From positions 1,088,001-1,152,000 of the forward strand of contig OZ245817.1 of NCBI GenBank assembly GCA_965228475.1: a DNA stretch of 64,000 nt. The letters run 5' to 3'. This document shows, one piece after another, positions 1 through 64,000 of the stretch. The translations under genes and the position numbers were made by a program. The notes below the pieces were generated by a model, which saw only the letters and a list, made by a program, of their open reading frames with translations, was not told the origin of the DNA and searched no databases. Source of the stretch: Myxococcota bacterium. Its GTDB lineage: Bacteria > Myxococcota_A > UBA9160 > JAFDDA01. Position 1 is the first letter of the stretch. Every line of letters starts with the position of its first letter.

Positions 1-462
1 TCCAACGCCCTGACTCGTCTCACGGCACTCTTGGCCGCTCTGCTCGTTGGTTGCGGTGAAGTCGCGGAGGCACCTCCGCCCGGGTCTTCCGCGGTCGTCG
101 TTCAGGTGTTCAAGTCCCCGAACTGCGGCTGCTGCGTCGGCTGGGCAGACCACTTGGAGAGGAATGGCTTCCGCGTCGAGACGACGGATGTCAGCGACCT
201 TAGCGCCATCAAGCGCCGCCACGGCGTTCCGGCGGACGGCGAGTCCTGTCACACCGCACTCGTCGAGGACTACGTCGTCGAGGGTCATGTCCCTGCCTCG
301 GACATCGAGCGTCTCCTGGCCGAGCGGCCTGCCGTCCGCGGCCTGATGGTCCCGGGGATGCCCCGCGGTTCGCCGGGGATGGAGTCCCCGTTTCCCGAGC
401 CGTACACCGTGTACGCCTTCCACGCAGACGGCCAACGGGCGGTGTTCTCGGAGCACGAGTAG
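1..462 (+). CDS. DUF411 (CopG-like) metal-binding lipoprotein, probably 5'-truncated by the window edge
   Basis: CGCC..W..HL...GF, SCHTA, YVVEGHVP and PGMP.GSPGM motifs; LVGC lipobox; frame open from base 1. Confidence 0.85.
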   Translation, partial: SNALTRLTALLAALLVGCGEVAEAPPPGSSAVVVQVFKSPNCGCCVGWADHLERNGFRVETTDVSDLSAIKRRHGVPADGESCHTALVEDYVVEGHVPASDIERLLAERPAVRGLMVPGMPRGSPGMESPFPEPYTVYAFHADGQRAVFSEHE

Positions 463-544
463 CCTGAGCTTGCCTTCGTTCGAGACTCGCCGCGGCACGT
501 GTTTCGAGCAGGCTTGCTCACCGGTCGCCAGCGTCGCGCACGGT

Positions 545-811
545 CTAGGATCGGGGCTGTCCGATTCCGGCAGCGCGGAGATCTTCTTCCGAGGGTCCGC
601 CCCGGCAGCAGCCCGCGACCTCGCCATCCACGACGATGGAGGGCACCGTACGGATCCCGAGCTCCTTGGCACGACGTGCCACGGTCGGCTTCCGCATGTC
701 GTGAACCTCGACTTCGCAGGACACGCACGCGATCCGCTCGACGAGCGCGACGGCGTCGTCGCATGCCGGGCAGCCAGCACTGAACACTTCGACCTTTCTC
801 GTGTTGGCCAT
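545..811 (-). CDS. Small thioredoxin/glutaredoxin-like redox protein
   Basis: VEVFSAGCPAC, GIRTVPSIVVDG, extra Cys (ACVSC, GCC); GAGGAG RBS before ATG at 811. Confidence 0.8.
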   Translation of the reverse strand: MANTRKVEVFSAGCPACDDAVALVERIACVSCEVEVHDMRKPTVARRAKELGIRTVPSIVVDGEVAGCCRGGPSEEDLRAAGIGQPRS

Positions 812-834
812 GGTCGTTGCCTCCTCGATCACCT

Positions 835-1239
835 TCACCGTGCGCCCGACGGCGCCGCATTCGAAGGTGTAGACATTTGCTCCGCCGCACTTCGGGAGTT
901 CCAGACGCTCGCGGTCAGCAGCGCCGCGAGCCCGACGTAGCCGATCCAGGGCGCGTCCGGAAAGAACTTGGCCGCTACGAGCAGCCCGGCCGCACACACG
1001 CCCAGCCCGAGGGGGCCAAACACCCGCCTGCGGCGTGCGCCGAAGCCGATCGCGACGAGCGCCACGCCGAGCAGCAACGCCGTGAGCGGGGTCAACACCG
1101 CCCGGGTTGCCATGAAGCCGAGCCCGAGGGTACTCATCGTCGCGGCGAACGCGGAGAGGCAGACCGGGCAGCCCCACGCGGGTAGCAACCAGGCGCCCAT
1201 CCCGGTGAGCGCAGGCAGCAGCTCCCGCCTCCGGCGCAT
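835..1239 (-). CDS. MerC-like heavy-metal membrane transporter
   Basis: CPVC in the first hydrophobic segment, LGLGF, about 4 TM segments; start overlaps the MerR stop. Confidence 0.65.
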   Translation of the reverse strand: MRRRRELLPALTGMGAWLLPAWGCPVCLSAFAATMSTLGLGFMATRAVLTPLTALLLGVALVAIGFGARRRRVFGPLGLGVCAAGLLVAAKFFPDAPWIGYVGLAALLTASVWNSRSAAEQMSTPSNAAPSGAR

Positions 1240-1637
1240 CACGAGCCCTCTCCGGTGAGAGACCGAAGGATCGAACACGCCGCCGTCGGGCCTTGGCCCG
1301 GGCAGTCCTGGACCGCCTTTCGGAGCGCCCTTCTCACCTTCTGGAGCGACCGAATCCTCTCCTCGATGTCGGCAAGCTTGCTCCGGGCGGCATCCCGGAC
1401 TTCCGCGGCCGACGCGCTCGGGCTGCGATCCAGCGAACGGAGCTCGCGGATTTCGTCAAGCGTGAAGCCCAGATCCTTGGCTCTCCGGATGAAGCGCAGA
1501 TCCAGCACCACCTCCGGGGGATAGTCGCGGTATCCGGACGGTCGACGCGAAGGGGCCGGGATCAGCCCGCGGCGCTCGTAGAAGCGAACCGCGTCAATCC
1601 CGATACCCGCGCGCTTCGCCACCTCGCCAATCTTCAT
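1239..1637 (-). CDS. MerR-family heavy-metal-responsive regulator
   Basis: MKIGEVAKRAG..RFYERRGLI..GYRDY HTH; C-terminal CPGQGPTAAC metal loop. Confidence 0.93.
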   Translation of the reverse strand: MKIGEVAKRAGIGIDAVRFYERRGLIPAPSRRPSGYRDYPPEVVLDLRFIRRAKDLGFTLDEIRELRSLDRSPSASAAEVRDAARSKLADIEERIRSLQKVRRALRKAVQDCPGQGPTAACSILRSLTGEGS

Positions 1638-1654
1638 GCAGCCTCCCTCTGAAG

Positions 1655-1685
1655 ACTATCGGTCTAGACTCGGGTCCAGAGTCAA
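1655..1685 (-). promoter_or_regulatory. MerR-type promoter/operator with 19-bp spacer
   Basis: Minus strand TTGACT-CTGGACCCGAGTCTAGACC-GATAGT; imperfect dyad TCTGGAC-CCGA-GTCTAGA. Confidence 0.8.
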
Positions 1686-1838
1686 GGCTTCTTCCTGCCT
1701 GAGTTGGAGCGACAACTCGACGAAGCGCCCGGGATCCATCCCCTCGATTCGATGGGCGAATCTCGTTCTATCGTCGCGCGTTTTCGGCGCCAGTTGCGTG
1801 TCTTGGCGGCCGTTGGCTGTCGAAAAGCGTCATAAATA

Positions 1839-1870
1839 CAACCTGTTACAGAGGTTGATGCCGGTACAAT
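1839..1870 (+). promoter_or_regulatory. Possible promoter/operator of the MMPL-TCS operon
   Basis: Inverted repeat CAACCT-N7-AGGTTG (1839-1857) followed by TACAAT (1865-1870) in an AT-richer patch. Confidence 0.35.
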
Positions 1871-1912
1871 GGCCGCCGAGGCGGGGCCGGGGCCCGCGCC
1901 GAGGGTCCGGCC

Positions 1913-4249
1913 ATGCTCAACCGCATATCGAGCCTCGCTCGGCTCCTGACCGAGATCAGCGTCCGACGGCCGCTGGCGACCGCTGCGGTTGGCCTGGCCC
2001 TGACCCTGGGGCTCGCGTTCCAGGCCGCCCAGCTCACTAGCGAGGTCGGGTACGCCGCCTACTTCGGGCCGGACGACCCCGCAGTCGATCGCCTCTCCAG
2101 CTTCTTCGAGGAGTTTGACAGCGGGCTGCACGTCCTCGTCGTGTTCGGCTGCCCGGGGAGCAAGGTCTGCTCGTCCATTCAGGATCGGTCCGCGCTCGAG
2201 TTCATCGCCGAGCTCCAGCAGGAGCTGGATCGCCTGCCGAACGTCCGGCGGACGCAGAGCGTGCTCAACGCTCCGATCGTGGTGGGGCCCCTGGAGACGC
2301 GCACGATCGCCGAGCGCAACGGGCAGGGTGACTATTCCCTAGCCGACGATTGGGAGAGCCTTGCGACTCGCTCCCTTGGCGAGCCGTTTCTTGCCAACGT
2401 GGTTGTCTCGCAGGATGGGAAGACCGCGGGAATCATCGTCGAGTTTCAGTCACTCGACAGCGAGCCCGTGCGCGACCTGGTGCACGCGATCCTCGACCTG
2501 ACGCCCAGGTACGAAGAGGAGCTCGGGAGCGAGATCTTCGTCGCGGGCGACCCCGTCTGGACGGTCGTTGCCGACGACGACCTGGACGCGGACTCGCTGA
2601 ACCTGACCGTCCTCATGTTCGTTCTGATCACGGCCATTCTCTGGGGCTTCTTCCGCGACGTCTGGCTGACCGCGCTCCCAGTGCTTTCGGTTGGAGGGCT
2701 CACCGTCGGCATCCATGGAGTCATCGCGTTGCTCGGGATCCCGATGACGACCATCCTGGCTGCGCTCCCGCCGCTCCTAGTCGTCATCGCCATCACCGCC
2801 GCGATCCATCTTCTGACGTCCTTCTTGCGTCACCCCGACCTGGAGCCGGGGCCGGCACTCGTCCGCGCCGCCGATGAGGTCGGCCCCGGGTGCCTCTGGG
2901 CGGCCGTCACGACGGCGGCGGGCTTCGGTTCGTTCCTGCTGAGCGACCTCGCGAGCTTCCAACAGTTCGGTCTGGCTGCGGCCATTGGCTTGGTGCTCGC
3001 CTTTCTCGGCACCTTCACGATCCTGCCGGCTCTCCTGTGCCTTCGCCCTCCGCGCACCCGGGGCCCCGATCGAGCCCGGCTCGGCGTCGTCCGAGAGATG
3101 CTGGGTGCGGCGATCGCAGCCGTCACCAGCAGGCCCGCATTCGTTCTCGCCACGGGATGCGCCGTTCTCATCGGCCTCGCGGCCGGGATCCCCCGGCTCT
3201 ACTACGAGGTCGATTTCGGCGATCAGTCGCTCGTCCTCCGCTCCGTCCGATTCATGGAGGCGAACTTCCGCAAGCCGATGACGACGGAGCTCGTCGTCAC
3301 GGTCCCGGAAGGCAGGCGGATCTACGACGAGGAGAGCCTGCGTCTGCTCCGTCGCCTGGAGGAGTACTTCAAGGGCGAGCCCAGCAGCGGTGTCGCTTGG
3401 AGCTTCCTGGACTTCCTCGAAGAGGCATATCGCATCGACCACGGCAGGCGAGCGAACTCATTCGACGATCTGGTGAACGCCGCGCGTGGCGAGATGCCCA
3501 TCGTCGCCTCGTACGACGGGCTGTCAGCTTTCTGGAGCGAGTCGGCTTCTGAGGGAGAGGAGGGCGCAAGGATCTACCAGGATCGCGCTCGCGTCTCGGT
3601 CCACCGAAGCTGGCTCAACGGTGAAGAGCAGATCCCGTACGTCAATCGGCTTCGCGAGTTCATTGCTGAGGTCAACCGGGATGTCGAAGGCGAGGGGTAC
3701 CGAGTCGAGCTGAACGGTGGGCTCGAGCTCGCCGCCCTCGCGGAGGAGCGTATCCGCGACACCCAGTGGCGGAGCTTCGGGACGGCCTTCGCCGTGGTGA
3801 CCGCGACCCTGTGGGCTCTGCTCTGGTCCATTCCCTCACTCGCCGCGCTGGGAATGATCGTGAACGTACTCCCGGTGATCGGATTGCTGGGTCTGATGGG
3901 GTGGACCGGGATCGCGGTCGATCCCGCAAACACGATGGTGGCTGCCGTGCTGCTGGCCATCGCGGTGGACGACACGATCCACGTATCACTGCGTTACCAG
4001 CGCAGGCGACGCGAAGGTGCATCGAGGCGAGATGCCGTCACGACGACGCTTCTGACGGTCGGCGAGGCCGTCGCGATCACGAGCATCTGTCTGGCGCTCG
4101 GGTTCGCGGTCCTGATGTTCTCGCGGTGGGGCGGGCTCGTCTCGTTCGGCCTGCTCGCAAGCCTCGGGATTGTGTTCGCCCTGGTCGGAGACCTCTTGCT
4201 TCTTCCAGCGGCGCTGCTCAGTCGGGACCGAGGGGAGCCTCAGCAATGA
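1913..4249 (+). CDS. MMPL/RND-family lipid exporter
   Basis: 778 aa, two TM bundles with periplasmic loops, AIAVDDTIH and FGLLASLG motifs. Confidence 0.88.
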   Translation: MLNRISSLARLLTEISVRRPLATAAVGLALTLGLAFQAAQLTSEVGYAAYFGPDDPAVDRLSSFFEEFDSGLHVLVVFGCPGSKVCSSIQDRSALEFIAELQQELDRLPNVRRTQSVLNAPIVVGPLETRTIAERNGQGDYSLADDWESLATRSLGEPFLANVVVSQDGKTAGIIVEFQSLDSEPVRDLVHAILDLTPRYEEELGSEIFVAGDPVWTVVADDDLDADSLNLTVLMFVLITAILWGFFRDVWLTALPVLSVGGLTVGIHGVIALLGIPMTTILAALPPLLVVIAITAAIHLLTSFLRHPDLEPGPALVRAADEVGPGCLWAAVTTAAGFGSFLLSDLASFQQFGLAAAIGLVLAFLGTFTILPALLCLRPPRTRGPDRARLGVVREMLGAAIAAVTSRPAFVLATGCAVLIGLAAGIPRLYYEVDFGDQSLVLRSVRFMEANFRKPMTTELVVTVPEGRRIYDEESLRLLRRLEEYFKGEPSSGVAWSFLDFLEEAYRIDHGRRANSFDDLVNAARGEMPIVASYDGLSAFWSESASEGEEGARIYQDRARVSVHRSWLNGEEQIPYVNRLREFIAEVNRDVEGEGYRVELNGGLELAALAEERIRDTQWRSFGTAFAVVTATLWALLWSIPSLAALGMIVNVLPVIGLLGLMGWTGIAVDPANTMVAAVLLAIAVDDTIHVSLRYQRRRREGASRRDAVTTTLLTVGEAVAITSICLALGFAVLMFSRWGGLVSFGLLASLGIVFALVGDLLLLPAALLSRDRGEPQQ

Positions 4250-6993
4250 GTGCGACCAAGCCGCTCAAGAGATGGCTGGTTGTAGCTGCAGTCGTGGTTC
4301 CGTGGGCAGTCGTCTGGCCTTCTCCGGATGGGCTTCGCGCGCCGACTCAGGCCCTGGATGCACCGCTCGACGAAGGTCTCCGCGTGCCCTTCGCCGCGAC
4401 GTTTCTTCGCACGGCCAACCCCGCCTTCGAGCCGCATGACCGGGTTCTCGATCTCACGTTCGAAGGGGAGGATCAGCTGATCCCGCCGAGAAACCGCGCA
4501 GAGCTGCTGCTCCTGGCGCGGGAGAGGCATGGCGACCGGATGTCGATACGCCTCGTGCGAGGCCGCGATCCAGTGACCGTGCGAGCCAACACTACGACGC
4601 AGTCGGGATGGCGGTCTTTGGGCGCGAACTGGCCGACGCTCTTCCTAGGAGCTGCATTCCTCCTCTTCGGCCTGGCCGTCGGCCTCGGCAGCCAGCATCC
4701 CGTCGCTTCTCCGCTCTTCGCGGTGTCGTGGTGCGCCGGAGCCTGGGCGCTCTCGCAGGTGGACTTGATGCTGCCAGAGGACCCGGGGCTCCACGGGATA
4801 CCCTCGTTGCGCTCGCGGCTCGGGCTGGTGAGCGTCACTCTCCTGCCCGCCTCCTTCATCCATCTGGCGATGCGGTTCCCGGTCGTGTCGCCTCGCTTCC
4901 GCTCCGCCGGAGCGGCCTTGGCTCCCTATGGCTTCTGGCTCTTCCCGGCCGCCTTCGCCCAGTTTCACGTCCAGAATGCGGCGTTCCTGAACTCCCTGGA
5001 GCGCATCGCCATCGGAGCTGCCTTCCTGGCAGCAGGAATCCTCATCGCCGGGAGCATCACCTCGGCGAGCACGATGACCCCGATCGAACGCGCGCGGAGC
5101 CGCGCTCTGCTGCTCGGCCTGGGAGTCGGCAGCGCCGTACCGCTCGTCTATTTCCTCTGGGGCGGGACACCTCCAACGCCGCTCCGCACGCCATTCATCC
5201 TGTCCTTGCTCGCCTTCCCCGCATCCATCTCGTGGGCGATCGTCCGCTACCGCCTTCTCGATCCGCCCATGTGGGTGCAGAGCGCGGTGCTGACCGGGCT
5301 GACTGCCTCGGTTGCTCTGCTCCTGGCGAGTGGCGGTGTCTCCTTCGCGTTCTCGTTCCTCGATGAAGCTGAGCCCCTCGGATCGGCCGAGGTCATCCCG
5401 GTCGCGTTGACCACGACCGTCCTGTACCAGCTCCTTCATTTCGGCCTGCGACGGGGAGCCGCCGGTCGGGTCCTGCGAGAGCGAGCCTTCGAGTCGCTTC
5501 TAGAGGAGGCGAGCCAGCAGCTCGCGTCCGCGAGGCACCCGAAGCGAGTCCTCGAAGGCATCGAGCCGCTGATCCGTACACATCTCGGCGCCAGCGAGGT
5601 CAAGTGCCTTCTCGAAGAGGAGGCGGCGGCCTGTTCCGAGCCCCTCGTCAACCGCGGACTGGATCTTTGGCAAGGCGAGCGCAAGGCACCCGAGGCAATT
5701 GTGCGGGCGCGGTCCCGGGCCGAGGACCCGGGACCGGATGTGCCCGAGATCGTCCTTCCGCTCCTTCCCAGGAGCACGGCGAAGGCGTTCGTGTTCGTGG
5801 GATCGCGTTCCGATGGCCTCCCGTACGGGGAGGACCACGTTCGTATGCTCGTCAGTCTTCGCCACGTCGCTACCACCGCGTTGGAGGCCGCGGCGACGAC
5901 TGCAGACCTCGAGGAGCGGGTGGCCGAGAAGACCACATCGCTCGAACGGGCTCTCTCGGATCGCCAGGCCGTGCTCGGTGCCGCCCGAGCGATCTGTGAG
6001 GCGGACGGGGCTGACGAGGTGCTCGCGACGCTCCGCGGGTTCGCCGCAGCGCATCAAGCTTCCCTCCGCTGGGAAGGCGGCACTGAGGGGGCGCACATGC
6101 TCAAGCTGGCGATCCCAGGGGAGCCCGTGCGTTTGTTGGAGCTCGAAGGGATCGCGCCTCAGCGCGCCGAGGAGCTTGCCCCACAGCTCGGCACTCTCTG
6201 CGCGTTCGCAGGGCTCGCCATCGGTCGGCTCAACCTGCTCGCAGAGCTCAAGCTAGAGGTCGAGCGACAGGCGGAAGAGATCGCCGAGATCAGCTCCCGC
6301 CGACTTCACGCGGAGTTCGTCCGGGGCGTCGCCCACGAGCTGCGAAAGCCTACCGAGGAGGTCCGGCGCCGCGTCGAGGACCTCGGTGCCTCCTTCGCAC
6401 CGAAGCACGCCGACGCTCTCCGGCGGATCCGGGCAGCGAGCCGCGAGATGTCGCGCCGGCTCGACCTGCTGCTCTTCCACTCGGGGGTACGTCTCGATCT
6501 CCAGCGGATCGACCTGGTGCGGGTAGTCGAGGACGCCGTCGCGACCACAAGGCTTGGCTGCCCCGATCGGGACTACCGGCTGAGCCACGACCTGGCGCGC
6601 CTACCCATGATCGGGGACCCAAGCCGTCTGCTCTCGGTGGTCGAGAATCTCCTCGACAACGCCGCCAAGGCGACAAGCGCTGGACAGGCGATCGAGGTCG
6701 GCACCTCGCTGGAGGCTGGCAGCAGCTCCGGCGGCGCCCAGGTCCGCCTGGAAGTCGTGGACGAAGGGCGAGGCATCCCGCCCGATCGCCTCGAAGTGAT
6801 CTTCCAGCCCGGCGTGGGCCTCGAGCCCGGTGGGTTCGGGCTGGGCTTGTCCCTGTGCCGTGAAATCGTCCGCATGCACGCTGGGACGATCGAGGTGGCC
6901 TCCACGCCAAGCAGAACCAGCTTCTGCATTCGCTTGCCGCAGTTCCGTTCGGGGGAAGACGATGACCGCGACAGCATCGATTCTGTTGGTTGA
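4246..6993 (+). CDS. Multi-TM sensor histidine kinase
   Basis: ATGA overlap with the MMPL stop; many N-terminal TM helices; H-box AHELRKP, N-box ENLLDNAAK, DEGRGIP, GFGLGLSLC. Confidence 0.9.
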   Translation: MSATKPLKRWLVVAAVVVPWAVVWPSPDGLRAPTQALDAPLDEGLRVPFAATFLRTANPAFEPHDRVLDLTFEGEDQLIPPRNRAELLLLARERHGDRMSIRLVRGRDPVTVRANTTTQSGWRSLGANWPTLFLGAAFLLFGLAVGLGSQHPVASPLFAVSWCAGAWALSQVDLMLPEDPGLHGIPSLRSRLGLVSVTLLPASFIHLAMRFPVVSPRFRSAGAALAPYGFWLFPAAFAQFHVQNAAFLNSLERIAIGAAFLAAGILIAGSITSASTMTPIERARSRALLLGLGVGSAVPLVYFLWGGTPPTPLRTPFILSLLAFPASISWAIVRYRLLDPPMWVQSAVLTGLTASVALLLASGGVSFAFSFLDEAEPLGSAEVIPVALTTTVLYQLLHFGLRRGAAGRVLRERAFESLLEEASQQLASARHPKRVLEGIEPLIRTHLGASEVKCLLEEEAAACSEPLVNRGLDLWQGERKAPEAIVRARSRAEDPGPDVPEIVLPLLPRSTAKAFVFVGSRSDGLPYGEDHVRMLVSLRHVATTALEAAATTADLEERVAEKTTSLERALSDRQAVLGAARAICEADGADEVLATLRGFAAAHQASLRWEGGTEGAHMLKLAIPGEPVRLLELEGIAPQRAEELAPQLGTLCAFAGLAIGRLNLLAELKLEVERQAEEIAEISSRRLHAEFVRGVAHELRKPTEEVRRRVEDLGASFAPKHADALRRIRAASREMSRRLDLLLFHSGVRLDLQRIDLVRVVEDAVATTRLGCPDRDYRLSHDLARLPMIGDPSRLLSVVENLLDNAAKATSAGQAIEVGTSLEAGSSSGGAQVRLEVVDEGRGIPPDRLEVIFQPGVGLEPGGFGLGLSLCREIVRMHAGTIEVASTPSRTSFCIRLPQFRSGEDDDRDSIDSVG

Positions 6994-8290
6994 AGACCAC
7001 GAAGGCACGCGTTCTCAGCTGAGCGACGAGCTCCAGTCGTCAGGCTACCGGGTGATTTCAGCGGCCGACGGCCGAGAGGCGCTGGAGGCCTTAAGGAGTC
7101 GTCCTGTGGACCTGATCCTGAGCGACTATCGCATGCGGCCGATGGACGGCTTGTCACTGCTCCGCGCTGTTCGCAAGACGCTCGAGGTGCCCTTCGTTCT
7201 CTACAGCGCAGGAGCCGACGCTCAGGCGGTCTTCGAGGCAGGGCGAGAGGGTGCCGTCCGCTTCCTGGAGTATCCGTTCCGTCTCGCGGACCAGCTCCTT
7301 CCCACGATCGCTGAATCCCTGGGTCGCCCACGTGGCGGCACGCCAAGCGTTCCGCGGGCCGGTGCCGACCGGCTCATCGGCGCCTCCGCAGGCATGCGCC
7401 GCGTGCGGGCCACCATTCGCCGCCTTGCTCCGACTGCGACGACGGTCCTGATCCATGGCGAGACCGGCACCGGCAAGGAGCTCGTGGCCCGGGCCATCCA
7501 TGAGGAGAGCGACCGCGACACCTTCGTGTCGGTCTCCGTGCCGGAGCTGTCGGAGGGCGTGCTCGAGAGCGAGCTCTTCGGTCATACCCGAGGAGCTTTC
7601 ACCGGAGCGGTCTCTTCTCGGCCGGGCCTCTTCGAGGCGGCGAGCGGCGGGACGCTCTTCCTGGACGAGATCGGCGACACCCCGCTGCCGATCCAGGTGA
7701 AGCTCCTCCGGGCGCTCGAAACGCGGGAGATCCGGCCCGTCGGTGGCTCGGCGCCGCGCACGGTGGACGTTCGGATTGTGGCAGCGACCAACCGCGACCT
7801 GGCGGAGATGGTTCGCCGCGGAGAGTTCCGCGAGGATCTCTTCTACCGGCTGCGCGGCGCCACCATCCACCTTCCTCCGCTCCGCGCCAGGACGGCCGAC
7901 ATCGAAGGGATCGCGCAGGTGCTCGTAGCCGAGATCGCAGAGGCAGCGCGAGTGCCGCTTCCGAAGCTGGACCCCGGTTTCCTCGCGGCCCTGGCCGGCT
8001 GTCCATGGAAGGGCAACGTACGAGAGCTGCGGGCCGTCCTGGAGAACGTCATCCTCTGGCGGGACGGGGATGGGCCCCTCGAGCGGGTTCACCTGATCGA
8101 GGCTCTGGTGGCCATGAACCCGAATCTCAGCCCGGAGGACCAGCTTCTGGCACAGAAGATCCTGGACGCCTACCGCCGCCACGGCTGGAACCAGGAGGCC
8201 GCGCGCCGGGAGCTCGGCCTGACTCGCGGCGAGTGGCGCAGCCGGTTCACGCGGCTCGGTCTCGACGCAGTGAGGCGTCGAAGGCGGTGA
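6962..8290 (+). CDS. NtrC-family sigma-54-dependent response regulator
   Basis: Receiver ILLVED..LSDYRM; Walker A GETGTGKE; ESELFGH-GAFTGA; LFLDEIGD; FREDLFYRL; WKGNVREL; C-terminal HTH. Confidence 0.95.
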   Translation: MTATASILLVEDHEGTRSQLSDELQSSGYRVISAADGREALEALRSRPVDLILSDYRMRPMDGLSLLRAVRKTLEVPFVLYSAGADAQAVFEAGREGAVRFLEYPFRLADQLLPTIAESLGRPRGGTPSVPRAGADRLIGASAGMRRVRATIRRLAPTATTVLIHGETGTGKELVARAIHEESDRDTFVSVSVPELSEGVLESELFGHTRGAFTGAVSSRPGLFEAASGGTLFLDEIGDTPLPIQVKLLRALETREIRPVGGSAPRTVDVRIVAATNRDLAEMVRRGEFREDLFYRLRGATIHLPPLRARTADIEGIAQVLVAEIAEAARVPLPKLDPGFLAALAGCPWKGNVRELRAVLENVILWRDGDGPLERVHLIEALVAMNPNLSPEDQLLAQKILDAYRRHGWNQEAARRELGLTRGEWRSRFTRLGLDAVRRRRR

Positions 8291-9132
8291 AGGCTAGAGC
8301 TGCGCTCCTCCTCGCGCTCCTGGCTGCGAGTGCCACGGCGTCCGGAGCCCCGGACGCGCTCGAGGATGCAGTCGAGCCGTCCGCTCTTCAGATCGTGGAG
8401 ACCGCCTTCGACCGCATGTTCAACTACCCCTCGGTGCGGACGGTGACCCTCCGGATCCACCGCCAGGGCGACCGGATCACCTACCGCTCCTTCGACGTCG
8501 TCTACAAGAAGGTCGATGGCCGCGGCCGAACGCTGCTGCGCTTCACCGAGCCCGAGTATCTGCGCGGCAACACCCTGCTGATCATCGAGGAAGAGGACGG
8601 TCGGAACGACACTTGGATCTACCAGCGGGAGCTGCGGCGGCCGCGACGGGTCCTCGCAGGCCACAAGGGCGACCCGTTCTACGGCAGCGATCTCTCGTTT
8701 GAGGACCTGGAGCACCACGATTGGCGACGCTTCGACCTCCAGCGCCACCCCGACACGACCTTGCAGGGTAGACGGGCCTTCGTCGTGGAGGCGGAGACGC
8801 CATCCGACTCGCAGTACTCGAAGGTCGTGGCGACGGTCGAACGCGATCGCTTCGCACTGCTTCGGCTGGACCTCTTCAAAGCGGGGTCGGGAGAGGCGAT
8901 CAAGTCCTTGGAGTTGGCGGCGGATGAGATCACCGAGGACGGCGGCATCCTCAAGCCCGACCGCATGTGGGTTCGGCAGCCGGGGCGCGATGCCGCGACA
9001 GAGGTGATCTTCGACCAGATCGAGGACGACCCCGAGATCGCAGACTCGGTCTTCGCCGCGATGAGGCTCGAACGTTCGGGCGAAGATCTCTACCGCCTAG
9101 TCGAGCGGCTGCGCGAGGAGTCCGCGCCATGA
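8287..9132 (+). CDS. Outer-membrane lipoprotein-sorting (LolA-like) protein
   Basis: Signal peptide; LLRFTEP..RG..LL, WIY...RRPRR, FYGSDLSFEDL motifs typical of MMPL-associated LolA-like proteins; GTGA overlap. Confidence 0.8.
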   Translation: MKARAALLLALLAASATASGAPDALEDAVEPSALQIVETAFDRMFNYPSVRTVTLRIHRQGDRITYRSFDVVYKKVDGRGRTLLRFTEPEYLRGNTLLIIEEEDGRNDTWIYQRELRRPRRVLAGHKGDPFYGSDLSFEDLEHHDWRRFDLQRHPDTTLQGRRAFVVEAETPSDSQYSKVVATVERDRFALLRLDLFKAGSGEAIKSLELAADEITEDGGILKPDRMWVRQPGRDAATEVIFDQIEDDPEIADSVFAAMRLERSGEDLYRLVERLREESAP

Positions 9133-10223
9133 TGGACGGCTACCGCCGACGGCCGCTCTACAGCGCGGACAACGAAGACACGCGCTCCGAACTCAAGGCA
9201 CTCGAGATCGGAGGCGACGACACGGTCGTCGCCATCGCGGCAGGAGGGGGTAGGGCTCTCAGCCTCCTGACGGCCGGTCCAAAGCGTCTCATCGCGATCG
9301 ACCGTCGCCCTGAGCAGGTCTTCAATCTGGAGCTCAAGGCCGCGGCGATGGACGCGTTCGATCTGGCCCACTTTCAGGGCTTCCTGGGCATCGCGCATGG
9401 CTTCGATCGCCTGGACCAATACCGGACTGTTCGCCCGTCTCTTTCGCGAAGCGCCCGAAGGTACTGGGACAATCGCCGTCGGCTCATCGAGGCCGGCGTC
9501 TTTTTCGCCGGCCGCACCGAAACGGCGCTCATCCGGTTCATGCAGGGCTTGAAGGCCCTCGGTCTGATGGCTTGGGCAGAGCCCTTCTTCCAGGCGACCT
9601 CGCTGGAGGCGCAGCAAGCCCTCTTGGAGGCTCGGCGCCAGCACGTAGATCAGGGCATGGTCTGGTGGAAGCTCTTCTGCCACCCCTTGGTGATCTATTC
9701 GCTCGCCCAGGACCCAAGCTTCCTCCGCTCGACGGACGAGAGCGTCGGCGCCTACCTCGTTCGGCGCGTAGTCGACTACGCATCGTCTCACCTGGTCCGA
9801 GAGTCCTACGTCCTGCGGCTCGCTTATGACTGCGGTTTGAGCCCGAACAGTCCGTTGCCACCATACCTCGAAGGCACGGGTTTCGACCAGGCGAAGAAGC
9901 ATCTCGACCGTCTCGAGGTCCAATGCGGCGACCTTCGTGACTTCGTCCCTCGCTCCCGCATCAGTAGTCGGGTCAAGTGGTCGCTCTCGGACGTGAGTTG
10001 CTGGATGACGGAAGCGCAGTTTCATGATCTTCTACGCTCCATCACAGTTGCGCTCCCGCCGGCGTCACGCTTCTGCGCCAGGAACTTCGCAGCTCGCCGC
10101 GAGATTCCGCGCGATCTTCGCCACCGCGTTCGCAGGATGGACGAGCTTTGCTCCGCTCTCAACTCGGAAGACTCCTCGGTCATCTACCGCTTCGAGTGCG
10201 CGGAGATATTTCCAGGCGCCTAG
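9129..10223 (+). CDS. DUF3419/BtaA-like SAM-dependent 3-amino-3-carboxypropyl transferase
   Basis: YSADNED..E..AL, IAAGGGRALSLL SAM loop, LELKAAA, YWD, SLSDVSCWM; ATGA overlap. Confidence 0.72.
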   Translation: MMDGYRRRPLYSADNEDTRSELKALEIGGDDTVVAIAAGGGRALSLLTAGPKRLIAIDRRPEQVFNLELKAAAMDAFDLAHFQGFLGIAHGFDRLDQYRTVRPSLSRSARRYWDNRRRLIEAGVFFAGRTETALIRFMQGLKALGLMAWAEPFFQATSLEAQQALLEARRQHVDQGMVWWKLFCHPLVIYSLAQDPSFLRSTDESVGAYLVRRVVDYASSHLVRESYVLRLAYDCGLSPNSPLPPYLEGTGFDQAKKHLDRLEVQCGDLRDFVPRSRISSRVKWSLSDVSCWMTEAQFHDLLRSITVALPPASRFCARNFAARREIPRDLRHRVRRMDELCSALNSEDSSVIYRFECAEIFPGA

Positions 10224-10295
10224 CCAGCGCCGGATTCCTTCCGTTGCCTAGGTCCAATCGAAAGGGTAAGGACCGTATCGACGGTGTAGAGGTAG

Positions 10296-11444
10296 ATGGG
10301 CTTCGCGAAGCGCCACGCCGAGGAACTCGAGTCTCGTGGTTTCGACGAGATCGAAGGTGACGTCTGCCCCGAGTGCGTCGAGGACGAATACCTCAAGGAT
10401 CTGATCAGGCATGCCGCGGACGAAGGTGTCTGCGCGTTCTGTGAGCAGCGCGGAAGCGTCACAGCTGCCGACGCGGTGGCTGGCGAGATCCTATCCGCCC
10501 TCTACTCCGAATACTGCGATCCTGTGCACGAGATGCCGGTTGATGGCGGCGAGTACGTAGAGCTTTCTCCGTTCAGATGGACGGAAGATGTTTTCGATGA
10601 AGTCTGTTCCTCTGCCTTCTCGCCCTCCGGCGATGCGTTCTACCAGGCCGTTCTCGACTCCCTTCCGAGCTAACAGTGGGTGGAGGTCTCGTGGCGGGGC
10701 GACAGCCGAATCGAGATCATGAGGGACGCGTGGTCCACCCTGTCGCTAGTCAGTCGGTTTGAGCGAAGGTATTTCTTCCATTCGGCCGAGTCTGATGAGC
10801 CCTTTGGCTGGTCGCCGATCCGGCTCCTTGAAGCGGTGGCTGCGCTTGCCGAGAGGTATGACCTGATCCGTTCATTGGGCTCGGAGACGCGGGTCTATCG
10901 AGCTAGGGAGCATGGCGCGCGCGAGGCCCCAGGCTCGGCGCCCCTGTTGGGTTCGCCGCCCACGGAGAACTCGCGTGCCAATCGCATGAGCCCCCAGGGT
11001 ATTTCCATGTTCTACGGAGCGATGGACCGACCTACGGCGCTTGCCGAAACGAGCGGCATCCGTACGACGGCGGCCTGGGTTGCTTCACAACCCCTCGAGG
11101 TGTTGGACTTGTGCCGGCTCCCGGCAGCGCCGAGCCCGTTCAACTCTTCGATCGGCCGCAACGATCGAGAAGGCATGATCTTCTTGCACGAGTTCAAGAA
11201 CGAGCTTCGGAAGCCTATCGCCAGAAACGGGCAAGAGGGAACTGAGTACGTTCCCACACAAGTCGTCACGGAGTACTTCCGACTCGCTACGCCTGCTCAG
11301 GGGATCCTCTTCCCGTCCAGCCGTTGCGACGGAGATTGTTGCGTACTCTTTCTCGGAAACCGCTCCTGCGTCAATTCCCCACGGGAAGCAGGCGATGAAA
11401 CCGACCTAGTCCTACTCCACGACTCGATCCAACGGCACGGCTAG
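10296..11444 (+). pseudogene. Zn-ribbon N-terminal domain plus RES-domain protein, interrupted by an in-frame TAA at 10671-10673
   Basis: The two ORFs share a frame (AGC TAA CAG TGG GTG); CPEC/CAFC at the N-terminus; RES motifs VYRAR, NRMSP.GISMFYGA, ALAE, YVPTQ, FPSSR. Confidence 0.75.
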
Positions 11445-11489
11445 GTCCCAGGGGCTCTCACAGCCTCTTTCGCCGGCGTCTCGGGGCAA

Positions 11490-12305
11490 TCACTTCTCTG
11501 GACCGGGCAGTTCTGGTTGAAAGCGGCTCAGCGCACGTAGTCGACCGACGGCTGCCGAAGCGAGGTACTGGGCAAGCTCGCGAGACTCTGATGTCTCATC
11601 TGGGTATAGGTTCGACAGACGCTTCTCCGGCGGTTGAATGAATGTGATGAGCAGGCAGTGGAGATCGAGGACCGAGATCAAGCGCGAAAAGTTGTAGCGC
11701 GTTCCGTAGTCCTGGGCGTCTGCGATTCCATGAAGGATCGAGTGCCGATTCAGGCTCTCGCCTTCGGGTAGCCGATCCGAGTCTCTCCAGAACCTCTCCT
11801 CAAAGAACCGACGATAGCTGGCAATGACGAGCTCCACTTCCTCCCTGGCCGCTGGGTGCGTTGCCTCTGCGGATCGAGAACCCACGTCGTCGAGCACGTT
11901 CCGCAGTAGTGTCGCGGCTCTTCGTGGCACCGGGATCTGCTGGTCTCTTGCGATCGCGCGAGCGACACCTTCGACCACGGGAGCCAAGCCGGTCGTGGCA
12001 ACGCCCAAGAACCCATAGCTCGCCGCCTCGATGCACTCCCAGATCGTCGGAGCGAACTCCCGAACGAACGGCCACTCGCGGTACCGGTACAGGTACATGA
12101 CGGCTAGAGCACGCGGAGGATACAGGCCACAGACGCCGTCCCGTACGATCTCGGACCTCTCGTAGCGAGGTGCGGCCTCGATCTTTTCAGCGAGCTCGAA
12201 GACAGCTCGGCCTATGACGTAGGCCGGCAGGAACCAGCCGTGCTCGTTGAAAAGGGTGGCAGCGCGGCGCCATTTGTCGATAGCGGGCTCTCGGTGCTTC
12301 TTCAC
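11490..12305 (-). CDS. Hypothetical protein with HEPN-like RxxxxH motif
   Basis: 271 aa, helical-looking, LNRHSILHG near the C-terminus. Confidence 0.55.
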   Translation of the reverse strand: MKKHREPAIDKWRRAATLFNEHGWFLPAYVIGRAVFELAEKIEAAPRYERSEIVRDGVCGLYPPRALAVMYLYRYREWPFVREFAPTIWECIEAASYGFLGVATTGLAPVVEGVARAIARDQQIPVPRRAATLLRNVLDDVGSRSAEATHPAAREEVELVIASYRRFFEERFWRDSDRLPEGESLNRHSILHGIADAQDYGTRYNFSRLISVLDLHCLLITFIQPPEKRLSNLYPDETSESRELAQYLASAAVGRLRALSRFQPELPGPEK

Positions 12306-12549
12306 CCGAGAGGCGCTCCGAGCCTGATCGTGACCGTCATCCGACCACGATCACACACAGCTCGGGTCGTCCGCTACAGCGGCTGGCGTGGTTCCCGCTG
12401 GTTCTCTCGCGCCTACCAGAACCTTTCGGATCTCTCTTCGCAGCGGCGCTCCCAGACTTCATCGTGGCTACTCAATCACCCGGTACTTTCGGGCAGTTAG
12501 CCCACGTCGACGGTCGCCAAGGCCCAGCATCTCTTTGGCCCGACCCCGA

Positions 12550-12565
12550 TGGCACGGTCATTGCT
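12550..12565 (+). promoter_or_regulatory. Sigma-54 (-24/-12) promoter of the trb operon
   Basis: TGGCACGGTCATTGCT, full consensus GG-N10-GC, ending 17 nt before the trbB ATG. Confidence 0.8.
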
Positions 12566-12582
12566 CTAGCCCGGGGCTGCCC

Positions 12583-13563
12583 ATGAGCCCCTCCTCCACC
12601 GACCTCCACGGGCAACGCGATAGGCGTCTGCGCGACAAGCTGCGGCGAGAGCTCGGCGGCGACGTGCTCGCTGCGCTTGCTGACTCGGCCGTGGTCGAGA
12701 TCATGCTGAACGCGGACGGCGACCTGTGGGTGGAGCGGCTGGTCTCTGGTGTCGCCCGGCTCGAGCGGAGCATGAGCCACTCTCAGGCCGAGAACCTCCT
12801 CGGCACCGTCGCCGCCATCGCTGACACCGAGATCAACGAGTCGAGTCCGCTGCTCGAGGTCGAGCTGCCGTTCGATGGCAGTCGCTTCCACGGGGTCGTG
12901 CCTCCGATCTCTGCCGGCCCCGTCTTCGCGATCCGGAAGCGCGCGATCCGCGTCCACACGCTCGACGAATATGTGGGGCAGGGGGTCATGCTGGCTTGGG
13001 AGCGTGACGCGCTCTGCGATGCGCTGGAGCGTCGAGAGAACATCGTCATCTGTGGGGGCACTGGATCTGGGAAGACGACGCTCGCGAACGCGCTGCTTCG
13101 CGAGGCGGTCGACCTGGCCGGGCCCAGCGAGCGGTTCGTGATTCTCGAGGACACGGTCGAGCTCCAGTGCTCGGCCGCCAACCATATCCAGCTCAGGACG
13201 ACGGACGACGTCGACCTGACGCGCCTGGTTCGGGCCACGATGCGGCTGCGGCCCGACCGCATCGTCATCGGGGAGATACGGGGGAGGGAGGCCCTCGCGC
13301 TGCTCAAGGCGTGGAATACCGGCCATCCGGGGGGGATGACCACGGTCCATGCAAACAGCGCGGGGGCAGCCCTCTCCCGAATCGATCAGCTCGTGCAGGA
13401 GGCCGGTGTCCCGACCCAGCCGGAGCTGATCGCCGACTCGGTGGACCTGATTGTTTCGATCACTCGCAAGAACGGTGGGCGCCGGGTGGACGAGCTCCTC
13501 CGCGTGGAGGGCTACGAACCCGGCCAAGGCTACTGCCTGTCGCGCGTTGACGCGGGAGGCTGA
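12583..13563 (+). CDS. trbB: P-type conjugative ATPase TrbB (VirB11)
   Basis: VVEIMLNADG, GGTGSGKTT, ILEDTVEL, RLRPDRIVIGE, WNTGHPGG. Confidence 0.95.
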   Translation: MSPSSTDLHGQRDRRLRDKLRRELGGDVLAALADSAVVEIMLNADGDLWVERLVSGVARLERSMSHSQAENLLGTVAAIADTEINESSPLLEVELPFDGSRFHGVVPPISAGPVFAIRKRAIRVHTLDEYVGQGVMLAWERDALCDALERRENIVICGGTGSGKTTLANALLREAVDLAGPSERFVILEDTVELQCSAANHIQLRTTDDVDLTRLVRATMRLRPDRIVIGEIRGREALALLKAWNTGHPGGMTTVHANSAGAALSRIDQLVQEAGVPTQPELIADSVDLIVSITRKNGGRRVDELLRVEGYEPGQGYCLSRVDAGG

Positions 13564-13573
13564 GGAGGCAGAG

Positions 13574-13939
13574 ATGAACGCAGGCAAGGTGATGGCGGCT
13601 CGTTCCCGAGGGCGGGCCGGTCGGTGGGGCAGGGCGCTCGTGACGGCGGGGGCGCTGGGAGGCCTGGCGCTCCTGGTGGCACCGGAGGTCGCCCATGCGA
13701 CGCCCTCGGGGCCGTCGATGCCTTGGGACGCGCCGCTCCAGACGCTCCTCGACAACCTCCAAGGGACGGTGGCGCGGATCCTCGTCACCGTGGCGGTGGT
13801 CATCACGGGCCTCCTGTTCGCGTTCGGCGAGTCGGGCGGCGCCTTCCGGCGGGTCTTCGGGATCGCGTTCGGGGCGGCCATCGCTCTGGGCTCGCTGACC
13901 GTCCTCTCGAGCCTCGGGTTCGTGGGAGCGACCTTCTGA
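13574..13939 (+). CDS. trbC: Pilin TrbC (VirB2)
   Basis: Signal ending AHA, MPWDAPLQ..L..LQG.VA, two TM segments; GAGGAG RBS. Confidence 0.9.
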   Translation: MNAGKVMAARSRGRAGRWGRALVTAGALGGLALLVAPEVAHATPSGPSMPWDAPLQTLLDNLQGTVARILVTVAVVITGLLFAFGESGGAFRRVFGIAFGAAIALGSLTVLSSLGFVGATF

Positions 13940-14292
13940 TGGAGCCGGGGACCACGCGAGGGGCCGATGTCGATCGTCCCAGGATCGTTCCGATTCACAG
14001 AGCACTGACACGCCCGGTCCTGCTTGCTGGAGCGGATCGGGAGCTCGTCCTCGCCAACGGCGTGGTGGTGATCGCTCTGCTCTTCGGGATCGGCTTCTCG
14101 TGGTACACGGCCTCGGTCTCGGCGGTCCTGCTGATCGTGGGGCACTGGGGCCTCGTGCTCCTCGCGAAGCGCGACGCGGAAATCCGGCGGGTGTACGTGC
14201 GCCACGTTCGCTTGGCGACGTACTACCCGGCCGCGGCGCGCTGCGTCCGAACCGCTCCGCTCGTCCACGCCTCCGTGACGGTCTCGGAGTAG
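13939..14292 (+). CDS. trbD: TrbD (VirB3)
   Basis: PIHRALTRPVLLAGADRE motif; coupled to trbC. Confidence 0.9.
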   Translation: MEPGTTRGADVDRPRIVPIHRALTRPVLLAGADRELVLANGVVVIALLFGIGFSWYTASVSAVLLIVGHWGLVLLAKRDAEIRRVYVRHVRLATYYPAAARCVRTAPLVHASVTVSE

Positions 14293-14296
14293 CGGC

Positions 14297-16729
14297 GTGC
14301 TTCGCGAGCATCGTGCGCAGGCGCTCGGGCTGCCGGACCTCCTGAACTTCGCCGCCCTGGTCGAGGAGGGCATCGTCCTCAACAAGGACGGCGCCCTCCT
14401 CACGGGCTGGTGGTACGCGGGGCCGGACATGGAGGCGGCCAGCCACGAGGAGATGGCGGTCCTCTCCTCGCAGGTGAACGGCGCCCTGGCCCGGCTTGGC
14501 AACGGCTGGATGCTCCAGGCCGATGCCATCCGGAAGCCGGCAGGAGCCTATCCGCCGCAAGGTGCCTTTGCGGATCCGACGACAGCCCTGATCGATGAAG
14601 AGCGCCGCCGGCAGTACCTGGCCGGAAGGAGCACCTACGAGAGCGTCTATGCGCTCACCGCGACCTACCTGCCGCCGCGCGACGTCCAAGCGCGGCTCGG
14701 CGGCTGGTTCGTCGAAGGGGAGGCGGAGGACGCGGGTGGATACGAGACCATCCTGCGCTCCTACCAGCGTCAGGTGGTGGAGCTCGAGGACGCCCTCTCC
14801 GACCGGCTCTCGATCAGCCGGATGGACTCTGAAGATCTCCTGAGCTTCCTCCACCTCTGCGTCACGGGCCGGGCGCAGCCCGTGCGAATCCCGCCCACCC
14901 CGATGTACCTGGACGCCCTGCTTGGAAGCCAGGATCTCGTCGGCGGGTTCCGCCCGCGCGTGGGCGACCGACACGTGCGGCCGATCGCCGTCGTGGGATT
15001 CCCTGCGGACTCGTTCCCCGGAATCCTGGACTTCCTCAACCGCCTTCCCGTCGAGTACCGCTGGTCGAACCGCTTCATCCCCCTCGATCCCGACACGGCG
15101 GAGGCTCGCCTCCGGATCGTCCGCCGCAACTGGTTCCAGAAGCGCCAGGGTCTCTCCGGCCTGGTGAAGCAGGCACTGAACATGGGGGAGTCGACCTTCG
15201 GCAATCGCGATGCCGTTGCGATGGCGGAGGACGCGGACGACGCCGTGGAGGAGGCGTCTTCCGGAACCGTCCGGTTTGGCTACTACACGAGCGTCATCGT
15301 CCTTCTCGACGACGAACTCGAAGCCCTGGACGCCGCGTCGCGCCAGGTCTGCCGCAGCCTCCAACACCACGGCTTCGCAGCGCGCGTGGAAGAAGTGAAC
15401 GCGCTCGAGGCGTACCTGGGCTCCATCCCCGGGCACGGCCATCGGAACGTCCGGCGTCCGCTGATCCACACGCTGAATTTCGCCGACCTCATCCCGACGA
15501 CGAGCGTCTGGCCGGGCCTCGACGAGAACCCGAGCCCCTACTATCCAGCGGGCAGCCCGGCGCTCCTCTACGCGAACACCTCCGGCTCGACGCCGTTCCG
15601 TCTGAACCTCCACGTCTCGGACGTGGGGCACACGCTCGTCCTCGGCCCCACCGGCTCCGGCAAGTCGACCCTGCTCGGTCTCCTGATGGCCCAGTTCTTC
15701 CGGTATCCGGGCGCCCAGGTCTTCGCCTTCGACAAGGGCTACAGCAGCCTCGTCCTCGCGAAGGCTGCCGGCGGCGATCACTACGACGTGGCCAGCGGTG
15801 AGAGCGAGGATCTGGCCTTCTGTCCGCTCTCCGGTGTCGATCGCGCGGAAGAGAGGCTCTGGGCAGCCGGCTGGGTGGAGATCCTGCTCGGGCTCCAGGA
15901 CGTGGCGGTGACGCCCGCTCACCGCCAGGCGATCCAGGCAGCGCTCGAGCGTCTCGGCACCAGTGAGAGCCGCACACTCACCGACTTCGTCAACACGGTG
16001 CAGGACCGGCTGATCCGGGAGGGCCTCCGCCACTACACGCTCCAGGGCGCGATGGGTCGCCTTCTCGACGCCGAGGAAGACGGGCTCCGGAACGGCAGCT
16101 TCCAGGTCTTCGAGATGGAGCACCTGATGAACACGGGCGACGTCAACGCGGTGCCCGTGCTCGCCTACCTGTTCCACCGCATCGAGCAGCGCCTGACGGG
16201 CCGGCCCACGCTGATCGTGATCGACGAGGCCTGGCTGATGCTCACGCACGGTGTCTTCGCCGAGAAGCTGGAGGAGTGGCTCCGGGTCCTCCGCAAGGCG
16301 AACGCCGCCGTCGTCTTCGTGACGCAGAGCCTGGCCGAGGTCTTCCGCTCTACTCGCCGGGACCTCCTGCTCGAGTCGTGCCCAACGAGGCTCTTCCTGC
16401 CGAACCCGGGCGCCCACAGCGAGCAAACCAGCGAGCTCTACCGGCGGATCGGCCTGAGCCAGCAAGAGATCGAGATCGTCGCAGGGGCCGTCCCCAAGCG
16501 GCACTACTACTACGCCTCTCCCCTCGGCCGCCGGCTCCTCGACCTCGGCCTCGGCCCGCTCGCGTTGAGCTTCGTCGGCGCGTCCGGCCGCGAGGACCTC
16601 GAACTCTGCCGCGGCCTCATCGAAGACAACCCGGGCGACTGGCCGGCGGAGTGGCTCCGCTGCCGTGGCCTGGGGGACTGGGCCGATGGATGGCGCGCCC
16701 TGAAGGAGAACCAGCATGCTTCGACCTAG
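14297..16729 (+). CDS. trbE: TrbE (VirB4) ATPase
   Basis: LPDLLNFA, NKDGA, GHTLVLGPTGSGKS, IDEAW, WLRVLRKAN. Confidence 0.95.
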   Translation: MLREHRAQALGLPDLLNFAALVEEGIVLNKDGALLTGWWYAGPDMEAASHEEMAVLSSQVNGALARLGNGWMLQADAIRKPAGAYPPQGAFADPTTALIDEERRRQYLAGRSTYESVYALTATYLPPRDVQARLGGWFVEGEAEDAGGYETILRSYQRQVVELEDALSDRLSISRMDSEDLLSFLHLCVTGRAQPVRIPPTPMYLDALLGSQDLVGGFRPRVGDRHVRPIAVVGFPADSFPGILDFLNRLPVEYRWSNRFIPLDPDTAEARLRIVRRNWFQKRQGLSGLVKQALNMGESTFGNRDAVAMAEDADDAVEEASSGTVRFGYYTSVIVLLDDELEALDAASRQVCRSLQHHGFAARVEEVNALEAYLGSIPGHGHRNVRRPLIHTLNFADLIPTTSVWPGLDENPSPYYPAGSPALLYANTSGSTPFRLNLHVSDVGHTLVLGPTGSGKSTLLGLLMAQFFRYPGAQVFAFDKGYSSLVLAKAAGGDHYDVASGESEDLAFCPLSGVDRAEERLWAAGWVEILLGLQDVAVTPAHRQAIQAALERLGTSESRTLTDFVNTVQDRLIREGLRHYTLQGAMGRLLDAEEDGLRNGSFQVFEMEHLMNTGDVNAVPVLAYLFHRIEQRLTGRPTLIVIDEAWLMLTHGVFAEKLEEWLRVLRKANAAVVFVTQSLAEVFRSTRRDLLLESCPTRLFLPNPGAHSEQTSELYRRIGLSQQEIEIVAGAVPKRHYYYASPLGRRLLDLGLGPLALSFVGASGREDLELCRGLIEDNPGDWPAEWLRCRGLGDWADGWRALKENQHAST

Positions 16730-17519
16730 CCGAACGACCTGGAGCGCGGGCCTCGCTCTCGTCGCCTTGGGCGGCGTCCTTCTTCTCGGCCCTCGCACTT
16801 CCCATGGTCAGCTGGTCGTGCTCGACCCGACCAATCTCGTCCACAACATCACGACTGCCATCCAGCAGACCCTGAGCGTCGCCCAGGAAGTGCAGATGGT
16901 GGCGAACCAGGGCACCCAGATCGTTCAGCAGGTCCGCCAGCTCGAGAACGAGCTGCAGATGCTCCAGAACATGCTGGTGAACACGACGCCTGCAGGCACC
17001 GTTGCCTGGGCCGACGTGCAGACGGCCCTCGGCAGCCTCGGCCAGGCGATGCAGATCGGCCTCTCCATTCCCTACACGCTCGGGAATGTTGCCACCGTCT
17101 TCGAGAGCCGCTTCCCGGGCTACGTGCCCCCGGCCGATTGGACGGCGGCGTACGACTCCTGGGCGACCAGCGTCCTCGACACGCTGCGCGGAACCCTCGC
17201 CGCGGCAGGCGAGAACGTTGCCGACGCGCCGAGCGTTCAGGCGGCACTCGACCGCCTTCGCCTGGCAAACGACGGCGCCCAGGGCCGACTCGAAGCCCTC
17301 CAGGTCGGCAACCAGATCGCGAGTCTCCAGGTCGAGGAGATCGGAAAGCTCCGCCAGCTCTTCGCGGCGCAGATCAGCGCGCAGAATGCCTACCTCGGTG
17401 CCCAGGAAGCCAAGGCTGCGGGATCGGCGGCGGCGTTCGACGCCTGGTTGGGCAACGCGCCCTCCATGATCCCGGTCTCCCGACCCAGCGAAGGTCTCGC
17501 GACCGTACCGCGCCCGTAG
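16716..17519 (+). CDS. trbJ: TrbJ (VirB5-like)
   Basis: Signal peptide, VLDPTN, Q-rich coiled coil, GRLEALQVGNQ; position after trbE. Confidence 0.85.
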   Translation: MLRPSRTTWSAGLALVALGGVLLLGPRTSHGQLVVLDPTNLVHNITTAIQQTLSVAQEVQMVANQGTQIVQQVRQLENELQMLQNMLVNTTPAGTVAWADVQTALGSLGQAMQIGLSIPYTLGNVATVFESRFPGYVPPADWTAAYDSWATSVLDTLRGTLAAAGENVADAPSVQAALDRLRLANDGAQGRLEALQVGNQIASLQVEEIGKLRQLFAAQISAQNAYLGAQEAKAAGSAAAFDAWLGNAPSMIPVSRPSEGLATVPRP

Positions 17520-17539
17520 GGCAGGGTGAGCGCCCTTCG

Positions 17540-18763
17540 ATGACCACGATCCTCACGGACCTCGTCAACGCCTTCCAAGCCGCCACCGCCGGCTGGTTCG
17601 GGGTCCTGTTTCCGATCGCGCGGAACCTGTTCTTCACGCTCGCCACGATCGAAATCGTGTGGGCGGCCTCCTGGTGGGTGATCGAGCGCGACGACCCGAC
17701 GCAGATCTTCGTCCAGTTCCTGAAGCGGATCATGGCGATCGGCTTCTTCCTGGCCGTCCTGACGTTCGCCGACGTCTGGATCCCGGCGATCATCGACGGC
17801 TTCGCCACGGCCGGGCGGACCGCTGGCGGGCTCCCGGAGCTGAACCCCAGCACCGTGATCGACCAGGGCATTGCGGTGGCGTCCACGCTGATTTCGAGCA
17901 TCAGCGTAGCCGGCTGGTTCACCTCGCCGGGCGGGAACTTCGTTGCCGCCATCGCGGCGCTCCTGACGTTCCTGGCATTCGTGGTCATCGCAGGCCAGCT
18001 GGCCCTGGCCCTGATCGAGATGTACGTGGTGATCGGCGGAGGCGTGCTGCTTCTCGGCTTCGCAGGCTCGCGCTGGACGATCCCCTTCGCCGAGCGCTAC
18101 CTGAGCTACGCCGTCGCCATCGGGATCAAGCTCTTCGTCCTCTACCTGATCATCGGGGTCGGGACTGCGCTCGCGGCGTCCTGGCAGCCGACCCTGGCCG
18201 GCGCGGGCAGCTCGCCCTCGGATCTCTTCGCGATCCTGGGCGCTGCGCTCGTCTACATGATCGTGGCGTGGCAGATCCCGTCCTTCGCGTCGGCGCTGAT
18301 TGCCGGTTCGGTCAACCTGACGCTCGGGACCGCGATCTACACCGGTGGATCCATGGCCGCCGTGGCGCTCGGCGTGAAGGGCCTTGCCGCGCGCGCCGCT
18401 GCATCCGGAGCGCGCGGGTCGACGGCGATGCTCGAGGCGGGCCGCTACGCCCGCGCCGCCCATGCGGCGGGCGCCTCTGGAGCAGTCGGCTCCCTTGCGG
18501 GGGGCTTCTCAGCCCTGGCGACCGAGGCCGTGGCAGCCCGAGCCCGCCGCGTCGCCGGCCTCCCGGCCGGACGCACGGCCGATGCCCTGCGCGAGCGCCG
18601 GATCGCCCGTTTCGGGGATCCCCGCGACGCCGCTTCGCCGGCCCGCCTTCCCGCTCCGCGCCCGGGCGCCGGCTCGCGCGGCGCCGGCGCTTCGCGTTCC
18701 ACCCAAACGCCGCCTTCGCCCCGTTCCGGCCCGACCGGAAGCGGGGATCGCCGGCAGAGCTGA
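17540..18763 (+). CDS. trbL: TrbL (VirB6)
   Basis: Polytopic membrane protein, LGFAGSRWT..AERY; Ala/Gly-rich tail. Confidence 0.9.
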   Translation: MTTILTDLVNAFQAATAGWFGVLFPIARNLFFTLATIEIVWAASWWVIERDDPTQIFVQFLKRIMAIGFFLAVLTFADVWIPAIIDGFATAGRTAGGLPELNPSTVIDQGIAVASTLISSISVAGWFTSPGGNFVAAIAALLTFLAFVVIAGQLALALIEMYVVIGGGVLLLGFAGSRWTIPFAERYLSYAVAIGIKLFVLYLIIGVGTALAASWQPTLAGAGSSPSDLFAILGAALVYMIVAWQIPSFASALIAGSVNLTLGTAIYTGGSMAAVALGVKGLAARAAASGARGSTAMLEAGRYARAAHAAGASGAVGSLAGGFSALATEAVAARARRVAGLPAGRTADALRERRIARFGDPRDAASPARLPAPRPGAGSRGAGASRSTQTPPSPRSGPTGSGDRRQS

Positions 18764-18778
18764 GGAGGTCCTCGACCG

Positions 18779-19429
18779 ATGCGCACCCCCGAGAATCCGT
18801 ACCTGGCCGGCCGGCTCGAGTGGAACGAGCGGTACCACGGCTTCCTTCGAGCCAAGCGCAACTGGCAGATCATCGCCGTGGTCGCCCTGGTCGTGAATGC
18901 GGTCCTCGGCCTCGGGATCCTCTGGCAGTCGTCCCAGAGTCGCGTCACGCCATACGTTGTCGAGATCGATGAGCTCGGTCAGACGCTCGTGGTCGGCCCC
19001 GCCGACAAGGCGCGTGCCGCCGATCCCCGTCTCGTCCGCTACCAGGTGGCGGACTTCATCCGCAAGACCCGCTCGATCGTGGCCGACGGCGCCGCGGAGA
19101 AGCAGTTCCTCGACACCGCCTACGCCCACGCCACGGGCGCGGCCACCCGCTTCCTGAACGACCACTTCAAGGTGCACAACCCGTTCCTGCGCATGCGGGA
19201 ACGGACCGTCAGCGTCGAGATCACGAGCGTGCTCTCGCTCCCGGCGAGCGACTCGTGGCAGATCCAGTGGACCGAGATCCACCGAGGTCTCGACGGGGCC
19301 GTCCTCACGCGCGAGCGCTGGCAGGCGGTCCTGAACGTGGAGATCCGGCCGGCAGCCACGCCAGAGGTTATCGAGCAGAACCCGCTCGGCCTCTACGTCA
19401 CGGACATCCAATGGACCAAACAGCTTTGA
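18779..19429 (+). CDS. trbF: TrbF (VirB8)
   Basis: NPYLAGR.EWNERY, PYVVEID, WQIQWTE, NPLGLYV. Confidence 0.92.
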   Translation: MRTPENPYLAGRLEWNERYHGFLRAKRNWQIIAVVALVVNAVLGLGILWQSSQSRVTPYVVEIDELGQTLVVGPADKARAADPRLVRYQVADFIRKTRSIVADGAAEKQFLDTAYAHATGAATRFLNDHFKVHNPFLRMRERTVSVEITSVLSLPASDSWQIQWTEIHRGLDGAVLTRERWQAVLNVEIRPAATPEVIEQNPLGLYVTDIQWTKQL

Positions 19430-19440
19430 GGAGGAGAGCG

Positions 19441-20397
19441 ATGCAGAGATTGCGTTCGAGAGCGTACTTGGCGGCGGCGGCGGCGGTGGCGTGCGGAGCG
19501 TGCTCCTCCGTGCCGGAGCTCGGGCCGGAGGACTTCGTTCAGGCCAACCAGGTGACGGAGGAGATCGTGTTCACGGACCCGATGGGACATCCGACCGACG
19601 CGGACTTCCTCAGCCAGGACGACCCGGAGCTCGTGGAGGCCGTCCGCCAGTTCCAGTCGACCGGGAAGGCTCCGATCGTCCGCAAGCCGGGCTTCGTCCG
19701 CTTCCCGTACGGCGACCGGCAGCCCATCCTCTACTGCAAGCCCCTGCGCGTGTGCGACATCCAGCTCCAACCGGGCGAGAGCGTCCTCCACATCGCGCTC
19801 GGCGACTCGGAGCGCTGGATCGCCTCCAAGATGGAGAGCGGCCCGGCGGACGGCCGCGCACCGCACGTCGTGGTGAAGCCGACCGAGTTCGACGTCAGTA
19901 CCAATCTGGTCATCACGACCGATCGGCGCGTCTACCACCTCGGGCTCATCAGCAACCAGGAGGACAGGTCCGGCTACTTCCGGAGCGTCCGCTTCTACTA
20001 CCCGCAAGAGACGGTCCAGCGGTGGGCGAGCGCAGAGGCGAAGCTGCGCGATGAGGTGCACAGGAAGCGCGACGTCGCTCGCCTCCCTCTCGTGAGGCCC
20101 GAGGGCCTCAACTTCGGCTACCGGATCGAGGGGGATCGAGTTCCCTGGCGGCCCGTCCAGGCCTTCGATGACGGCACCCGCGTCTTCCTGCAGATGCCGG
20201 GCGCGATGGCTGCCACGGAGGCACCCGCTCTCTTCGTCCGGTCGGACAGCGAAGAGCAGGCGCTCGTCAACTATCGGCTGCGGGGCCGGTACTTCGTGGT
20301 GGACAAGCTCTTCGCCCAGGCCGTGCTGGTTCTCGGAGTCGGCGGCGACCAGAAGCGAATCACCGTGACCCGCCTTCCGCGCGAAGCGCGGCGCTAG
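19441..20397 (+). CDS. trbG: TrbG (VirB9)
   Basis: Lipobox GAC, DIQLQPGE, TNLVITTDRRVY, FDDGTRVF, LVNYR. Confidence 0.92.
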   Translation: MQRLRSRAYLAAAAAVACGACSSVPELGPEDFVQANQVTEEIVFTDPMGHPTDADFLSQDDPELVEAVRQFQSTGKAPIVRKPGFVRFPYGDRQPILYCKPLRVCDIQLQPGESVLHIALGDSERWIASKMESGPADGRAPHVVVKPTEFDVSTNLVITTDRRVYHLGLISNQEDRSGYFRSVRFYYPQETVQRWASAEAKLRDEVHRKRDVARLPLVRPEGLNFGYRIEGDRVPWRPVQAFDDGTRVFLQMPGAMAATEAPALFVRSDSEEQALVNYRLRGRYFVVDKLFAQAVLVLGVGGDQKRITVTRLPREARR

Positions 20398-20414
20398 GCG
20401 GCGGAGGGCTTGCC

Positions 20415-21659
20415 GTGACGGACGAGCATGATCCGATCCAGACCGAGGAAGACGCGACACCCATCGAGCTCGAGCCGCGGCCGCGTGTCGTCCGCCTGAA
20501 CCGACGAGCGATCTTCGTTGCCGGCGGGCTCGCGACGGCTGTGATCCTTGCCGCCGTCTTCACCCTCTCGGATCGTAGCCAGCGCGTTGCTCAGCGCCCG
20601 GATCCAGCTGCCGGAGTGAGCACTGCGCCGGATCGGTTCTGGGAGGGTGAGTCGGATGGCGTCCCGCGTCTGGCCGCACCGGTTCCTGCGGCGGATGCAC
20701 CGGTCGCGGCCGCGGGTGCGCCCCCGGAGCTCGACAAAGACGCACCGCCTCAGCTTATCGAGACCAGCGATGGGGTTGCGGACCAGACCCTGCGGCGCGC
20801 CTTCACCTCGCGCCCGATCGTTTTCGAGGGAAACGATGAGGTCGCTCGAACCCCTAGCGCGGTTGTGGCGCCGCCGCACCGACCTGCGGCTTCTCCAGAC
20901 GCGGCGGGTGTTCTCCAGGCCGCGAGGGATCTCTACTCCAGCCAGCAGACGCAGGACGACCCGATGGTCAGCCAGAACCTCCAGCGCGAGAAGCTTGAGT
21001 TCATGCGCAACGCGGAGCTCGGCGTCGGGGAGGAGATCCTCGAGCACCGGGTTCGCCCGTCGCTCTCGCCCTACGAGGTGAAGGCCGGCTCGCTGCTGCC
21101 CGCCGTCCTCGTGACCGAGGCCAACTCGGACCTGCCCGGCCAGCTGATCTCACAGATCCGAGAGAACGTCTTCGACTCGGCCACGGGCGCACACCTGCTG
21201 ATCCCGCAGGGCACGCGCGCCATCGGCGTCTACGACAGCCTCGTTGCCCACGGCCAGGAGCGCGTGCTCGTGGCGTGGCAGCGCCTCATCTTCCCCGACG
21301 GCTCGGGCCTCAACCTGGGCTCCATGCCCGGGACGGACGCCGCTGGCGCCGCCGGCTTCCACGACCGCGTGGACCACGACTACCTGCGCGTCTTCGGAGG
21401 CGCCATCCTGCTGAGCGCCATCAGCGCCGGCCTCCAGGTCTCCCAGGGCACCTTCGGCAGCGGGAACCAGGCCACGGACGCGCGCGATCTCCGCGAGATC
21501 CTCGCCGCCGCCCTCGGCCAGAACCTCGGCGAGCTGGGTACCGAGATCGCCCGGCGCAACATGAACGTCCAGCCCACGCTGGAGATCCGGCCCGGCTATC
21601 GCTTCAACATCGCCGTCATGAAGGACCTGGTCCTGTCGGGGCCGTACCAGGCCTTCTGA
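20415..21659 (+). CDS. trbI: TrbI (VirB10)
   Basis: SPYEVKAGSLLPAVL, NSDLPG, LLIPQG, PTLEIRPG. Confidence 0.92.
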   Translation: MTDEHDPIQTEEDATPIELEPRPRVVRLNRRAIFVAGGLATAVILAAVFTLSDRSQRVAQRPDPAAGVSTAPDRFWEGESDGVPRLAAPVPAADAPVAAAGAPPELDKDAPPQLIETSDGVADQTLRRAFTSRPIVFEGNDEVARTPSAVVAPPHRPAASPDAAGVLQAARDLYSSQQTQDDPMVSQNLQREKLEFMRNAELGVGEEILEHRVRPSLSPYEVKAGSLLPAVLVTEANSDLPGQLISQIRENVFDSATGAHLLIPQGTRAIGVYDSLVAHGQERVLVAWQRLIFPDGSGLNLGSMPGTDAAGAAGFHDRVDHDYLRVFGGAILLSAISAGLQVSQGTFGSGNQATDARDLREILAAALGQNLGELGTEIARRNMNVQPTLEIRPGYRFNIAVMKDLVLSGPYQAF

Positions 21660-21683
21660 CGCGAGCCACAGGAGGAGAGCCAC

Positions 21684-21917
21684 GTGAAGCTGCAGCGGCG
21701 CAAGAGCGACGAGCCGCCCATCGAGATCCGCGTCACCGTGCCCGCCGAGATCGTCTCCGATCTCAAGGGCTACTGCCGCTACTACGAGGCCACCTACGGC
21801 GAGCCGATCGAGCTTCCGGCGGTCACCGTGGAGATCCTGCGCCACTTCCTGCGCGTGGAGCGCGACTTCCGCCGCTGGCGGCGCGAGCAGGAGCCGGGAG
21901 CGCCGCGGGGCTCATGA
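21684..21917 (+). CDS. DUF2274-like small protein following trbI
   Basis: DL.GY..YY...YGE pattern; GGAGGAG RBS; same position as in Tn4371-like elements. Confidence 0.7.
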   Translation: MKLQRRKSDEPPIEIRVTVPAEIVSDLKGYCRYYEATYGEPIELPAVTVEILRHFLRVERDFRRWRREQEPGAPRGS

Positions 21918-21928
21918 CCCGTAGCCAT

Positions 21929-21943
21929 TGGCACTCTCCTCGC
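21929..21943 (+). promoter_or_regulatory. Possible weaker sigma-54 site
   Basis: TGGCACTCTCCTCGC, GG-N10-GC but TCGC instead of TTGC. Confidence 0.3.
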
Positions 21944-22112
21944 CGTCGCCGGCTGCATACGATCGCTGGTCGCCCAGGCGTCGTCTGGTCGGCGGAGGTG
22001 CGCAGCCGACCTTTCTCGGGCGGCCCCGCCACGGCCAGCGCATCCATCACCCCCTCGGCCCACGTCCAGATGTCCGGGTGCCGATCTGCCAAGGCTCCTT
22101 CGCTCGTACTCG

Positions 22113-22342
22113 CCGTCGGGCTGGCTCCGCTCGGGCCCTTCGGACAAGGATGCGCGCCCTCGGCTCCGCGGACTCCGCTCGTTCACGCCCCTTGCCTCGA
22201 GCCCCGGCGCGGCTCACCCCCCACCCGCCGCGCCTCTCGCTCCGCGGGCGCCCTCCGGCTTCCAGCCCCGTCCGGCCAGGTCTCCGCGTCGGGTGAGAGA
22301 CCTGGCCCAGAGGGGCCTCAACCAGAACGAAGGAGACATACA
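22113..22342 (+). repeat. Conserved structured leader, copy A
   Basis: CGCGCCCT..CGCTCGTTCACG.CCCTTGCC box; hairpin GGCCAGGTCTC/GAGACCTGGCC at 22274-22307. Confidence 0.75.
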
Positions 22343-22570
22343 ATGGCAGTCAACACCCAGGCGATCTTCGGCGTCGTGCAGCGCGAGGGGATGGAGAAGG
22401 GCTTCTGGACCCGCATCGGCACCGCCTTCCAGAACCAGGACGGCAGCTGGAACCTCCGCTTCGACTACCTCCCGACCGACCGGACCGCGACGGTCCAGAT
22501 GCGGCCGGTGAAGTCCGGCGAGGAGGGCGCCGAGGGCGGAGCCAAGCCCGCGGCCGGCTCCGACCGCTGA
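22343..22570 (+). CDS. Small beta-rich protein (WTRIGxAFxNxDGS), possibly ssDNA-binding
   Basis: AAGGAG RBS; aromatic and basic beta strands with a flexible tail; function inferred. Confidence 0.6.
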   Translation: MAVNTQAIFGVVQREGMEKGFWTRIGTAFQNQDGSWNLRFDYLPTDRTATVQMRPVKSGEEGAEGGAKPAAGSDR

Positions 22571-22646
22571 TCGGGCCGCCGTGGGGCGACGCAAGTCGCC
22601 CCACGGCTGGCGGTCGACCTCGCCGCGAAGCCAGCCGGCCCCGATC

Positions 22647-23096
22647 CTAGGAGGAGGTCTTCGGTTCCCGGATCAGGACGGTGCCCTGGGCCAGGCAGAC
22701 CACGCGGCCTTCGTTGGAGATGCGGATCTGGACGACGGCCGTCGTCCGCGTCATCGAGGCGATCTCGGCTTCGGCGATCACGGTTCCCTCGCTCACCGGG
22801 GCGAGCAGGTTCAGCTTGAACTCGGTCGTGGCGGCCCACCAGCCCGGCTTCATGTGCGGGTAGCAGACGCAGCCCAGCACGTGGTCGCATGCAGCGGAGA
22901 GAACGCCTCCGTGCATGTTGCCGAACGGCGTCAACAGCTCGGGGCGGACCTCGAACTGCGCGCAGAGTCGGCCCGGGCCGAACTCGGTGAAGCGGATCCC
23001 GAGGAAGGCCGGCAGGCCCGTGAGCTTCTCGTTCATCTCCAGGAAGCGATTGGCGACTGCGGCGTCGTAGGTTGCGTCCAGGCTCCGGTCGGACAT
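22647..23096 (-). CDS. PaaI-family hotdog thioesterase
   Basis: PFGNMHGG..ACD..LG, TTEFKLNLLAP. Confidence 0.88.
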   Translation of the reverse strand: MSDRSLDATYDAAVANRFLEMNEKLTGLPAFLGIRFTEFGPGRLCAQFEVRPELLTPFGNMHGGVLSAACDHVLGCVCYPHMKPGWWAATTEFKLNLLAPVSEGTVIAEAEIASMTRTTAVVQIRISNEGRVVCLAQGTVLIREPKTSS

Positions 23097-23100
23097 GCGG

Positions 23101-26100
23101 TTAGGCCTCACTGCGATCCGATTCATCGGATGCGGCCCTCGCTTTGCCTGCCAGGCCCGCAGCGGTTCTTCTGATCCAGCCCGGGACGCGGTTGAGATCG
23201 GCCACCAGTGTGTAGGCGACGGGGACCACGACCAGCGTGAGCAGGGTCGATGAGGCAAGACCTCCGATGACCAGGAGACCCATGGGCTGGCGGAACTCGG
23301 CGCCATCGCTCTGGGCGATCGCCACGGGCACCATCCCGGCGATCGTGGAGCACGCCGTCATCAAGACGGGGCGCAGTCGGACGGGGCCGGCGGCGAGGAT
23401 CGCATCGTGCGCCGTCGCGCCCATGGCGCGCCGCTGATTCGCGTAGTCCACCAGGAGGATCCCGTTCTTCATCACCAGGCCCATCAGGGCGACCAGCCCG
23501 ATCTGGGCCCAGATGCTGAGTGCCGTTCCACTCATGGCGAGGGCGGCAAAGGCCCCCACGAAGGAGAGCGGCGCCGAGAGCATGATCACGGTGGGCTGCG
23601 AGAAGCTGTCGAACTGGCTCGCGAGGATCATGTAGAGCGCCGCGAGTGCGAGGAAGAAGGCGAATACCACGGCCTCGGCCGAATCCTGCATGCGCTCCGC
23701 CGCGCCCGCATGCGTGCCCTGGTAACCCGCCGGGAGCCCGACCTCGTCGACGATCTCGTCGAGCCGGGCTGCGGCGGTGCCGAGCGCAACGTCCCCGCGC
23801 GTGTTCGCGAAGAGCGTGATCTTGCGCCCACGATTCTCGCGTTCGATCTGGGCTGGCCCGCTCGAGATCCGGAGCGTGGCGAGGCTTGCCAGCTCCACGG
23901 GGCGGCCCGCCACGGGCCGGACCTGGACCCTGCCGACCTCGTCGAGATCGTCGCGCTGCTCCCTTTCGAGCCGGACGCGCACGTCGTAGCGACGCCCGCC
24001 GTCCTCGAAGGTCGCCACGTCGACACCCCCGATCAGCGCGCGGACGGTCGTCGCCAGAGAGCGGATCGGCACGCGGAGGTCGGCGGCCCTGCGCCGATCC
24101 ACGACGATCTCGAGCTCCGGCTTGCCCTCCTCGAACCCGGACTTGGCATCCACGAAGAGCGGGTCCGTCCGCATCCGCCCCACGATCTCGTCCGTGGCCT
24201 CCCGGAGACGGTCGAGCGACGGTCCGGTCACCCCGTATTCGACGTTGTATGCGCTGAAGCCGCCACCCGAGATCCAGGCGATCTCGTTCACGCCCACGAG
24301 CTTCGCCTCGGGCGCCGCGCGCCCCATCGCAGACCGGGCCGCATCCATGAGGGCGAGCTGCCCCGTCGTCCGCTCCTGCTTGGGGGTCAGCTCCACGTAG
24401 ACGCTCATCTCGTTCACGCGGCCCTGGCTCCCGGCGCCGATCGTGAGGAACGTGTGCTCGACGTGCTCCACCGTGGTGACGGCCTGCGCGACCCGCCGAG
24501 CGACCCGCTTCGTCTCGGCAATTCCCGCACCGGCCGGAAGCTCTACGATCCCCTCGAACTCGCTCCGGTCCGCCTTCGAGGAGAACTCCAGGGGAATGCC
24601 CCGTGCGACCGCGATGCCGCCGTAGACCGAGACGAGGGCCAGCCCCAGGACCAGGGCGCGACGGCGCAGCGCGGCTCCCAGCAGTACGCCGTAGGCCGCT
24701 TCGAGGCGTCGGTAGAGATCTTCGAGGAGACGGAACACCGCGCCTTCGCCCTGGGACGGCCGAAGGACCTGTGCACACAGGGTCGGCGTCAGGGTGACGG
24801 CCACCAACAAGGAGATGGCCACCGCAAAGGAGATCGCGAGTCCGTACTCGTAGAAAAAGCGCCCGATCACGCCCTGCATGAACGCGATCGGGAGGAAGAC
24901 GGCGAGGACCGATGCGGTCCCAGCGATCACCGCGGAGCCCACCTCGGCGGTGCCTTGGGAGGCCGCGGCCACAGGTGGCACGCCCGCCTCGATCTTTCGA
25001 TGGATGCTCTCGAGCACCACGATGGCGTCGTCGATCAGGAGCCCGATCGAGACCGAGAGCGCCATCAGCGTCAGCATGTTGAGCGTGAAGCCCATCACGT
25101 AGAACAGGAAGAAGGTCGAGACGATCGAGGTCGGGATGGCGACGGCCACGATCACGGTGGTGCGGAGGCTCCGCAGGAACGCCAGGGTGACGAGGACGGC
25201 GAGGAGGCCGCCGAGCACGATGTCGATCCCGACGTCTCTCGCGGAGGCCTCGATGAACCGGGAGATGTCCCGCGCCACCACGAGCTTCACGCCGGGTGGT
25301 GCGTCGCTGCGCAACTCTTCCACCGCCTCCTTGATCGCGCGCGCGACCTCCACGGTGTTCCGACCCGACTGGCGGCGGATGTCCAGCGAGACGCCGCGGA
25401 CGCCGTCGAGCTCGGCGTAGGTGCGCTCGTCCTCGCTGCCGTCCTCGACGCGTGCCACGTCGCCGACGGTGGTCGGCGCCCCCTCGCGGTAGGCGACCAC
25501 GATGTCGGCGAACTCGTCCGCGGTATCGACCTCGCCCCGGGTCTTGACGGAGAACTCTCTCGTCTCCTGGTCCGCTTCGAGGAGCCCTCCCGGTATGTCC
25601 GCATGCTCGGCACGGATCGCCTGGACCACGTCCGGGGCCGTGAGCCCGTAGCTTCGCAGCCGGGTGCCGTCGAGCCAGATGCGGATCTCCCGCTCGCGGC
25701 CGCCCACGGGCCGCGCCGATCCGACACCCGGCACACGCTGGATGCGTTCCTTCACGACGTGATCGGCGTAGTCCGTCAGGGTGCGGATCGGCAGGTCGCC
25801 CGAGACCATCACGGAGAGGATCGGGGCCGCGTCCGGGTCCACCTTTTCGACCACGGGAGCCTGGGCGTCCGGAGGGAGATCCCCGACGGCCCGGGCGACC
25901 TTCTCGCGGACGTCTTCGGCCTTCTCGTCCGCGTCCTCTTCCAGCTCGAACTGGATGAAGACCTGCGAGAGCCCCTCGGAGCTGACCGAGCGGATCTCCT
26001 TGACGCCCGAGATCGTGTTCAGGTGGTCTTCGAGGACGTCCGTCACCTCGCTCTCGACCGTCTCCGGGTTGGCTCCCTCGAGGACGGTCGTGACCGCCAT

Positions 26101-26232
26101 GTAGGGAAACTCCACCCGAGGGAAGAGGTCGACCCCGAGGCGACCGACCGAGATCGCGCCGAGGCCGACGAAGGCTCCGATCAGCATCACGGCGAAGACC
26201 GGTCTGCGGATGGAGAAGTCAGCGATCTGCAT
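23101..26232 (-). CDS. AcrB/MdtC-family RND efflux permease
   Basis: 1043 aa; SIRRPVFA, IDDAIVVLE, KNGILLVD, RLRPVLMT. Confidence 0.95.
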   Translation of the reverse strand: MQIADFSIRRPVFAVMLIGAFVGLGAISVGRLGVDLFPRVEFPYMAVTTVLEGANPETVESEVTDVLEDHLNTISGVKEIRSVSSEGLSQVFIQFELEEDADEKAEDVREKVARAVGDLPPDAQAPVVEKVDPDAAPILSVMVSGDLPIRTLTDYADHVVKERIQRVPGVGSARPVGGREREIRIWLDGTRLRSYGLTAPDVVQAIRAEHADIPGGLLEADQETREFSVKTRGEVDTADEFADIVVAYREGAPTTVGDVARVEDGSEDERTYAELDGVRGVSLDIRRQSGRNTVEVARAIKEAVEELRSDAPPGVKLVVARDISRFIEASARDVGIDIVLGGLLAVLVTLAFLRSLRTTVIVAVAIPTSIVSTFFLFYVMGFTLNMLTLMALSVSIGLLIDDAIVVLESIHRKIEAGVPPVAAASQGTAEVGSAVIAGTASVLAVFLPIAFMQGVIGRFFYEYGLAISFAVAISLLVAVTLTPTLCAQVLRPSQGEGAVFRLLEDLYRRLEAAYGVLLGAALRRRALVLGLALVSVYGGIAVARGIPLEFSSKADRSEFEGIVELPAGAGIAETKRVARRVAQAVTTVEHVEHTFLTIGAGSQGRVNEMSVYVELTPKQERTTGQLALMDAARSAMGRAAPEAKLVGVNEIAWISGGGFSAYNVEYGVTGPSLDRLREATDEIVGRMRTDPLFVDAKSGFEEGKPELEIVVDRRRAADLRVPIRSLATTVRALIGGVDVATFEDGGRRYDVRVRLEREQRDDLDEVGRVQVRPVAGRPVELASLATLRISSGPAQIERENRGRKITLFANTRGDVALGTAAARLDEIVDEVGLPAGYQGTHAGAAERMQDSAEAVVFAFFLALAALYMILASQFDSFSQPTVIMLSAPLSFVGAFAALAMSGTALSIWAQIGLVALMGLVMKNGILLVDYANQRRAMGATAHDAILAAGPVRLRPVLMTACSTIAGMVPVAIAQSDGAEFRQPMGLLVIGGLASSTLLTLVVVPVAYTLVADLNRVPGWIRRTAAGLAGKARAASDESDRSEA

Positions 26233-27310
26233 GGGCGAGTTCGGTGGCGATCTTCGTACCGTCGGAGACCCGGGGAAGGTTCGGCCCGGTGAGCACGGCG
26301 TCTCCGGGGGCGAGCCCGTCGACGACCTCCATGCGGCGGGTGTCGAGCTCTCGCACGCTTACCTCGCGACGCCGGGCCACACCGCCGTCGTCAACGAAGA
26401 CGTAGCGGGACCCGGCGGGCCCCAGGACGGCGTCCTGAGGGACCACCACGGCCTCGCGCGGCTCCGGGATCAGCTCGGCGCGTGCGAACAGACCGGGCTT
26501 CACGCGGTAGTCCGGGTTGCGGATGGGCAGCCGGATCTCCACCGCCCGGGACTCGTGGTCGACGCGGTCGTTGAGGATGTAGACCTCGCTCTCGAAGGCC
26601 CCCTCCACCCCGTCGACGGTGACGCGCGCCGGCGTCCCGAGGCGGATGCGGGGCAGGTGGACGCCCGGGACCTGCACGATCGCCGCGACGATGTCGATCT
26701 TCATGATCTGGACCACCTGGGAGCCGGCGCTCATGAGGGTGCTCATCATGGCGCCCTCATCCACGTAGCGGCGCGTGATGACCCCGGGATAGGGTGCCCG
26801 TACGATCGTGTCCTCGAGGTTCTGCCGAGCCTCGGCCAGCCCCGCCTGCGCCGACTCGTTCCGCGCCAGGGCCGTCTCGTGCGCCGTGCGGACGTCGTCG
26901 AGACGCTCCACCGATGCAACGCCTTGCGCTTGGAGCCGCTCGATGCGTTCCACGTCACGCTCCAGCTTCTGCAGCGCGGCGCGGGCGATCCTCGCCTGCG
27001 CCGCAGCCTGGCGCGCCCGGATCTCGTAGTCGTCGGAGCGCGTGCGGAAGAGCACGGCGCCCTCCTCCACCCGGTCGCCGACCTTCACGGGGATCTCGTT
27101 GATGATCCCGCTCACGCGAGGTCCGATGTCGGTGGTCTTGTGGGCGGCGATGGTCCCGGTGCCAACGATCTTCTCGACGATCTGCTCCCGGGCCACGGCC
27201 GCCACCTCGACGCGAACGGTCTCTGTCGCGCCGGTCGGAGGCGCAAGCGGGTCGGTCTCGCCGCCGCACGCAACCACGCAGGACGCCAGGAGCACGGCCA
27301 CCCGCTTCAC
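26219..27310 (-). CDS. RND periplasmic adaptor (MFP)
   Basis: Lipobox VAC, VKVGDRV, RAPYPGVI, KPGLFA. Confidence 0.92.
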   Translation of the reverse strand: MKRVAVLLASCVVACGGETDPLAPPTGATETVRVEVAAVAREQIVEKIVGTGTIAAHKTTDIGPRVSGIINEIPVKVGDRVEEGAVLFRTRSDDYEIRARQAAAQARIARAALQKLERDVERIERLQAQGVASVERLDDVRTAHETALARNESAQAGLAEARQNLEDTIVRAPYPGVITRRYVDEGAMMSTLMSAGSQVVQIMKIDIVAAIVQVPGVHLPRIRLGTPARVTVDGVEGAFESEVYILNDRVDHESRAVEIRLPIRNPDYRVKPGLFARAELIPEPREAVVVPQDAVLGPAGSRYVFVDDGGVARRREVSVRELDTRRMEVVDGLAPGDAVLTGPNLPRVSDGTKIATELAHADR

Positions 27311-27942
27311 CGCTCGACTCCGAAGAGACGCTCGAAGATCCGGCGCACGTCCCCGGCCAGGGCATCCAGCCCCCGTTGTGAGGTGCCTTCGGCCGCTGCG
27401 GCGGCGGCCGTCGTCACCGAGCCGATGAGTGTGAGCGCCAGAGCCTCCGGGTCGATGCCCTGGAGCGGCCCGCTGGCGGCGGCCTCCTGCGTGAGGCCGC
27501 GCACCCAGCCGCTGAAGCTCGCGAAGATCGCCTGGGTCCGGTCGCCCATCGATTGGCGGATCCGCCAGGGAAGCCCGTGCGTGGCTCGAGCGTAGATGCG
27601 AAGCAGGTCCTGGTTCTCCGAGAAGCAGGCGAACAGGGAGTCGATCAGGGCCAGAAGACGCTCCTGCGGATCGGGGATCCCCTCCACCTTGGCGCGAACC
27701 GTCTCGCGGATGGACTCCGCGGCGTTCTCGATCACGGCCTGGAAGAGTCCCTCCTTGGCCTCGAACATGGCGTAGACCGTGCCCAGGGAGACCTCGGCGC
27801 GAGAGGCGATCTCGGCGACCTGGGCGCCGTCGAACCCCTTCTCGGCGAACTCCGCCGCCGCCGCATCGAGGACGTGGGACCGCCGCAGCGCCGCTTCCAG
27901 ATTCCGGCGCTCGGACCGTTTCGACTTCCCCTTTGTAGCCAT
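27307..27942 (-). CDS. TetR-family regulator
   Basis: VLDAAAAEFAEKGF..IASRAEVSLGTVY..F..KE. Confidence 0.92.
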   Translation of the reverse strand: MATKGKSKRSERRNLEAALRRSHVLDAAAAEFAEKGFDGAQVAEIASRAEVSLGTVYAMFEAKEGLFQAVIENAAESIRETVRAKVEGIPDPQERLLALIDSLFACFSENQDLLRIYARATHGLPWRIRQSMGDRTQAIFASFSGWVRGLTQEAAASGPLQGIDPEALALTLIGSVTTAAAAAAEGTSQRGLDALAGDVRRIFERLFGVER

Positions 27943-27964
27943 GGATTCCTCAGTCAGAATAACG

Positions 27965-27976
27965 ATTACTCGTAAT
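27965..27976. promoter_or_regulatory. Candidate TetR operator
   Basis: Palindrome ATTAC-TC-GTAAT in an AT-rich patch just upstream of the tetR start. Confidence 0.45.
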
Positions 27977-28228
27977 AGAATAGCACCTCAGGGGGAGGGC
28001 ACGCGGGCGGAGACGTGGAGGAAGGCCGGTCGGAGCCGGCTAGTGCGGAGGGCCTCCCCGGTCCGGGCCGGAGTCCTCGACCAGGGACGCCCGGCCCGGC
28101 GGCCTCCTTCAACCACCCGGGCCAACGCAGCAGGGACGGCTGCGGAGGTGGCTCTCCGCTATCGCCGCCGTCGTCTGGTCGTGGCGCACTCGCCGTTGGT
28201 CAACACCGACCCGTCGGTTCCGCCGGCC

Positions 28229-29554
28229 TCAGGCCGCGACCCGCGGGCGGTCGAAGGCCAGGGGCAGCGTCTTCGGTCCGCGGAGGATGCCGCTCTCGAG
28301 GAAGCTCACCTCGCCCGGGGCGCGTCGCAGGTTGCGGAAGCGCGCAAACAACTCCTCGAAGGCAACGCGGCCCTCGAGTCGTGCGAGCGACGCGCCGAGG
28401 CAGTAGTGGATGCCGAAGCCGAAGGCCACGTGCTCCTTCGGATTGCGGCGCAGCTCGAAAGCATCTCCGTTCGGGTACTTGCGCGAGTCGCGGTTCGCGG
28501 ACGCGAACAGCACCATCAGGTTCTCGCCCTCGTAGATCTTGGTTCCCGCGATCTCCGTATCGCGCGTCGCCACGCGCGGCAGCATCTGGATCGGCGATAC
28601 GTAACGGAGCGATTCCTCGACGAGGCCCGGGACGAGGGCCGCGTCGCTCTCGACGGCCGCGAGGTCCTCCGGGTGGTCGAGCAGCAGGTGGACTGCGTTC
28701 CCGATCAGGTTCGTGGTCGTCTCGTTTCCCGCTACGAGCATCAAGATCAGGAACAGGATCAGCTCGTGGAAGTCGAGCTTGCCGTCCTTCTCGTCCTCGA
28801 CCAGAACGCTCAGAAGGTCGTCGGCGGGCTGCGCGCGTCGCTCCTCGATGAGTTCCTCCAGGTAGCGCATGAACTCGAGCATCGTTCCGATGAGCGCGCT
28901 TGGCGGAGCCGCCGCCCCGCCCAGGCTGACACCCTCCACCACCGCGTCCGACCAGCGCTTGAAGTCGGCGAAGCGTTCCTCGGGCACGCCCAGTAGCTCG
29001 GCAATCACGGTCACCGGAAGCGGCACCGCGAAGTCACGCATCAGGTCGATCTCTTCCCGGCCTTCGACGGCATCGAGGCAGTCGCGGGCGATCTCCCGGA
29101 TGCGCGGCTCGAGCGCGGCAATCCGCCTCGGCGTGAAGCCTCGATTCACGAGATGGCGCAGCCGCGTGTGGTCCGGCGGATCGGCACTGATCAGAGCCCG
29201 GCTGGAGAGGAACGCCTGCACCAGCTCGAACATTGGCGCGCGACGACCCAGCGCGCGATGGACCGCGCCCACGGCGCGCGCGACGGCCGTCATGCTGGGA
29301 TGCGACAGCACCCGCAGCGGTCCCCGGTTTACCTTGTCGAGGATTCCGCCGCCCAGGAAGGTCTGCAGTGCGTGCGACGAGAAGAGCTCGGGGCTCGTGA
29401 GCACGTGGTGCACGTCGTCGTAGCGCGAGATGGCCCACGCCTGGGAAGACTCGACGCGAAAGACGGGCGCACGTTCGCGGAGTGCGGCGTAGTAGGGATA
29501 GGGGTCGCGTTGCACGTCGCGACGGAAGGGGTCGTAGTCGAGGAAGTCGGTCAC
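28229..29554 (-). CDS. Cytochrome P450
   Basis: AGNETT, EESLRY, FGFGIHYCLG. Confidence 0.95.
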   Translation of the reverse strand: MTDFLDYDPFRRDVQRDPYPYYAALRERAPVFRVESSQAWAISRYDDVHHVLTSPELFSSHALQTFLGGGILDKVNRGPLRVLSHPSMTAVARAVGAVHRALGRRAPMFELVQAFLSSRALISADPPDHTRLRHLVNRGFTPRRIAALEPRIREIARDCLDAVEGREEIDLMRDFAVPLPVTVIAELLGVPEERFADFKRWSDAVVEGVSLGGAAAPPSALIGTMLEFMRYLEELIEERRAQPADDLLSVLVEDEKDGKLDFHELILFLILMLVAGNETTTNLIGNAVHLLLDHPEDLAAVESDAALVPGLVEESLRYVSPIQMLPRVATRDTEIAGTKIYEGENLMVLFASANRDSRKYPNGDAFELRRNPKEHVAFGFGIHYCLGASLARLEGRVAFEELFARFRNLRRAPGEVSFLESGILRGPKTLPLAFDRPRVAA

Positions 29555-29751
29555 AGGATCCTCCGTTGGCAGGGCGCGCCGGGTTCGGACGCGAGGCTCC
29601 TCATGCGCGCGTGTCGCTCGGGCTCGACGGTGAAGAGGCTGTCGTCGTGAACGGGATCCTCGTCGCGCATCCTGTCGATCACGGCGACCGGAACGGAGGT
29701 GAACTCCTCGCTGAAGTAAGGGTCGGTCGGCGCTTGCTGTGTCGCAGTCAT
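29551..29751 (-). pseudogene. Internally deleted P450 N-terminal remnant (66-aa ORF)
   Basis: DPYFSEEF..P..VI.R.R.EDPVH and SLFTVEPERHARMRSL match two separate segments of the P450 at 36068. Confidence 0.65.
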
Positions 29752-29768
29752 CGTTCTCTCCTGGGCGT

Positions 29769-31043
29769 TCAGGCGGCTTCGTATCGGAGAGGGAGGCTTC
29801 GCGGGCCCCTCAGAAGAAAGGAATCGATGTACTGGGTATCGGTCTCGAGGCGCTCGAGGCGCGTCGCTCGCCCGAGCAGCTCTTCGAACGCGACCTTGGC
29901 TTCGAGCCGGGCGAGTGAGGCACCCAGGCAGAAGTGGATTCCGAAGCCGAACGCGACGTGCCCCTGCGGGTTGCGCCCGACGTCGAATCTCGCTGCTTCG
30001 GGGAACTGCGCGTCGTCACGGTTGGCCGAGGCGAAGAGCGGCAGCACGATCGAGCCCTTCGGGATCTTCGTGCCGGCGACCTCCGTGTCTTCCTTCGCCT
30101 GGCGGAAGAGGGCCTGTACGGGGGAGTCGTAGCGGAGGGCTTCTTCGACGAAGCCCGGGATCAGGGCCGTGTTCGCACGAACCTCGTCCAGCTGATCGGG
30201 ATGCGCCAGCAGCGCCTGGAGGCCATTGCCGATCAAGTTCGTCGTCGTCTCGTTGCCCGCTACCAGGAGAAGCACCGCGAACATGATCACCTCGACGGGG
30301 CTCAGCGTGTCCCCCGCCTCTGCCTGTACGAGCGTGCTGATCAGGTCGTTGGTCGGCTCCTTGCGACGCCGCTCGACGATCTCGTTGAAGTACGCGGTGA
30401 ACTCCGTGAACGTCGCGATCATCTCCTGCGGAGTGGCGGCGCTGCCCGAAGCGCCGGAGACGATCGTGTCGGACCAGCGCTTGAAGTCTGCACGCTTTTC
30501 AGGCTCAACGCCCAGGAGCTCCGCGATGACCTGAACCGGGAGCGGAACGGAGTAGTCGCGAACGAGGTCGAAGGTGCCGGACTCGTCCGCGAGCGTCGCA
30601 TCGAGCAGCTCGCGGGCGATCTCGCGCACGCGTGGCTCCAGAGCCGAGATCCGACGGGGCGTGAATCCGCGGTTCACGATGCTTCGGAGCCGGGCGTGCT
30701 CGGGGGGGTCCGAGGAGATCACCGTCTGCGCCGAGAGGAACATCCCGGGGTCGAAGTCGAGCTGCTCGGCCACCTTCTCGCGCTCGGCTCGGATGTCTTC
30801 GATGTCGAGCGCCATGTTCTGGATGCCACCGGTCATGGCGCTCATCATCATGAGGCGCATGCCGTTGGACGAGAAGGCCTCCGGCTCCTTGAGCACCCGC
30901 ATCACGTCGGCGTACCGGGAGACTGCGTAGAATCCGCTGCTGGGGATCCGATACACGGGCGCCTCTCGACGCATGGCCTCGTAGAGGGGGTAGGGATCCC
31001 GGGTCACATCGGGTGACGTCGGCTCGTAGTGAATGCTCGTCAT
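29769..31043 (-). CDS. Cytochrome P450
   Basis: AGNETT, EEALRY, FGFGIHFCLG. Confidence 0.95.
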   Translation of the reverse strand: MTSIHYEPTSPDVTRDPYPLYEAMRREAPVYRIPSSGFYAVSRYADVMRVLKEPEAFSSNGMRLMMMSAMTGGIQNMALDIEDIRAEREKVAEQLDFDPGMFLSAQTVISSDPPEHARLRSIVNRGFTPRRISALEPRVREIARELLDATLADESGTFDLVRDYSVPLPVQVIAELLGVEPEKRADFKRWSDTIVSGASGSAATPQEMIATFTEFTAYFNEIVERRRKEPTNDLISTLVQAEAGDTLSPVEVIMFAVLLLVAGNETTTNLIGNGLQALLAHPDQLDEVRANTALIPGFVEEALRYDSPVQALFRQAKEDTEVAGTKIPKGSIVLPLFASANRDDAQFPEAARFDVGRNPQGHVAFGFGIHFCLGASLARLEAKVAFEELLGRATRLERLETDTQYIDSFLLRGPRSLPLRYEAA

Positions 31044-31105
31044 CTCGGCCTCCTCAGGCGTCTCGTCGGGAGATGTTCCCCACCCGATGTCGCCATCGAT
31101 GAAAC

Positions 31106-32365
31106 TCAGCGGGGATCGAAGGTCAGCGGCACCGACTTCGGCCCCCGCAGCAGGGTCGACTCCACCATCGGGATCTCGTCGGCCTCGACGCGCAGATTCC
31201 GCGCTCGGCGGAAGAGCTCTTCGAAGGCGACTCGAGCCTCCAGCCGCGCCAGCGCGGCGCCCAGGCAGAAGTGGATGCCGTGGCCGAAGGCCAGGTGGCC
31301 CTGCGGGTTGCGATGGATGTCGAAACGGTCCGGCTGCGGGAACTGGCGCTCGTCCCGGTTGGCAGAGCCGAACAGGACCATCGTGAAGGCGTCCTTCGGG
31401 ATCGTGGCGCCGTCGATCTCGACGTCCTGCGTGACCTTCCTCGGGATGCCCTGGATGGGGGACTCGTAGCGAAGCGTCTCCTCCACCATGCCCGGGATCC
31501 GCGAGGGGTTGGCCTCCACCTCCGCCAGCTGATCAGGGTTGGCAAGGAGCGCCCGCATGGCGTTGCCGATCAGGTTGGTGGTGGTCTCGTTTCCCGCGAT
31601 CAACAGGAGGACGACGAACGACATCACCTCGCCCGTCGTGAGGGCATCCCCCTCCTCGGCCTGAACGAGGATGCTGATGAGGTCGTCGCGCGGGCTCGCG
31701 CGGCGTTCGGCGGCGATGCGCTCGATGTACTCAGCCATCTCCTCCGCCGCCTTCCGCACGTCGTCGGCCGTGAACTCCTGGGAGAGTCCCGAGAGTCCGA
31801 TCACGATGGCGTCCGACCAGTGCTTGAACTGGTCGCGGCGGCCGGCCTCGATGCCGAGGAGCTCCGAGATCACGGTCACCGGGAACGGGATCGAGAGGTC
31901 CGGCACCAGGTCCATCCGCCCGGACGGGACCACCCCGTCGAGGAAGCCGCCGGCGAGCTCTCGGAGCCGCGGCTCCAGCGCAGCGATCCGGCGCGGCGTG
32001 AAGCCCCGGTTCACCAGCTTGCGGAGCCGGGTGTGGTCCGGCGGGTCCACCGCGATCATCATCGCAGCCTCGAGCAGGCGGTGGCCGGCGAGTGCACCGG
32101 AGTTGGGACTCAGACTGATCCCTCCGCCCTGCGCCAGGATCTGGAGCGCCGTCGAGCTGAAGAGCTCCGGGTGGTGCAGGGCGAACTGAACATCGTCGTA
32201 GCGACTCAGGGCGTAGAACGGAAGGCCGGGCATCACCTGATGCACGGGCGACTCGTCGCGCAACGCGCGGTAGTAGGGGAACGGGTCGTTCCGCACCTCG
32301 GGCAGGAGCGGGTTGTAGTCCGCCGGCGTGATCGGCTTCTCGGACGTCGGACTGGCAGTCGCCAT
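31106..32365 (-). CDS. Cytochrome P450
   Basis: AGNETT, EETLRY, FGHGIHFCLG; GGAGGAG RBS before ATG at 32365. Confidence 0.95.
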   Translation of the reverse strand: MATASPTSEKPITPADYNPLLPEVRNDPFPYYRALRDESPVHQVMPGLPFYALSRYDDVQFALHHPELFSSTALQILAQGGGISLSPNSGALAGHRLLEAAMMIAVDPPDHTRLRKLVNRGFTPRRIAALEPRLRELAGGFLDGVVPSGRMDLVPDLSIPFPVTVISELLGIEAGRRDQFKHWSDAIVIGLSGLSQEFTADDVRKAAEEMAEYIERIAAERRASPRDDLISILVQAEEGDALTTGEVMSFVVLLLIAGNETTTNLIGNAMRALLANPDQLAEVEANPSRIPGMVEETLRYESPIQGIPRKVTQDVEIDGATIPKDAFTMVLFGSANRDERQFPQPDRFDIHRNPQGHLAFGHGIHFCLGAALARLEARVAFEELFRRARNLRVEADEIPMVESTLLRGPKSVPLTFDPR

Positions 32366-32382
32366 CGCGTCTCCTCCTGTGG

Positions 32383-33051
32383 CTATGAGGTGAGGTCCCC
32401 GGTCACGCCACCGGCCTTGCGCAGCTGCTCCTCCAGATCGCGTCTGCGTACGCGGCGGCGCTCGCGCAGCGCGTCGGTCTCGCAGAGGCGCTCCAGGACC
32501 TCCCGGCCCCAGGCCACGTGGCGCTGGTGACGACGCACGGCGTCCTCCAGCAGCTCGATGCTCGGCGCGTCGCAGATCTGGTCCGTCTCGCGCGCCGTGC
32601 GCTCGTACACGTCGATCAGGTGCGGCAGGAGCACGTCGAAGGGGCCCACCAGCTTCTCGATCGTGAGGTCCGGGCGCTCGGGCTCGCAAACGGCCTGGAC
32701 GAAGTCCGCGAAGCCCGAGTTGGGCGCCTGGGACGCCTCCACGGCCTTGCGACCACAGCGCAGCTCGGGCAGACGCTTGCCGAAGGCGTCGGCGATCTGC
32801 GCCACCTCCCAGGTGACCTTCCCCAGGCCCGTCTTGACCGGCACCTCGGGGACCGTGGCGAGCCAGCCCCCGAAGGCCATCATCATCCACTCCTCCGCGT
32901 AGCGGAAGTTGCGGAAGCGCCGCGCCGTGGCCTCGACATCGTATCGGCCGTGCAGCTCGCGCAGATCGGCCGGGACGTCGAAGGCCGAGTAGGGCTCGAA
33001 GGTGGTGCGCTGGGTCGGACCGAGGCCGGGGTACATCCGGGGCGCGCTCAT
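32383..33051 (-). CDS. Ferritin-like-fold protein with incomplete metal ligands
   Basis: Helical; YAEEW, WEVAQIAD, RRHQRH; ATGA-coupled to the upstream diiron-type gene. Confidence 0.55.
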   Translation of the reverse strand: MSAPRMYPGLGPTQRTTFEPYSAFDVPADLRELHGRYDVEATARRFRNFRYAEEWMMMAFGGWLATVPEVPVKTGLGKVTWEVAQIADAFGKRLPELRCGRKAVEASQAPNSGFADFVQAVCEPERPDLTIEKLVGPFDVLLPHLIDVYERTARETDQICDAPSIELLEDAVRRHQRHVAWGREVLERLCETDALRERRRVRRRDLEEQLRKAGGVTGDLTS

Positions 33052-33995
33052 GCCGATGCCTCCGCGCGGCGCGCCAGGTGGCGCTCGCGCAGGATCTTCG
33101 CCGCGGCCCGAAGGGTCTCGCGGGAGGGGCCTTCGCCCGAGAGCTGGACCAGCTCCTTCAGCTCCTCCTCGGTGAAGCCCGCCTCCCTGCGGTCTTCCCA
33201 GGCGATCGGGATGGCGGCATCCTCGCGGTCGGAGCGGGACCCGCCGAAGCTGAACTGCTTGTCGACCTCGCGGCGGAACGCCTGGGCCCGCTCGAGCCGC
33301 TCCGGGTCGTCCTTGCAGAACTCCTTCACCCACTCGCTCCCGAAGCGCACGTGCGTGAGCTCGTCGGCCAGCACGTAGTCCACGGCCTGGCGCATGGTCT
33401 CGTCGCCCGTCTTCTCCGCGTAGCGGATCATGTCGCGGAAGACGTCGCAGGCGAGGCCCTCGAGGCCGCGATTCACTCCGGCGACGCGCAGAGCCGGGTC
33501 GTCGCTGCAGGCGGCTTCGAACAGGAACGTCGCCTCGGGGAACATGCCGACGTAGCCGCCCGTGTGCTCGAGGAGCTTCTCGTATATCTGGACGTGGCGA
33601 GCCTCGTCCCAGCACTGGCGGGCCATGTTCATCTTGAACTCCCAGGGCGCCTCCGGAAAGTCCCAGAGCGATCGACCTGCCCCTTCCAGGGCCTGAAGCT
33701 CGCCGACGAAGATCCCGTGCATCCGGATCTGGAGGCGGTTCTTCGCGGCCGGGGCGTCCGGATCGAGGGGCTCGTTGAAGACGATCAGGGCGAAGGCCGG
33801 CCCGTACGCTTCGAAGAGCGCCTCGGCCTCGGTTCCCTGGACGCCCGCCTCGATCACCGGAGCCATGCGGTCGAACGCCTCGACCACGGTGTCCACCTCG
33901 TCGGGGAGTTGAGCCAGGAGCTGCACCATCACGTTGGGTTGACGGATGAATCGGCTGTCTCGTGCCAGCTCGTCGTGCGGAATCAATCGCTTCAT
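33048..33995 (-). CDS. DUF455-like ferritin-like diiron protein
   Basis: GELQALE, WDEARH, LEGLACD, ADELTH: two E..ExxH sets. Confidence 0.75.
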   Translation of the reverse strand: MKRLIPHDELARDSRFIRQPNVMVQLLAQLPDEVDTVVEAFDRMAPVIEAGVQGTEAEALFEAYGPAFALIVFNEPLDPDAPAAKNRLQIRMHGIFVGELQALEGAGRSLWDFPEAPWEFKMNMARQCWDEARHVQIYEKLLEHTGGYVGMFPEATFLFEAACSDDPALRVAGVNRGLEGLACDVFRDMIRYAEKTGDETMRQAVDYVLADELTHVRFGSEWVKEFCKDDPERLERAQAFRREVDKQFSFGGSRSDREDAAIPIAWEDRREAGFTEEELKELVQLSGEGPSRETLRAAAKILRERHLARRAEASA

Positions 33996-34007
33996 GGCTT
34001 TCGCCTC

Positions 34008-35330
34008 CTACCGAACCGCGGCCTCGGCACCGCGACTCCGAAACTCGAGATGGGCGTAGCGGTCGCGTCCCTCGGTCAGGGCCGCCTCGATCGAAGCGCG
34101 AAGGGCGCTGCCGCCGTCCCAGACGTAGCGCTCCCGCTCCACCTCACGAAGATCTCCCAGCGCCACCAGGTCCTGCACCCAGGCGCCGGCTTCGTCGTGG
34201 GCGACGACCAGCCGGAAGGTGCTCCCCTCGACCTTCCAGACTGGCAGGTGGCCGCGCCCGCCCCAGGCGAGGTCCAGCACGCGCATCGGCGTACGCCGAT
34301 GCTCCGCCAGGACCGCTTCGACCAGGGAGAGTCGCTCGCTGAAGATCTCGAGATCTCGCATGGCCATGCGCTTCGGGTTGCGGAAGATGATCTCGTGGCT
34401 GGGGTACGAGATGCACTCGTCCACGTCCTGCCCGAGAAGCCGCCGGCTGGATTCGAGGTAGCGGAGCACCCCGCAGTGCGTCGGCGCGATCCCGGCCAGC
34501 TCTGCGAGGGATCCCGGCGTCACGAGCGAAGTCGTCGCGGGGAGCCACATGTCTCCCGTGATGAGGTGCCGGCCGTCCACCCGGACGCACAGGTGGCCGG
34601 GAATGTGGCCGTCGAAGCGGAACAGCTCGATCCGGCCGCCGGCCACGGCGAGCACGTCGTCGCCGGGGTCGACGAACCGGTCCACCCGGAGGGGCCCCTC
34701 GTCCAGGCTGCCCCAGGGCGCCCGGTCGAAATCCACATCCGACGTCTCCATCAGGCGCAGGTAGTGGGCGCGGATCTCCTCGGTGACCGCGTCGATGTCG
34801 AGCGTGACGTCACAGTCCCGGAAGAACGCCGCCCGGGTGCGAAGGAAGGACTCCCGCCGGCTCACCAGTGGGAACAGGGCCTCGGTGAACGGATGCGTCA
34901 GAATCTCGACATCGCCGTCGAGCGCCTCCACCGCTGCGTGTCCGCCCGCGTGGTCGAAGTGAGCGTGGGTGTAGAGCACGCGGATCGGGCGATCCCGGAG
35001 GTGACATCCCTCCGCTCCGGCGATCTCCTCCAGGACGTGGGGGAAGATCTCCGGCGCCGTCGTCCGGTAGGTGGAATCGACGACGAAGAGGAGATCCGGG
35101 AGCGATACGACGTGACACGCCACCGAGAACGAGCTCGCCCCCACCGGAGCGGCGGACTCCCCGAAGTTGGCGATCAGGTACCGCGAGGTCTCCGTGTCGA
35201 AGCGCTCGAGCACCACCTGGAGAGGGCTGGGAACCCGCCCCCCGGCCCCCGTGAAGCTGCCGGACTCGGCATCGATCCGGTAGATCCGAAGCCCCCCGGC
35301 CCCTTCCGCGACGCGCCGCCACTCGATCAC
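34008..35330 (-). CDS. MBL-fold metallo-hydrolase
   Basis: THAHFDHAGG, GHIPGH, TGD, PSH; GTGA overlap with the tetR stop. Confidence 0.88.
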   Translation of the reverse strand: MIEWRRVAEGAGGLRIYRIDAESGSFTGAGGRVPSPLQVVLERFDTETSRYLIANFGESAAPVGASSFSVACHVVSLPDLLFVVDSTYRTTAPEIFPHVLEEIAGAEGCHLRDRPIRVLYTHAHFDHAGGHAAVEALDGDVEILTHPFTEALFPLVSRRESFLRTRAAFFRDCDVTLDIDAVTEEIRAHYLRLMETSDVDFDRAPWGSLDEGPLRVDRFVDPGDDVLAVAGGRIELFRFDGHIPGHLCVRVDGRHLITGDMWLPATTSLVTPGSLAELAGIAPTHCGVLRYLESSRRLLGQDVDECISYPSHEIIFRNPKRMAMRDLEIFSERLSLVEAVLAEHRRTPMRVLDLAWGGRGHLPVWKVEGSTFRLVVAHDEAGAWVQDLVALGDLREVERERYVWDGGSALRASIEAALTEGRDRYAHLEFRSRGAEAAVR

Positions 35331-35968
35331 CGCGGCGGCTCCTGCTCCCGGCGAACCTCGGCATCCAGCTCGGGCCACCTCTCGGGTCGAAGCAGACCGT
35401 GGAGCAGGAGCCGCTTCACCTCGCGGGTCAATCGGCCGGTGGCGTGTCGCGCCGCCTCGTCGGTATCGAACTCCATCCGGGCCAGCAGAGGCCAGAGGAT
35501 GCCGACGCACATCAGGATGTAGCCGAGCATCTCGGAGTCGACCCCGTCCTGACCGCGATCGCTTTCGGCCAGGCTCCGGATCTCGCCGACGTAGCGGTCC
35601 CAAGCGCCCTGGGGGATCGGGTTCTGGGACAGCATCTGATGGAGGACGAGCCGTCCCACCTCCGGATGCTCCAGGAAGAAGTGCGCCATGCGGTCGATTC
35701 GCTCTCCGATGGGCAGCCGCTCCACCAGCATGGCCGTGACCTCGTCCGCCAGGTCTGCGACGACCGCCCCCACCAGCGCGTCCCGTGTGCGGAAGTGCTG
35801 GTAGGCGGTGGTGCGGTTGATCCCCGCCCGGTGGGCCACGTCCGAGACCGTCAGAGCCTCGGGCCCCCGCTCCGCCATGACCTCCCGGGCGGCGGCCAGA
35901 ATCCGGCGGCGGTTGTCCTGGAAATCGCGGCGTCGGCCTTCGAGCGGGATGGGCTCCGAGGGGCTCAT
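35327..35968 (-). CDS. TetR-family regulator
   Basis: ILAAAREVMAERG..VSDVAHRAGINRTTAYQHF. Confidence 0.9.
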   Translation of the reverse strand: MSPSEPIPLEGRRRDFQDNRRRILAAAREVMAERGPEALTVSDVAHRAGINRTTAYQHFRTRDALVGAVVADLADEVTAMLVERLPIGERIDRMAHFFLEHPEVGRLVLHQMLSQNPIPQGAWDRYVGEIRSLAESDRGQDGVDSEMLGYILMCVGILWPLLARMEFDTDEAARHATGRLTREVKRLLLHGLLRPERWPELDAEVRREQEPPR

Positions 35969-35999
35969 GGGAAGAGGGGATAGCTCGGGCAGGCACAAT

Positions 36000-36017
36000 G
36001 TCAACACAGTTGTTGAC
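36000..36017. promoter_or_regulatory. TetR-type operator between divergent tetR and P450
   Basis: Perfect arms GTCAACA-CAGT-TGTTGAC, each containing a TTGAC -35-like element. Confidence 0.7.
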
Positions 36018-36067
36018 CTTCCGAGACGGTGGAGGTAGCTTCCCTGGCGCTGGGAGGCCCGCATGCC

Positions 36068-37291
36068 ATGAGCCAGACGTCCGCAGCCCCGGTCCTGGAC
36101 CCGCTGCTGTCCGAGGAGTTCCGCCGGGCGCCCCATGAGGTGATCGCACGCCTCCGCGAAGAGGATCCCGTGCACCTGATCCCGGGCGTGAACGCCTGGT
36201 ATGTGACCCGCTACGAGGACGTCCGCCGGCTCTTCACCGACCCGGCCGTCACGAACGACCAGCGCGCCTACGAGCACTACCAGGCCCCGCCCGAGGGCAG
36301 CTACCGGCGCTGGATGGCCGACAACAACCCCTTCTCGGCGGACCCGGAGCAGCACGCGCGGCTCCGCCGACTGGTCTCCGCCGCGCTCACGCCGCGTGCG
36401 GTGCGCCGGATGGAGGACCAGATCGCCGACGTCGTCGGGGAGTTCGCCAGGCCGCTGGGCGGCCGTCGGGGCGTCGTCGATCTCGTCGAGGCGTTCACGG
36501 GCCCGGTGCCCAACACGGTGATCGGGCGCATCACCGGCGTCCCGCCGAAGGGCGACGACGAGGTGCGCTTCCGAGAGATGGCGCGCGAGGTGATCAGCGC
36601 GATCAGCCCCCTGCTGGACGAAGAGGCCCGCGGGCGCGCCGAGTCGTCGATGCTGGAGCTGGCGGAGTACGTGCGCGACCTTGCCGAGCAGCGACGCCAG
36701 GAGCCCCGGGAGGACCTGGTCTCGGACCTCGTACAGACCTACGACGCCGACGACCGCATGACGAACGAGGAGATCGTCATGATGATCGCGGCGCTCGTCG
36801 CCGCGGGCACCGAGACCACGTCCATGGGTGGGACCCTCGGCATCCGCACGCTCCTGCACCACCGCGACCAGCTCGATCTGCTGCGCAGGGACCGCTCGCG
36901 CATCCCGAACGCCGTGATGGAGCTCCTGCGCTACGACTTCGGCGGCGCCGGCCTGCCGCGCTACGCCCTTCGCGATTTCGAGCTGCGCGGCCGCATGATC
37001 GAGAAAGGGCAGCTCCTGCTGCTCTCCTTCATGGGAGCCCACCGCGATCCCCGGGTCTTCCCCGATCCGGACCGCTTCGACGTCGGCCGGGACACCAAGG
37101 ACGTGACCATCTTCGGCCACGGCCCCCACTTCTGTCTCGGCGCCAACCTGGCCAAGACCGAGCTGCGCTGCATGATCGACGCCGCGCTCGACTTCCTGCC
37201 CCCCGACGCAAGGCTCCTCGAGGACGAGATCGAGTGGAGCCAGGTGATGTTCTTCCGGCGGATCGAGAAGCTGCCTGTGCACTTTGGCTGA
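36068..37291 (+). CDS. Cytochrome P450
   Basis: AGTETT, ELLRY, FGHGPHFCLG. Confidence 0.95.
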   Translation: MSQTSAAPVLDPLLSEEFRRAPHEVIARLREEDPVHLIPGVNAWYVTRYEDVRRLFTDPAVTNDQRAYEHYQAPPEGSYRRWMADNNPFSADPEQHARLRRLVSAALTPRAVRRMEDQIADVVGEFARPLGGRRGVVDLVEAFTGPVPNTVIGRITGVPPKGDDEVRFREMAREVISAISPLLDEEARGRAESSMLELAEYVRDLAEQRRQEPREDLVSDLVQTYDADDRMTNEEIVMMIAALVAAGTETTSMGGTLGIRTLLHHRDQLDLLRRDRSRIPNAVMELLRYDFGGAGLPRYALRDFELRGRMIEKGQLLLLSFMGAHRDPRVFPDPDRFDVGRDTKDVTIFGHGPHFCLGANLAKTELRCMIDAALDFLPPDARLLEDEIEWSQVMFFRRIEKLPVHFG

Positions 37292-37665
37292 CGAGGGCCA
37301 CTGAGGCTCGTGCTCGGCGCCGAGCGGCCCGAAGGGTGCCCACCAGGAGCGGTGGCACGTCCACACCCAGAGCGAGGGCACCATGGCGAGCGCGGCAAGG
37401 GGCCCCGCCCGCCACCAGCCGCCGGCCCCGTTCCTTTCTCATGAGAGCGATTCCCCAAGCACGCGGACCAACATCCGGTGGCGACAACAGCGCCCTCCGA
37501 GTGCGCGGTACCGCTGTGGCAATGGGGTCCCCGCGTTGACGATCAATCCTGCTCGGGCGCACGACCCTTGACTCAGGGCCCATTGCCCACCGTCACTCTC
37601 TCCCCGACGATGGTCGGCTGCGGAACCGCGACGCCATCGCAGCCATCCCTCCGTGCTTCCGACCG

Positions 37666-38265
37666 TCGGCCGGGCTCCGCCGCGGATCTTCGGACACAGG
37701 CCCGCGCCCTCGCTCCGCAGACTCCGCTCGTTCACGGCCCTTGCCTTGACCCTTGCTCCGCTTCCGCCCTCCGGCCTGGTCCGGCGCGGCCGGCTCTCCA
37801 GCGCTCGGTGAGAGAGCCGGCCCACAGCGGGCCCAAGAGGACACGGAGGGTCTCATGGCAAGCAGCGATCGCGAGAGCATCCACTTCATCCGCGAGGTCG
37901 CCGTCCGGTACATCGGTCGCTCGACCCGCATCGAGCCCGCCATCCGGCGGCCCGCGGAGGTCGTCGACTTCATGCGCCGTGTGGTGCGGGACGACGCGCG
38001 CGAGCACTTCGTGGCGCTCTACCTCGACGGTCGGCACCGCCCGATCGCGCACCAGATCGTCTCCGTGGGGACCGCCTCCTCTTCGCTCGTGCACCCGCGC
38101 GAGGTGTTCCAGCCGGCCATCCTCGTAGGGGCCTGCGCCACGATCGTCGGCCACAACCACCCCTCCGGTGATCCCTCCCCGAGTCCCGAGGACCGCGAGG
38201 TGACCCGCCGGCTGGCCCAGGCGGGAGCGCTCCTCGGCGTTCCGCTCCTCGACAGCGTCGTCTGG
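37666..38265 (+). repeat. About 600-bp direct repeat, copy 1 (leader copy B plus most of radC)
   Basis: Near-identical to 45768-46367 at an offset of 8102 bp. Confidence 0.9.
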
Positions 38266-38337
38266 ACCCGTAGTGGCCAGTACGCCTCCGTGCGGGAGCT
38301 CGAGCCGGCTCTCTTCGACATCTCAGGGCGCGGATAG
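37855..38337 (+). CDS. radC: RadC-like JAB domain protein, copy 1
   Basis: REHF, VHPREVF, HNHPSGDPSPSPED. Confidence 0.92.
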   Translation: MASSDRESIHFIREVAVRYIGRSTRIEPAIRRPAEVVDFMRRVVRDDAREHFVALYLDGRHRPIAHQIVSVGTASSSLVHPREVFQPAILVGACATIVGHNHPSGDPSPSPEDREVTRRLAQAGALLGVPLLDSVVWTRSGQYASVRELEPALFDISGRG

Positions 38338-38403
38338 CCAGGCCTGAGCAAGGCCCAGGGTTGCCTCGCCGGCTCAAGTTCCCACCCTCGCCCGGCCCGC
38401 CTG

Positions 38404-41400
38404 CTAGGCGCCGCAGATGACGTCGAGTGGGCGCCCCACGGTGTCCATCAGGAAGGAATGCGCGGCCGAGAGGACGGCGACCTGGTCGGGGGTGTGATGC
38501 TCCTCCGAGACGCCAGGCTGCGCGACGACGATTTCGCCTCGGACCTCCTGGAAGCGGCTAAGGCGAAGCAGCCTGTTCAGGTCCTGGGCATCGCCCTTTA
38601 GGAACCTGGTCCCGCGACCGGCCAGGTTGTCCTTCTCCCGCTTCGAGAGATGGCGGCAGAGTGTTCGGAACTTCCAGAGCCAATGGGCAGACCTCACAGC
38701 CTGCGAGCAGACCTCCACGACGTCCTTCACGCGCTCACCAGAGGGGCTCTTCGTGAACTTGCAGTGAACGAGCGCAAGCCGGATGTGGTCTTCCTCAGCC
38801 TTCAGGCAGACCAGATCTGCCGCCTCACCGGCGTCGTCATCATCGAAGACGATGTCGAAGCCACCGTCGATAAAGTGCTGCGCAACGCGCTCCTGAATCG
38901 AGTTTTCGCGCCTCTGGCCGTTTTTCCAAAGGGATTCGGTCTTGACGTCAACGCCCGTCCAATCCCAGACCTCAAACCGTTCTGCCGGGAAGGTGAGCTC
39001 GGAGATGTCCTTGGGCCGAACGAGGAGGTGCCCATCGAGTTCACTCAGGTCGACGAACCTGACGAGCGGCGGATAGTCGGATAGGTAGTCAGCAAGAGGT
39101 CGGTCGGTGCGACCGAATGCGATGTTCGCTTGAGGACCGCCGACCTGGTGAACTTCGAATCCTGTCGGAACTCCGATTCGAAGCTCGAAGTCGGCCTGTC
39201 CTCCTGGGCCTTCAATGTGGAAGGCGACCGCGTTCTCCGCGCGACGGAGCTCATCGAACACGAGCTCAACGAACGCAAGCGGAGTCTCGCTAGCGGCAGT
39301 CCTGATAGCGACCCGTTCCTCGGGCTTGTTCAGGAGCTCAAGCGGCCACTCGAGGCTTAGAACCTCCGAGTCCGGGAGGTCGGCGACCTCCTCGGGAATC
39401 ATCACGTTGTCGATAATCTCGTTTGTATCGATGCTCTCGTCGACAAGCTTCGCGCCGACATGGGCGCACCAGTCGAGGAGCTCCGGAATCACGCCATTCT
39501 TCACCGACCAGACGCGTCCCTTGTAGGAGCAGCCGAGGTTGACCGGCTTTCCATCCTCGTAGCCGGTGGCGCTCAGATTCGACTTCGTGGCGCCAACGAG
39601 CTGTGCGTTGTCGAGCCCCTGCCTGACGTCGGCACCCATGTACTGGGCATGGCGGAGGTTTCGCCGTGCATGGCGACTCACTCCAAGGTTCGGAATCCGA
39701 AGACGCTTCACATTCGCAAGTGAGCGAAAGACAGCGTCGCCACTGATGAGCGTCGGCTCTTCGTCACAGACTGCGGCAGCGAGGTCTCGGTGGAGCGAGT
39801 TCTTGTCGCTTGAGTTGACGAAGAGAAGTCCGAGCTCAGGCTCGTAGTGGACGACGAAGAGGTCCCACTGACGGTCACGCACCTCCTTGGAGCGAGTCCA
39901 GGGCACCGCGGGCTCGGTTCGCGTGACGAAGTAGAGCGTGTTCGAGTCGTTGTGCAGCCACACGGAGTGCACTTCGGTGCCCTTCGCCACTGCGTCGACA
40001 AAGCGGCGGGGGTAGAATTTCGTCGCACGGTAGGCGACGGCGCTCAACTTTGGACGCAGCAGACTGCTTGAGAGCGACTGTAGAGGAACCTCGCTTTCCT
40101 CGTGAATGGCCTCGGACTCGTTCAGGAAATCGACGAGTGCTTTGTGCTCCTTTGCCGCTTGCGAGCTGAGCTCAGAGAGAAGGTGATTCCAGTCGGCGTC
40201 GTCGCTGTAGAGCTGCTCAAGGGCATCAGAGACCTCAACGTCGGCGATGTTCGCGATGACCGTAGCATCGCCGACGGTGTCTCCGGCGGTCCGAACGAAC
40301 CGCCCGGCGAACTGAAGCAGCACGGGAAGGCTCTGGTGCATATCGTGCACGGCAGCGACCTTGAGCTGGGGAAGGTCGAAGCCCTCCCCGAGCATGTCTA
40401 CGCTGACAACGATTCGGCTATCGCGCGAGAGGAGCTGCTTGAGTCGCTTCGGGGAGTCGGGCTCCTTGGAGTGCACAAGGATGGGCGAGTGCTTGGAAGA
40501 GATCGCCTTGTACAGGCCGTGGAGCTTCCGGGCTCTTTCGATGCTGCCGCACCTAGCCATCAGAACGTGGTCAAGCCCTTCGCCGAGGTCTGCGTCGAGC
40601 TGGGCAACCGCCTTCTCCGCGATGGCCTTGTCACCATCGTCTGAATCGACCTCGAACACCGGGTGAAAGTGGATGGGCTTGAAGTAGCCGGCCTTCTGCG
40701 CCTGGCGGAGGGTGTACTCGTACGCAACCTCGCCCTCGACAAGCTTTCGGTCTCGCCTAAAGGGAGTCGCTGTGAACTGAACGACGCGCACGTTGTCCGC
40801 GAAGGCGTCCCGGAAGGTCTGCCAGCCCGTTGCTGGAATGTGATGGGCCTCGTCGACGACGAGCATGTTGACCCGAGAGGCGATCTTGGAAGCGAGTGGG
40901 AGCGCTGTCCCGTAGGCGATGGCGTCCATCGTTCCGACAACCACGTTTGCATGGTCGAAGATGTCGAGGTCGGCTCCGGTCCGTGGACGCTTTTCGAGTA
41001 CACCGACGACCGGGTTGAGCACCGCCGGGTCGACCACACCAAGCTCTCTAAGGAGACCGAGCGTCTTGAACTTCCGAACTGTCTGATCCCGGAGCGCCCG
41101 GTTCGGGACGACTACCAGGACGGTTCCTCGAGCCTGGGCAACGAGAAGAGCAAGCGCCGCCTCGGTCTTGCCCGTGCCGGTCGGCATGACAACGGTGGCC
41201 GGGGAGAGTGTGGAGCTCCAGTGAGAGCCGAGACCGTGGAGAGCGCCAAGCTGCGGTGGTCGGAAACCTGTCGAAGCGGGGTCCGCAGGGGTTTCAGCGA
41301 TGTAGCGAATTCCAGCCTCCCAGGACTCAAGCGCGTCGCTGCGTTGCTCCTTCCAGCGCTTCGACGGTGGGTCCGTCTTGATCACTTCCTTGTGGGAGAG

Positions 41401-41667
41401 CCACTCGAGCTCTCCGTCTGGGAGCTTCCGCAAGACGCCGCGTGCGCCCTTCGGATGGGGGCACTTTCGCCGTTCGGTGACGACGAACGCCTCGTCGCCG
41501 TCGAGGGTTAGGAGGGGCTGCTCGATTCTCGACGAGACGAGCGTAACCTCGTTCTTGGAGATAGGTCGGTCTCGTTCCTCCTCAACGACGTACCACAGCT
41601 CACCGACTGCGTGGCGACGGCGCCACGCAAGCTCAGGCGTTCGGATGGACTTCGGGCCTGAGGCCAT
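38404..41667 (-). CDS. SF2 DEAD/DEAH helicase with C-terminal PD-(D/E)xK-like domain
   Basis: PTGTGKT, DEAHH, TATPFR, EGFDLP, QFAGRFVR; C-terminal DD.GEAADLV..LVHCK. Confidence 0.85.
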   Translation of the reverse strand: MASGPKSIRTPELAWRRRHAVGELWYVVEEERDRPISKNEVTLVSSRIEQPLLTLDGDEAFVVTERRKCPHPKGARGVLRKLPDGELEWLSHKEVIKTDPPSKRWKEQRSDALESWEAGIRYIAETPADPASTGFRPPQLGALHGLGSHWSSTLSPATVVMPTGTGKTEAALALLVAQARGTVLVVVPNRALRDQTVRKFKTLGLLRELGVVDPAVLNPVVGVLEKRPRTGADLDIFDHANVVVGTMDAIAYGTALPLASKIASRVNMLVVDEAHHIPATGWQTFRDAFADNVRVVQFTATPFRRDRKLVEGEVAYEYTLRQAQKAGYFKPIHFHPVFEVDSDDGDKAIAEKAVAQLDADLGEGLDHVLMARCGSIERARKLHGLYKAISSKHSPILVHSKEPDSPKRLKQLLSRDSRIVVSVDMLGEGFDLPQLKVAAVHDMHQSLPVLLQFAGRFVRTAGDTVGDATVIANIADVEVSDALEQLYSDDADWNHLLSELSSQAAKEHKALVDFLNESEAIHEESEVPLQSLSSSLLRPKLSAVAYRATKFYPRRFVDAVAKGTEVHSVWLHNDSNTLYFVTRTEPAVPWTRSKEVRDRQWDLFVVHYEPELGLLFVNSSDKNSLHRDLAAAVCDEEPTLISGDAVFRSLANVKRLRIPNLGVSRHARRNLRHAQYMGADVRQGLDNAQLVGATKSNLSATGYEDGKPVNLGCSYKGRVWSVKNGVIPELLDWCAHVGAKLVDESIDTNEIIDNVMIPEEVADLPDSEVLSLEWPLELLNKPEERVAIRTAASETPLAFVELVFDELRRAENAVAFHIEGPGGQADFELRIGVPTGFEVHQVGGPQANIAFGRTDRPLADYLSDYPPLVRFVDLSELDGHLLVRPKDISELTFPAERFEVWDWTGVDVKTESLWKNGQRRENSIQERVAQHFIDGGFDIVFDDDDAGEAADLVCLKAEEDHIRLALVHCKFTKSPSGERVKDVVEVCSQAVRSAHWLWKFRTLCRHLSKREKDNLAGRGTRFLKGDAQDLNRLLRLSRFQEVRGEIVVAQPGVSEEHHTPDQVAVLSAAHSFLMDTVGRPLDVICGA

Positions 41668-41939
41668 GCGCTCTCACCCCATCAGGGTTTTGTAAGCAAG
41701 AGCGCCCGGGCTGCAACCCCAGAACCGGGAGGAAGTGTCGCCGGCATGACTGGCATCGCGGGGGCGCGAGGAAGTGCGCGTGGCTTCGGGCCAGCGCCAA
41801 GCCTCTGAAAATCAATAGAAAACCGTGTGCCTGCTGGGGCTGAGGGCAAGAGCCCTTGCAGTTATCCCCCTTGCTCTGCTGCCAGACGGGGACGCGCCCA
41901 GGGCTGCTTATAGGATCGGCAGCCATCCCGTTCGGGCCG

Positions 41940-43514
41940 TCAGCCCCTCTCGCCTTGGGAGGGTGGATGTGTGCCATCCGGGCCGGGCGTTGGGGGGAAC
42001 GGCAACTTCCTGACGCGATGGCCCCGCTTGACCTTCTCCCAGTAGCCACGGGAAGGGGTTGGAATGCTCATGGCCTTGCAGCGCTTGCGCAGGCCGTTGT
42101 CGGAGATCCCGAATCGGGTGGCGAGAGCGGTCATTGGCTCAGACCAGACGAGCTCATAGAGCTCCTCCCGAGATAGCCACAGATCCCTCTCGCCGTCTCG
42201 TACTCGGGTATGTGTTGGCATCGGCCTGTGGCGCGGAGCCAGGCGCGCCCTCGCCATGGCCTTCACCTTGGCGGGAATACCCCGCCGGTCTACGAGCGCG
42301 GTGAGCAGGGGCCGGTCGATCCCGGCCCGCCGTGTCCATCCGCCATACCGGGCCGCCAGCTTCTCATGGGCGATGAGGTCCATGAAGGACTCGGGATCCA
42401 TGTTCTCAGGCTGGCGAAGGAGGCGAAAGAGACGCTGCGCGTCCCACTCGTCCAAGTCGAGCAGGAGGCGCCGCAGGCTTCTCTTCTCGTGCCGCTCCAA
42501 GACGCCGAGACGCCCGCCCAGGGCGAAGACCCCCTCCACCTCGGTCAGGCTCGCTATCCGGATCTTGAGACGCACCGAGAACGCAAGCCGATCGATGAAT
42601 CGGGCCGTGATGCGGGCCCATTCGGCAGGCGGGCGGATGGACACCAGCGCCCGTAGCGCTTGAAGGTCGCGGGCACAGCCGTACAAGGCCTCGATATCGT
42701 CCCGGTCGGGGTCGAAGCGGAACTTGGAGAGGTAGTCCGGCCGGTTCTGCAATACGGCTCGCTCCAGGGCCGTCATACCCTCCGCGTCCTCTTCCGGGTC
42801 CTCACTGATCTCGCCCACTCGGCGCCGCGGGTCGGCACCAGCCCACAGGCACAAGCTCACCGCCTTGTCGCTCTCCTCCCGTACCGCAGCGCCGAGACCC
42901 ACGTCGAGAGCGCGCTGGATAGGAGGATCGCTCTCGCGGTGGTTCTTGGCGTAGCCGTAGAGCGGGCGGTTTCGGGTGGCCGTTGCCAGTACGGCCGCCA
43001 TCGCATCCCCGGCCGTCAGGTCGACCCCGGCGTCCCGGAAGCGCTCGAAGACGGCGCGCTCGTAGGTGGCGAAGATCTTATCCAGTTCGGCGCTGGCCGG
43101 ATCTACACCCCACTCGAGCAGGAGATCGACTAGGTCCCACCGCCGGGAATCGAGCGCGTCGTCCAGGGGTACGTACGGTTCGACGTCCACCCGGTAGCCG
43201 TTGCAGAGTAGAAGCCGGGCCAGGTCGAAGTTGCCGGCGGCCAGCGCCTCTCTCAGCGGGGTGGTTGGGCGACCCCGGCGAGGACGCCTAGCCGGATCAA
43301 GCTGGAGCGGCTTGTGGCTCGCGATCCAGGACTCGACCTCGTAGAGACGTCCCGTCCTGCATAGCAGGACGAGTTCTGCGACTTCGCTCTCAACACAGGC
43401 TAAGGGACGGTCGGGACCCTTATAGGGCGGCCGGGGATCCGTGCGCGGATCAACCCACTTGGCGCTCGGCCAGTTCTCCGACGCGTCAAGCACGGCATCG
43501 GTTCGGATTCTCAT
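41940..43514 (-). CDS. Hypothetical protein with ankyrin-like repeats and C-terminal HTH
   Basis: TPLREALAAGNFDLARLLL, PLDDALD..LLLEWG; REELYELVWSEP..A..FGISD..LRK.C..PSRGYW. Confidence 0.6.
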   Translation of the reverse strand: MRIRTDAVLDASENWPSAKWVDPRTDPRPPYKGPDRPLACVESEVAELVLLCRTGRLYEVESWIASHKPLQLDPARRPRRGRPTTPLREALAAGNFDLARLLLCNGYRVDVEPYVPLDDALDSRRWDLVDLLLEWGVDPASAELDKIFATYERAVFERFRDAGVDLTAGDAMAAVLATATRNRPLYGYAKNHRESDPPIQRALDVGLGAAVREESDKAVSLCLWAGADPRRRVGEISEDPEEDAEGMTALERAVLQNRPDYLSKFRFDPDRDDIEALYGCARDLQALRALVSIRPPAEWARITARFIDRLAFSVRLKIRIASLTEVEGVFALGGRLGVLERHEKRSLRRLLLDLDEWDAQRLFRLLRQPENMDPESFMDLIAHEKLAARYGGWTRRAGIDRPLLTALVDRRGIPAKVKAMARARLAPRHRPMPTHTRVRDGERDLWLSREELYELVWSEPMTALATRFGISDNGLRKRCKAMSIPTPSRGYWEKVKRGHRVRKLPFPPTPGPDGTHPPSQGERG

Positions 43515-43522
43515 AAGGCTAT

Positions 43523-45550
43523 TCAGAAGAGGTTGGAGATCTCGGACACGATCTCCCCAACCTCCTCGTCGGTCAGACCCGACTCGCGATACACAAACCC
43601 GCCGCCCAGATGCTTGCAGAACTGAGAAGGGGTCGTCTTCTTAAACTCGCCAAAGACCATGCGGGTTCCGGCTAAGCTCACACAACACATGGCCCGTGCT
43701 CGGGTCACCGAGACGTAGAGAAGGCGAGCAGCCTCCCGCACCAACCCTGGATAGGGCTTGCGCTTCTCACCGGGAAGGATCGACTCCTCCAGACCCGGGA
43801 TGAAAACGACTTGTGCATTGAGCCCCTTGGCCCCATGCATCGTCATGACTTGGATCCGAGGGGGCAGCAGATGTTCCTCCGGCTGGGGCTCGGCCAGTCG
43901 TTCGTAGACCTTCTCGAGCACCCGGTTCTGCTGTGCTGAATTGTCCGCCCAAAGGAAGTCGCGCAGCTCGGCGAGATTCATCCGTTCGGGTAAATCCTTG
44001 GCGTACTCCTCCCACGCGTCAGCCCCGGCGGCGTTCCGCACCTCTGCGATCTGGGCCTTGATGTCTGCAGACCGCTGCGCCAGTTCGTCCGCGGGGTCCC
44101 AACCGTCAGCGAGTTGGCAGACCTGTTGGAGCTGGGACACTGCGGTTTTCATGCGGCCCGTCAGGACTCCCTCTGGAGCATCCTGATAGAAGAGATCTCG
44201 GAAGTTTAGATTGTTTGCCAAGACGGCGTCCGTGATCTTCTTGCATGTCCCGATACCCACACCTCGTTTAACTCCAAGAAGCACGCGGTGAGCCACGTAG
44301 TCATCGTGGTTGCACGCGATTCGGACAAGCGAGTGAATCGCGCGACCTACATCGGAGTCGATGAATCCCGAAGCCTTGGGCGGTTCGAACTCCAGCTTGG
44401 CGTCAGCGAGCGCGTCCGTGATGATCTTCTCCAGCTGTCGACGGTTGCTGAGAAGAATCATGATCTCCCGGGGATCCATGCCCGCGTCAACCAGCTTTCG
44501 GCAGGACGCGGCGATCTCCTGGGCCTCGGCTACGCCACTCTTGAACCGCCACCGATTCATCGTGCCATTCACGACGGGATCGGCCTCGGCGTACAAGGAC
44601 GCGAGTTCCTTCGGAATTCGCTCCTCAGGGGCGTAGGCTATGACGAGGGGAAGCGCTGCTTCGAGGATGTTCGGAGCACAGCGAAAACAGTCCTCCAATG
44701 CGTGCTCTGCGCAATCGGAATGCTTCTCGGGGAACTGCTGGATGCCCTCCGGTGATGCGAAACGGAAGGAATAGATGCTCTGGTCATCATCTCCCGTGAC
44801 GAAGGTGGTTACGCCGGCGGATACAAGCCTGTCGACGAGATCCAGGTCCATCGCGTTCAGATCCTGGAACTCATCCACGATCAGATGGCTTGTGCCCGCA
44901 AGCGCGAAAAGATCGATTGTCCCGGCTTTCGCTTCCTCCACGCAGCGACGGACAATCTCGCCCGGTAGAACACACGAGTAGCCTGCCGATCGCCCGTTGT
45001 GGAAGCTCTCGAACTGCTGACGCTCCGCGGCTGTGACCGCGGGATCAGGTGGGATGTAGTTTGGAGGACCCCAGTGACCTGTGCTCCAGAACGCCTCGTG
45101 ATGAGAACGGATCTCTCCGCATCTGGTCTTGTTCTTGCCGATATGCTCGCCGAACTCGGCATCGTAGATGTGCTCCACCTCCCAGACGTCCAATACGAGA
45201 GGCTCCGCCGGGTACTGGGCCAACAGGTCCGCCTTCCGAAGAATGCTGAGCGCAAGAGCATGAAGAGTCGAGACGCGTACGTCGTGGACAGGTGCGTGCT
45301 CGCATCCTTTCTTGGAGCAATAGTCCTGGATCCGCAGTGCGAGATCGCGGGCGGCCGCCTTGGTGAACGAGACAGCGATGATGGAGTCTGATCCGACTCC
45401 CGACTGCAGGAGGTGGTGAACGCGCTCGCCGATCGCGTGGGACTTCCCCGTCCCAGGGCCGGCCACCAGGCGGACACGCGGGGCACCGTCGTGTGCGGCG
45501 CCGTCCTGAACGGCCTTGGCCTTCTCGAGTTGCTCGGGGGTGATGGGCAG
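43523..45550 (-). CDS. UvrD/Rep-family SF1 helicase (start uncertain)
   Basis: AGPGTGKS, VDEFQD, GDDDQSIYSFR, TMHGAKGL, LYVSVTRAR; GAGG precedes a CTG at 45550. Confidence 0.88.
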   Translation of the reverse strand: MPITPEQLEKAKAVQDGAAHDGAPRVRLVAGPGTGKSHAIGERVHHLLQSGVGSDSIIAVSFTKAAARDLALRIQDYCSKKGCEHAPVHDVRVSTLHALALSILRKADLLAQYPAEPLVLDVWEVEHIYDAEFGEHIGKNKTRCGEIRSHHEAFWSTGHWGPPNYIPPDPAVTAAERQQFESFHNGRSAGYSCVLPGEIVRRCVEEAKAGTIDLFALAGTSHLIVDEFQDLNAMDLDLVDRLVSAGVTTFVTGDDDQSIYSFRFASPEGIQQFPEKHSDCAEHALEDCFRCAPNILEAALPLVIAYAPEERIPKELASLYAEADPVVNGTMNRWRFKSGVAEAQEIAASCRKLVDAGMDPREIMILLSNRRQLEKIITDALADAKLEFEPPKASGFIDSDVGRAIHSLVRIACNHDDYVAHRVLLGVKRGVGIGTCKKITDAVLANNLNFRDLFYQDAPEGVLTGRMKTAVSQLQQVCQLADGWDPADELAQRSADIKAQIAEVRNAAGADAWEEYAKDLPERMNLAELRDFLWADNSAQQNRVLEKVYERLAEPQPEEHLLPPRIQVMTMHGAKGLNAQVVFIPGLEESILPGEKRKPYPGLVREAARLLYVSVTRARAMCCVSLAGTRMVFGEFKKTTPSQFCKHLGGGFVYRESGLTDEEVGEIVSEISNLF

Positions 45551-45767
45551 GCGTAGACCTCGTCCGTCTCCACTCGCACCAAAAGGGTAGCCGCAACTCT
45601 TGGCATTCAAAGGGGCCGGCCGCAGCACTGCGGTGCAGTCACGCGATCTGCCGGCGGACGCCTTTCCTCCGAAGCGGGTGCTCGAGTCGGACGGCTAGGG
45701 CGCTGACCGCATGCTGGGAGCGTGCTCTAGCGGCGACACTGGCCGCCCCTGCGTGTCGTCGAGCCGA

Positions 45768-46367
45768 TCGGCCGGGCTCCGCCGCGGGCCTTCGGACACA
45801 GGCCCGCGCCCTAGCTCCGCGGACGCCGCTCGTTCACGGCCCTTGCCTCGACCCTTGCTCCGCTTCCGCCCTCCGGCCCGGCCCGTCGCGGCCGGCTCTC
45901 CAGCGATCGGTGAGAGAGCCGGCCCACAGCGGGCCCAAGAGGACACGGAGGGTCTCATGGCAAGCGTCGATCGCGAGAGCATCCACTTCATCCGCGAGGT
46001 CGCCGTCCGGTACATCGGCCGCTCGGCCCGCATCGAGCCCGCCATCCGGCGGCCCACGGAGGTCGTCGACTTCATGCGCCGCGTGGTGCGGGACGACGCG
46101 CGCGAGCACTTCGTGGCGCTCTACCTCGACGGCCGCCACCGGCCGATCGCGCACCAGGTGGTCTCCGTGGGGACCGCCTCGTCCTCGCTCGTGCACCCGC
46201 GCGAGGTCTTCCAGCCCGCCATCCTCGTGGGGGCCTGCGCCGCGATCGTCGGCCACAACCACCCCTCCGGTGATCCCTCCCCGAGCCCCGAGGACCGCGA
46301 GGTGACCCGCCGCCTGGCCCAGGCGGGAGCGCTCCTCGGCGTGCCGCTCCTCGACAGCGTAGTCTGG
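45768..46367 (+). repeat. About 600-bp direct repeat, copy 2 (leader copy C plus most of radC)
   Basis: Near-identical to 37666-38265. Confidence 0.9.
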
Positions 46368-46424
46368 GCGCGCGGCGGCATGCTTGTGTCCCTTCGAGAG
46401 CTCGAGCCATCACTACTCGCATAA
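45957..46424 (+). CDS. radC: RadC-like JAB domain protein, copy 2
   Basis: Same motifs as copy 1, different C-terminus. Confidence 0.92.
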   Translation: MASVDRESIHFIREVAVRYIGRSARIEPAIRRPTEVVDFMRRVVRDDAREHFVALYLDGRHRPIAHQVVSVGTASSSLVHPREVFQPAILVGACAAIVGHNHPSGDPSPSPEDREVTRRLAQAGALLGVPLLDSVVWARGGMLVSLRELEPSLLA

Positions 46425-46580
46425 GTCTCGACGGTCAGGCTCCGCTGCCGTCGAGAGCTCCCGCGACCATCGAGCTAGGAGTTGCTCAAGGCGCGCCGAG
46501 GATGTGAGAATCGACTCTAGTGCGACCTCAGTCGTCGGCCTACCCGCGAGCCCTTCGAGCGTTAGCCAGGAGATCAAAGC

Positions 46581-47741
46581 GTGCCGCCCCCTCCCCAGCC
46601 GCGTTCGGGTCGAATTCTGCGGATCAAGGATCGGCCTCTTGAATTCTCCTTCTGGCCCATGGAACGAACCACGCGTCGGTACGGACTCGGCACCAGGGTG
46701 TTCGCCTCGGACCCTTGGACTGTGATTCGACGGAGCATTGATCGGCGCGCTTCTGCCGCCACGCAGGATGCTGCTTTCGCATTGATGGAACAAGCCGAGG
46801 ACTTCTTTAGGGCGGCAGAATCGGGTGTCAAAGCGGCCAACCCATTGCTCCTCTACTACTGCTTCATGAACCTCGCCAAGGCATACATCCTCGCTACTCA
46901 GCAGCGTTCAGCGGTCGACTACGCGGCTCATGGGCTGAGCGAGAAGCTGGATCCTCCCGGCACGGAACTCTCCAACGCGTGGTTGGAAGCTAGGAGATCG
47001 GTAGCGCCTGGCCCGCTCCCAGCCGCCAGGATTCAGCTATTCGACGAATTCCAGGCAGCATTGACGGGGGCTCAGATTCCCACTCCAACCTTCCGGTATG
47101 ACCTCCCGACTCTGATCTCTCAGGTCGTGCCGGGTCACCGGCTCTGGGTGGCAGCTGAGGGCTCCAAGCGGAAGGAGCGGTTCGTCTCGCTGGACCGCAT
47201 CGAGTTCCGACAGGACACTGCGGCCAAGGAGATTTGGCTCTGCCTCTATCTGTTTGCTGACGACCTGAAGCGCATCAATCACGGTCATCAAGAACTCATC
47301 AACCATTCGCGGCTTGGCGGACTCGTTCATGAGGTTGCATGCAACGAGAAGAAGGACGACCGGTCGCTGATCTGCCTGGAACAGGACGCCGCCATCGCGT
47401 ATGGCCATCGGCCGGCCGATCAAGTGCAGACTTTGGTCAACTCCCTCAAGCACAAACTCTGGCGCACCGTGCTGATCGCACCTCCCTACAGGAAGTACTA
47501 CCTCTATCCAGCCCCACCTGTGGAACACCCGCAGGTAGTGCCTCAGATCATCTCCATCTATGCAGTAACCTTCTACCTGGGCTCCATCGTGCGCTACCGC
47601 CCCCACCATTTCGATCGTATTCTTGATGGTCCGTACGGCGCGTTCATAGAGGCATTCCTGAACGATCAACCGTCGCAGTTTGTGTACCTCATGGCGTCAG
47701 AGTTCGCGGAAAAGGAAGTGACGAAGGCCGCGATCGTCTGA
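46581..47741 (+). CDS. YaaC-like protein
   Basis: PLLLYYCFMNLAKA, HGL, FYLGSIVRYRP. Confidence 0.7.
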   Translation: MPPPPQPRSGRILRIKDRPLEFSFWPMERTTRRYGLGTRVFASDPWTVIRRSIDRRASAATQDAAFALMEQAEDFFRAAESGVKAANPLLLYYCFMNLAKAYILATQQRSAVDYAAHGLSEKLDPPGTELSNAWLEARRSVAPGPLPAARIQLFDEFQAALTGAQIPTPTFRYDLPTLISQVVPGHRLWVAAEGSKRKERFVSLDRIEFRQDTAAKEIWLCLYLFADDLKRINHGHQELINHSRLGGLVHEVACNEKKDDRSLICLEQDAAIAYGHRPADQVQTLVNSLKHKLWRTVLIAPPYRKYYLYPAPPVEHPQVVPQIISIYAVTFYLGSIVRYRPHHFDRILDGPYGAFIEAFLNDQPSQFVYLMASEFAEKEVTKAAIV

Positions 47742-47990
47742 TCGGTGGCTGCCTCTACGTCTGCTTCACGCGTGCGCGTGCCGTGATTCTCACGCGGTCA
47801 GACGACGGCTTCCGTCGTGCGGGCACGCAGAGCGCGTCATCTGGTCGCCAGAGGACGGTTCGCTTGCTCTACTACGCCACCGGCAACGTTTCCGTCACCA
47901 TGGTCGGGATCATCGGACCAGGGCCACACCTCCCCTAAGCCTTCGGCTGCCCTCCCTGCAAGCCCCCTTGCGGTGGCTCCGCGTCGTCCT

Positions 47991-48150
47991 TCGCCACAGC
48001 CGCGCGCCCTCCGCTGCGCTCCGGTCACGGGCCTTGTCTTTGCCTTGCGCTGCGCCTCACCGCGCGGGCGCTGCCCGCCTCGACCGGCTCTCCATGCCCG
48101 GTGAGAGAGCCGGCTCTCGGACGGGCCGGAGCAGCAAGGAGGGCAGCGAG
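47991..48150 (+). repeat. Conserved structured leader, copy D
   Basis: CGCGCCCT..CGCTCCGGTCACGGGCCTTG box; hairpin CCGGCTCTC/GAGAGCCGG at 48084-48113. Confidence 0.7.
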
Positions 48151-49026
48151 ATGAAGGCATACGAAGTCGTCGTGGATCGGATCCTGGGGCTCCTCGAGTC
48201 CGGGACCATCCCCTGGCAGCGTCCCTGGGACCCGGCGGTCGGGCTTCCGAGGAACATCCGCGGGACGGCCTACCGCGGCATCAACCTCCTGGTCCTCGGG
48301 TGCCAGGGCTACGAGTCGCCGCTGTGGCTGACGGTGCGCCAGGCGAACGAGCTCGGCGGCCACATCCGGCGCGGCGAGCGAGGTACTCCCGTGATCTTCT
48401 GGAAGTGGATCCAGTCCGCCGCCGAGAGCGACTCGGAGCAGCCGCAGCGTCAGCAGGCTCCCCTGGTCCGCTACTATCGCGTCTGGAACCTGCTCCAGAC
48501 CGACGGTGTGGAGGTGGCCTCCGCCGCGACGGCCGCTGCCCCGGAACTGGTCGAGGACAACGCCGACAGCGTCGTGACCCGCATGCCGGCTCCGCCGTCC
48601 ATCCGCCACGACGGCGGCGCGCGGGCCTTCTACCGACCCTCGACGGACTCGGTCCATCTGCCGCCTCCTGAGGCCTTCCACGAGCGCGACGGCTACCTGG
48701 CCACGCTCTTCCACGAGCTCGTCCACTCGACGGGCCACGCCTCCAGGCTGGCCCGCCCCGCGGTGACCGATGGGACGCTCTTCGGCGACCACGCCTACAG
48801 CGAGGAGGAGCTCGTCGCCGAGACCGGCGCCGCCTTCCTCTGCGCCCACGTGGGGATCTCCAACCGCACCATCGACAACGCCGCGGCCTACATCGCGTCG
48901 TGGCTCCGGGTGCTGCAGGACGACCGCCGGATGGTGCTCCGCGCTTCGCAGCGAGCGCAGCGGGCCGTGGACTACATCCTCGGCCAGGACATCGGGCCGG
49001 AGCCCCAAGAGGAGCCTCGGGAGTGA
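48151..49026 (+). CDS. ardC: ArdC-family antirestriction ssDNA-binding protein
   Basis: PWQRPW, YRGIN, GGHIRRGERG, AFYRPSTD, FHELVHSTGH, YSEEELVAE, AAYIASW. Confidence 0.92.
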   Translation: MKAYEVVVDRILGLLESGTIPWQRPWDPAVGLPRNIRGTAYRGINLLVLGCQGYESPLWLTVRQANELGGHIRRGERGTPVIFWKWIQSAAESDSEQPQRQQAPLVRYYRVWNLLQTDGVEVASAATAAAPELVEDNADSVVTRMPAPPSIRHDGGARAFYRPSTDSVHLPPPEAFHERDGYLATLFHELVHSTGHASRLARPAVTDGTLFGDHAYSEEELVAETGAAFLCAHVGISNRTIDNAAAYIASWLRVLQDDRRMVLRASQRAQRAVDYILGQDIGPEPQEEPRE

Positions 49027-49151
49027 CCGCGCGGCCTCATCCCTTAGCCGCTTCGTCGCGGCACCCTCGCTTCCACCTGGGGGCGGTGGGGTATAGTCCC
49101 GGTGTTCCGGTGGCGGAGGGACCTCCGCTACCGCGACCCCGGGGCGGGCCC

Positions 49152-49565
49152 ATGATCGTCGCCGAGTTCCTCTTCATCGCCTGCATCGTCGGTGTTCTCA
49201 CGAAGACCTGGCTGGCCTTCCTCGGGACGTTCGTCGGCCTCTACGCCCTCTATCGCTTCACCCGCCTCTCCGGTGTGCTGGCGCTCGCCCTGAGTCTCTA
49301 CTGGGGGCTCCTCGGCTATCACCTGGGCGCCTCGACCGGCGAGGTCGGCGTCGGCCCTCTGCTGGCCGTCGTGGGCTTCTTCGTCGGCGCGTGGGCCCAT
49401 CGCGACGGATTCGCGAGCCGTATGCCGGCGCCGGACCTGCACGACGCGGCTTCGCTCGAGGACGGCGCTGTCGTCGCCCACGGAGCATCTCAGCCCTCCG
49501 CGCGGGAATTCCCCAGCGCGTCGGATGGTGAGATCATCGACGTCGACTACCGCGTCGTCTCCTAG
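49152..49565 (+). CDS. Hypothetical small membrane protein
   Basis: Three to four hydrophobic segments; acidic tail IIDVDYRVV. Confidence 0.55.
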   Translation: MIVAEFLFIACIVGVLTKTWLAFLGTFVGLYALYRFTRLSGVLALALSLYWGLLGYHLGASTGEVGVGPLLAVVGFFVGAWAHRDGFASRMPAPDLHDAASLEDGAVVAHGASQPSAREFPSASDGEIIDVDYRVVS

Positions 49566-50043
49566 CTTCCTCGACGCGCCGACGGCACGCTGCACTGCAC
49601 ATCCGCCGCATCCAGGTTGGGCCCCGCCCGGCTGCTCCAGCGGAGCGTGCACGGTCAACCGTTCGCACCCACCTGGACAGCGCGCCTGCGCCTGCTCGGC
49701 ACCTGTCCGGTCGCACGGATTCAGATCCAACGGCATCTGCTTGGAACGTGTCCGGAAGCGGGACTGCACGCGGAAGTTCAGATCAGATCGCGAAAGCAGA
49801 GGACCCCTTCGGGGACAAAGCTACGGCAAGATAAGAGTGGGCCAACATTGTCGGAAGTCGCTGTTATGCATCGCGATTTCTTGGGCGATCCATCTTCGCG
49901 TGGGCCACTGTGGCCCAGCGAACATTCTCTCGAGCCGAACTCGTGCTCGGAACGCATCCGCGTTGAAAGACGGCGTGGCGCGCGCGCAGTGGCGTGAACG
50001 AAACGCAGACTTCTGCTGCGGAGGGGCTGTACTGGGGAACGTT

Positions 50044-50508
50044 CTACGGACGCCGCTTCGTAGAGCCGAGCCGCCGATCGACAGCTCGTCGCCAGGCTTC
50101 GTACCGGCGGTTCACGCACGCGGATCGCGCCTCCGACTCATCATCGGAGAGGTCTGGTAGGTAGAGCATCAGGCTCACATACTGCCGATCGACCATGGCC
50201 TCGATCCGTTCGAGTCGGTCGCCCAGCGCGCGGATCTCGGCAAGCTGACGACTCAGCCCGCCGGCCATGCGCTCTTCCAGCTCACGGAGTAGCCGGTGGG
50301 CGAGAAGCCCGGATTGTGACTCGCCTCGTGCGCCTCTTTCGACCGGACGACTGAGTTCTTCGCGGATCGCATAGAGTTCCTCGAGCATGTCCCGAACGCA
50401 GTCGGAGACGCTGCATCGCTGCACGGCCGCTTCCCGGAGGATCCGCTCGTAGAGTTCCAATCGAACGTAGGCGCGCACGCTCTGGGAACGCCGGGTTGCC
50501 TCGCTCAT
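50044..50508 (-). CDS. Ribbon-helix-helix (CopG-like) protein downstream of traG
   Basis: VRAYV..ELY..I...A....SVSD.VR; ATGA-coupled to traG, as in Tn4371-like elements. Confidence 0.65.
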   Translation of the reverse strand: MSEATRRSQSVRAYVRLELYERILREAAVQRCSVSDCVRDMLEELYAIREELSRPVERGARGESQSGLLAHRLLRELEERMAGGLSRQLAEIRALGDRLERIEAMVDRQYVSLMLYLPDLSDDESEARSACVNRRYEAWRRAVDRRLGSTKRRP

Positions 50509-52670
50509 TCGGACTTGCCCGACTGGTCGGCTTGATCGCTGTCACCTGCTTCGTCCAGAACTCGTTCGTGCAACTCGTGTCCGGAAACGGCTGTCAGGTC
50601 TTTGCCACGTTCCGCTTCTGCCGCCGGCGAACCGTCGGAGTCGCCAGGTCGCATCTTCTCGACACAGTCGGTGGCTAGTTCGGCCTGCGGATCATCTTGT
50701 GAGCCGTGTAGCCGGTCGGACTGAGGAGGTGCAGGGATGCTGACCCGTGCGCTCATTATCCGATCTTCGAAGTACCGAAACTTCGCCCCCAGGATCGGCT
50801 GAGCCCCGGACACGAAGATCAGGCTCGCGTCCTCCGGCAGTCGCATCGCCTCGTCGGGCGTCAGCAGGTGTCGCTGCGACTCCTGCTCCGAAGCCATGAC
50901 GTGCATCAGCACCGGGTTGAGGCGGTTCCCGGTGTACGTCCGGGTCTCCTTGTGCACGGTCATGGCGCCTGCCATGTCCGAGAGGAGGCGAGCCGTCTCG
51001 ACCTTGTTGGGGGCGTAGGCGACGCGGATCGGGCAGTTCGAGACGATGCTCTCGTCGCGGCCGTAGGCGGCGTAGAGCTGTGAGAGATCCTGCGCGATGA
51101 GGTACGCCTTGATGCCGTAGCCGGCCAGATAGGCCAGCTGGGTCTGGAAGAAATCGAGACGGCCCATGCTCGGGAACTCGTCCAGCATGAGGAGGAGGCG
51201 GTGACGATAGGCGCTGGCCGGTGTGCCACTGCGGAACTCCATTCGTTCGGTCAGCCGCCTCCCGATCTGGTTGATCAGGAGCCGCAGGAGTGGCCGGGTC
51301 CGGCTCAGGTCCGACGGGGGGACGGTCAGGTACAGGCTCAGCGGGCGTTCATGGTGCATGAGGTCACTGATGCTGAAGTCGGAGCAGCCCGTGTTCGCCG
51401 CGACCAGGTCGTCGTGGTAGAGGCTCAGGAACTTGATGGCCGAGGAGAGAACGCTCGAGCGCTCGTTGTCTGACTTGTTGAGGAGCGACCGCGCAGCCCG
51501 CGCGACGGCAGGGTGCGTGGGGGTGGCCTTGCCACTGCTCGGATCGAGCCAGCCCCGCTCCAGGGACGGATCGTGCTTCGTTGCGAGCATGTCGTTGAGC
51601 ACTTCATCGATGGCCCGCTGGGGGTCGGTGAGGAGATCCAGGCACCCACGGAGGCTCTTGTCCCGGCAGGCGTAGAGGACGTGCAGGATCGTGCCGGTGA
51701 GCACCTCCTGCGCGGTCAAGTCCCAGTGGTCCTTCACGCCATCGCCGTCCGGATCGACGAGCATGTCGGCGATGTTCTGGACGTCGCGGATTTCCTGCGG
51801 GCCGCGGCGGACTTCCAGGAGCGGGTTGTAGCGGGCGGCGGTTCCGTCTTCGCAGGTGGGGTCGAAGCGTAGGCATCGGCTGCCGAGCTCGCGCTGCCGC
51901 CAGCCGGCGGTGAGAGCCCAGTTCTCGCCCTTGATGTCGTTCACCAGGACGGAGTGCGGCCAGGAGAGCAGGGTGGGGATCACCCATCCGACGCCCTTTC
52001 CCGAGCGCGAGGGAGCGAAGCCGAGGACGTGCTGGGGGCCGTCGTGGCGCAGTGGCTGAAGCCGGCCTCGGCGCCGGATGGCACCGACGTAGACGCCGGC
52101 GTCGGCTAGGAGACCGGTCTTCTCGATGTCGCTCCGGTCGGCCCAGCGCGCGGAGCCGTGGCTGTCGCTGCGTCCCCCGACTCGTCGGGCCCGGCGAACG
52201 GCCAATGCGATTCCGACGACGAAGACGAAGTGCGCGGGAACGCCAATCAACCAGTGTCCGGTCTGCCAGACGGCCTCCGTCCCGGCAACGTGACCGAAGC
52301 GGAGCTCCCACCGGAAGAAGTCCCACGGCGCGTAGATGGGGCCCATCCAGGCTGCCGCAGCCAGGATGGCCACGAGCAGGCAACCAGTGGACCAGGGCCG
52401 CAGGCGGGGGAAGGCGAGGGCGGCGACCGCCGCGCCCAGCGCCGCGCCTGAGATGCCTCCGAGCCAGAGACGTTCAGAAGCGGAGGCGACGAAGAGCGGC
52501 GGTCCGAGGCCTGCCTGGTAGCTGAGCTTCCAGGCGGCCCACTGGGTCACGGCCCACAGGACCAAGAGCAAACAACCGACGATCGCGACGGCAGAGCCGG
52601 CGAGCACTCCGGCGGCGGTGTTTCGCTCACTGCTGGGCGGGAGACGGTAGAGAGACTTGGCTTGTTGCAT
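50505..52670 (-). CDS. traG: Type IV coupling protein TraG/VirD4
   Basis: HGSARWA, APSRSGKGVG, DIKGENW, LLMLDEF, AGYGIK. Confidence 0.95.
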   Translation of the reverse strand: MQQAKSLYRLPPSSERNTAAGVLAGSAVAIVGCLLLVLWAVTQWAAWKLSYQAGLGPPLFVASASERLWLGGISGAALGAAVAALAFPRLRPWSTGCLLVAILAAAAWMGPIYAPWDFFRWELRFGHVAGTEAVWQTGHWLIGVPAHFVFVVGIALAVRRARRVGGRSDSHGSARWADRSDIEKTGLLADAGVYVGAIRRRGRLQPLRHDGPQHVLGFAPSRSGKGVGWVIPTLLSWPHSVLVNDIKGENWALTAGWRQRELGSRCLRFDPTCEDGTAARYNPLLEVRRGPQEIRDVQNIADMLVDPDGDGVKDHWDLTAQEVLTGTILHVLYACRDKSLRGCLDLLTDPQRAIDEVLNDMLATKHDPSLERGWLDPSSGKATPTHPAVARAARSLLNKSDNERSSVLSSAIKFLSLYHDDLVAANTGCSDFSISDLMHHERPLSLYLTVPPSDLSRTRPLLRLLINQIGRRLTERMEFRSGTPASAYRHRLLLMLDEFPSMGRLDFFQTQLAYLAGYGIKAYLIAQDLSQLYAAYGRDESIVSNCPIRVAYAPNKVETARLLSDMAGAMTVHKETRTYTGNRLNPVLMHVMASEQESQRHLLTPDEAMRLPEDASLIFVSGAQPILGAKFRYFEDRIMSARVSIPAPPQSDRLHGSQDDPQAELATDCVEKMRPGDSDGSPAAEAERGKDLTAVSGHELHERVLDEAGDSDQADQSGKSE

Positions 52671-52776
52671 GACCGGCCTTCAGGCCGTGGAAGACCGGTC
52701 ATCGGAGGGGACCCACAGTATGCCATCTCGGTGGTCCCGTGGCCCGACCGCGTGTGGTGCGCTTCGTCGAGGGACG

Positions 52777-54678
52777 CTACCGACCCCGGTCGCGCTGGTG
52801 GCTCCGCTCCAGGTCGTCCAAGGCCCAGCGGACGCGTCGCTGCTCGCGCTCCTCCTCGGCGGCCAGCTGCGACCGCGCGCGGACGTCATGGCCGAGCTCC
52901 GCAGTATCCGCCGTGGGGATGGCCGTCAGCTCGCGGCCCGTGTCGAGCACAGCATGCCGGTCACCGTCCGCGTCCTCGGCGTACCCGACCAAGCGGCCGC
53001 GATGCACCCGGCCCGCCACCGATTCCGCCATGCGGAGGGGCTTGCCGTGCCGGCTCTGGAGTTCCTCCAGGGAGAGCGGCGTGCGCTCGCGCTGGGTCAT
53101 TCTGGCTTCTACCATCCGCTCGGCACCTCCTATGGCGATGTAGGCCTCGGAATCCCGACCACGTCCCGCCCGACGAATCAGGCCTGCCCGCTCGAGCACC
53201 GCCGCGCGAGCGTGAACCGCCTCCCACCAGCGACGCAGGAACCCCTGGCTCCGTTCCGGCGGCGCTGAGATGCTCCCTGTAGCGCGTACGGAGGCGATGG
53301 CGTCCAGGTCCAAGGGGGTCGAAGCCGAGTCCACCTGCCGAAGCCGCCGGAGCGAGCCGTGCTCGCGAGTAGCGATCCTCGTGGTGCCGTCCCGATCCCA
53401 GGCGTGGATCGTGAGGATCTCCCCGGGTCGCAGGCGCCCCTCGCCGCGCAGCCGCTGGATGGAGGGCGACTGCGGGATCACGTGCCGCTGCCCGTCCGTA
53501 CCCTCGATGATGAGGAAGGGCTGGTCGCGGGACTCGTCGAAGGCTGCGCCGGCCACGCGACCGCGCAGCTCCTCACCGGGCTCCAGGTGTCTCAGGGCTA
53601 CCGGAGCGTGGCGGTCCGAGACTCCGATTCCGGCACTCGCGAGGCTCTTCTGAATGTCGCCCGACACCTGGATCTGCCGGAGGCCAGTCTCGAGGTGCTC
53701 GGAGAGTCTCCACGACCGGTCATCCAGGCGCTGCGCCAGGCCCAGCGCCTCGAGGTAGGCGAGCCTCCGGAGGTTCTGGAGCCGGCGTTCCTGCGCGCGC
53801 GGATGGGCCGGCACGGGCTCGGAGAGCTGTACGACACCGCCTTCCGTCGCCTGGCGTCGCAGAGCCCGATCGATCTCCGTGACACGAGGGCTGTCCACCG
53901 CCCGCTCGCGCGCCTGTCGACGATCCATCTCCAGGCGTGGGCCCAAGGACCGGGTCAGCAGTTCCTGGCTGCGCCCCCGTATTCCGTGTTGCACGTAGTC
54001 CCGAGGGAATCTCAGTTCTCGTCCATGGTCGTCCACGCCGCGCACGGTGATGTGGACATGCGGATGATCGGTGTCGTAGTGGTCGATCGCGGCCCACTCC
54101 AGCCGAGTCCCCAGGTCCTCTTCCACCTGGGCGACCAATGAGCGCGCATGTGCACGGAGATCGACCTGGCCGCCGGCCTCCGGGGAGACGACCAGCTTCC
54201 AGAGCCTGCGGTCTCCGGCCTTCTGCCACTCGTCGAAGCGATCGGGCACGTAGACGTCATCTCCCTGACCGTCGAATCCGAGTCCCCGAGCCCCTTCACG
54301 CTGGGCGCCAGCTCGACTGAGGTAGTGGCCGTGCGCTCTCCACCGGCCCGGCTTCCCGGTCGGAGCGAAGGAGACCTTGACCAGGCTCCGCTGCTGGCTG
54401 CTACCTCGAGCCAGCGCTGACGGGCGATAGCCGCCGTGACGCCTCCGGCCGCCAGCAATGCTGCTCGAGACGCGCCGCAGTGCCCCGGCGCCGCCCGCCT
54501 CTCTCCGGATCTTGGAGGGGCGAAGACGGGCGGTCGCAGGTCCGTCTTGCTTCGGCTCGTGCCGCGACGGCGAAGCCGATGAACCGTCTCCGGTCTGTAG
54601 CTCCCGTTGAGGCACCTTCTCGGGCGCCTTGTCACGATCCGTCTGGATCCGACCGGGCCGCTGCCGTCGCGTGCTCAC
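52777..54678 (-). CDS. MOBP/VirD2-like relaxase with DUF3363-type C-terminus
   Basis: HGHYLSR, KLVVSPE, DLGTRLEW, HYDTDHPHVHI. Confidence 0.9.
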   Translation of the reverse strand: MSTRRQRPGRIQTDRDKAPEKVPQRELQTGDGSSASPSRHEPKQDGPATARLRPSKIRREAGGAGALRRVSSSIAGGRRRHGGYRPSALARGSSQQRSLVKVSFAPTGKPGRWRAHGHYLSRAGAQREGARGLGFDGQGDDVYVPDRFDEWQKAGDRRLWKLVVSPEAGGQVDLRAHARSLVAQVEEDLGTRLEWAAIDHYDTDHPHVHITVRGVDDHGRELRFPRDYVQHGIRGRSQELLTRSLGPRLEMDRRQARERAVDSPRVTEIDRALRRQATEGGVVQLSEPVPAHPRAQERRLQNLRRLAYLEALGLAQRLDDRSWRLSEHLETGLRQIQVSGDIQKSLASAGIGVSDRHAPVALRHLEPGEELRGRVAGAAFDESRDQPFLIIEGTDGQRHVIPQSPSIQRLRGEGRLRPGEILTIHAWDRDGTTRIATREHGSLRRLRQVDSASTPLDLDAIASVRATGSISAPPERSQGFLRRWWEAVHARAAVLERAGLIRRAGRGRDSEAYIAIGGAERMVEARMTQRERTPLSLEELQSRHGKPLRMAESVAGRVHRGRLVGYAEDADGDRHAVLDTGRELTAIPTADTAELGHDVRARSQLAAEEEREQRRVRWALDDLERSHQRDRGR

Positions 54679-55217
54679 CGCTTTCCGAGATCGATCGTCG
54701 CGAGCGGCCGAGCGCCGCCGATGACGCTCTCGGTCGGAATGGGCCCGAAGTACCGGCTGTCCCAGCTGCGTTCACGATTCGATCCCACGACCCACAGCTC
54801 GCCGTTCTCAACCGTCCGGGACCCGAACGCCACATGCTCGAGCTTCCGTCCGAGGGTGTCCGAGGTCCGAATCTCGCTGTTGTCGACCTCGCGACCATTC
54901 ACGGCAAGCCAGTCTCGACGCAGGTCCACGTGGTCGCCAGGAAGAGCCAGGATCTGCTTGAGGATCGGACTGCTGCCATCGGGGCAGTCGCCTGCCGGCA
55001 GGTAGCCACGCGATCTGCCGACGGCTGAGACCTCCGATGGAAGGCAGACCAGGACACGCGAGCCTGCCACCAGCTCGGGAGTGGTCTTCAAGTAGAGACC
55101 CACTGGCATCGACGACGTCCAGTTGACGCGGACACCCATCCAGCCCGCGAGAGGGGCAATGGAGAGCCCCACGCAAGCCGCGCAGAAGAAGACCCGCCGG
55201 CTCCGCGTAGGCGACAC
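54675..55217 (-). CDS. traF: Conjugative pilin-processing peptidase TraF (S26)
   Basis: NWTSSMPVGLY, RGYLP.G.C, LKQILALPGD, SWDSRYFGP; start uncertain. Confidence 0.88.
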   Translation of the reverse strand: MSPTRSRRVFFCAACVGLSIAPLAGWMGVRVNWTSSMPVGLYLKTTPELVAGSRVLVCLPSEVSAVGRSRGYLPAGDCPDGSSPILKQILALPGDHVDLRRDWLAVNGREVDNSEIRTSDTLGRKLEHVAFGSRTVENGELWVVGSNRERSWDSRYFGPIPTESVIGGARPLATIDLGKR

Positions 55218-55218
55218 T

Positions 55219-55470
55219 TCAGCGAGCCTGAGACGACGATCGTCTCGGTTCCTTCGACGGAACTCGGCACGCTTCTGCCCCTCGGCCCGGATCAGAGGTC
55301 GACCTCCGACGAGCCGACGAGATGTACTCGTCGAGGTCGGCGGGGTCGTAGCGGACAGCGTTCCCGAGCTTGAGGAAACCCGGCCCATTCCCCTGAAGTC
55401 GCCACTTCTGCAAGGTTCGGACGCTCAAGCCGAGGCGATTCGCTGCGTCTTGTTCCGTGAGAAGGTTCAT
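55219..55470 (-). CDS. AlpA/excisionase-like HTH protein
   Basis: LLTEQDAA..LGLSVRTLQKWR..G.GP.F.KLG..VRY. Confidence 0.88.
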   Translation of the reverse strand: MNLLTEQDAANRLGLSVRTLQKWRLQGNGPGFLKLGNAVRYDPADLDEYISSARRRSTSDPGRGAEACRVPSKEPRRSSSQAR

Positions 55471-55483
55471 TCTCCTCGGGATT

Positions 55484-55499
55484 CGCAAGACGTGTGCCA
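55484..55499 (-). promoter_or_regulatory. Sigma-54 (-24/-12) promoter of the HTH-traF-relaxase-traG operon
   Basis: Minus strand TGGCACACGTCTTGCG, full consensus GG-N10-GC. Confidence 0.8.
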
Positions 55500-55726
55500 G
55501 AGTGTTCTGGCCAAACGCATGCGAGAATTCGCATCCAGGCCGAGACAACTGTCGTTTGGTTCGTGTTGGCTGCGTGGCCAGCGCCAAGCCTGCGCGATCC
55601 CGAGAAGCAGAATGCTCGGTTGGAGTCGCCAGAAGCCGCAGGCACATGCGGACCGAGCGCCTGCGACCTTGAGGCCCTCGCGAGGCTTACGAGTGAAGAT
55701 GGCCTAGAGGTCGCCCGGTGGCAGCG

Positions 55727-55782
55727 CCGGTCAAGGATGATGTGAAGCAAGCCTATCGGCGCCCTCGGCGCCGAACACTTCG
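55727..55782 (-). other. Candidate IncP-like oriT
   Basis: Minus strand GAAG-TGT-TCGGCGCC-GAG-GGCGCCGA-TAGGCTTG-CTTCAC-ATCATCCTTG-ACCGG. Confidence 0.45.
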
Positions 55783-55986
55783 AGGGTCAGCGGAGTCCGT
55801 ACGCCTCGCCCATATCCGATCTCTAGGGCACGACGCCCGTCCACCCCTTCCCCATCCGCAGCAGCTTCTGCGCCTTGACGTGGCGCTGAACTGCTGACCG
55901 CATGGGGGTTGCCAATCAAGGCGAACTCGACTCTGGTTCAGAATCATGCTGGCGACCCCCTCCGGCCCGTCTCCGACGTGGCCGGC

Positions 55987-56020
55987 TTGTCAATCAATAT
56001 ATGATTAGCTATTCAGATGT
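55987..56020 (+). promoter_or_regulatory. Sigma-70 promoter with ArsR/SmtB-type operator
   Basis: TTGTCA-N17-TATTCA overlapped by the imperfect repeat ATATATGA-N8-TCAGATGT. Confidence 0.65.
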
Positions 56021-56043
56021 CTATTCTTAAAGGGAGGCCTGCT

Positions 56044-56430
56044 ATGGCGCGCGACGTGGTCGGGCTGGACGCCTGTACGGTGAAGGTCGTCGATGAGACG
56101 CGGGTCTCGGCAGCGAGGGATGCTCTGCTGCCCGACGACGAAGTCGAACAGCTCACCCAGCTCTTTCGCCTCCTGGGCGACGGAACGCGAGCGCGACTCC
56201 TCTACGCGCTCCTCGAGGCGGGGGAGCTGTGTGTTTGCGACCTCTCGGCTGCGACGGGCACGCCGGAAACCAACGTCTCCCATGCCCTCCGCCTGCTCCG
56301 AACCGCCGGCATCGTGAAGGTCCGACGTGCCGGCCGGATGATGTTCTACAGCCTCGACGATGCGCACGTCCGGATGCTCCTCGACCTCTCCCGTGAACAT
56401 CTTCGACACGCGCCGGGGGGCGGCTCGTAG
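56044..56430 (+). CDS. ArsR/SmtB (CadC-like) metal-sensing repressor
   Basis: FRLLGDGTR, ELCVCDL, VSHALRLLR, YSLDDAHV; GGGAGG RBS. Confidence 0.93.
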   Translation: MARDVVGLDACTVKVVDETRVSAARDALLPDDEVEQLTQLFRLLGDGTRARLLYALLEAGELCVCDLSAATGTPETNVSHALRLLRTAGIVKVRRAGRMMFYSLDDAHVRMLLDLSREHLRHAPGGGS

Positions 56431-56461
56431 CCATGAGAGCGAGTGAGCAGGAGTGGAGTGA

Positions 56462-57022
56462 ATGATGACTGCCTCTTGGGCGCAGCTTCTTCTGTACGCG
56501 AACCTGCTTGCGCACATCTCGCTCTTCGTAGGCGCGTTCTGGTGCATCGCTTTCCCAGCGCGGCGCATCTACCCGATGACCAGCCCGAACGTCTGGTACT
56601 ACGTGATGTGGTTCCTGTTCGGATTCGTGTTCATCACCAATCCGGTCTTCATCTTCCTCGATTGGAACAGCGGGCCCTGGTCGAGCGGCCTTCGTTTCTG
56701 GCTCGCTATCCCTCTGATCACTTTGGGATCTGCGTTGGTCAGCTGGGGCATCGCGACCCTGGGCGCACGGAAGACATCCGGTCTAGCGGACGAGCTGGTG
56801 GCTCAGGGCCCCTATCTCATGACCCGCAACCCGCAATACGTCGGGGACTTCTTGCTGTTTGTCGGCGTGGTGGTCTTCGCGAACTCCGGGATCGTCGCAG
56901 TGACGCACCTGTTGACCGCCCTCGTGCTGTTGATGGCGCCCTTGGCGGAAGAGCCTTGGTTGGAAGAGCAGTACGGCGAGCCCTACGTGGCGTACCGCCG
57001 TACGGTTCCGCGATACCTGTGA
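56462..57022 (+). CDS. Isoprenylcysteine carboxyl methyltransferase/PEMT-family membrane protein
   Basis: LVAQGPY..TRNPQYVG, EEPWL..YG..Y..Y...VPRY. Confidence 0.85.
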   Translation: MMTASWAQLLLYANLLAHISLFVGAFWCIAFPARRIYPMTSPNVWYYVMWFLFGFVFITNPVFIFLDWNSGPWSSGLRFWLAIPLITLGSALVSWGIATLGARKTSGLADELVAQGPYLMTRNPQYVGDFLLFVGVVVFANSGIVAVTHLLTALVLLMAPLAEEPWLEEQYGEPYVAYRRTVPRYL

Positions 57023-57054
57023 TCTTGAGCGACGTGATCGGAGGCAAATAGACG

Positions 57055-57693
57055 ATGCCGCGTCTCGCTCTGGCGATCTGGGTGCTCTGGTTCTTCGGCT
57101 TGTTCGTTCTGCGGACCATTCTCCATTGGCGCAATACCGGATCTACGGGGATCAAGGGGTTCCACGGGGGGCTGGGCTCCCTTCAGTGGTTCGCCGGAAG
57201 ATCCGTCAGCCTCGGGTTCATGCTGGCGGCACTCGCCCCGATCGGAGCGCTCCGGGGCTGGTCCGGAGGTTCCATTCTGGTTTCCTCAAGCGGGGTCCAT
57301 CAGCTGGGTGCTCTGCTCGCGCTCGTCGGGATCGTCGGCGGGCTCGTCGCGCAGCAAGGCATGGGAACCTCATGGCGGGTCGGCGTCGACGAGTCGGAGA
57401 GGACGGCGCTCGTGACCGACGGCCTCTTCGCGTGGGTTCGGAATCCGATCTTCACATTCATGCTTCTATCCGCCGCAGGCTTCCTCCTCCTGGTCCCCAA
57501 CGTCCTGGTGCTCCTTGGGTGTGTGCTCACCGTGGCTGGAATCGAGGCACAGGTCCGGGTCGTCGAGGAGCCGTACCTGCTGAAGACCCACGGACGGACC
57601 TACGAGGCGTACGCCGCGCGGGTCGGTCGCTTCTTCCCGGGCATGGGAAGGCTTCGGCGGCCAGTCGAGCCGACGCGGACCGCCAGCGCATGA
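57055..57693 (+). CDS. Isoprenylcysteine carboxyl methyltransferase/PEMT-family membrane protein
   Basis: MGTSWRVGVD, LVTDGLFAWVRNPIF, EEPYL, VGRFFP. Confidence 0.87.
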   Translation: MPRLALAIWVLWFFGLFVLRTILHWRNTGSTGIKGFHGGLGSLQWFAGRSVSLGFMLAALAPIGALRGWSGGSILVSSSGVHQLGALLALVGIVGGLVAQQGMGTSWRVGVDESERTALVTDGLFAWVRNPIFTFMLLSAAGFLLLVPNVLVLLGCVLTVAGIEAQVRVVEEPYLLKTHGRTYEAYAARVGRFFPGMGRLRRPVEPTRTASA

Positions 57694-58289
57694 GCGCTCG
57701 TTCCGATCTACTTCGGAGGGGCGTGCGCCTCGAAGTCCTCACGGTCTCCTGGAACGTCATCGAGGCGTTGATCGCCATCGGGGCAGGGTGGCTTGCTGGA
57801 AGCGTGGCTCTCATCAGTTTCGGCATCGATAGTGTCATCGAGACCATCGCTGCGTCCGCCCTCTATCGCCGGCTTCGGGCCGAGCTCCGGGGGGCGTCGG
57901 AGGAAGAAGCCGAAGAGCACGAGCGCCGCGCCTTGCGAATCGTCGGGGTGACGTTCTTCGCCCTTGCGCTCTACATCCTCTACGAGGCAGGTACCGCACT
58001 CTGGGCTCGGGAGGTCGCCGAGGTCAGTGCGGTGGGGATCGGTCTGGCAGCCCTTTCGCTGATCGTGATGCCGTTTCTCGCGTTCGCCAAGCTCAAGACC
58101 GGCCGTGCGCTAGGAAGTGCTGCGCTGGTGGCGGACGCCAAGGAGACGTTCGCTTGCTCGTATCTCTCGCTCGTACTCCTGCTGGGGCTTGGCGCCAACG
58201 CAGCCTATGGCGCCTGGTGGGCGGACTCCGTGGCGGCGCTGCTCATGGTCCCCTGGATCGTGCGAGAGGGCTTCGAGGCGTTCGAGTAG
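57690..58289 (+). CDS. Short cation-diffusion-facilitator-like transporter
   Basis: WNVIE, FGIDSVIE, ALVADAKET..C, WWAD. Confidence 0.8.
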   Translation: MSARSDLLRRGVRLEVLTVSWNVIEALIAIGAGWLAGSVALISFGIDSVIETIAASALYRRLRAELRGASEEEAEEHERRALRIVGVTFFALALYILYEAGTALWAREVAEVSAVGIGLAALSLIVMPFLAFAKLKTGRALGSAALVADAKETFACSYLSLVLLLGLGANAAYGAWWADSVAALLMVPWIVREGFEAFE

Positions 58290-58405
58290 GAATGAGCAGA
58301 ATGTGGTCGAGAAGGTTGACCGTGGGGTGAAAAGGCCGCGGCTCGATGTTGTGCGCTCAAGCGAGGCGTGTTAAACGCCGAGAGACCCCAGAAGGCCGGG
58401 AGTCG

Positions 58406-58813
58406 ATGACACGTAGATCCGGACATCGCCTGCTTCTCGCGACCGCGTTGCTCCATCTCTTCGCAGATGTGGCGTTCGCGGGTGGCGCGGTCTTCTGTGT
58501 CGGGTCTGATGATCACCGCGCCGTCGAACTTCAACATGCCTCGGTGGCTATCTGCCAGACGGCTGAAGCGTTCGACATGGCCGACGCCGCGACCGTGTTG
58601 GCTTCCGCCTCGGACTGCAAAGACAGTCCACTTCATTGCAGTCCCGAACTCGTCGGCTCGGCCGACGACGGCTCGGACATCGCACCGCTCGTCGTTGCCC
58701 TCTCTTCCCCGCTCTCGGTCCCTAGCCCTGGGCAGGCTCTCGAGGGTTTGGCCCGGACGCCGACCAGTCCGCCGGGCCTCCGGCTCCATCGAACGACCGT
58801 CCTCCTTCTCTGA
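58406..58813 (+). CDS. Hypothetical Cys/His-containing protein upstream of czcC
   Basis: Signal-like N-terminus, VFCVGSDDH..E..H, DCKDSPL, TTVLLL end. Confidence 0.5.
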   Translation: MTRRSGHRLLLATALLHLFADVAFAGGAVFCVGSDDHRAVELQHASVAICQTAEAFDMADAATVLASASDCKDSPLHCSPELVGSADDGSDIAPLVVALSSPLSVPSPGQALEGLARTPTSPPGLRLHRTTVLLL

Positions 58814-58923
58814 TTCGCTCTCCACGAATCCTCTGAGCTTCGCGGAAACGCGCTCGGCACGAGTGTGCCGTCTCTTGCGTCCCGCGAACGCTCGACGACC
58901 CCTTTTCTCGTGGAGTAACGAAC

Positions 58924-60309
58924 GTGAAGAGTATCTCGACGTGCCAAAGTTCCTGGCGACAGCCGCTATGGCTCGCGGCGCTAGCGACAGTGACGCAGGC
59001 GTGCGCTGGCCAACTTCCCGGCCTGCCTCCCACCAGCCCGCTGGGCCACGACATCGAAGCGATCTCTCCAGCGACGTTGGACGAGCCCCGAATGCGCGAG
59101 CCCTTCGAGGAGCCTGCGGGCTCTCTGACCCTTTCTGAAAGCCTCGCAGCCGCCCTTAGGGCTAGCCCGGCGCTGGAGTCCTTTGCCTGGCGTGTTCGTG
59201 CCGACGAGGCACGGGCGCTGCAAGCTGGCTTGCTTCCGAACCCCGCTGTCGCGATCGAAGGTGAGAACTTCGCCGGGAGCGGGGACTTCCGAGGCTACGA
59301 CGCCGCAGAGACCACGGTCTCCCTCGGCCAGCTCGTGGAGCTGGGCGGGAAACGGGCGAAGCGACGCCGGGTCGCGATGCTCGAGCGCGAGCTTTCGGGC
59401 TGGGACTACGAAGCCACCCGGTTGGATGTTCTGACACGGACGACCCAGAGGTTCGTCGCCGTGTTGGCCAGTCAACAGCGGCTCCAGCTCGCCGCCGATC
59501 TTTTGGCTCTCGCCACCGAGTCACTCGACGCCACCCGAGCGCGTGTTCGCGCTGGAGCCGCCTCCGCCGTGGAGCAGGCAAGATCCACCGTCGAGCTGGC
59601 GACCCTCGAAGTCGTACTCGACCGACGGAGGGCAGAGCTCGAAGCGGCAAGGCGACAACTCGCGTCGAGTTGGGGTGTCACAGAGCCCGGGTTTCGTGAC
59701 GTCCAGGGCGACCTCTACGAGCTTCGGGAGCTTCCCAGCCTGGAGAGGATCGCAAGGGCCTTGGCTCAGAACCCGGATCTTGCTCGGTGGGTGACGGAGA
59801 ACGACCGCCGTCACGCTGAGTTCGACCTCGCCCGAGCCATGGCAATCCCAGACGTCACCGCCGGCTTGGGTGTTCGACGCCTCCAAGAATCCGATGACAC
59901 CGCTCTGCTGTTCGGCCTGGAGATTCCCATTCCGCTGTTCGATCGGAACCAAGGTGCCACCGCTGCCGCCCTGGCCGAGGTCAGTCGGACGCGTGCCCTG
60001 GGGCGTGCTCGACAGCTCGAAGTGAGCCGTGCCCTCATCGCCGCCCATGCCGAGGCCTCCAGCAGCCACGCACAAGCTCGATCTCTTCGGGACGACGTGC
60101 TTCCACAGGCGGAGGCTGCCTACGAAGGCACGAGAGACGGCTACCGACGAGGCCTCTTCCGGTACGTAGACGTCCTGGACGCGCAGCGCACGCTCTTCGA
60201 AGCGAAGGGCGAATACGTGGACGCCCTCGCGCGGTATCACGCGGCGACGGCTGAGGTCGAACGTCTCGTTGGCGAGCCAATGGAAAGCCTCATCCAGGGG
60301 AAGAACTGA
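58924..60309 (+). CDS. czcC: CzcC/TolC-family outer-membrane factor
   Basis: QAGLLPNP, ELGGKR, PLFDRNQG, VLDAQRTL. Confidence 0.88.
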   Translation: MKSISTCQSSWRQPLWLAALATVTQACAGQLPGLPPTSPLGHDIEAISPATLDEPRMREPFEEPAGSLTLSESLAAALRASPALESFAWRVRADEARALQAGLLPNPAVAIEGENFAGSGDFRGYDAAETTVSLGQLVELGGKRAKRRRVAMLERELSGWDYEATRLDVLTRTTQRFVAVLASQQRLQLAADLLALATESLDATRARVRAGAASAVEQARSTVELATLEVVLDRRRAELEAARRQLASSWGVTEPGFRDVQGDLYELRELPSLERIARALAQNPDLARWVTENDRRHAEFDLARAMAIPDVTAGLGVRRLQESDDTALLFGLEIPIPLFDRNQGATAAALAEVSRTRALGRARQLEVSRALIAAHAEASSSHAQARSLRDDVLPQAEAAYEGTRDGYRRGLFRYVDVLDAQRTLFEAKGEYVDALARYHAATAEVERLVGEPMESLIQGKN

Positions 60310-60310
60310 A

Positions 60311-61255
60311 ATGAAGACTCAATCTCTCCGTTCGATGCTTCTGCTCGTCCTCGCTCTATCCCTCGGCGGTGCCTGTGTCAAAGAAGAAGCCGAGCCGACT
60401 CAGGCCCAAGAGGAGCACGACGGCGGCCATGAAGGTGAGCTCGTCCTCTCTGAGAGGGAGCTCCAGGAGTTTGGCATCGAGATCTCCGTCGCTGAGCCTG
60501 GGCGGATCGCGACTACGGTTGAACTCCCTGGTGAGATTCGGCCCAACGCGGAACGAATCGCCCACATCGCACCGCGCTTTCCAGGAATCGTGAAATCCGT
60601 CGAGAAAGCGGTGGGCGATCGCGTGAATCGCGGCGACCGCCTCGCTTCGATCGAGAGCAGTGAAAGCCTCTCGACCTACACCGTCACGTCGCTTCTCGAA
60701 GGCGTCGTGATCGGGAGGCACGTCTCAGTCGGCGAGTCCGTTGCCACGGATCAGGATCTCTTCGTCGTCGCCGATCTCTCCACCGTCTGGGTGGACTTTC
60801 AAGCGTTCCAGAAGCACCTGCCTCTCCTGAAGATTGGCCAGCAGGTGCATATCTCCGCTGGTCATGGTCTGCCGGAAACCGAGGCGCTCGTCAGCTACAT
60901 CGCGCCAGTCGTCGATGAGGCGACCCGAACGGCTGCCGTCCGGGCCATCTTGGAAAACGCAACCGGCCACTGGCGCCCCGGATTGTTCGTCACTGGCCGG
61001 GTCGAGACCGAGAGCACCGACGTCCCCGTAGCGGTTCCCAAGGAAGCGATTCAGACGATCGGAGACGTGCCCGTCGTCTTCGTGAAAGACGACGACGGTT
61101 TCGCTCCGCGGCCGGTCCACGTCGGCCGTACGGATCCCCATTTCGTCGAGATCACCCGAGGCCTCGAAGCGGGTGAGGCTTTCGTGTCCGCGGGCGGATT
61201 CACGCTGAAGGCTGAGATGCAACGCGGTGAGCTTGGGGAAGGGCACGGTCACTAA
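60311..61255 (+). CDS. czcB: CzcB/CusB-family adaptor
   Basis: GD.V..GD.L, VADLSTVWV, WRPGLFV, C-terminal GEGHGH. Confidence 0.88.
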   Translation: MKTQSLRSMLLLVLALSLGGACVKEEAEPTQAQEEHDGGHEGELVLSERELQEFGIEISVAEPGRIATTVELPGEIRPNAERIAHIAPRFPGIVKSVEKAVGDRVNRGDRLASIESSESLSTYTVTSLLEGVVIGRHVSVGESVATDQDLFVVADLSTVWVDFQAFQKHLPLLKIGQQVHISAGHGLPETEALVSYIAPVVDEATRTAAVRAILENATGHWRPGLFVTGRVETESTDVPVAVPKEAIQTIGDVPVVFVKDDDGFAPRPVHVGRTDPHFVEITRGLEAGEAFVSAGGFTLKAEMQRGELGEGHGH

Positions 61256-61257
61256 CC

Positions 61258-64000
61258 ATGCATGCCATGATTCGGTTCGCACTCGAGAATCGCCTGCTTG
61301 GTTTCGCGCTGGGGTTGCTCATCGCCGCCGCCGGCGTGCAGGGCTATCGAGCGCTGCCCGTCGATGCCTTCCCCGACGTCTCCCCGAATCTCGTGCAGGT
61401 CTTCACGACCACCGAAGGCCTGTCGCCGGAGGACGTCGAGAAGTACGTGACATACCCGGTGGAGGCCGCGATGAACGGCTTGCCTGGGCTGGAGAGGATC
61501 CGGTCGGTCTCCAACTTCGGGCTCTCCGTGGTCAATGTCTACTTCCAGGATGACGTAGACATCTATTTCGCGCGCCAGCTCGTTGGCGAACGCCTCCAGG
61601 AAGCACGAGAGCAGATTCCAGAAGGATTCGGCGAGCCCGAGATGGGGCCGATCTCGACCGGCATGGGCCTCGTCCTCTTCTACTACCTCGCCGACGAGAG
61701 CGGTCAGTACACGCTCGAACAGCTTCGAACCATTCAGGACTGGATCGTCAAGTTCCAGCTACAGACGGTTCCCGGTGTTACGGAAGTCCTCGGTATTGGC
61801 GGACACGAGAAGCAGTTTCATGTCTCTGTCCATCCGGAGAACCTTCTCCGTTACGACCTGACGATTGGCGACGTCATCGATCGGATCCGCGAGAACAACC
61901 TCAATGTCGGCGCGCAGTTCATCGAGCGGAACGCCGAGGAGTACGTCGTTCGCTCCGAAGGCCTCGCGACGAACCTCAGGGATCTCGAACACATCGTCCT
62001 GAAGTCGAAGGACGGAACGCCGGTCTTCCTCGGCCAGGTGGCAGACATCAACGTCGGAGGAGCCCTGCGGCGTGGCCTCCAGACCCGAAACGGCACCGAA
62101 GAAGTGGTGGCCGGAATGGTCATCAAACTGTTCGGTACGAACGCTTCGACTGTGATCGAGCGCGTCGAGGAGAAGATTGCCTCCATCAACGACGCACTCC
62201 CTCCGGGCGTTCGAATCGTTCCGTACTACGAACAGAAGACCCTCGTGCAGGCGTCCGTCTGGACGGTCCAGAGCGCACTCATCCAGGGCATCGTCCTCGT
62301 CTCTCTCGTAATCGTGGTCTTCCTGGGAGCCCTCCGTCCAAGCGTCGTGGTGGCACTCTCCATTCCCTTCTCCGTCCTCTTCGCGACGCTCGGCATGGGC
62401 CGGTTCGGAATCTCAGCAAATCTTATGTCCCTGGGTGGTCTAGCGATCGCGATCGGGATGATGGTTGACGGTACGATCGTTCTCGTCGAGAATGTCGATC
62501 GCCTCTTGCGCGAACGCGGCGACCAGGCGTCACGGAAGGACGTTGTGTTGCAGGCATGCGCCGAAGTGGCGCGGCCGATCGCTTTCGCAATCTCCATTAT
62601 CATCATCGTGTTCCTCCCGCTCTTCGCGCTCCAGGGCGTGGAGGGAAAGACGTTCCGGCCGCTCGCGTACACGGTCGCGCTCGCCATGGGAGGTTCCCTG
62701 GCGTTCGCCTTGACGCTCGCACCCATGCTGGCCCTGACAGTCATGCGAGCACCGAGAAGTCAGGGCAGCAGGGTCGATCGGATGCAGTTCGCGCTCCGAG
62801 TCTACCGGCCCATCGTCGCTCGCTTCGTGCGACACCGACCGTTGGCCGTCTCGGTGGCGGCTGGATTGTTGGCCGTTGGCGTCGCGGTCGTCCCGTTTCT
62901 AGGTTCGGAGTTCACGCCGCGACTCCAGGAAGGAACGCTCGTCCTGCGGCTGACGATGCCACCGTCGATTTCCCTGGCCGAGAGCAAGCGGGTCACCATG
63001 ATCGTCGAGCGCCGCCTCATGGGCGTCGAAGAGGTGACGGGCGTCGTCACTCGAATCGGACGTGGCGAGGTGGGTGCACATGCGGACCCTGTAAACAGTG
63101 CGGAGATGTACATCCTTCTTGGCCCGCGGGAGTCGTGGAGCGTCGGTTCTCAGGAAGAGCTCGAGGAAGTGATCCGCGAGGGCATTGGTCGTGTCCCGGG
63201 TGTGCTCACGAACTTCACCCAGCCGATCGCCATGACGATCGACGAACTCCTCGAAGGCGTTCGGGCGGAACTGGCGATCAAGCTCTATGGGGATGACCTC
63301 GACGCGCTAGCCGAGAAAGCCCAAGAGGTTGCTCAGGTGGTGAGCAAGGTTCGGGGTGCCGCAGACGTCCAGGTCGACCAGGTATCCGGCACGCCACAAC
63401 TCGTCCTCCGCGTCGACCGCCATGCGGTCGCTCGTTACGGCATGAACGTCGAGGACGTACAACAAACCATTCGGGCCGCCGTGGGTGGCGAGGTGGCCGG
63501 GCAGATCTTCGAGGGTGTTCGCCGCTTCGACATCTTCGTTCGCTTCGCGCCCGAGTACCGTTCGACGTCCGAGGCGATCGGAAACATCCTGGTTGCTGGC
63601 CCAGACGACATCCGAGCGCCACTGTCCGAGCTGGCAGCGATCGACGAACGCGTAGGGCCGCGGCAGATCACTCGGGAGGACAACCAGCGCTTCATCACGA
63701 TTCAATGCAACGTCTTGGATCGCGACATCGGCACGTTCGTCGAAGAGGCGCAGGCCGCAATCGATGAGAGCGTGAGACTGCCTGCGGGGTACTTCCTGAC
63801 CTGGGGAGGCCAGTTCCGCCTGCAACAGGAGGCCAACCGCAGGCTTGCCGTGGTCGTTCCGATCACGCTGATCGTCATCTTCGTTCTGCTGTTCTCGAGC
63901 TTCAACTCGCTACGGAATGCATCGCTCATCGTCCTCAACATTCCTCTCGCGTTGGTGGGCGGTGTCGTCGCGCTGTGGATCTCGGGACAGAACCTTTCAG
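61258..64000 (+). CDS. czcA: CzcA/CusA heavy-metal RND pump, runs off the window
   Basis: Read directly from DNA (absent from the ORF track): LPVDAFPDVSPN, NLMSLGGLAIAIGMMVDG, GVEGKTFRPLA. Confidence 0.9.
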   Translation, partial: MHAMIRFALENRLLGFALGLLIAAAGVQGYRALPVDAFPDVSPNLVQVFTTTEGLSPEDVEKYVTYPVEAAMNGLPGLERIRSVSNFGLSVVNVYFQDDVDIYFARQLVGERLQEAREQIPEGFGEPEMGPISTGMGLVLFYYLADESGQYTLEQLRTIQDWIVKFQLQTVPGVTEVLGIGGHEKQFHVSVHPENLLRYDLTIGDVIDRIRENNLNVGAQFIERNAEEYVVRSEGLATNLRDLEHIVLKSKDGTPVFLGQVADINVGGALRRGLQTRNGTEEVVAGMVIKLFGTNASTVIERVEEKIASINDALPPGVRIVPYYEQKTLVQASVWTVQSALIQGIVLVSLVIVVFLGALRPSVVVALSIPFSVLFATLGMGRFGISANLMSLGGLAIAIGMMVDGTIVLVENVDRLLRERGDQASRKDVVLQACAEVARPIAFAISIIIIVFLPLFALQGVEGKTFRPLAYTVALAMGGSLAFALTLAPMLALTVMRAPRSQGSRVDRMQFALRVYRPIVARFVRHRPLAVSVAAGLLAVGVAVVPFLGSEFTPRLQEGTLVLRLTMPPSISLAESKRVTMIVERRLMGVEEVTGVVTRIGRGEVGAHADPVNSAEMYILLGPRESWSVGSQEELEEVIREGIGRVPGVLTNFTQPIAMTIDELLEGVRAELAIKLYGDDLDALAEKAQEVAQVVSKVRGAADVQVDQVSGTPQLVLRVDRHAVARYGMNVEDVQQTIRAAVGGEVAGQIFEGVRRFDIFVRFAPEYRSTSEAIGNILVAGPDDIRAPLSELAAIDERVGPRQITREDNQRFITIQCNVLDRDIGTFVEEAQAAIDESVRLPAGYFLTWGGQFRLQQEANRRLAVVVPITLIVIFVLLFSSFNSLRNASLIVLNIPLALVGGVVALWISGQNLS

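Follow-up and report, generated by a model that had tools for sequence, protein, structure and literature searches.

What switches on DNA transfer in an element whose two conjugation operons begin with nearly the same promoter-like sequence? Conjugation regulation decides when and where genes spread, and in known elements control lies with repressors, with quorum sensing or with dedicated activators that act through the housekeeping polymerase. The 64-kb window analysed here (the whole stretch of DNA under study, genome positions 1,088,001-1,152,000 of a single 5.0-Mb contig) had been proposed to use sigma-54 promoters and an element-borne activator instead. A circuit that joins sigma-54 to a two-component system would follow a different logic, with essentially no basal expression.

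Two convergent transfer operons within an integrative conjugative element

The transfer genes in the window fall into two blocks, assigned by Pfam and NCBIfam matches, the second of which is headed by a small regulatory gene:

12583..21917, plus strand, trbB-trbC-trbD-trbE-trbJ-trbL-trbF-trbG-trbI-DUF2274 mating-pair-formation operon
55219..55470, minus strand, HTH_17 gene (excisionase/AlpA-type, 83 aa; Pfam HTH_17, E 2.3e-11) at the head of the relaxase operon
50505..55388, minus strand, traF, relaxase and traG

The trbB product scored 404 bits against the TrbB_P equivalog (cut-off 304.55), and traF encodes an S26 signal peptidase with a TraF_Ti score above the cut-off. Adjacent to the gene for the TraG coupling protein (50505-52670, minus strand) lies that for an RlxS-like relaxase with a DUF3363 domain (52777-54678, minus strand), the sole NCBIfam match of which was NF041267 RlxS at 224.7 bits, against a cut-off of 850. 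A LysR-type domain was absent from all 61 ORFs scanned in the window, bearing out the earlier claim that no LysR-type traR lies beside traG. The trb and relaxase operons converge around approximately 28 kb of cargo comprising RND efflux genes, a P450 cluster, helicases, two RadC genes and ArdC; copper, mercury and czc-type genes are also part of the cargo of the element.

A 49-bp perfect direct repeat, corresponding to the 3' part of tRNA-Thr(CGT), was found at genome positions 1,040,397 and 1,153,046, the right copy being part of a complete tRNA-Thr(CGT) gene, and a tyrosine integrase with an Arm-DNA-binding domain is encoded just inside the left copy. We therefore delimit an element of approximately 112.7 kb that is integrated in tRNA-Thr(CGT), has a G+C content below that of the chromosome and encloses both promoters as well as the activator operon described below. 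With an integrase, tRNA direct repeats, a relaxase, a coupling protein and a complete type IV secretion set, it is an integrative conjugative element.

Perfect sigma-54 cores before both operons

Each operon is preceded by a 38-bp composite site, GCATCTCTTTGGCCCGACCCCGATGGCACGGTCATTGC at 12527-12564 on the plus strand (site 1) and GCATGCGTTTGGCCAGAACACTCTGGCACACGTCTTGC at 55522-55485 on the minus strand (site 2), with identical spacing of the elements within it:

12550..12564, plus strand, sigma-54 -24/-12 core of the trb operon promoter, TGGCACGGTCATTGC (GG at 12551-12552, GC at 12563-12564)
12527..12540, plus strand, upstream box, copy 1, GCATCTCTTTGGCC, which includes the half-site TTGGC
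55485..55499, minus strand, sigma-54 -24/-12 core of the relaxase operon promoter, TGGCACACGTCTTGC (GG at 55498-55497)
55509..55522, minus strand, upstream box, copy 2, GCATGCGTTTGGCC

Both cores are perfect copies of TGGCAC-N5-TTGC, with the GG and GC dinucleotides 10 nt apart; they are the only perfect copies in the window and two of 27 in the genome (5.0 Mb, 70.5% G+C). Matches to the composite pattern with up to three mismatches numbered two in the window against 0.00 expected from 100 shuffles, so that the sequence confirms what had been noted, namely matching sites before trbB and the relaxase operon with the same spacing over 38 bp. Both sites lie in non-coding DNA, oriented with the downstream operon and directly before its first gene: site 1 ends 18 nt from the ATG of trbB (12583) and site 2 ends 14 nt from the ATG of the HTH_17 gene (55470), for which an in-frame extension upstream has the base composition of non-coding DNA. 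On the far side of the trbB promoter, a 271-aa ORF (11490-12305, minus strand) that is likely to be coding points away from it.

Conservation of the core in a clade of related elements

We identified close relatives of the element by a TrbB search, which returned four genomes of the same order and two metagenome contigs, with TrbB identities to the window of 87% (G171), 86% (G021), 82% (G053), 77% (metagenome contig L118), 67% (G051) and 64% (metagenome contig L120). The core before trbB (GG-N10-GC and TTGC) is kept in all seven elements, window included, as follows, the distance being that from TTGC to the start codon:

Window, TGGCAC-ggtca-TTGC, 18 nt
G171, TGGCAC-gctca-TTGC, 18 nt
G021, TGGCAC-accaa-TTGC, 18 nt
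G053, CGGCAC-gcccc-TTGC, 17 nt
L118, TGGCAC-agccc-TTGC, 17 nt
G051, GGGCAT-gggga-TTGC, 14 nt (GTG start)
L120, CGGTAC-ggccc-TTGC, 13 nt (GTG start)

An alignment of these seven promoters left GG, one A and TTGCTC as the invariant columns and broke down upstream of -26. Six relaxase-operon promoters, our own and five in relatives, likewise retain the core within diverged flanks:

Window, TGGCAC-acgtc-TTGC, 14 nt to ATG, first gene HTH_17
G053, CGGCAC-gtcct-TTGC, 10 or 16 nt to ATG, first gene HTH-like
G051, GGGCAC-gcccc-TTGC, 28 nt to ATG with a GGGAGG ribosome-binding site, first gene HTH-like
G021 copy a, TGGCAC-N5-TTGA, 15 nt to ATG, first gene traF, without an HTH gene
G021 copy b, TGGCAC-N5-TTGA, 15 nt to ATG, first gene traF, without an HTH gene
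G171, TGGCAC-N5-TTGA, 15 nt to ATG, first gene traF, without an HTH gene

This makes 13 promoter instances in seven elements, counts that, like those for synteny below, come from related elements and hence are not independent observations. Constancy at precisely the sigma-54 positions, within drifting flanks, is nevertheless what a functional promoter predicts.

The seven elements form one clade (5 of the 225 genomes of the class plus the two metagenome contigs), and the class-level search of all 225 genomes added no further relatives. Among 80 trbB loci from a genome collection (47-67% identity), the motif occurred at the start codon only in locus L002, which is the G051 element contig itself; 62 of the 80 gave no match at all in the 330 nt scanned and two gave a match with two mismatches 43 nt upstream. 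The motif was found at none of the six same-order trbB loci with 56-61% identity, and it was missing at 21 of the best 24 of 80 metagenome trbB loci scanned. One locus, L119 (TrbB 60%), has CGGCAC-N5-GTGC 15 nt from the estimated start, a match that we judged too weak and left out of the 13. The scan upstream of homologous trbB genes that had been suggested as a check was therefore positive throughout the close family (7/7) and negative beyond it.

The host has the sigma factor that such promoters would use. A single rpoN was found at 1.92 Mb, outside the element (Sigma54_DBD match of 214.7 bits), and G053, G171, G021 and G051 carry one rpoN each, on a contig other than that of the element. 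An extended TTGC-TC is present in 10 of 25 chromosomal perfect cores and in 9 of the 13 element promoters, which therefore resemble the sigma-54 sites of the host lineage itself. The proposal that transfer forms a sigma-54 regulon thus stands as far as sequence can take it, on seven of seven trbB promoters, six relaxase promoters and the host rpoN, and we consider the two sites in the window to be probably genuine sigma-54 promoters.

Predicted transcripts with very short leaders

In sigma-54 promoters the C of the -12 GC is position -12, a geometry that places the predicted starts at about 12576 (plus strand) and about 55473 (minus strand) and yields leaders of 7 nt and 3 nt, in agreement with the very short leaders foreseen for both operons. 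The same holds across the clade, where the distance from TTGC to the start codon is 13-18 nt in 12 of the 13 promoters (predicted leaders of approximately 1-7 nt). In the trbB promoters, this stretch never contains a ribosome-binding site of the GGAGG type. By comparison, chromosomal perfect sites followed by a clear ribosome-binding site and start codon lie at least 22 nt away (22, 24, 36, 40, 45 and 48 nt, with start codons assigned only roughly). This geometry points to mRNAs that would be leaderless or nearly so, a product that would be unusual for sigma-54 biology. The short leaders are also the main internal argument against the sigma-54 model, because the relaxase operon of the window has a good GAGGAG ribosome-binding site that would be cut by the start predicted at 55473.

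A syntenic kinase/activator operon upstream of trbB

Sigma-54 promoters need an enhancer-binding ATPase to remodel the closed complex, and the element encodes one such protein in a compact operon upstream of trbB:

1913..10223, plus strand, five-gene operon encoding an MMPL transporter, a histidine kinase, an NtrC-class activator, a LolA_like protein and a DUF3419 protein

The genes of this operon overlap, the LolA_like gene starting on the stop codon of the activator gene. The histidine kinase (approximately 4246-6993, about 915 aa) has no recognised sensor domain, Pfam giving no match in its N-terminal region of roughly 790 residues. The activator (6959-8290) matched Response_reg (E 7.4e-19) and Sigma54_activat (E 1.4e-63), and its translation contains a GAFTGA loop, a Walker A motif and an AAA lid. 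Pfam reported no HTH_8 domain in the activator at an E threshold of 0.05; the C-terminus, up to residues 421-433, can be aligned as far as the ends of complete NtrC-family, ZraR and NifA chains that include the DNA-binding domain. By this alignment it is predicted to have the C-terminal helix-turn-helix of an NtrC-class protein as well as the other features of the class.

Orthologues of the activator in G171, G021, G053 and G051 are 92, 87, 83 and 65% identical, every paralogue being at most 55% identical, and each of the four shares a contig with trbB, which it precedes in the same orientation; the orthologue in L120 is 65% identical. The whole five-gene operon is syntenic upstream of trbB in all six elements with enough sequence, L118 being too short to judge, and it is separated from trbB by approximately 2.4 kb in our element and in G051, approximately 4 kb in L120 and approximately 27.6 kb in G053.

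A conserved sigma-70-like -10 element (TACAAT, TATAAT or TAGGAT) precedes the MMPL gene, and no sigma-54 site was found on the coding strand of the activator operon with up to two mismatches. A match with one mismatch between the activator and LolA_like genes of L120 was set aside as chance; it lies in the part of the LolA_like gene that codes for the signal peptide, and nothing corresponds to it in the other five elements. As the activator is the only enhancer-binding protein of the element and its own operon is without a sigma-54 site, its nearest targets would, by elimination, be the two transfer promoters. In G053, a chromosomal paralogue of the five-gene operon stands back-to-back with the perfect sigma-54 promoter of a PspF-like activator gene, which we take to show that a module of this kind acts on a nearby sigma-54 promoter beyond its own genes. 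The original prediction had named the activator at 6962 as a plausible driver of transfer. That idea is strengthened by its being the sole such protein in the element and by the synteny in six of six elements; this is association and not proof, and we regard the activator as the most likely candidate for driving the transfer promoters, on evidence that leaves the matter about evenly balanced.

Candidate activator-binding sequences

Activators of sigma-54 promoters bind roughly 80-150 bp upstream, and one dyad before the relaxase promoter may mark such a place:

55566..55587, perfect dyad TTGGC-N12-GCCAA, candidate activator binding site 88 nt upstream of the relaxase core

It emerged from a search of the 258 nt before each of the 13 cores over many combinations of half-site and spacer, with the motif picked after the fact; TTGGC-N12-GCCAA was the top dyad, perfect in three sequences, and 20 shuffles gave a maximum of one, once two. 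With up to one mismatch the dyad occurs at 5 of the 13 promoters, 88-152 nt upstream, at the following positions:

Window relaxase promoter, -88
G021 trbB promoter, -149
G053 trbB promoter, -152
G053 relaxase promoter, -130
G051 trbB promoter, -115

It is missing at the other 8 of 13, including the window trbB promoter out to -700. The genome background at up to one mismatch is 83 sites per 5 Mb, three of them perfect, and the perfect ones include 55566-55587 and one inside the MMPL gene (window position 2376). We treat the dyad as a lead only, a candidate for the binding site of the activator.

The sequence GCAT-N3-TTTGGCC, which had been put forward as an extra site shared by the two promoters, consists of TTTGGCC 9 nt upstream of the core and GCAT 3 nt further upstream. 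As a feature of this element it is real: the extensions TTTGGCC-N9-TGGCAC and GCAT-N3-TTTGGCC occur genome-wide only at sites 1 and 2, and over the 23 nt that precede the core, the two window promoters agree at 15 positions, the highest of 78 pairs (mean 5.9), followed by an orthologous pair with 13 of 23. The box is absent from the relatives, where trbB/relaxase pairs within one element (G053, G051, G171 and G021) have only 2-9 of 23 positions in common, and a general role is unsupported. Recent copying between the two promoters explains the box equally well. On the opposite strand, too, the box shows GG-N10-GC spacing (GGGCCAAAGAGATGC and TGGCCAAACGCATGC), and it could serve as a proximal half-site for the activator or as a weak sigma-54 site placed back-to-back with the first.

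A model for signal-gated transfer and its alternatives

Taken together, we favour a model in which sigma-54 promoters drive both transfer operons and the kinase and activator of the element itself are the most likely switch; we put its probability at roughly 0.5. RNA polymerase carrying the single sigma-54 of the host would sit on both promoters as a silent closed complex until an enhancer-binding ATPase remodels it and transcription begins. That ATPase would most likely be the NtrC-class response regulator at 6959-8290, which would receive its phosphate from the large histidine kinase encoded next to it. Site 1 would then drive the trbB-trbI mating-pair-formation operon and site 2 the HTH_17-traF-relaxase-traG DNA-processing operon, so that transfer, and probably also excision, would be gated by a signal and dependent on a host with rpoN. 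The motifs and where they lie, their conservation, the linkage of the activator operon and the presence of rpoN in the hosts are observed; the start sites, the RpoN dependence, the activator that acts and the place where it binds are what we infer from the DNA. DNA transfer in this element is probably switched on by a signal. If the model is true, an environmental cue is sensed through the kinase of about 900 residues, and there is a built-in limit to host range, as the recipient must have rpoN; the copper, mercury, czc-type and RND-efflux cargo and the P450 cluster make the signal that triggers transfer one of ecological interest.

A fuller version is possible but less likely than not. It describes a small family of tRNA-integrating elements that place their whole transfer programme, from secretion apparatus, relaxase and coupling protein to an excisionase-like gene, under their own kinase and NtrC-type activator, with sigma-54 promoters so near the start codons that the mRNAs would be leaderless or almost so, and with GCAT-N3-TTTGGCC as a further layer in the element studied here. 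Were it true, conjugation would be strictly off without an external signal, confined to rpoN hosts and served by translation without a ribosome-binding site.

The alternative that survives best accepts the sigma-54 promoters as real and assigns their activation to one of the approximately 20 chromosomal enhancer-binding AAA+ activators, in which case the five-gene operon would be conserved cargo that has different targets and handles, for instance, envelope, lipid or metal stress. The genome offers ample choice, with 27 Sigma54_activat matches of which 21 are at E 1e-46 or better, and no convincing binding site ties the activator of the element to the window trbB promoter. The named relatives that score best for the kinase and activator include ZraS/ZraR and AtoS/AtoC, all of them below the cut-offs, and sigma-54-like sites precede cargo genes too: CTGGCGCGTGGCTTGCA is intergenic, 58 nt before the copA-copB operon at window position -34525, and in G053 CGGCAC-N5-TTGC lies 13 nt before a 99-aa ORF adjoining the DUF3419 gene and AGGCAC-N5-TTGC lies before the gene of a 185-aa membrane protein. 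However, the dyad found at transfer promoters is absent, even with one mismatch, upstream of these three cargo sites, and the operon has been kept upstream of trbB in six of six elements although the intervening DNA and the cargo differ. It also encodes the sole such activator of the element while having no sigma-54 site of its own, and an element that moves between hosts cannot depend on a particular chromosomal activator. We consider this explanation possible but, on balance, unlikely.

Doubts about the promoters themselves are harder to sustain. The conserved block might be an operator for another protein, or a short leader or translation signal, with another sigma factor starting transcription elsewhere; its position only 13-18 nt from the start codons, the GAGGAG ribosome-binding site at the predicted start of the relaxase operon and the TTGA that replaces the near-invariant TTGC at -12 in 3 of the 13 promoters all fit such a role, as does a sigma-70-like match (10/12) approximately 520 nt upstream of the HTH gene. 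Yet what is conserved at 13 sites is the exact sigma-54 pattern (GG, GCA and TTGC at constant distances, with an unconstrained N5), extended by the TTGC-TC that matches host chromosomal sigma-54 sites. A scan of the trbB intergenic region for sigma-70-like promoters gave no match, an Rfam search at both sites gave no meaningful match, and a search of both promoter regions for inverted repeats reported none, making this reading improbable. That the sites are chance matches or decayed relics without present function is scarcely credible: the core with up to one mismatch shows no enrichment in the window at that stringency (4 matches against 2.31 expected), but two perfect cores stand correctly oriented before both transfer operons, the composite pattern produced 0 matches in 100 shuffles and the core is kept in 13 promoters of seven elements.

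Comparison with known systems

Among known elements, the locus is most readily compared with the Tn4371 family of integrative conjugative elements, which occur in beta- and gammaproteobacteria and carry a LysR-type traR between the relaxase gene and traG. The likeness extends to the P-type trbB-C-D-E-J-L-F-G-I set, the TraF signal peptidase, the RlxS-like relaxase with DUF3363, the TraG coupling protein, the tyrosine integrase and metal-resistance cargo. Unlike the Tn4371 family, our element has no LysR-type traR beside traG, its transfer operons converge around 28 kb of cargo, its integration site is a tRNA gene, with a 49-bp repeat, and its relaxase scores 224.7 bits against the RlxS cut-off of 850. 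It further differs in having predicted sigma-54 promoters on both operons together with a linked kinase/activator operon. The closest TrbB outside the clade, in a named genome collection, is 58% identical or less.

The regulatory module resembles NtrB/NtrC at glnAp2, ZraS/ZraR and AtoS/AtoC, which likewise pair a histidine kinase with a receiver-AAA+ activator bearing GAFTGA and act on TGGCAC-N5-TTGC promoters. Here, by contrast, the targets would be the conjugation and excision genes of the element that carries the module, the promoters lie 13-18 nt from start codons, and the kinase and activator score below the cut-offs of all named NCBIfam models.

ICEclc, SXT, ICEMlSym and other elements offer a parallel of another kind, in that a dedicated regulator borne on the element turns on the transfer operons. 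In the portions consulted of a 2017 review (PMC5812530), no sigma factor other than RpoS, for ICEclc, is named in the text, and RpoN comes up just once, in the title of a nif-gene reference. A study of Cupriavidus transcription starts states that its algorithm did not identify RpoN motifs, and the sections consulted contain no mention of trbB, conjugation or Tn4371 (PMC9045368). Our full-text literature search found no report of sigma-54-dependent conjugation or transfer operons, a result that does not prove their absence in print.

The nearest precedent for the division of labour between element and host is XylR with sigma-54 at Pu on the TOL plasmid pWW0, where a mobile element supplies its own enhancer-binding protein and needs the rpoN of the host. 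There, however, catabolic cargo is regulated and not the transfer machinery. In the literature searched, signal-switched sigma-54 control is not described for conjugation, and set beside these systems the present locus would add a new mode of regulation to a familiar type of element.

Boundaries and possible copies of the element

The element, approximately 112.7 kb long, is delimited by two perfect 49-bp direct repeats, both of which lie outside the window, as does a tyrosine integrase gene (negative coordinates denote positions to the left of the window).

Genome 1,040,397-1,040,445 (window -47,603): left copy of the repeat, 49 bp, 3' part of tRNA-Thr(CGT)
Window -47,472 to -46,213: tyrosine integrase
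Genome 1,153,046-1,153,121 (window 65,046): right end, same 49-bp perfect repeat, 3' part of tRNA-Thr(CGT)

Between 94 and 100% of the words sampled from window positions 12300-14300 were present in sequencing runs under two different organism labels, and a near-identical copy of this stretch may exist under a second label. Genome G021 of the same order holds two sister copies of the relaxase operon, one of which (contig C358, locus L105, 4072-4144) carries genes for tRNA-Arg and an integrase immediately before the relaxase-operon promoter; upstream of this promoter the other copy (C171) diverges completely from C358.

Cargo genes

A cargo block encoding RND efflux, TetR, P450 and metallo-beta-lactamase-fold proteins (window 22647-37384) is common to the element of G171 (contig C90, 7140-19999), with protein identities of 59-85%, and in that element it adjoins the relaxase operon. 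Further features of the window were compared with the elements of G053 and G051.

10296-11444: HEPN_RES_NTD1 gene and RES-domain gene, a toxin-antitoxin-like pair between the activator operon and trbB
37753-38337 and 45711-46424: two RadC-like JAB genes, with helicase and ankyrin-repeat genes in a block between them

Both RadC-like genes match the one RadC gene in G053, and likewise in G051; no HEPN_RES_NTD1/RES-domain pair was seen at the corresponding position in either genome.

Sites resembling the sigma-54 core TGGCAC-N5-TTGC found before both transfer operons also precede cargo genes.

Window -34,525 (genome 1,053,475; locus L207 of the same genome, 9475-12320): sigma-54-like site CTGGCGCGTGGCTTGCA, intergenic, in element cargo
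G053 contig C21, 64867 (+) and 41712 (-): two further sigma-54-like sites in the related element

The site CTGGCGCGTGGCTTGCA lies 58 nt upstream of the start of an operon encoding a copA-like multicopper oxidase and copB. One G053 site is 13 nt upstream of a 99-aa ORF adjoining the DUF3419 gene, and the other is 37 nt upstream of the gene for a 185-aa membrane protein.

The activator operon and its chromosomal paralogue

Upstream of the MMPL gene that begins the activator operon we found a conserved sigma-70-like -10 element (window 1840-1875); G053 and G051 have it at the equivalent place, and its variants across the three are TACAAT, TATAAT or TAGGAT. In G051 the MMPL gene is preceded by a tRNA-Lys gene, the end of which lies approximately 350 nt away. 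The entire MMPL-kinase-activator-LolA_like-DUF3419 operon has a chromosomal paralogue in G053 (contig C12, locus L209, 9438-18932), which stands back-to-back with a perfect sigma-54 promoter. That promoter serves a gene whose product is a PspF-like activator of 340 aa containing an HTH_8 domain; this arrangement suggests an activator cascade.
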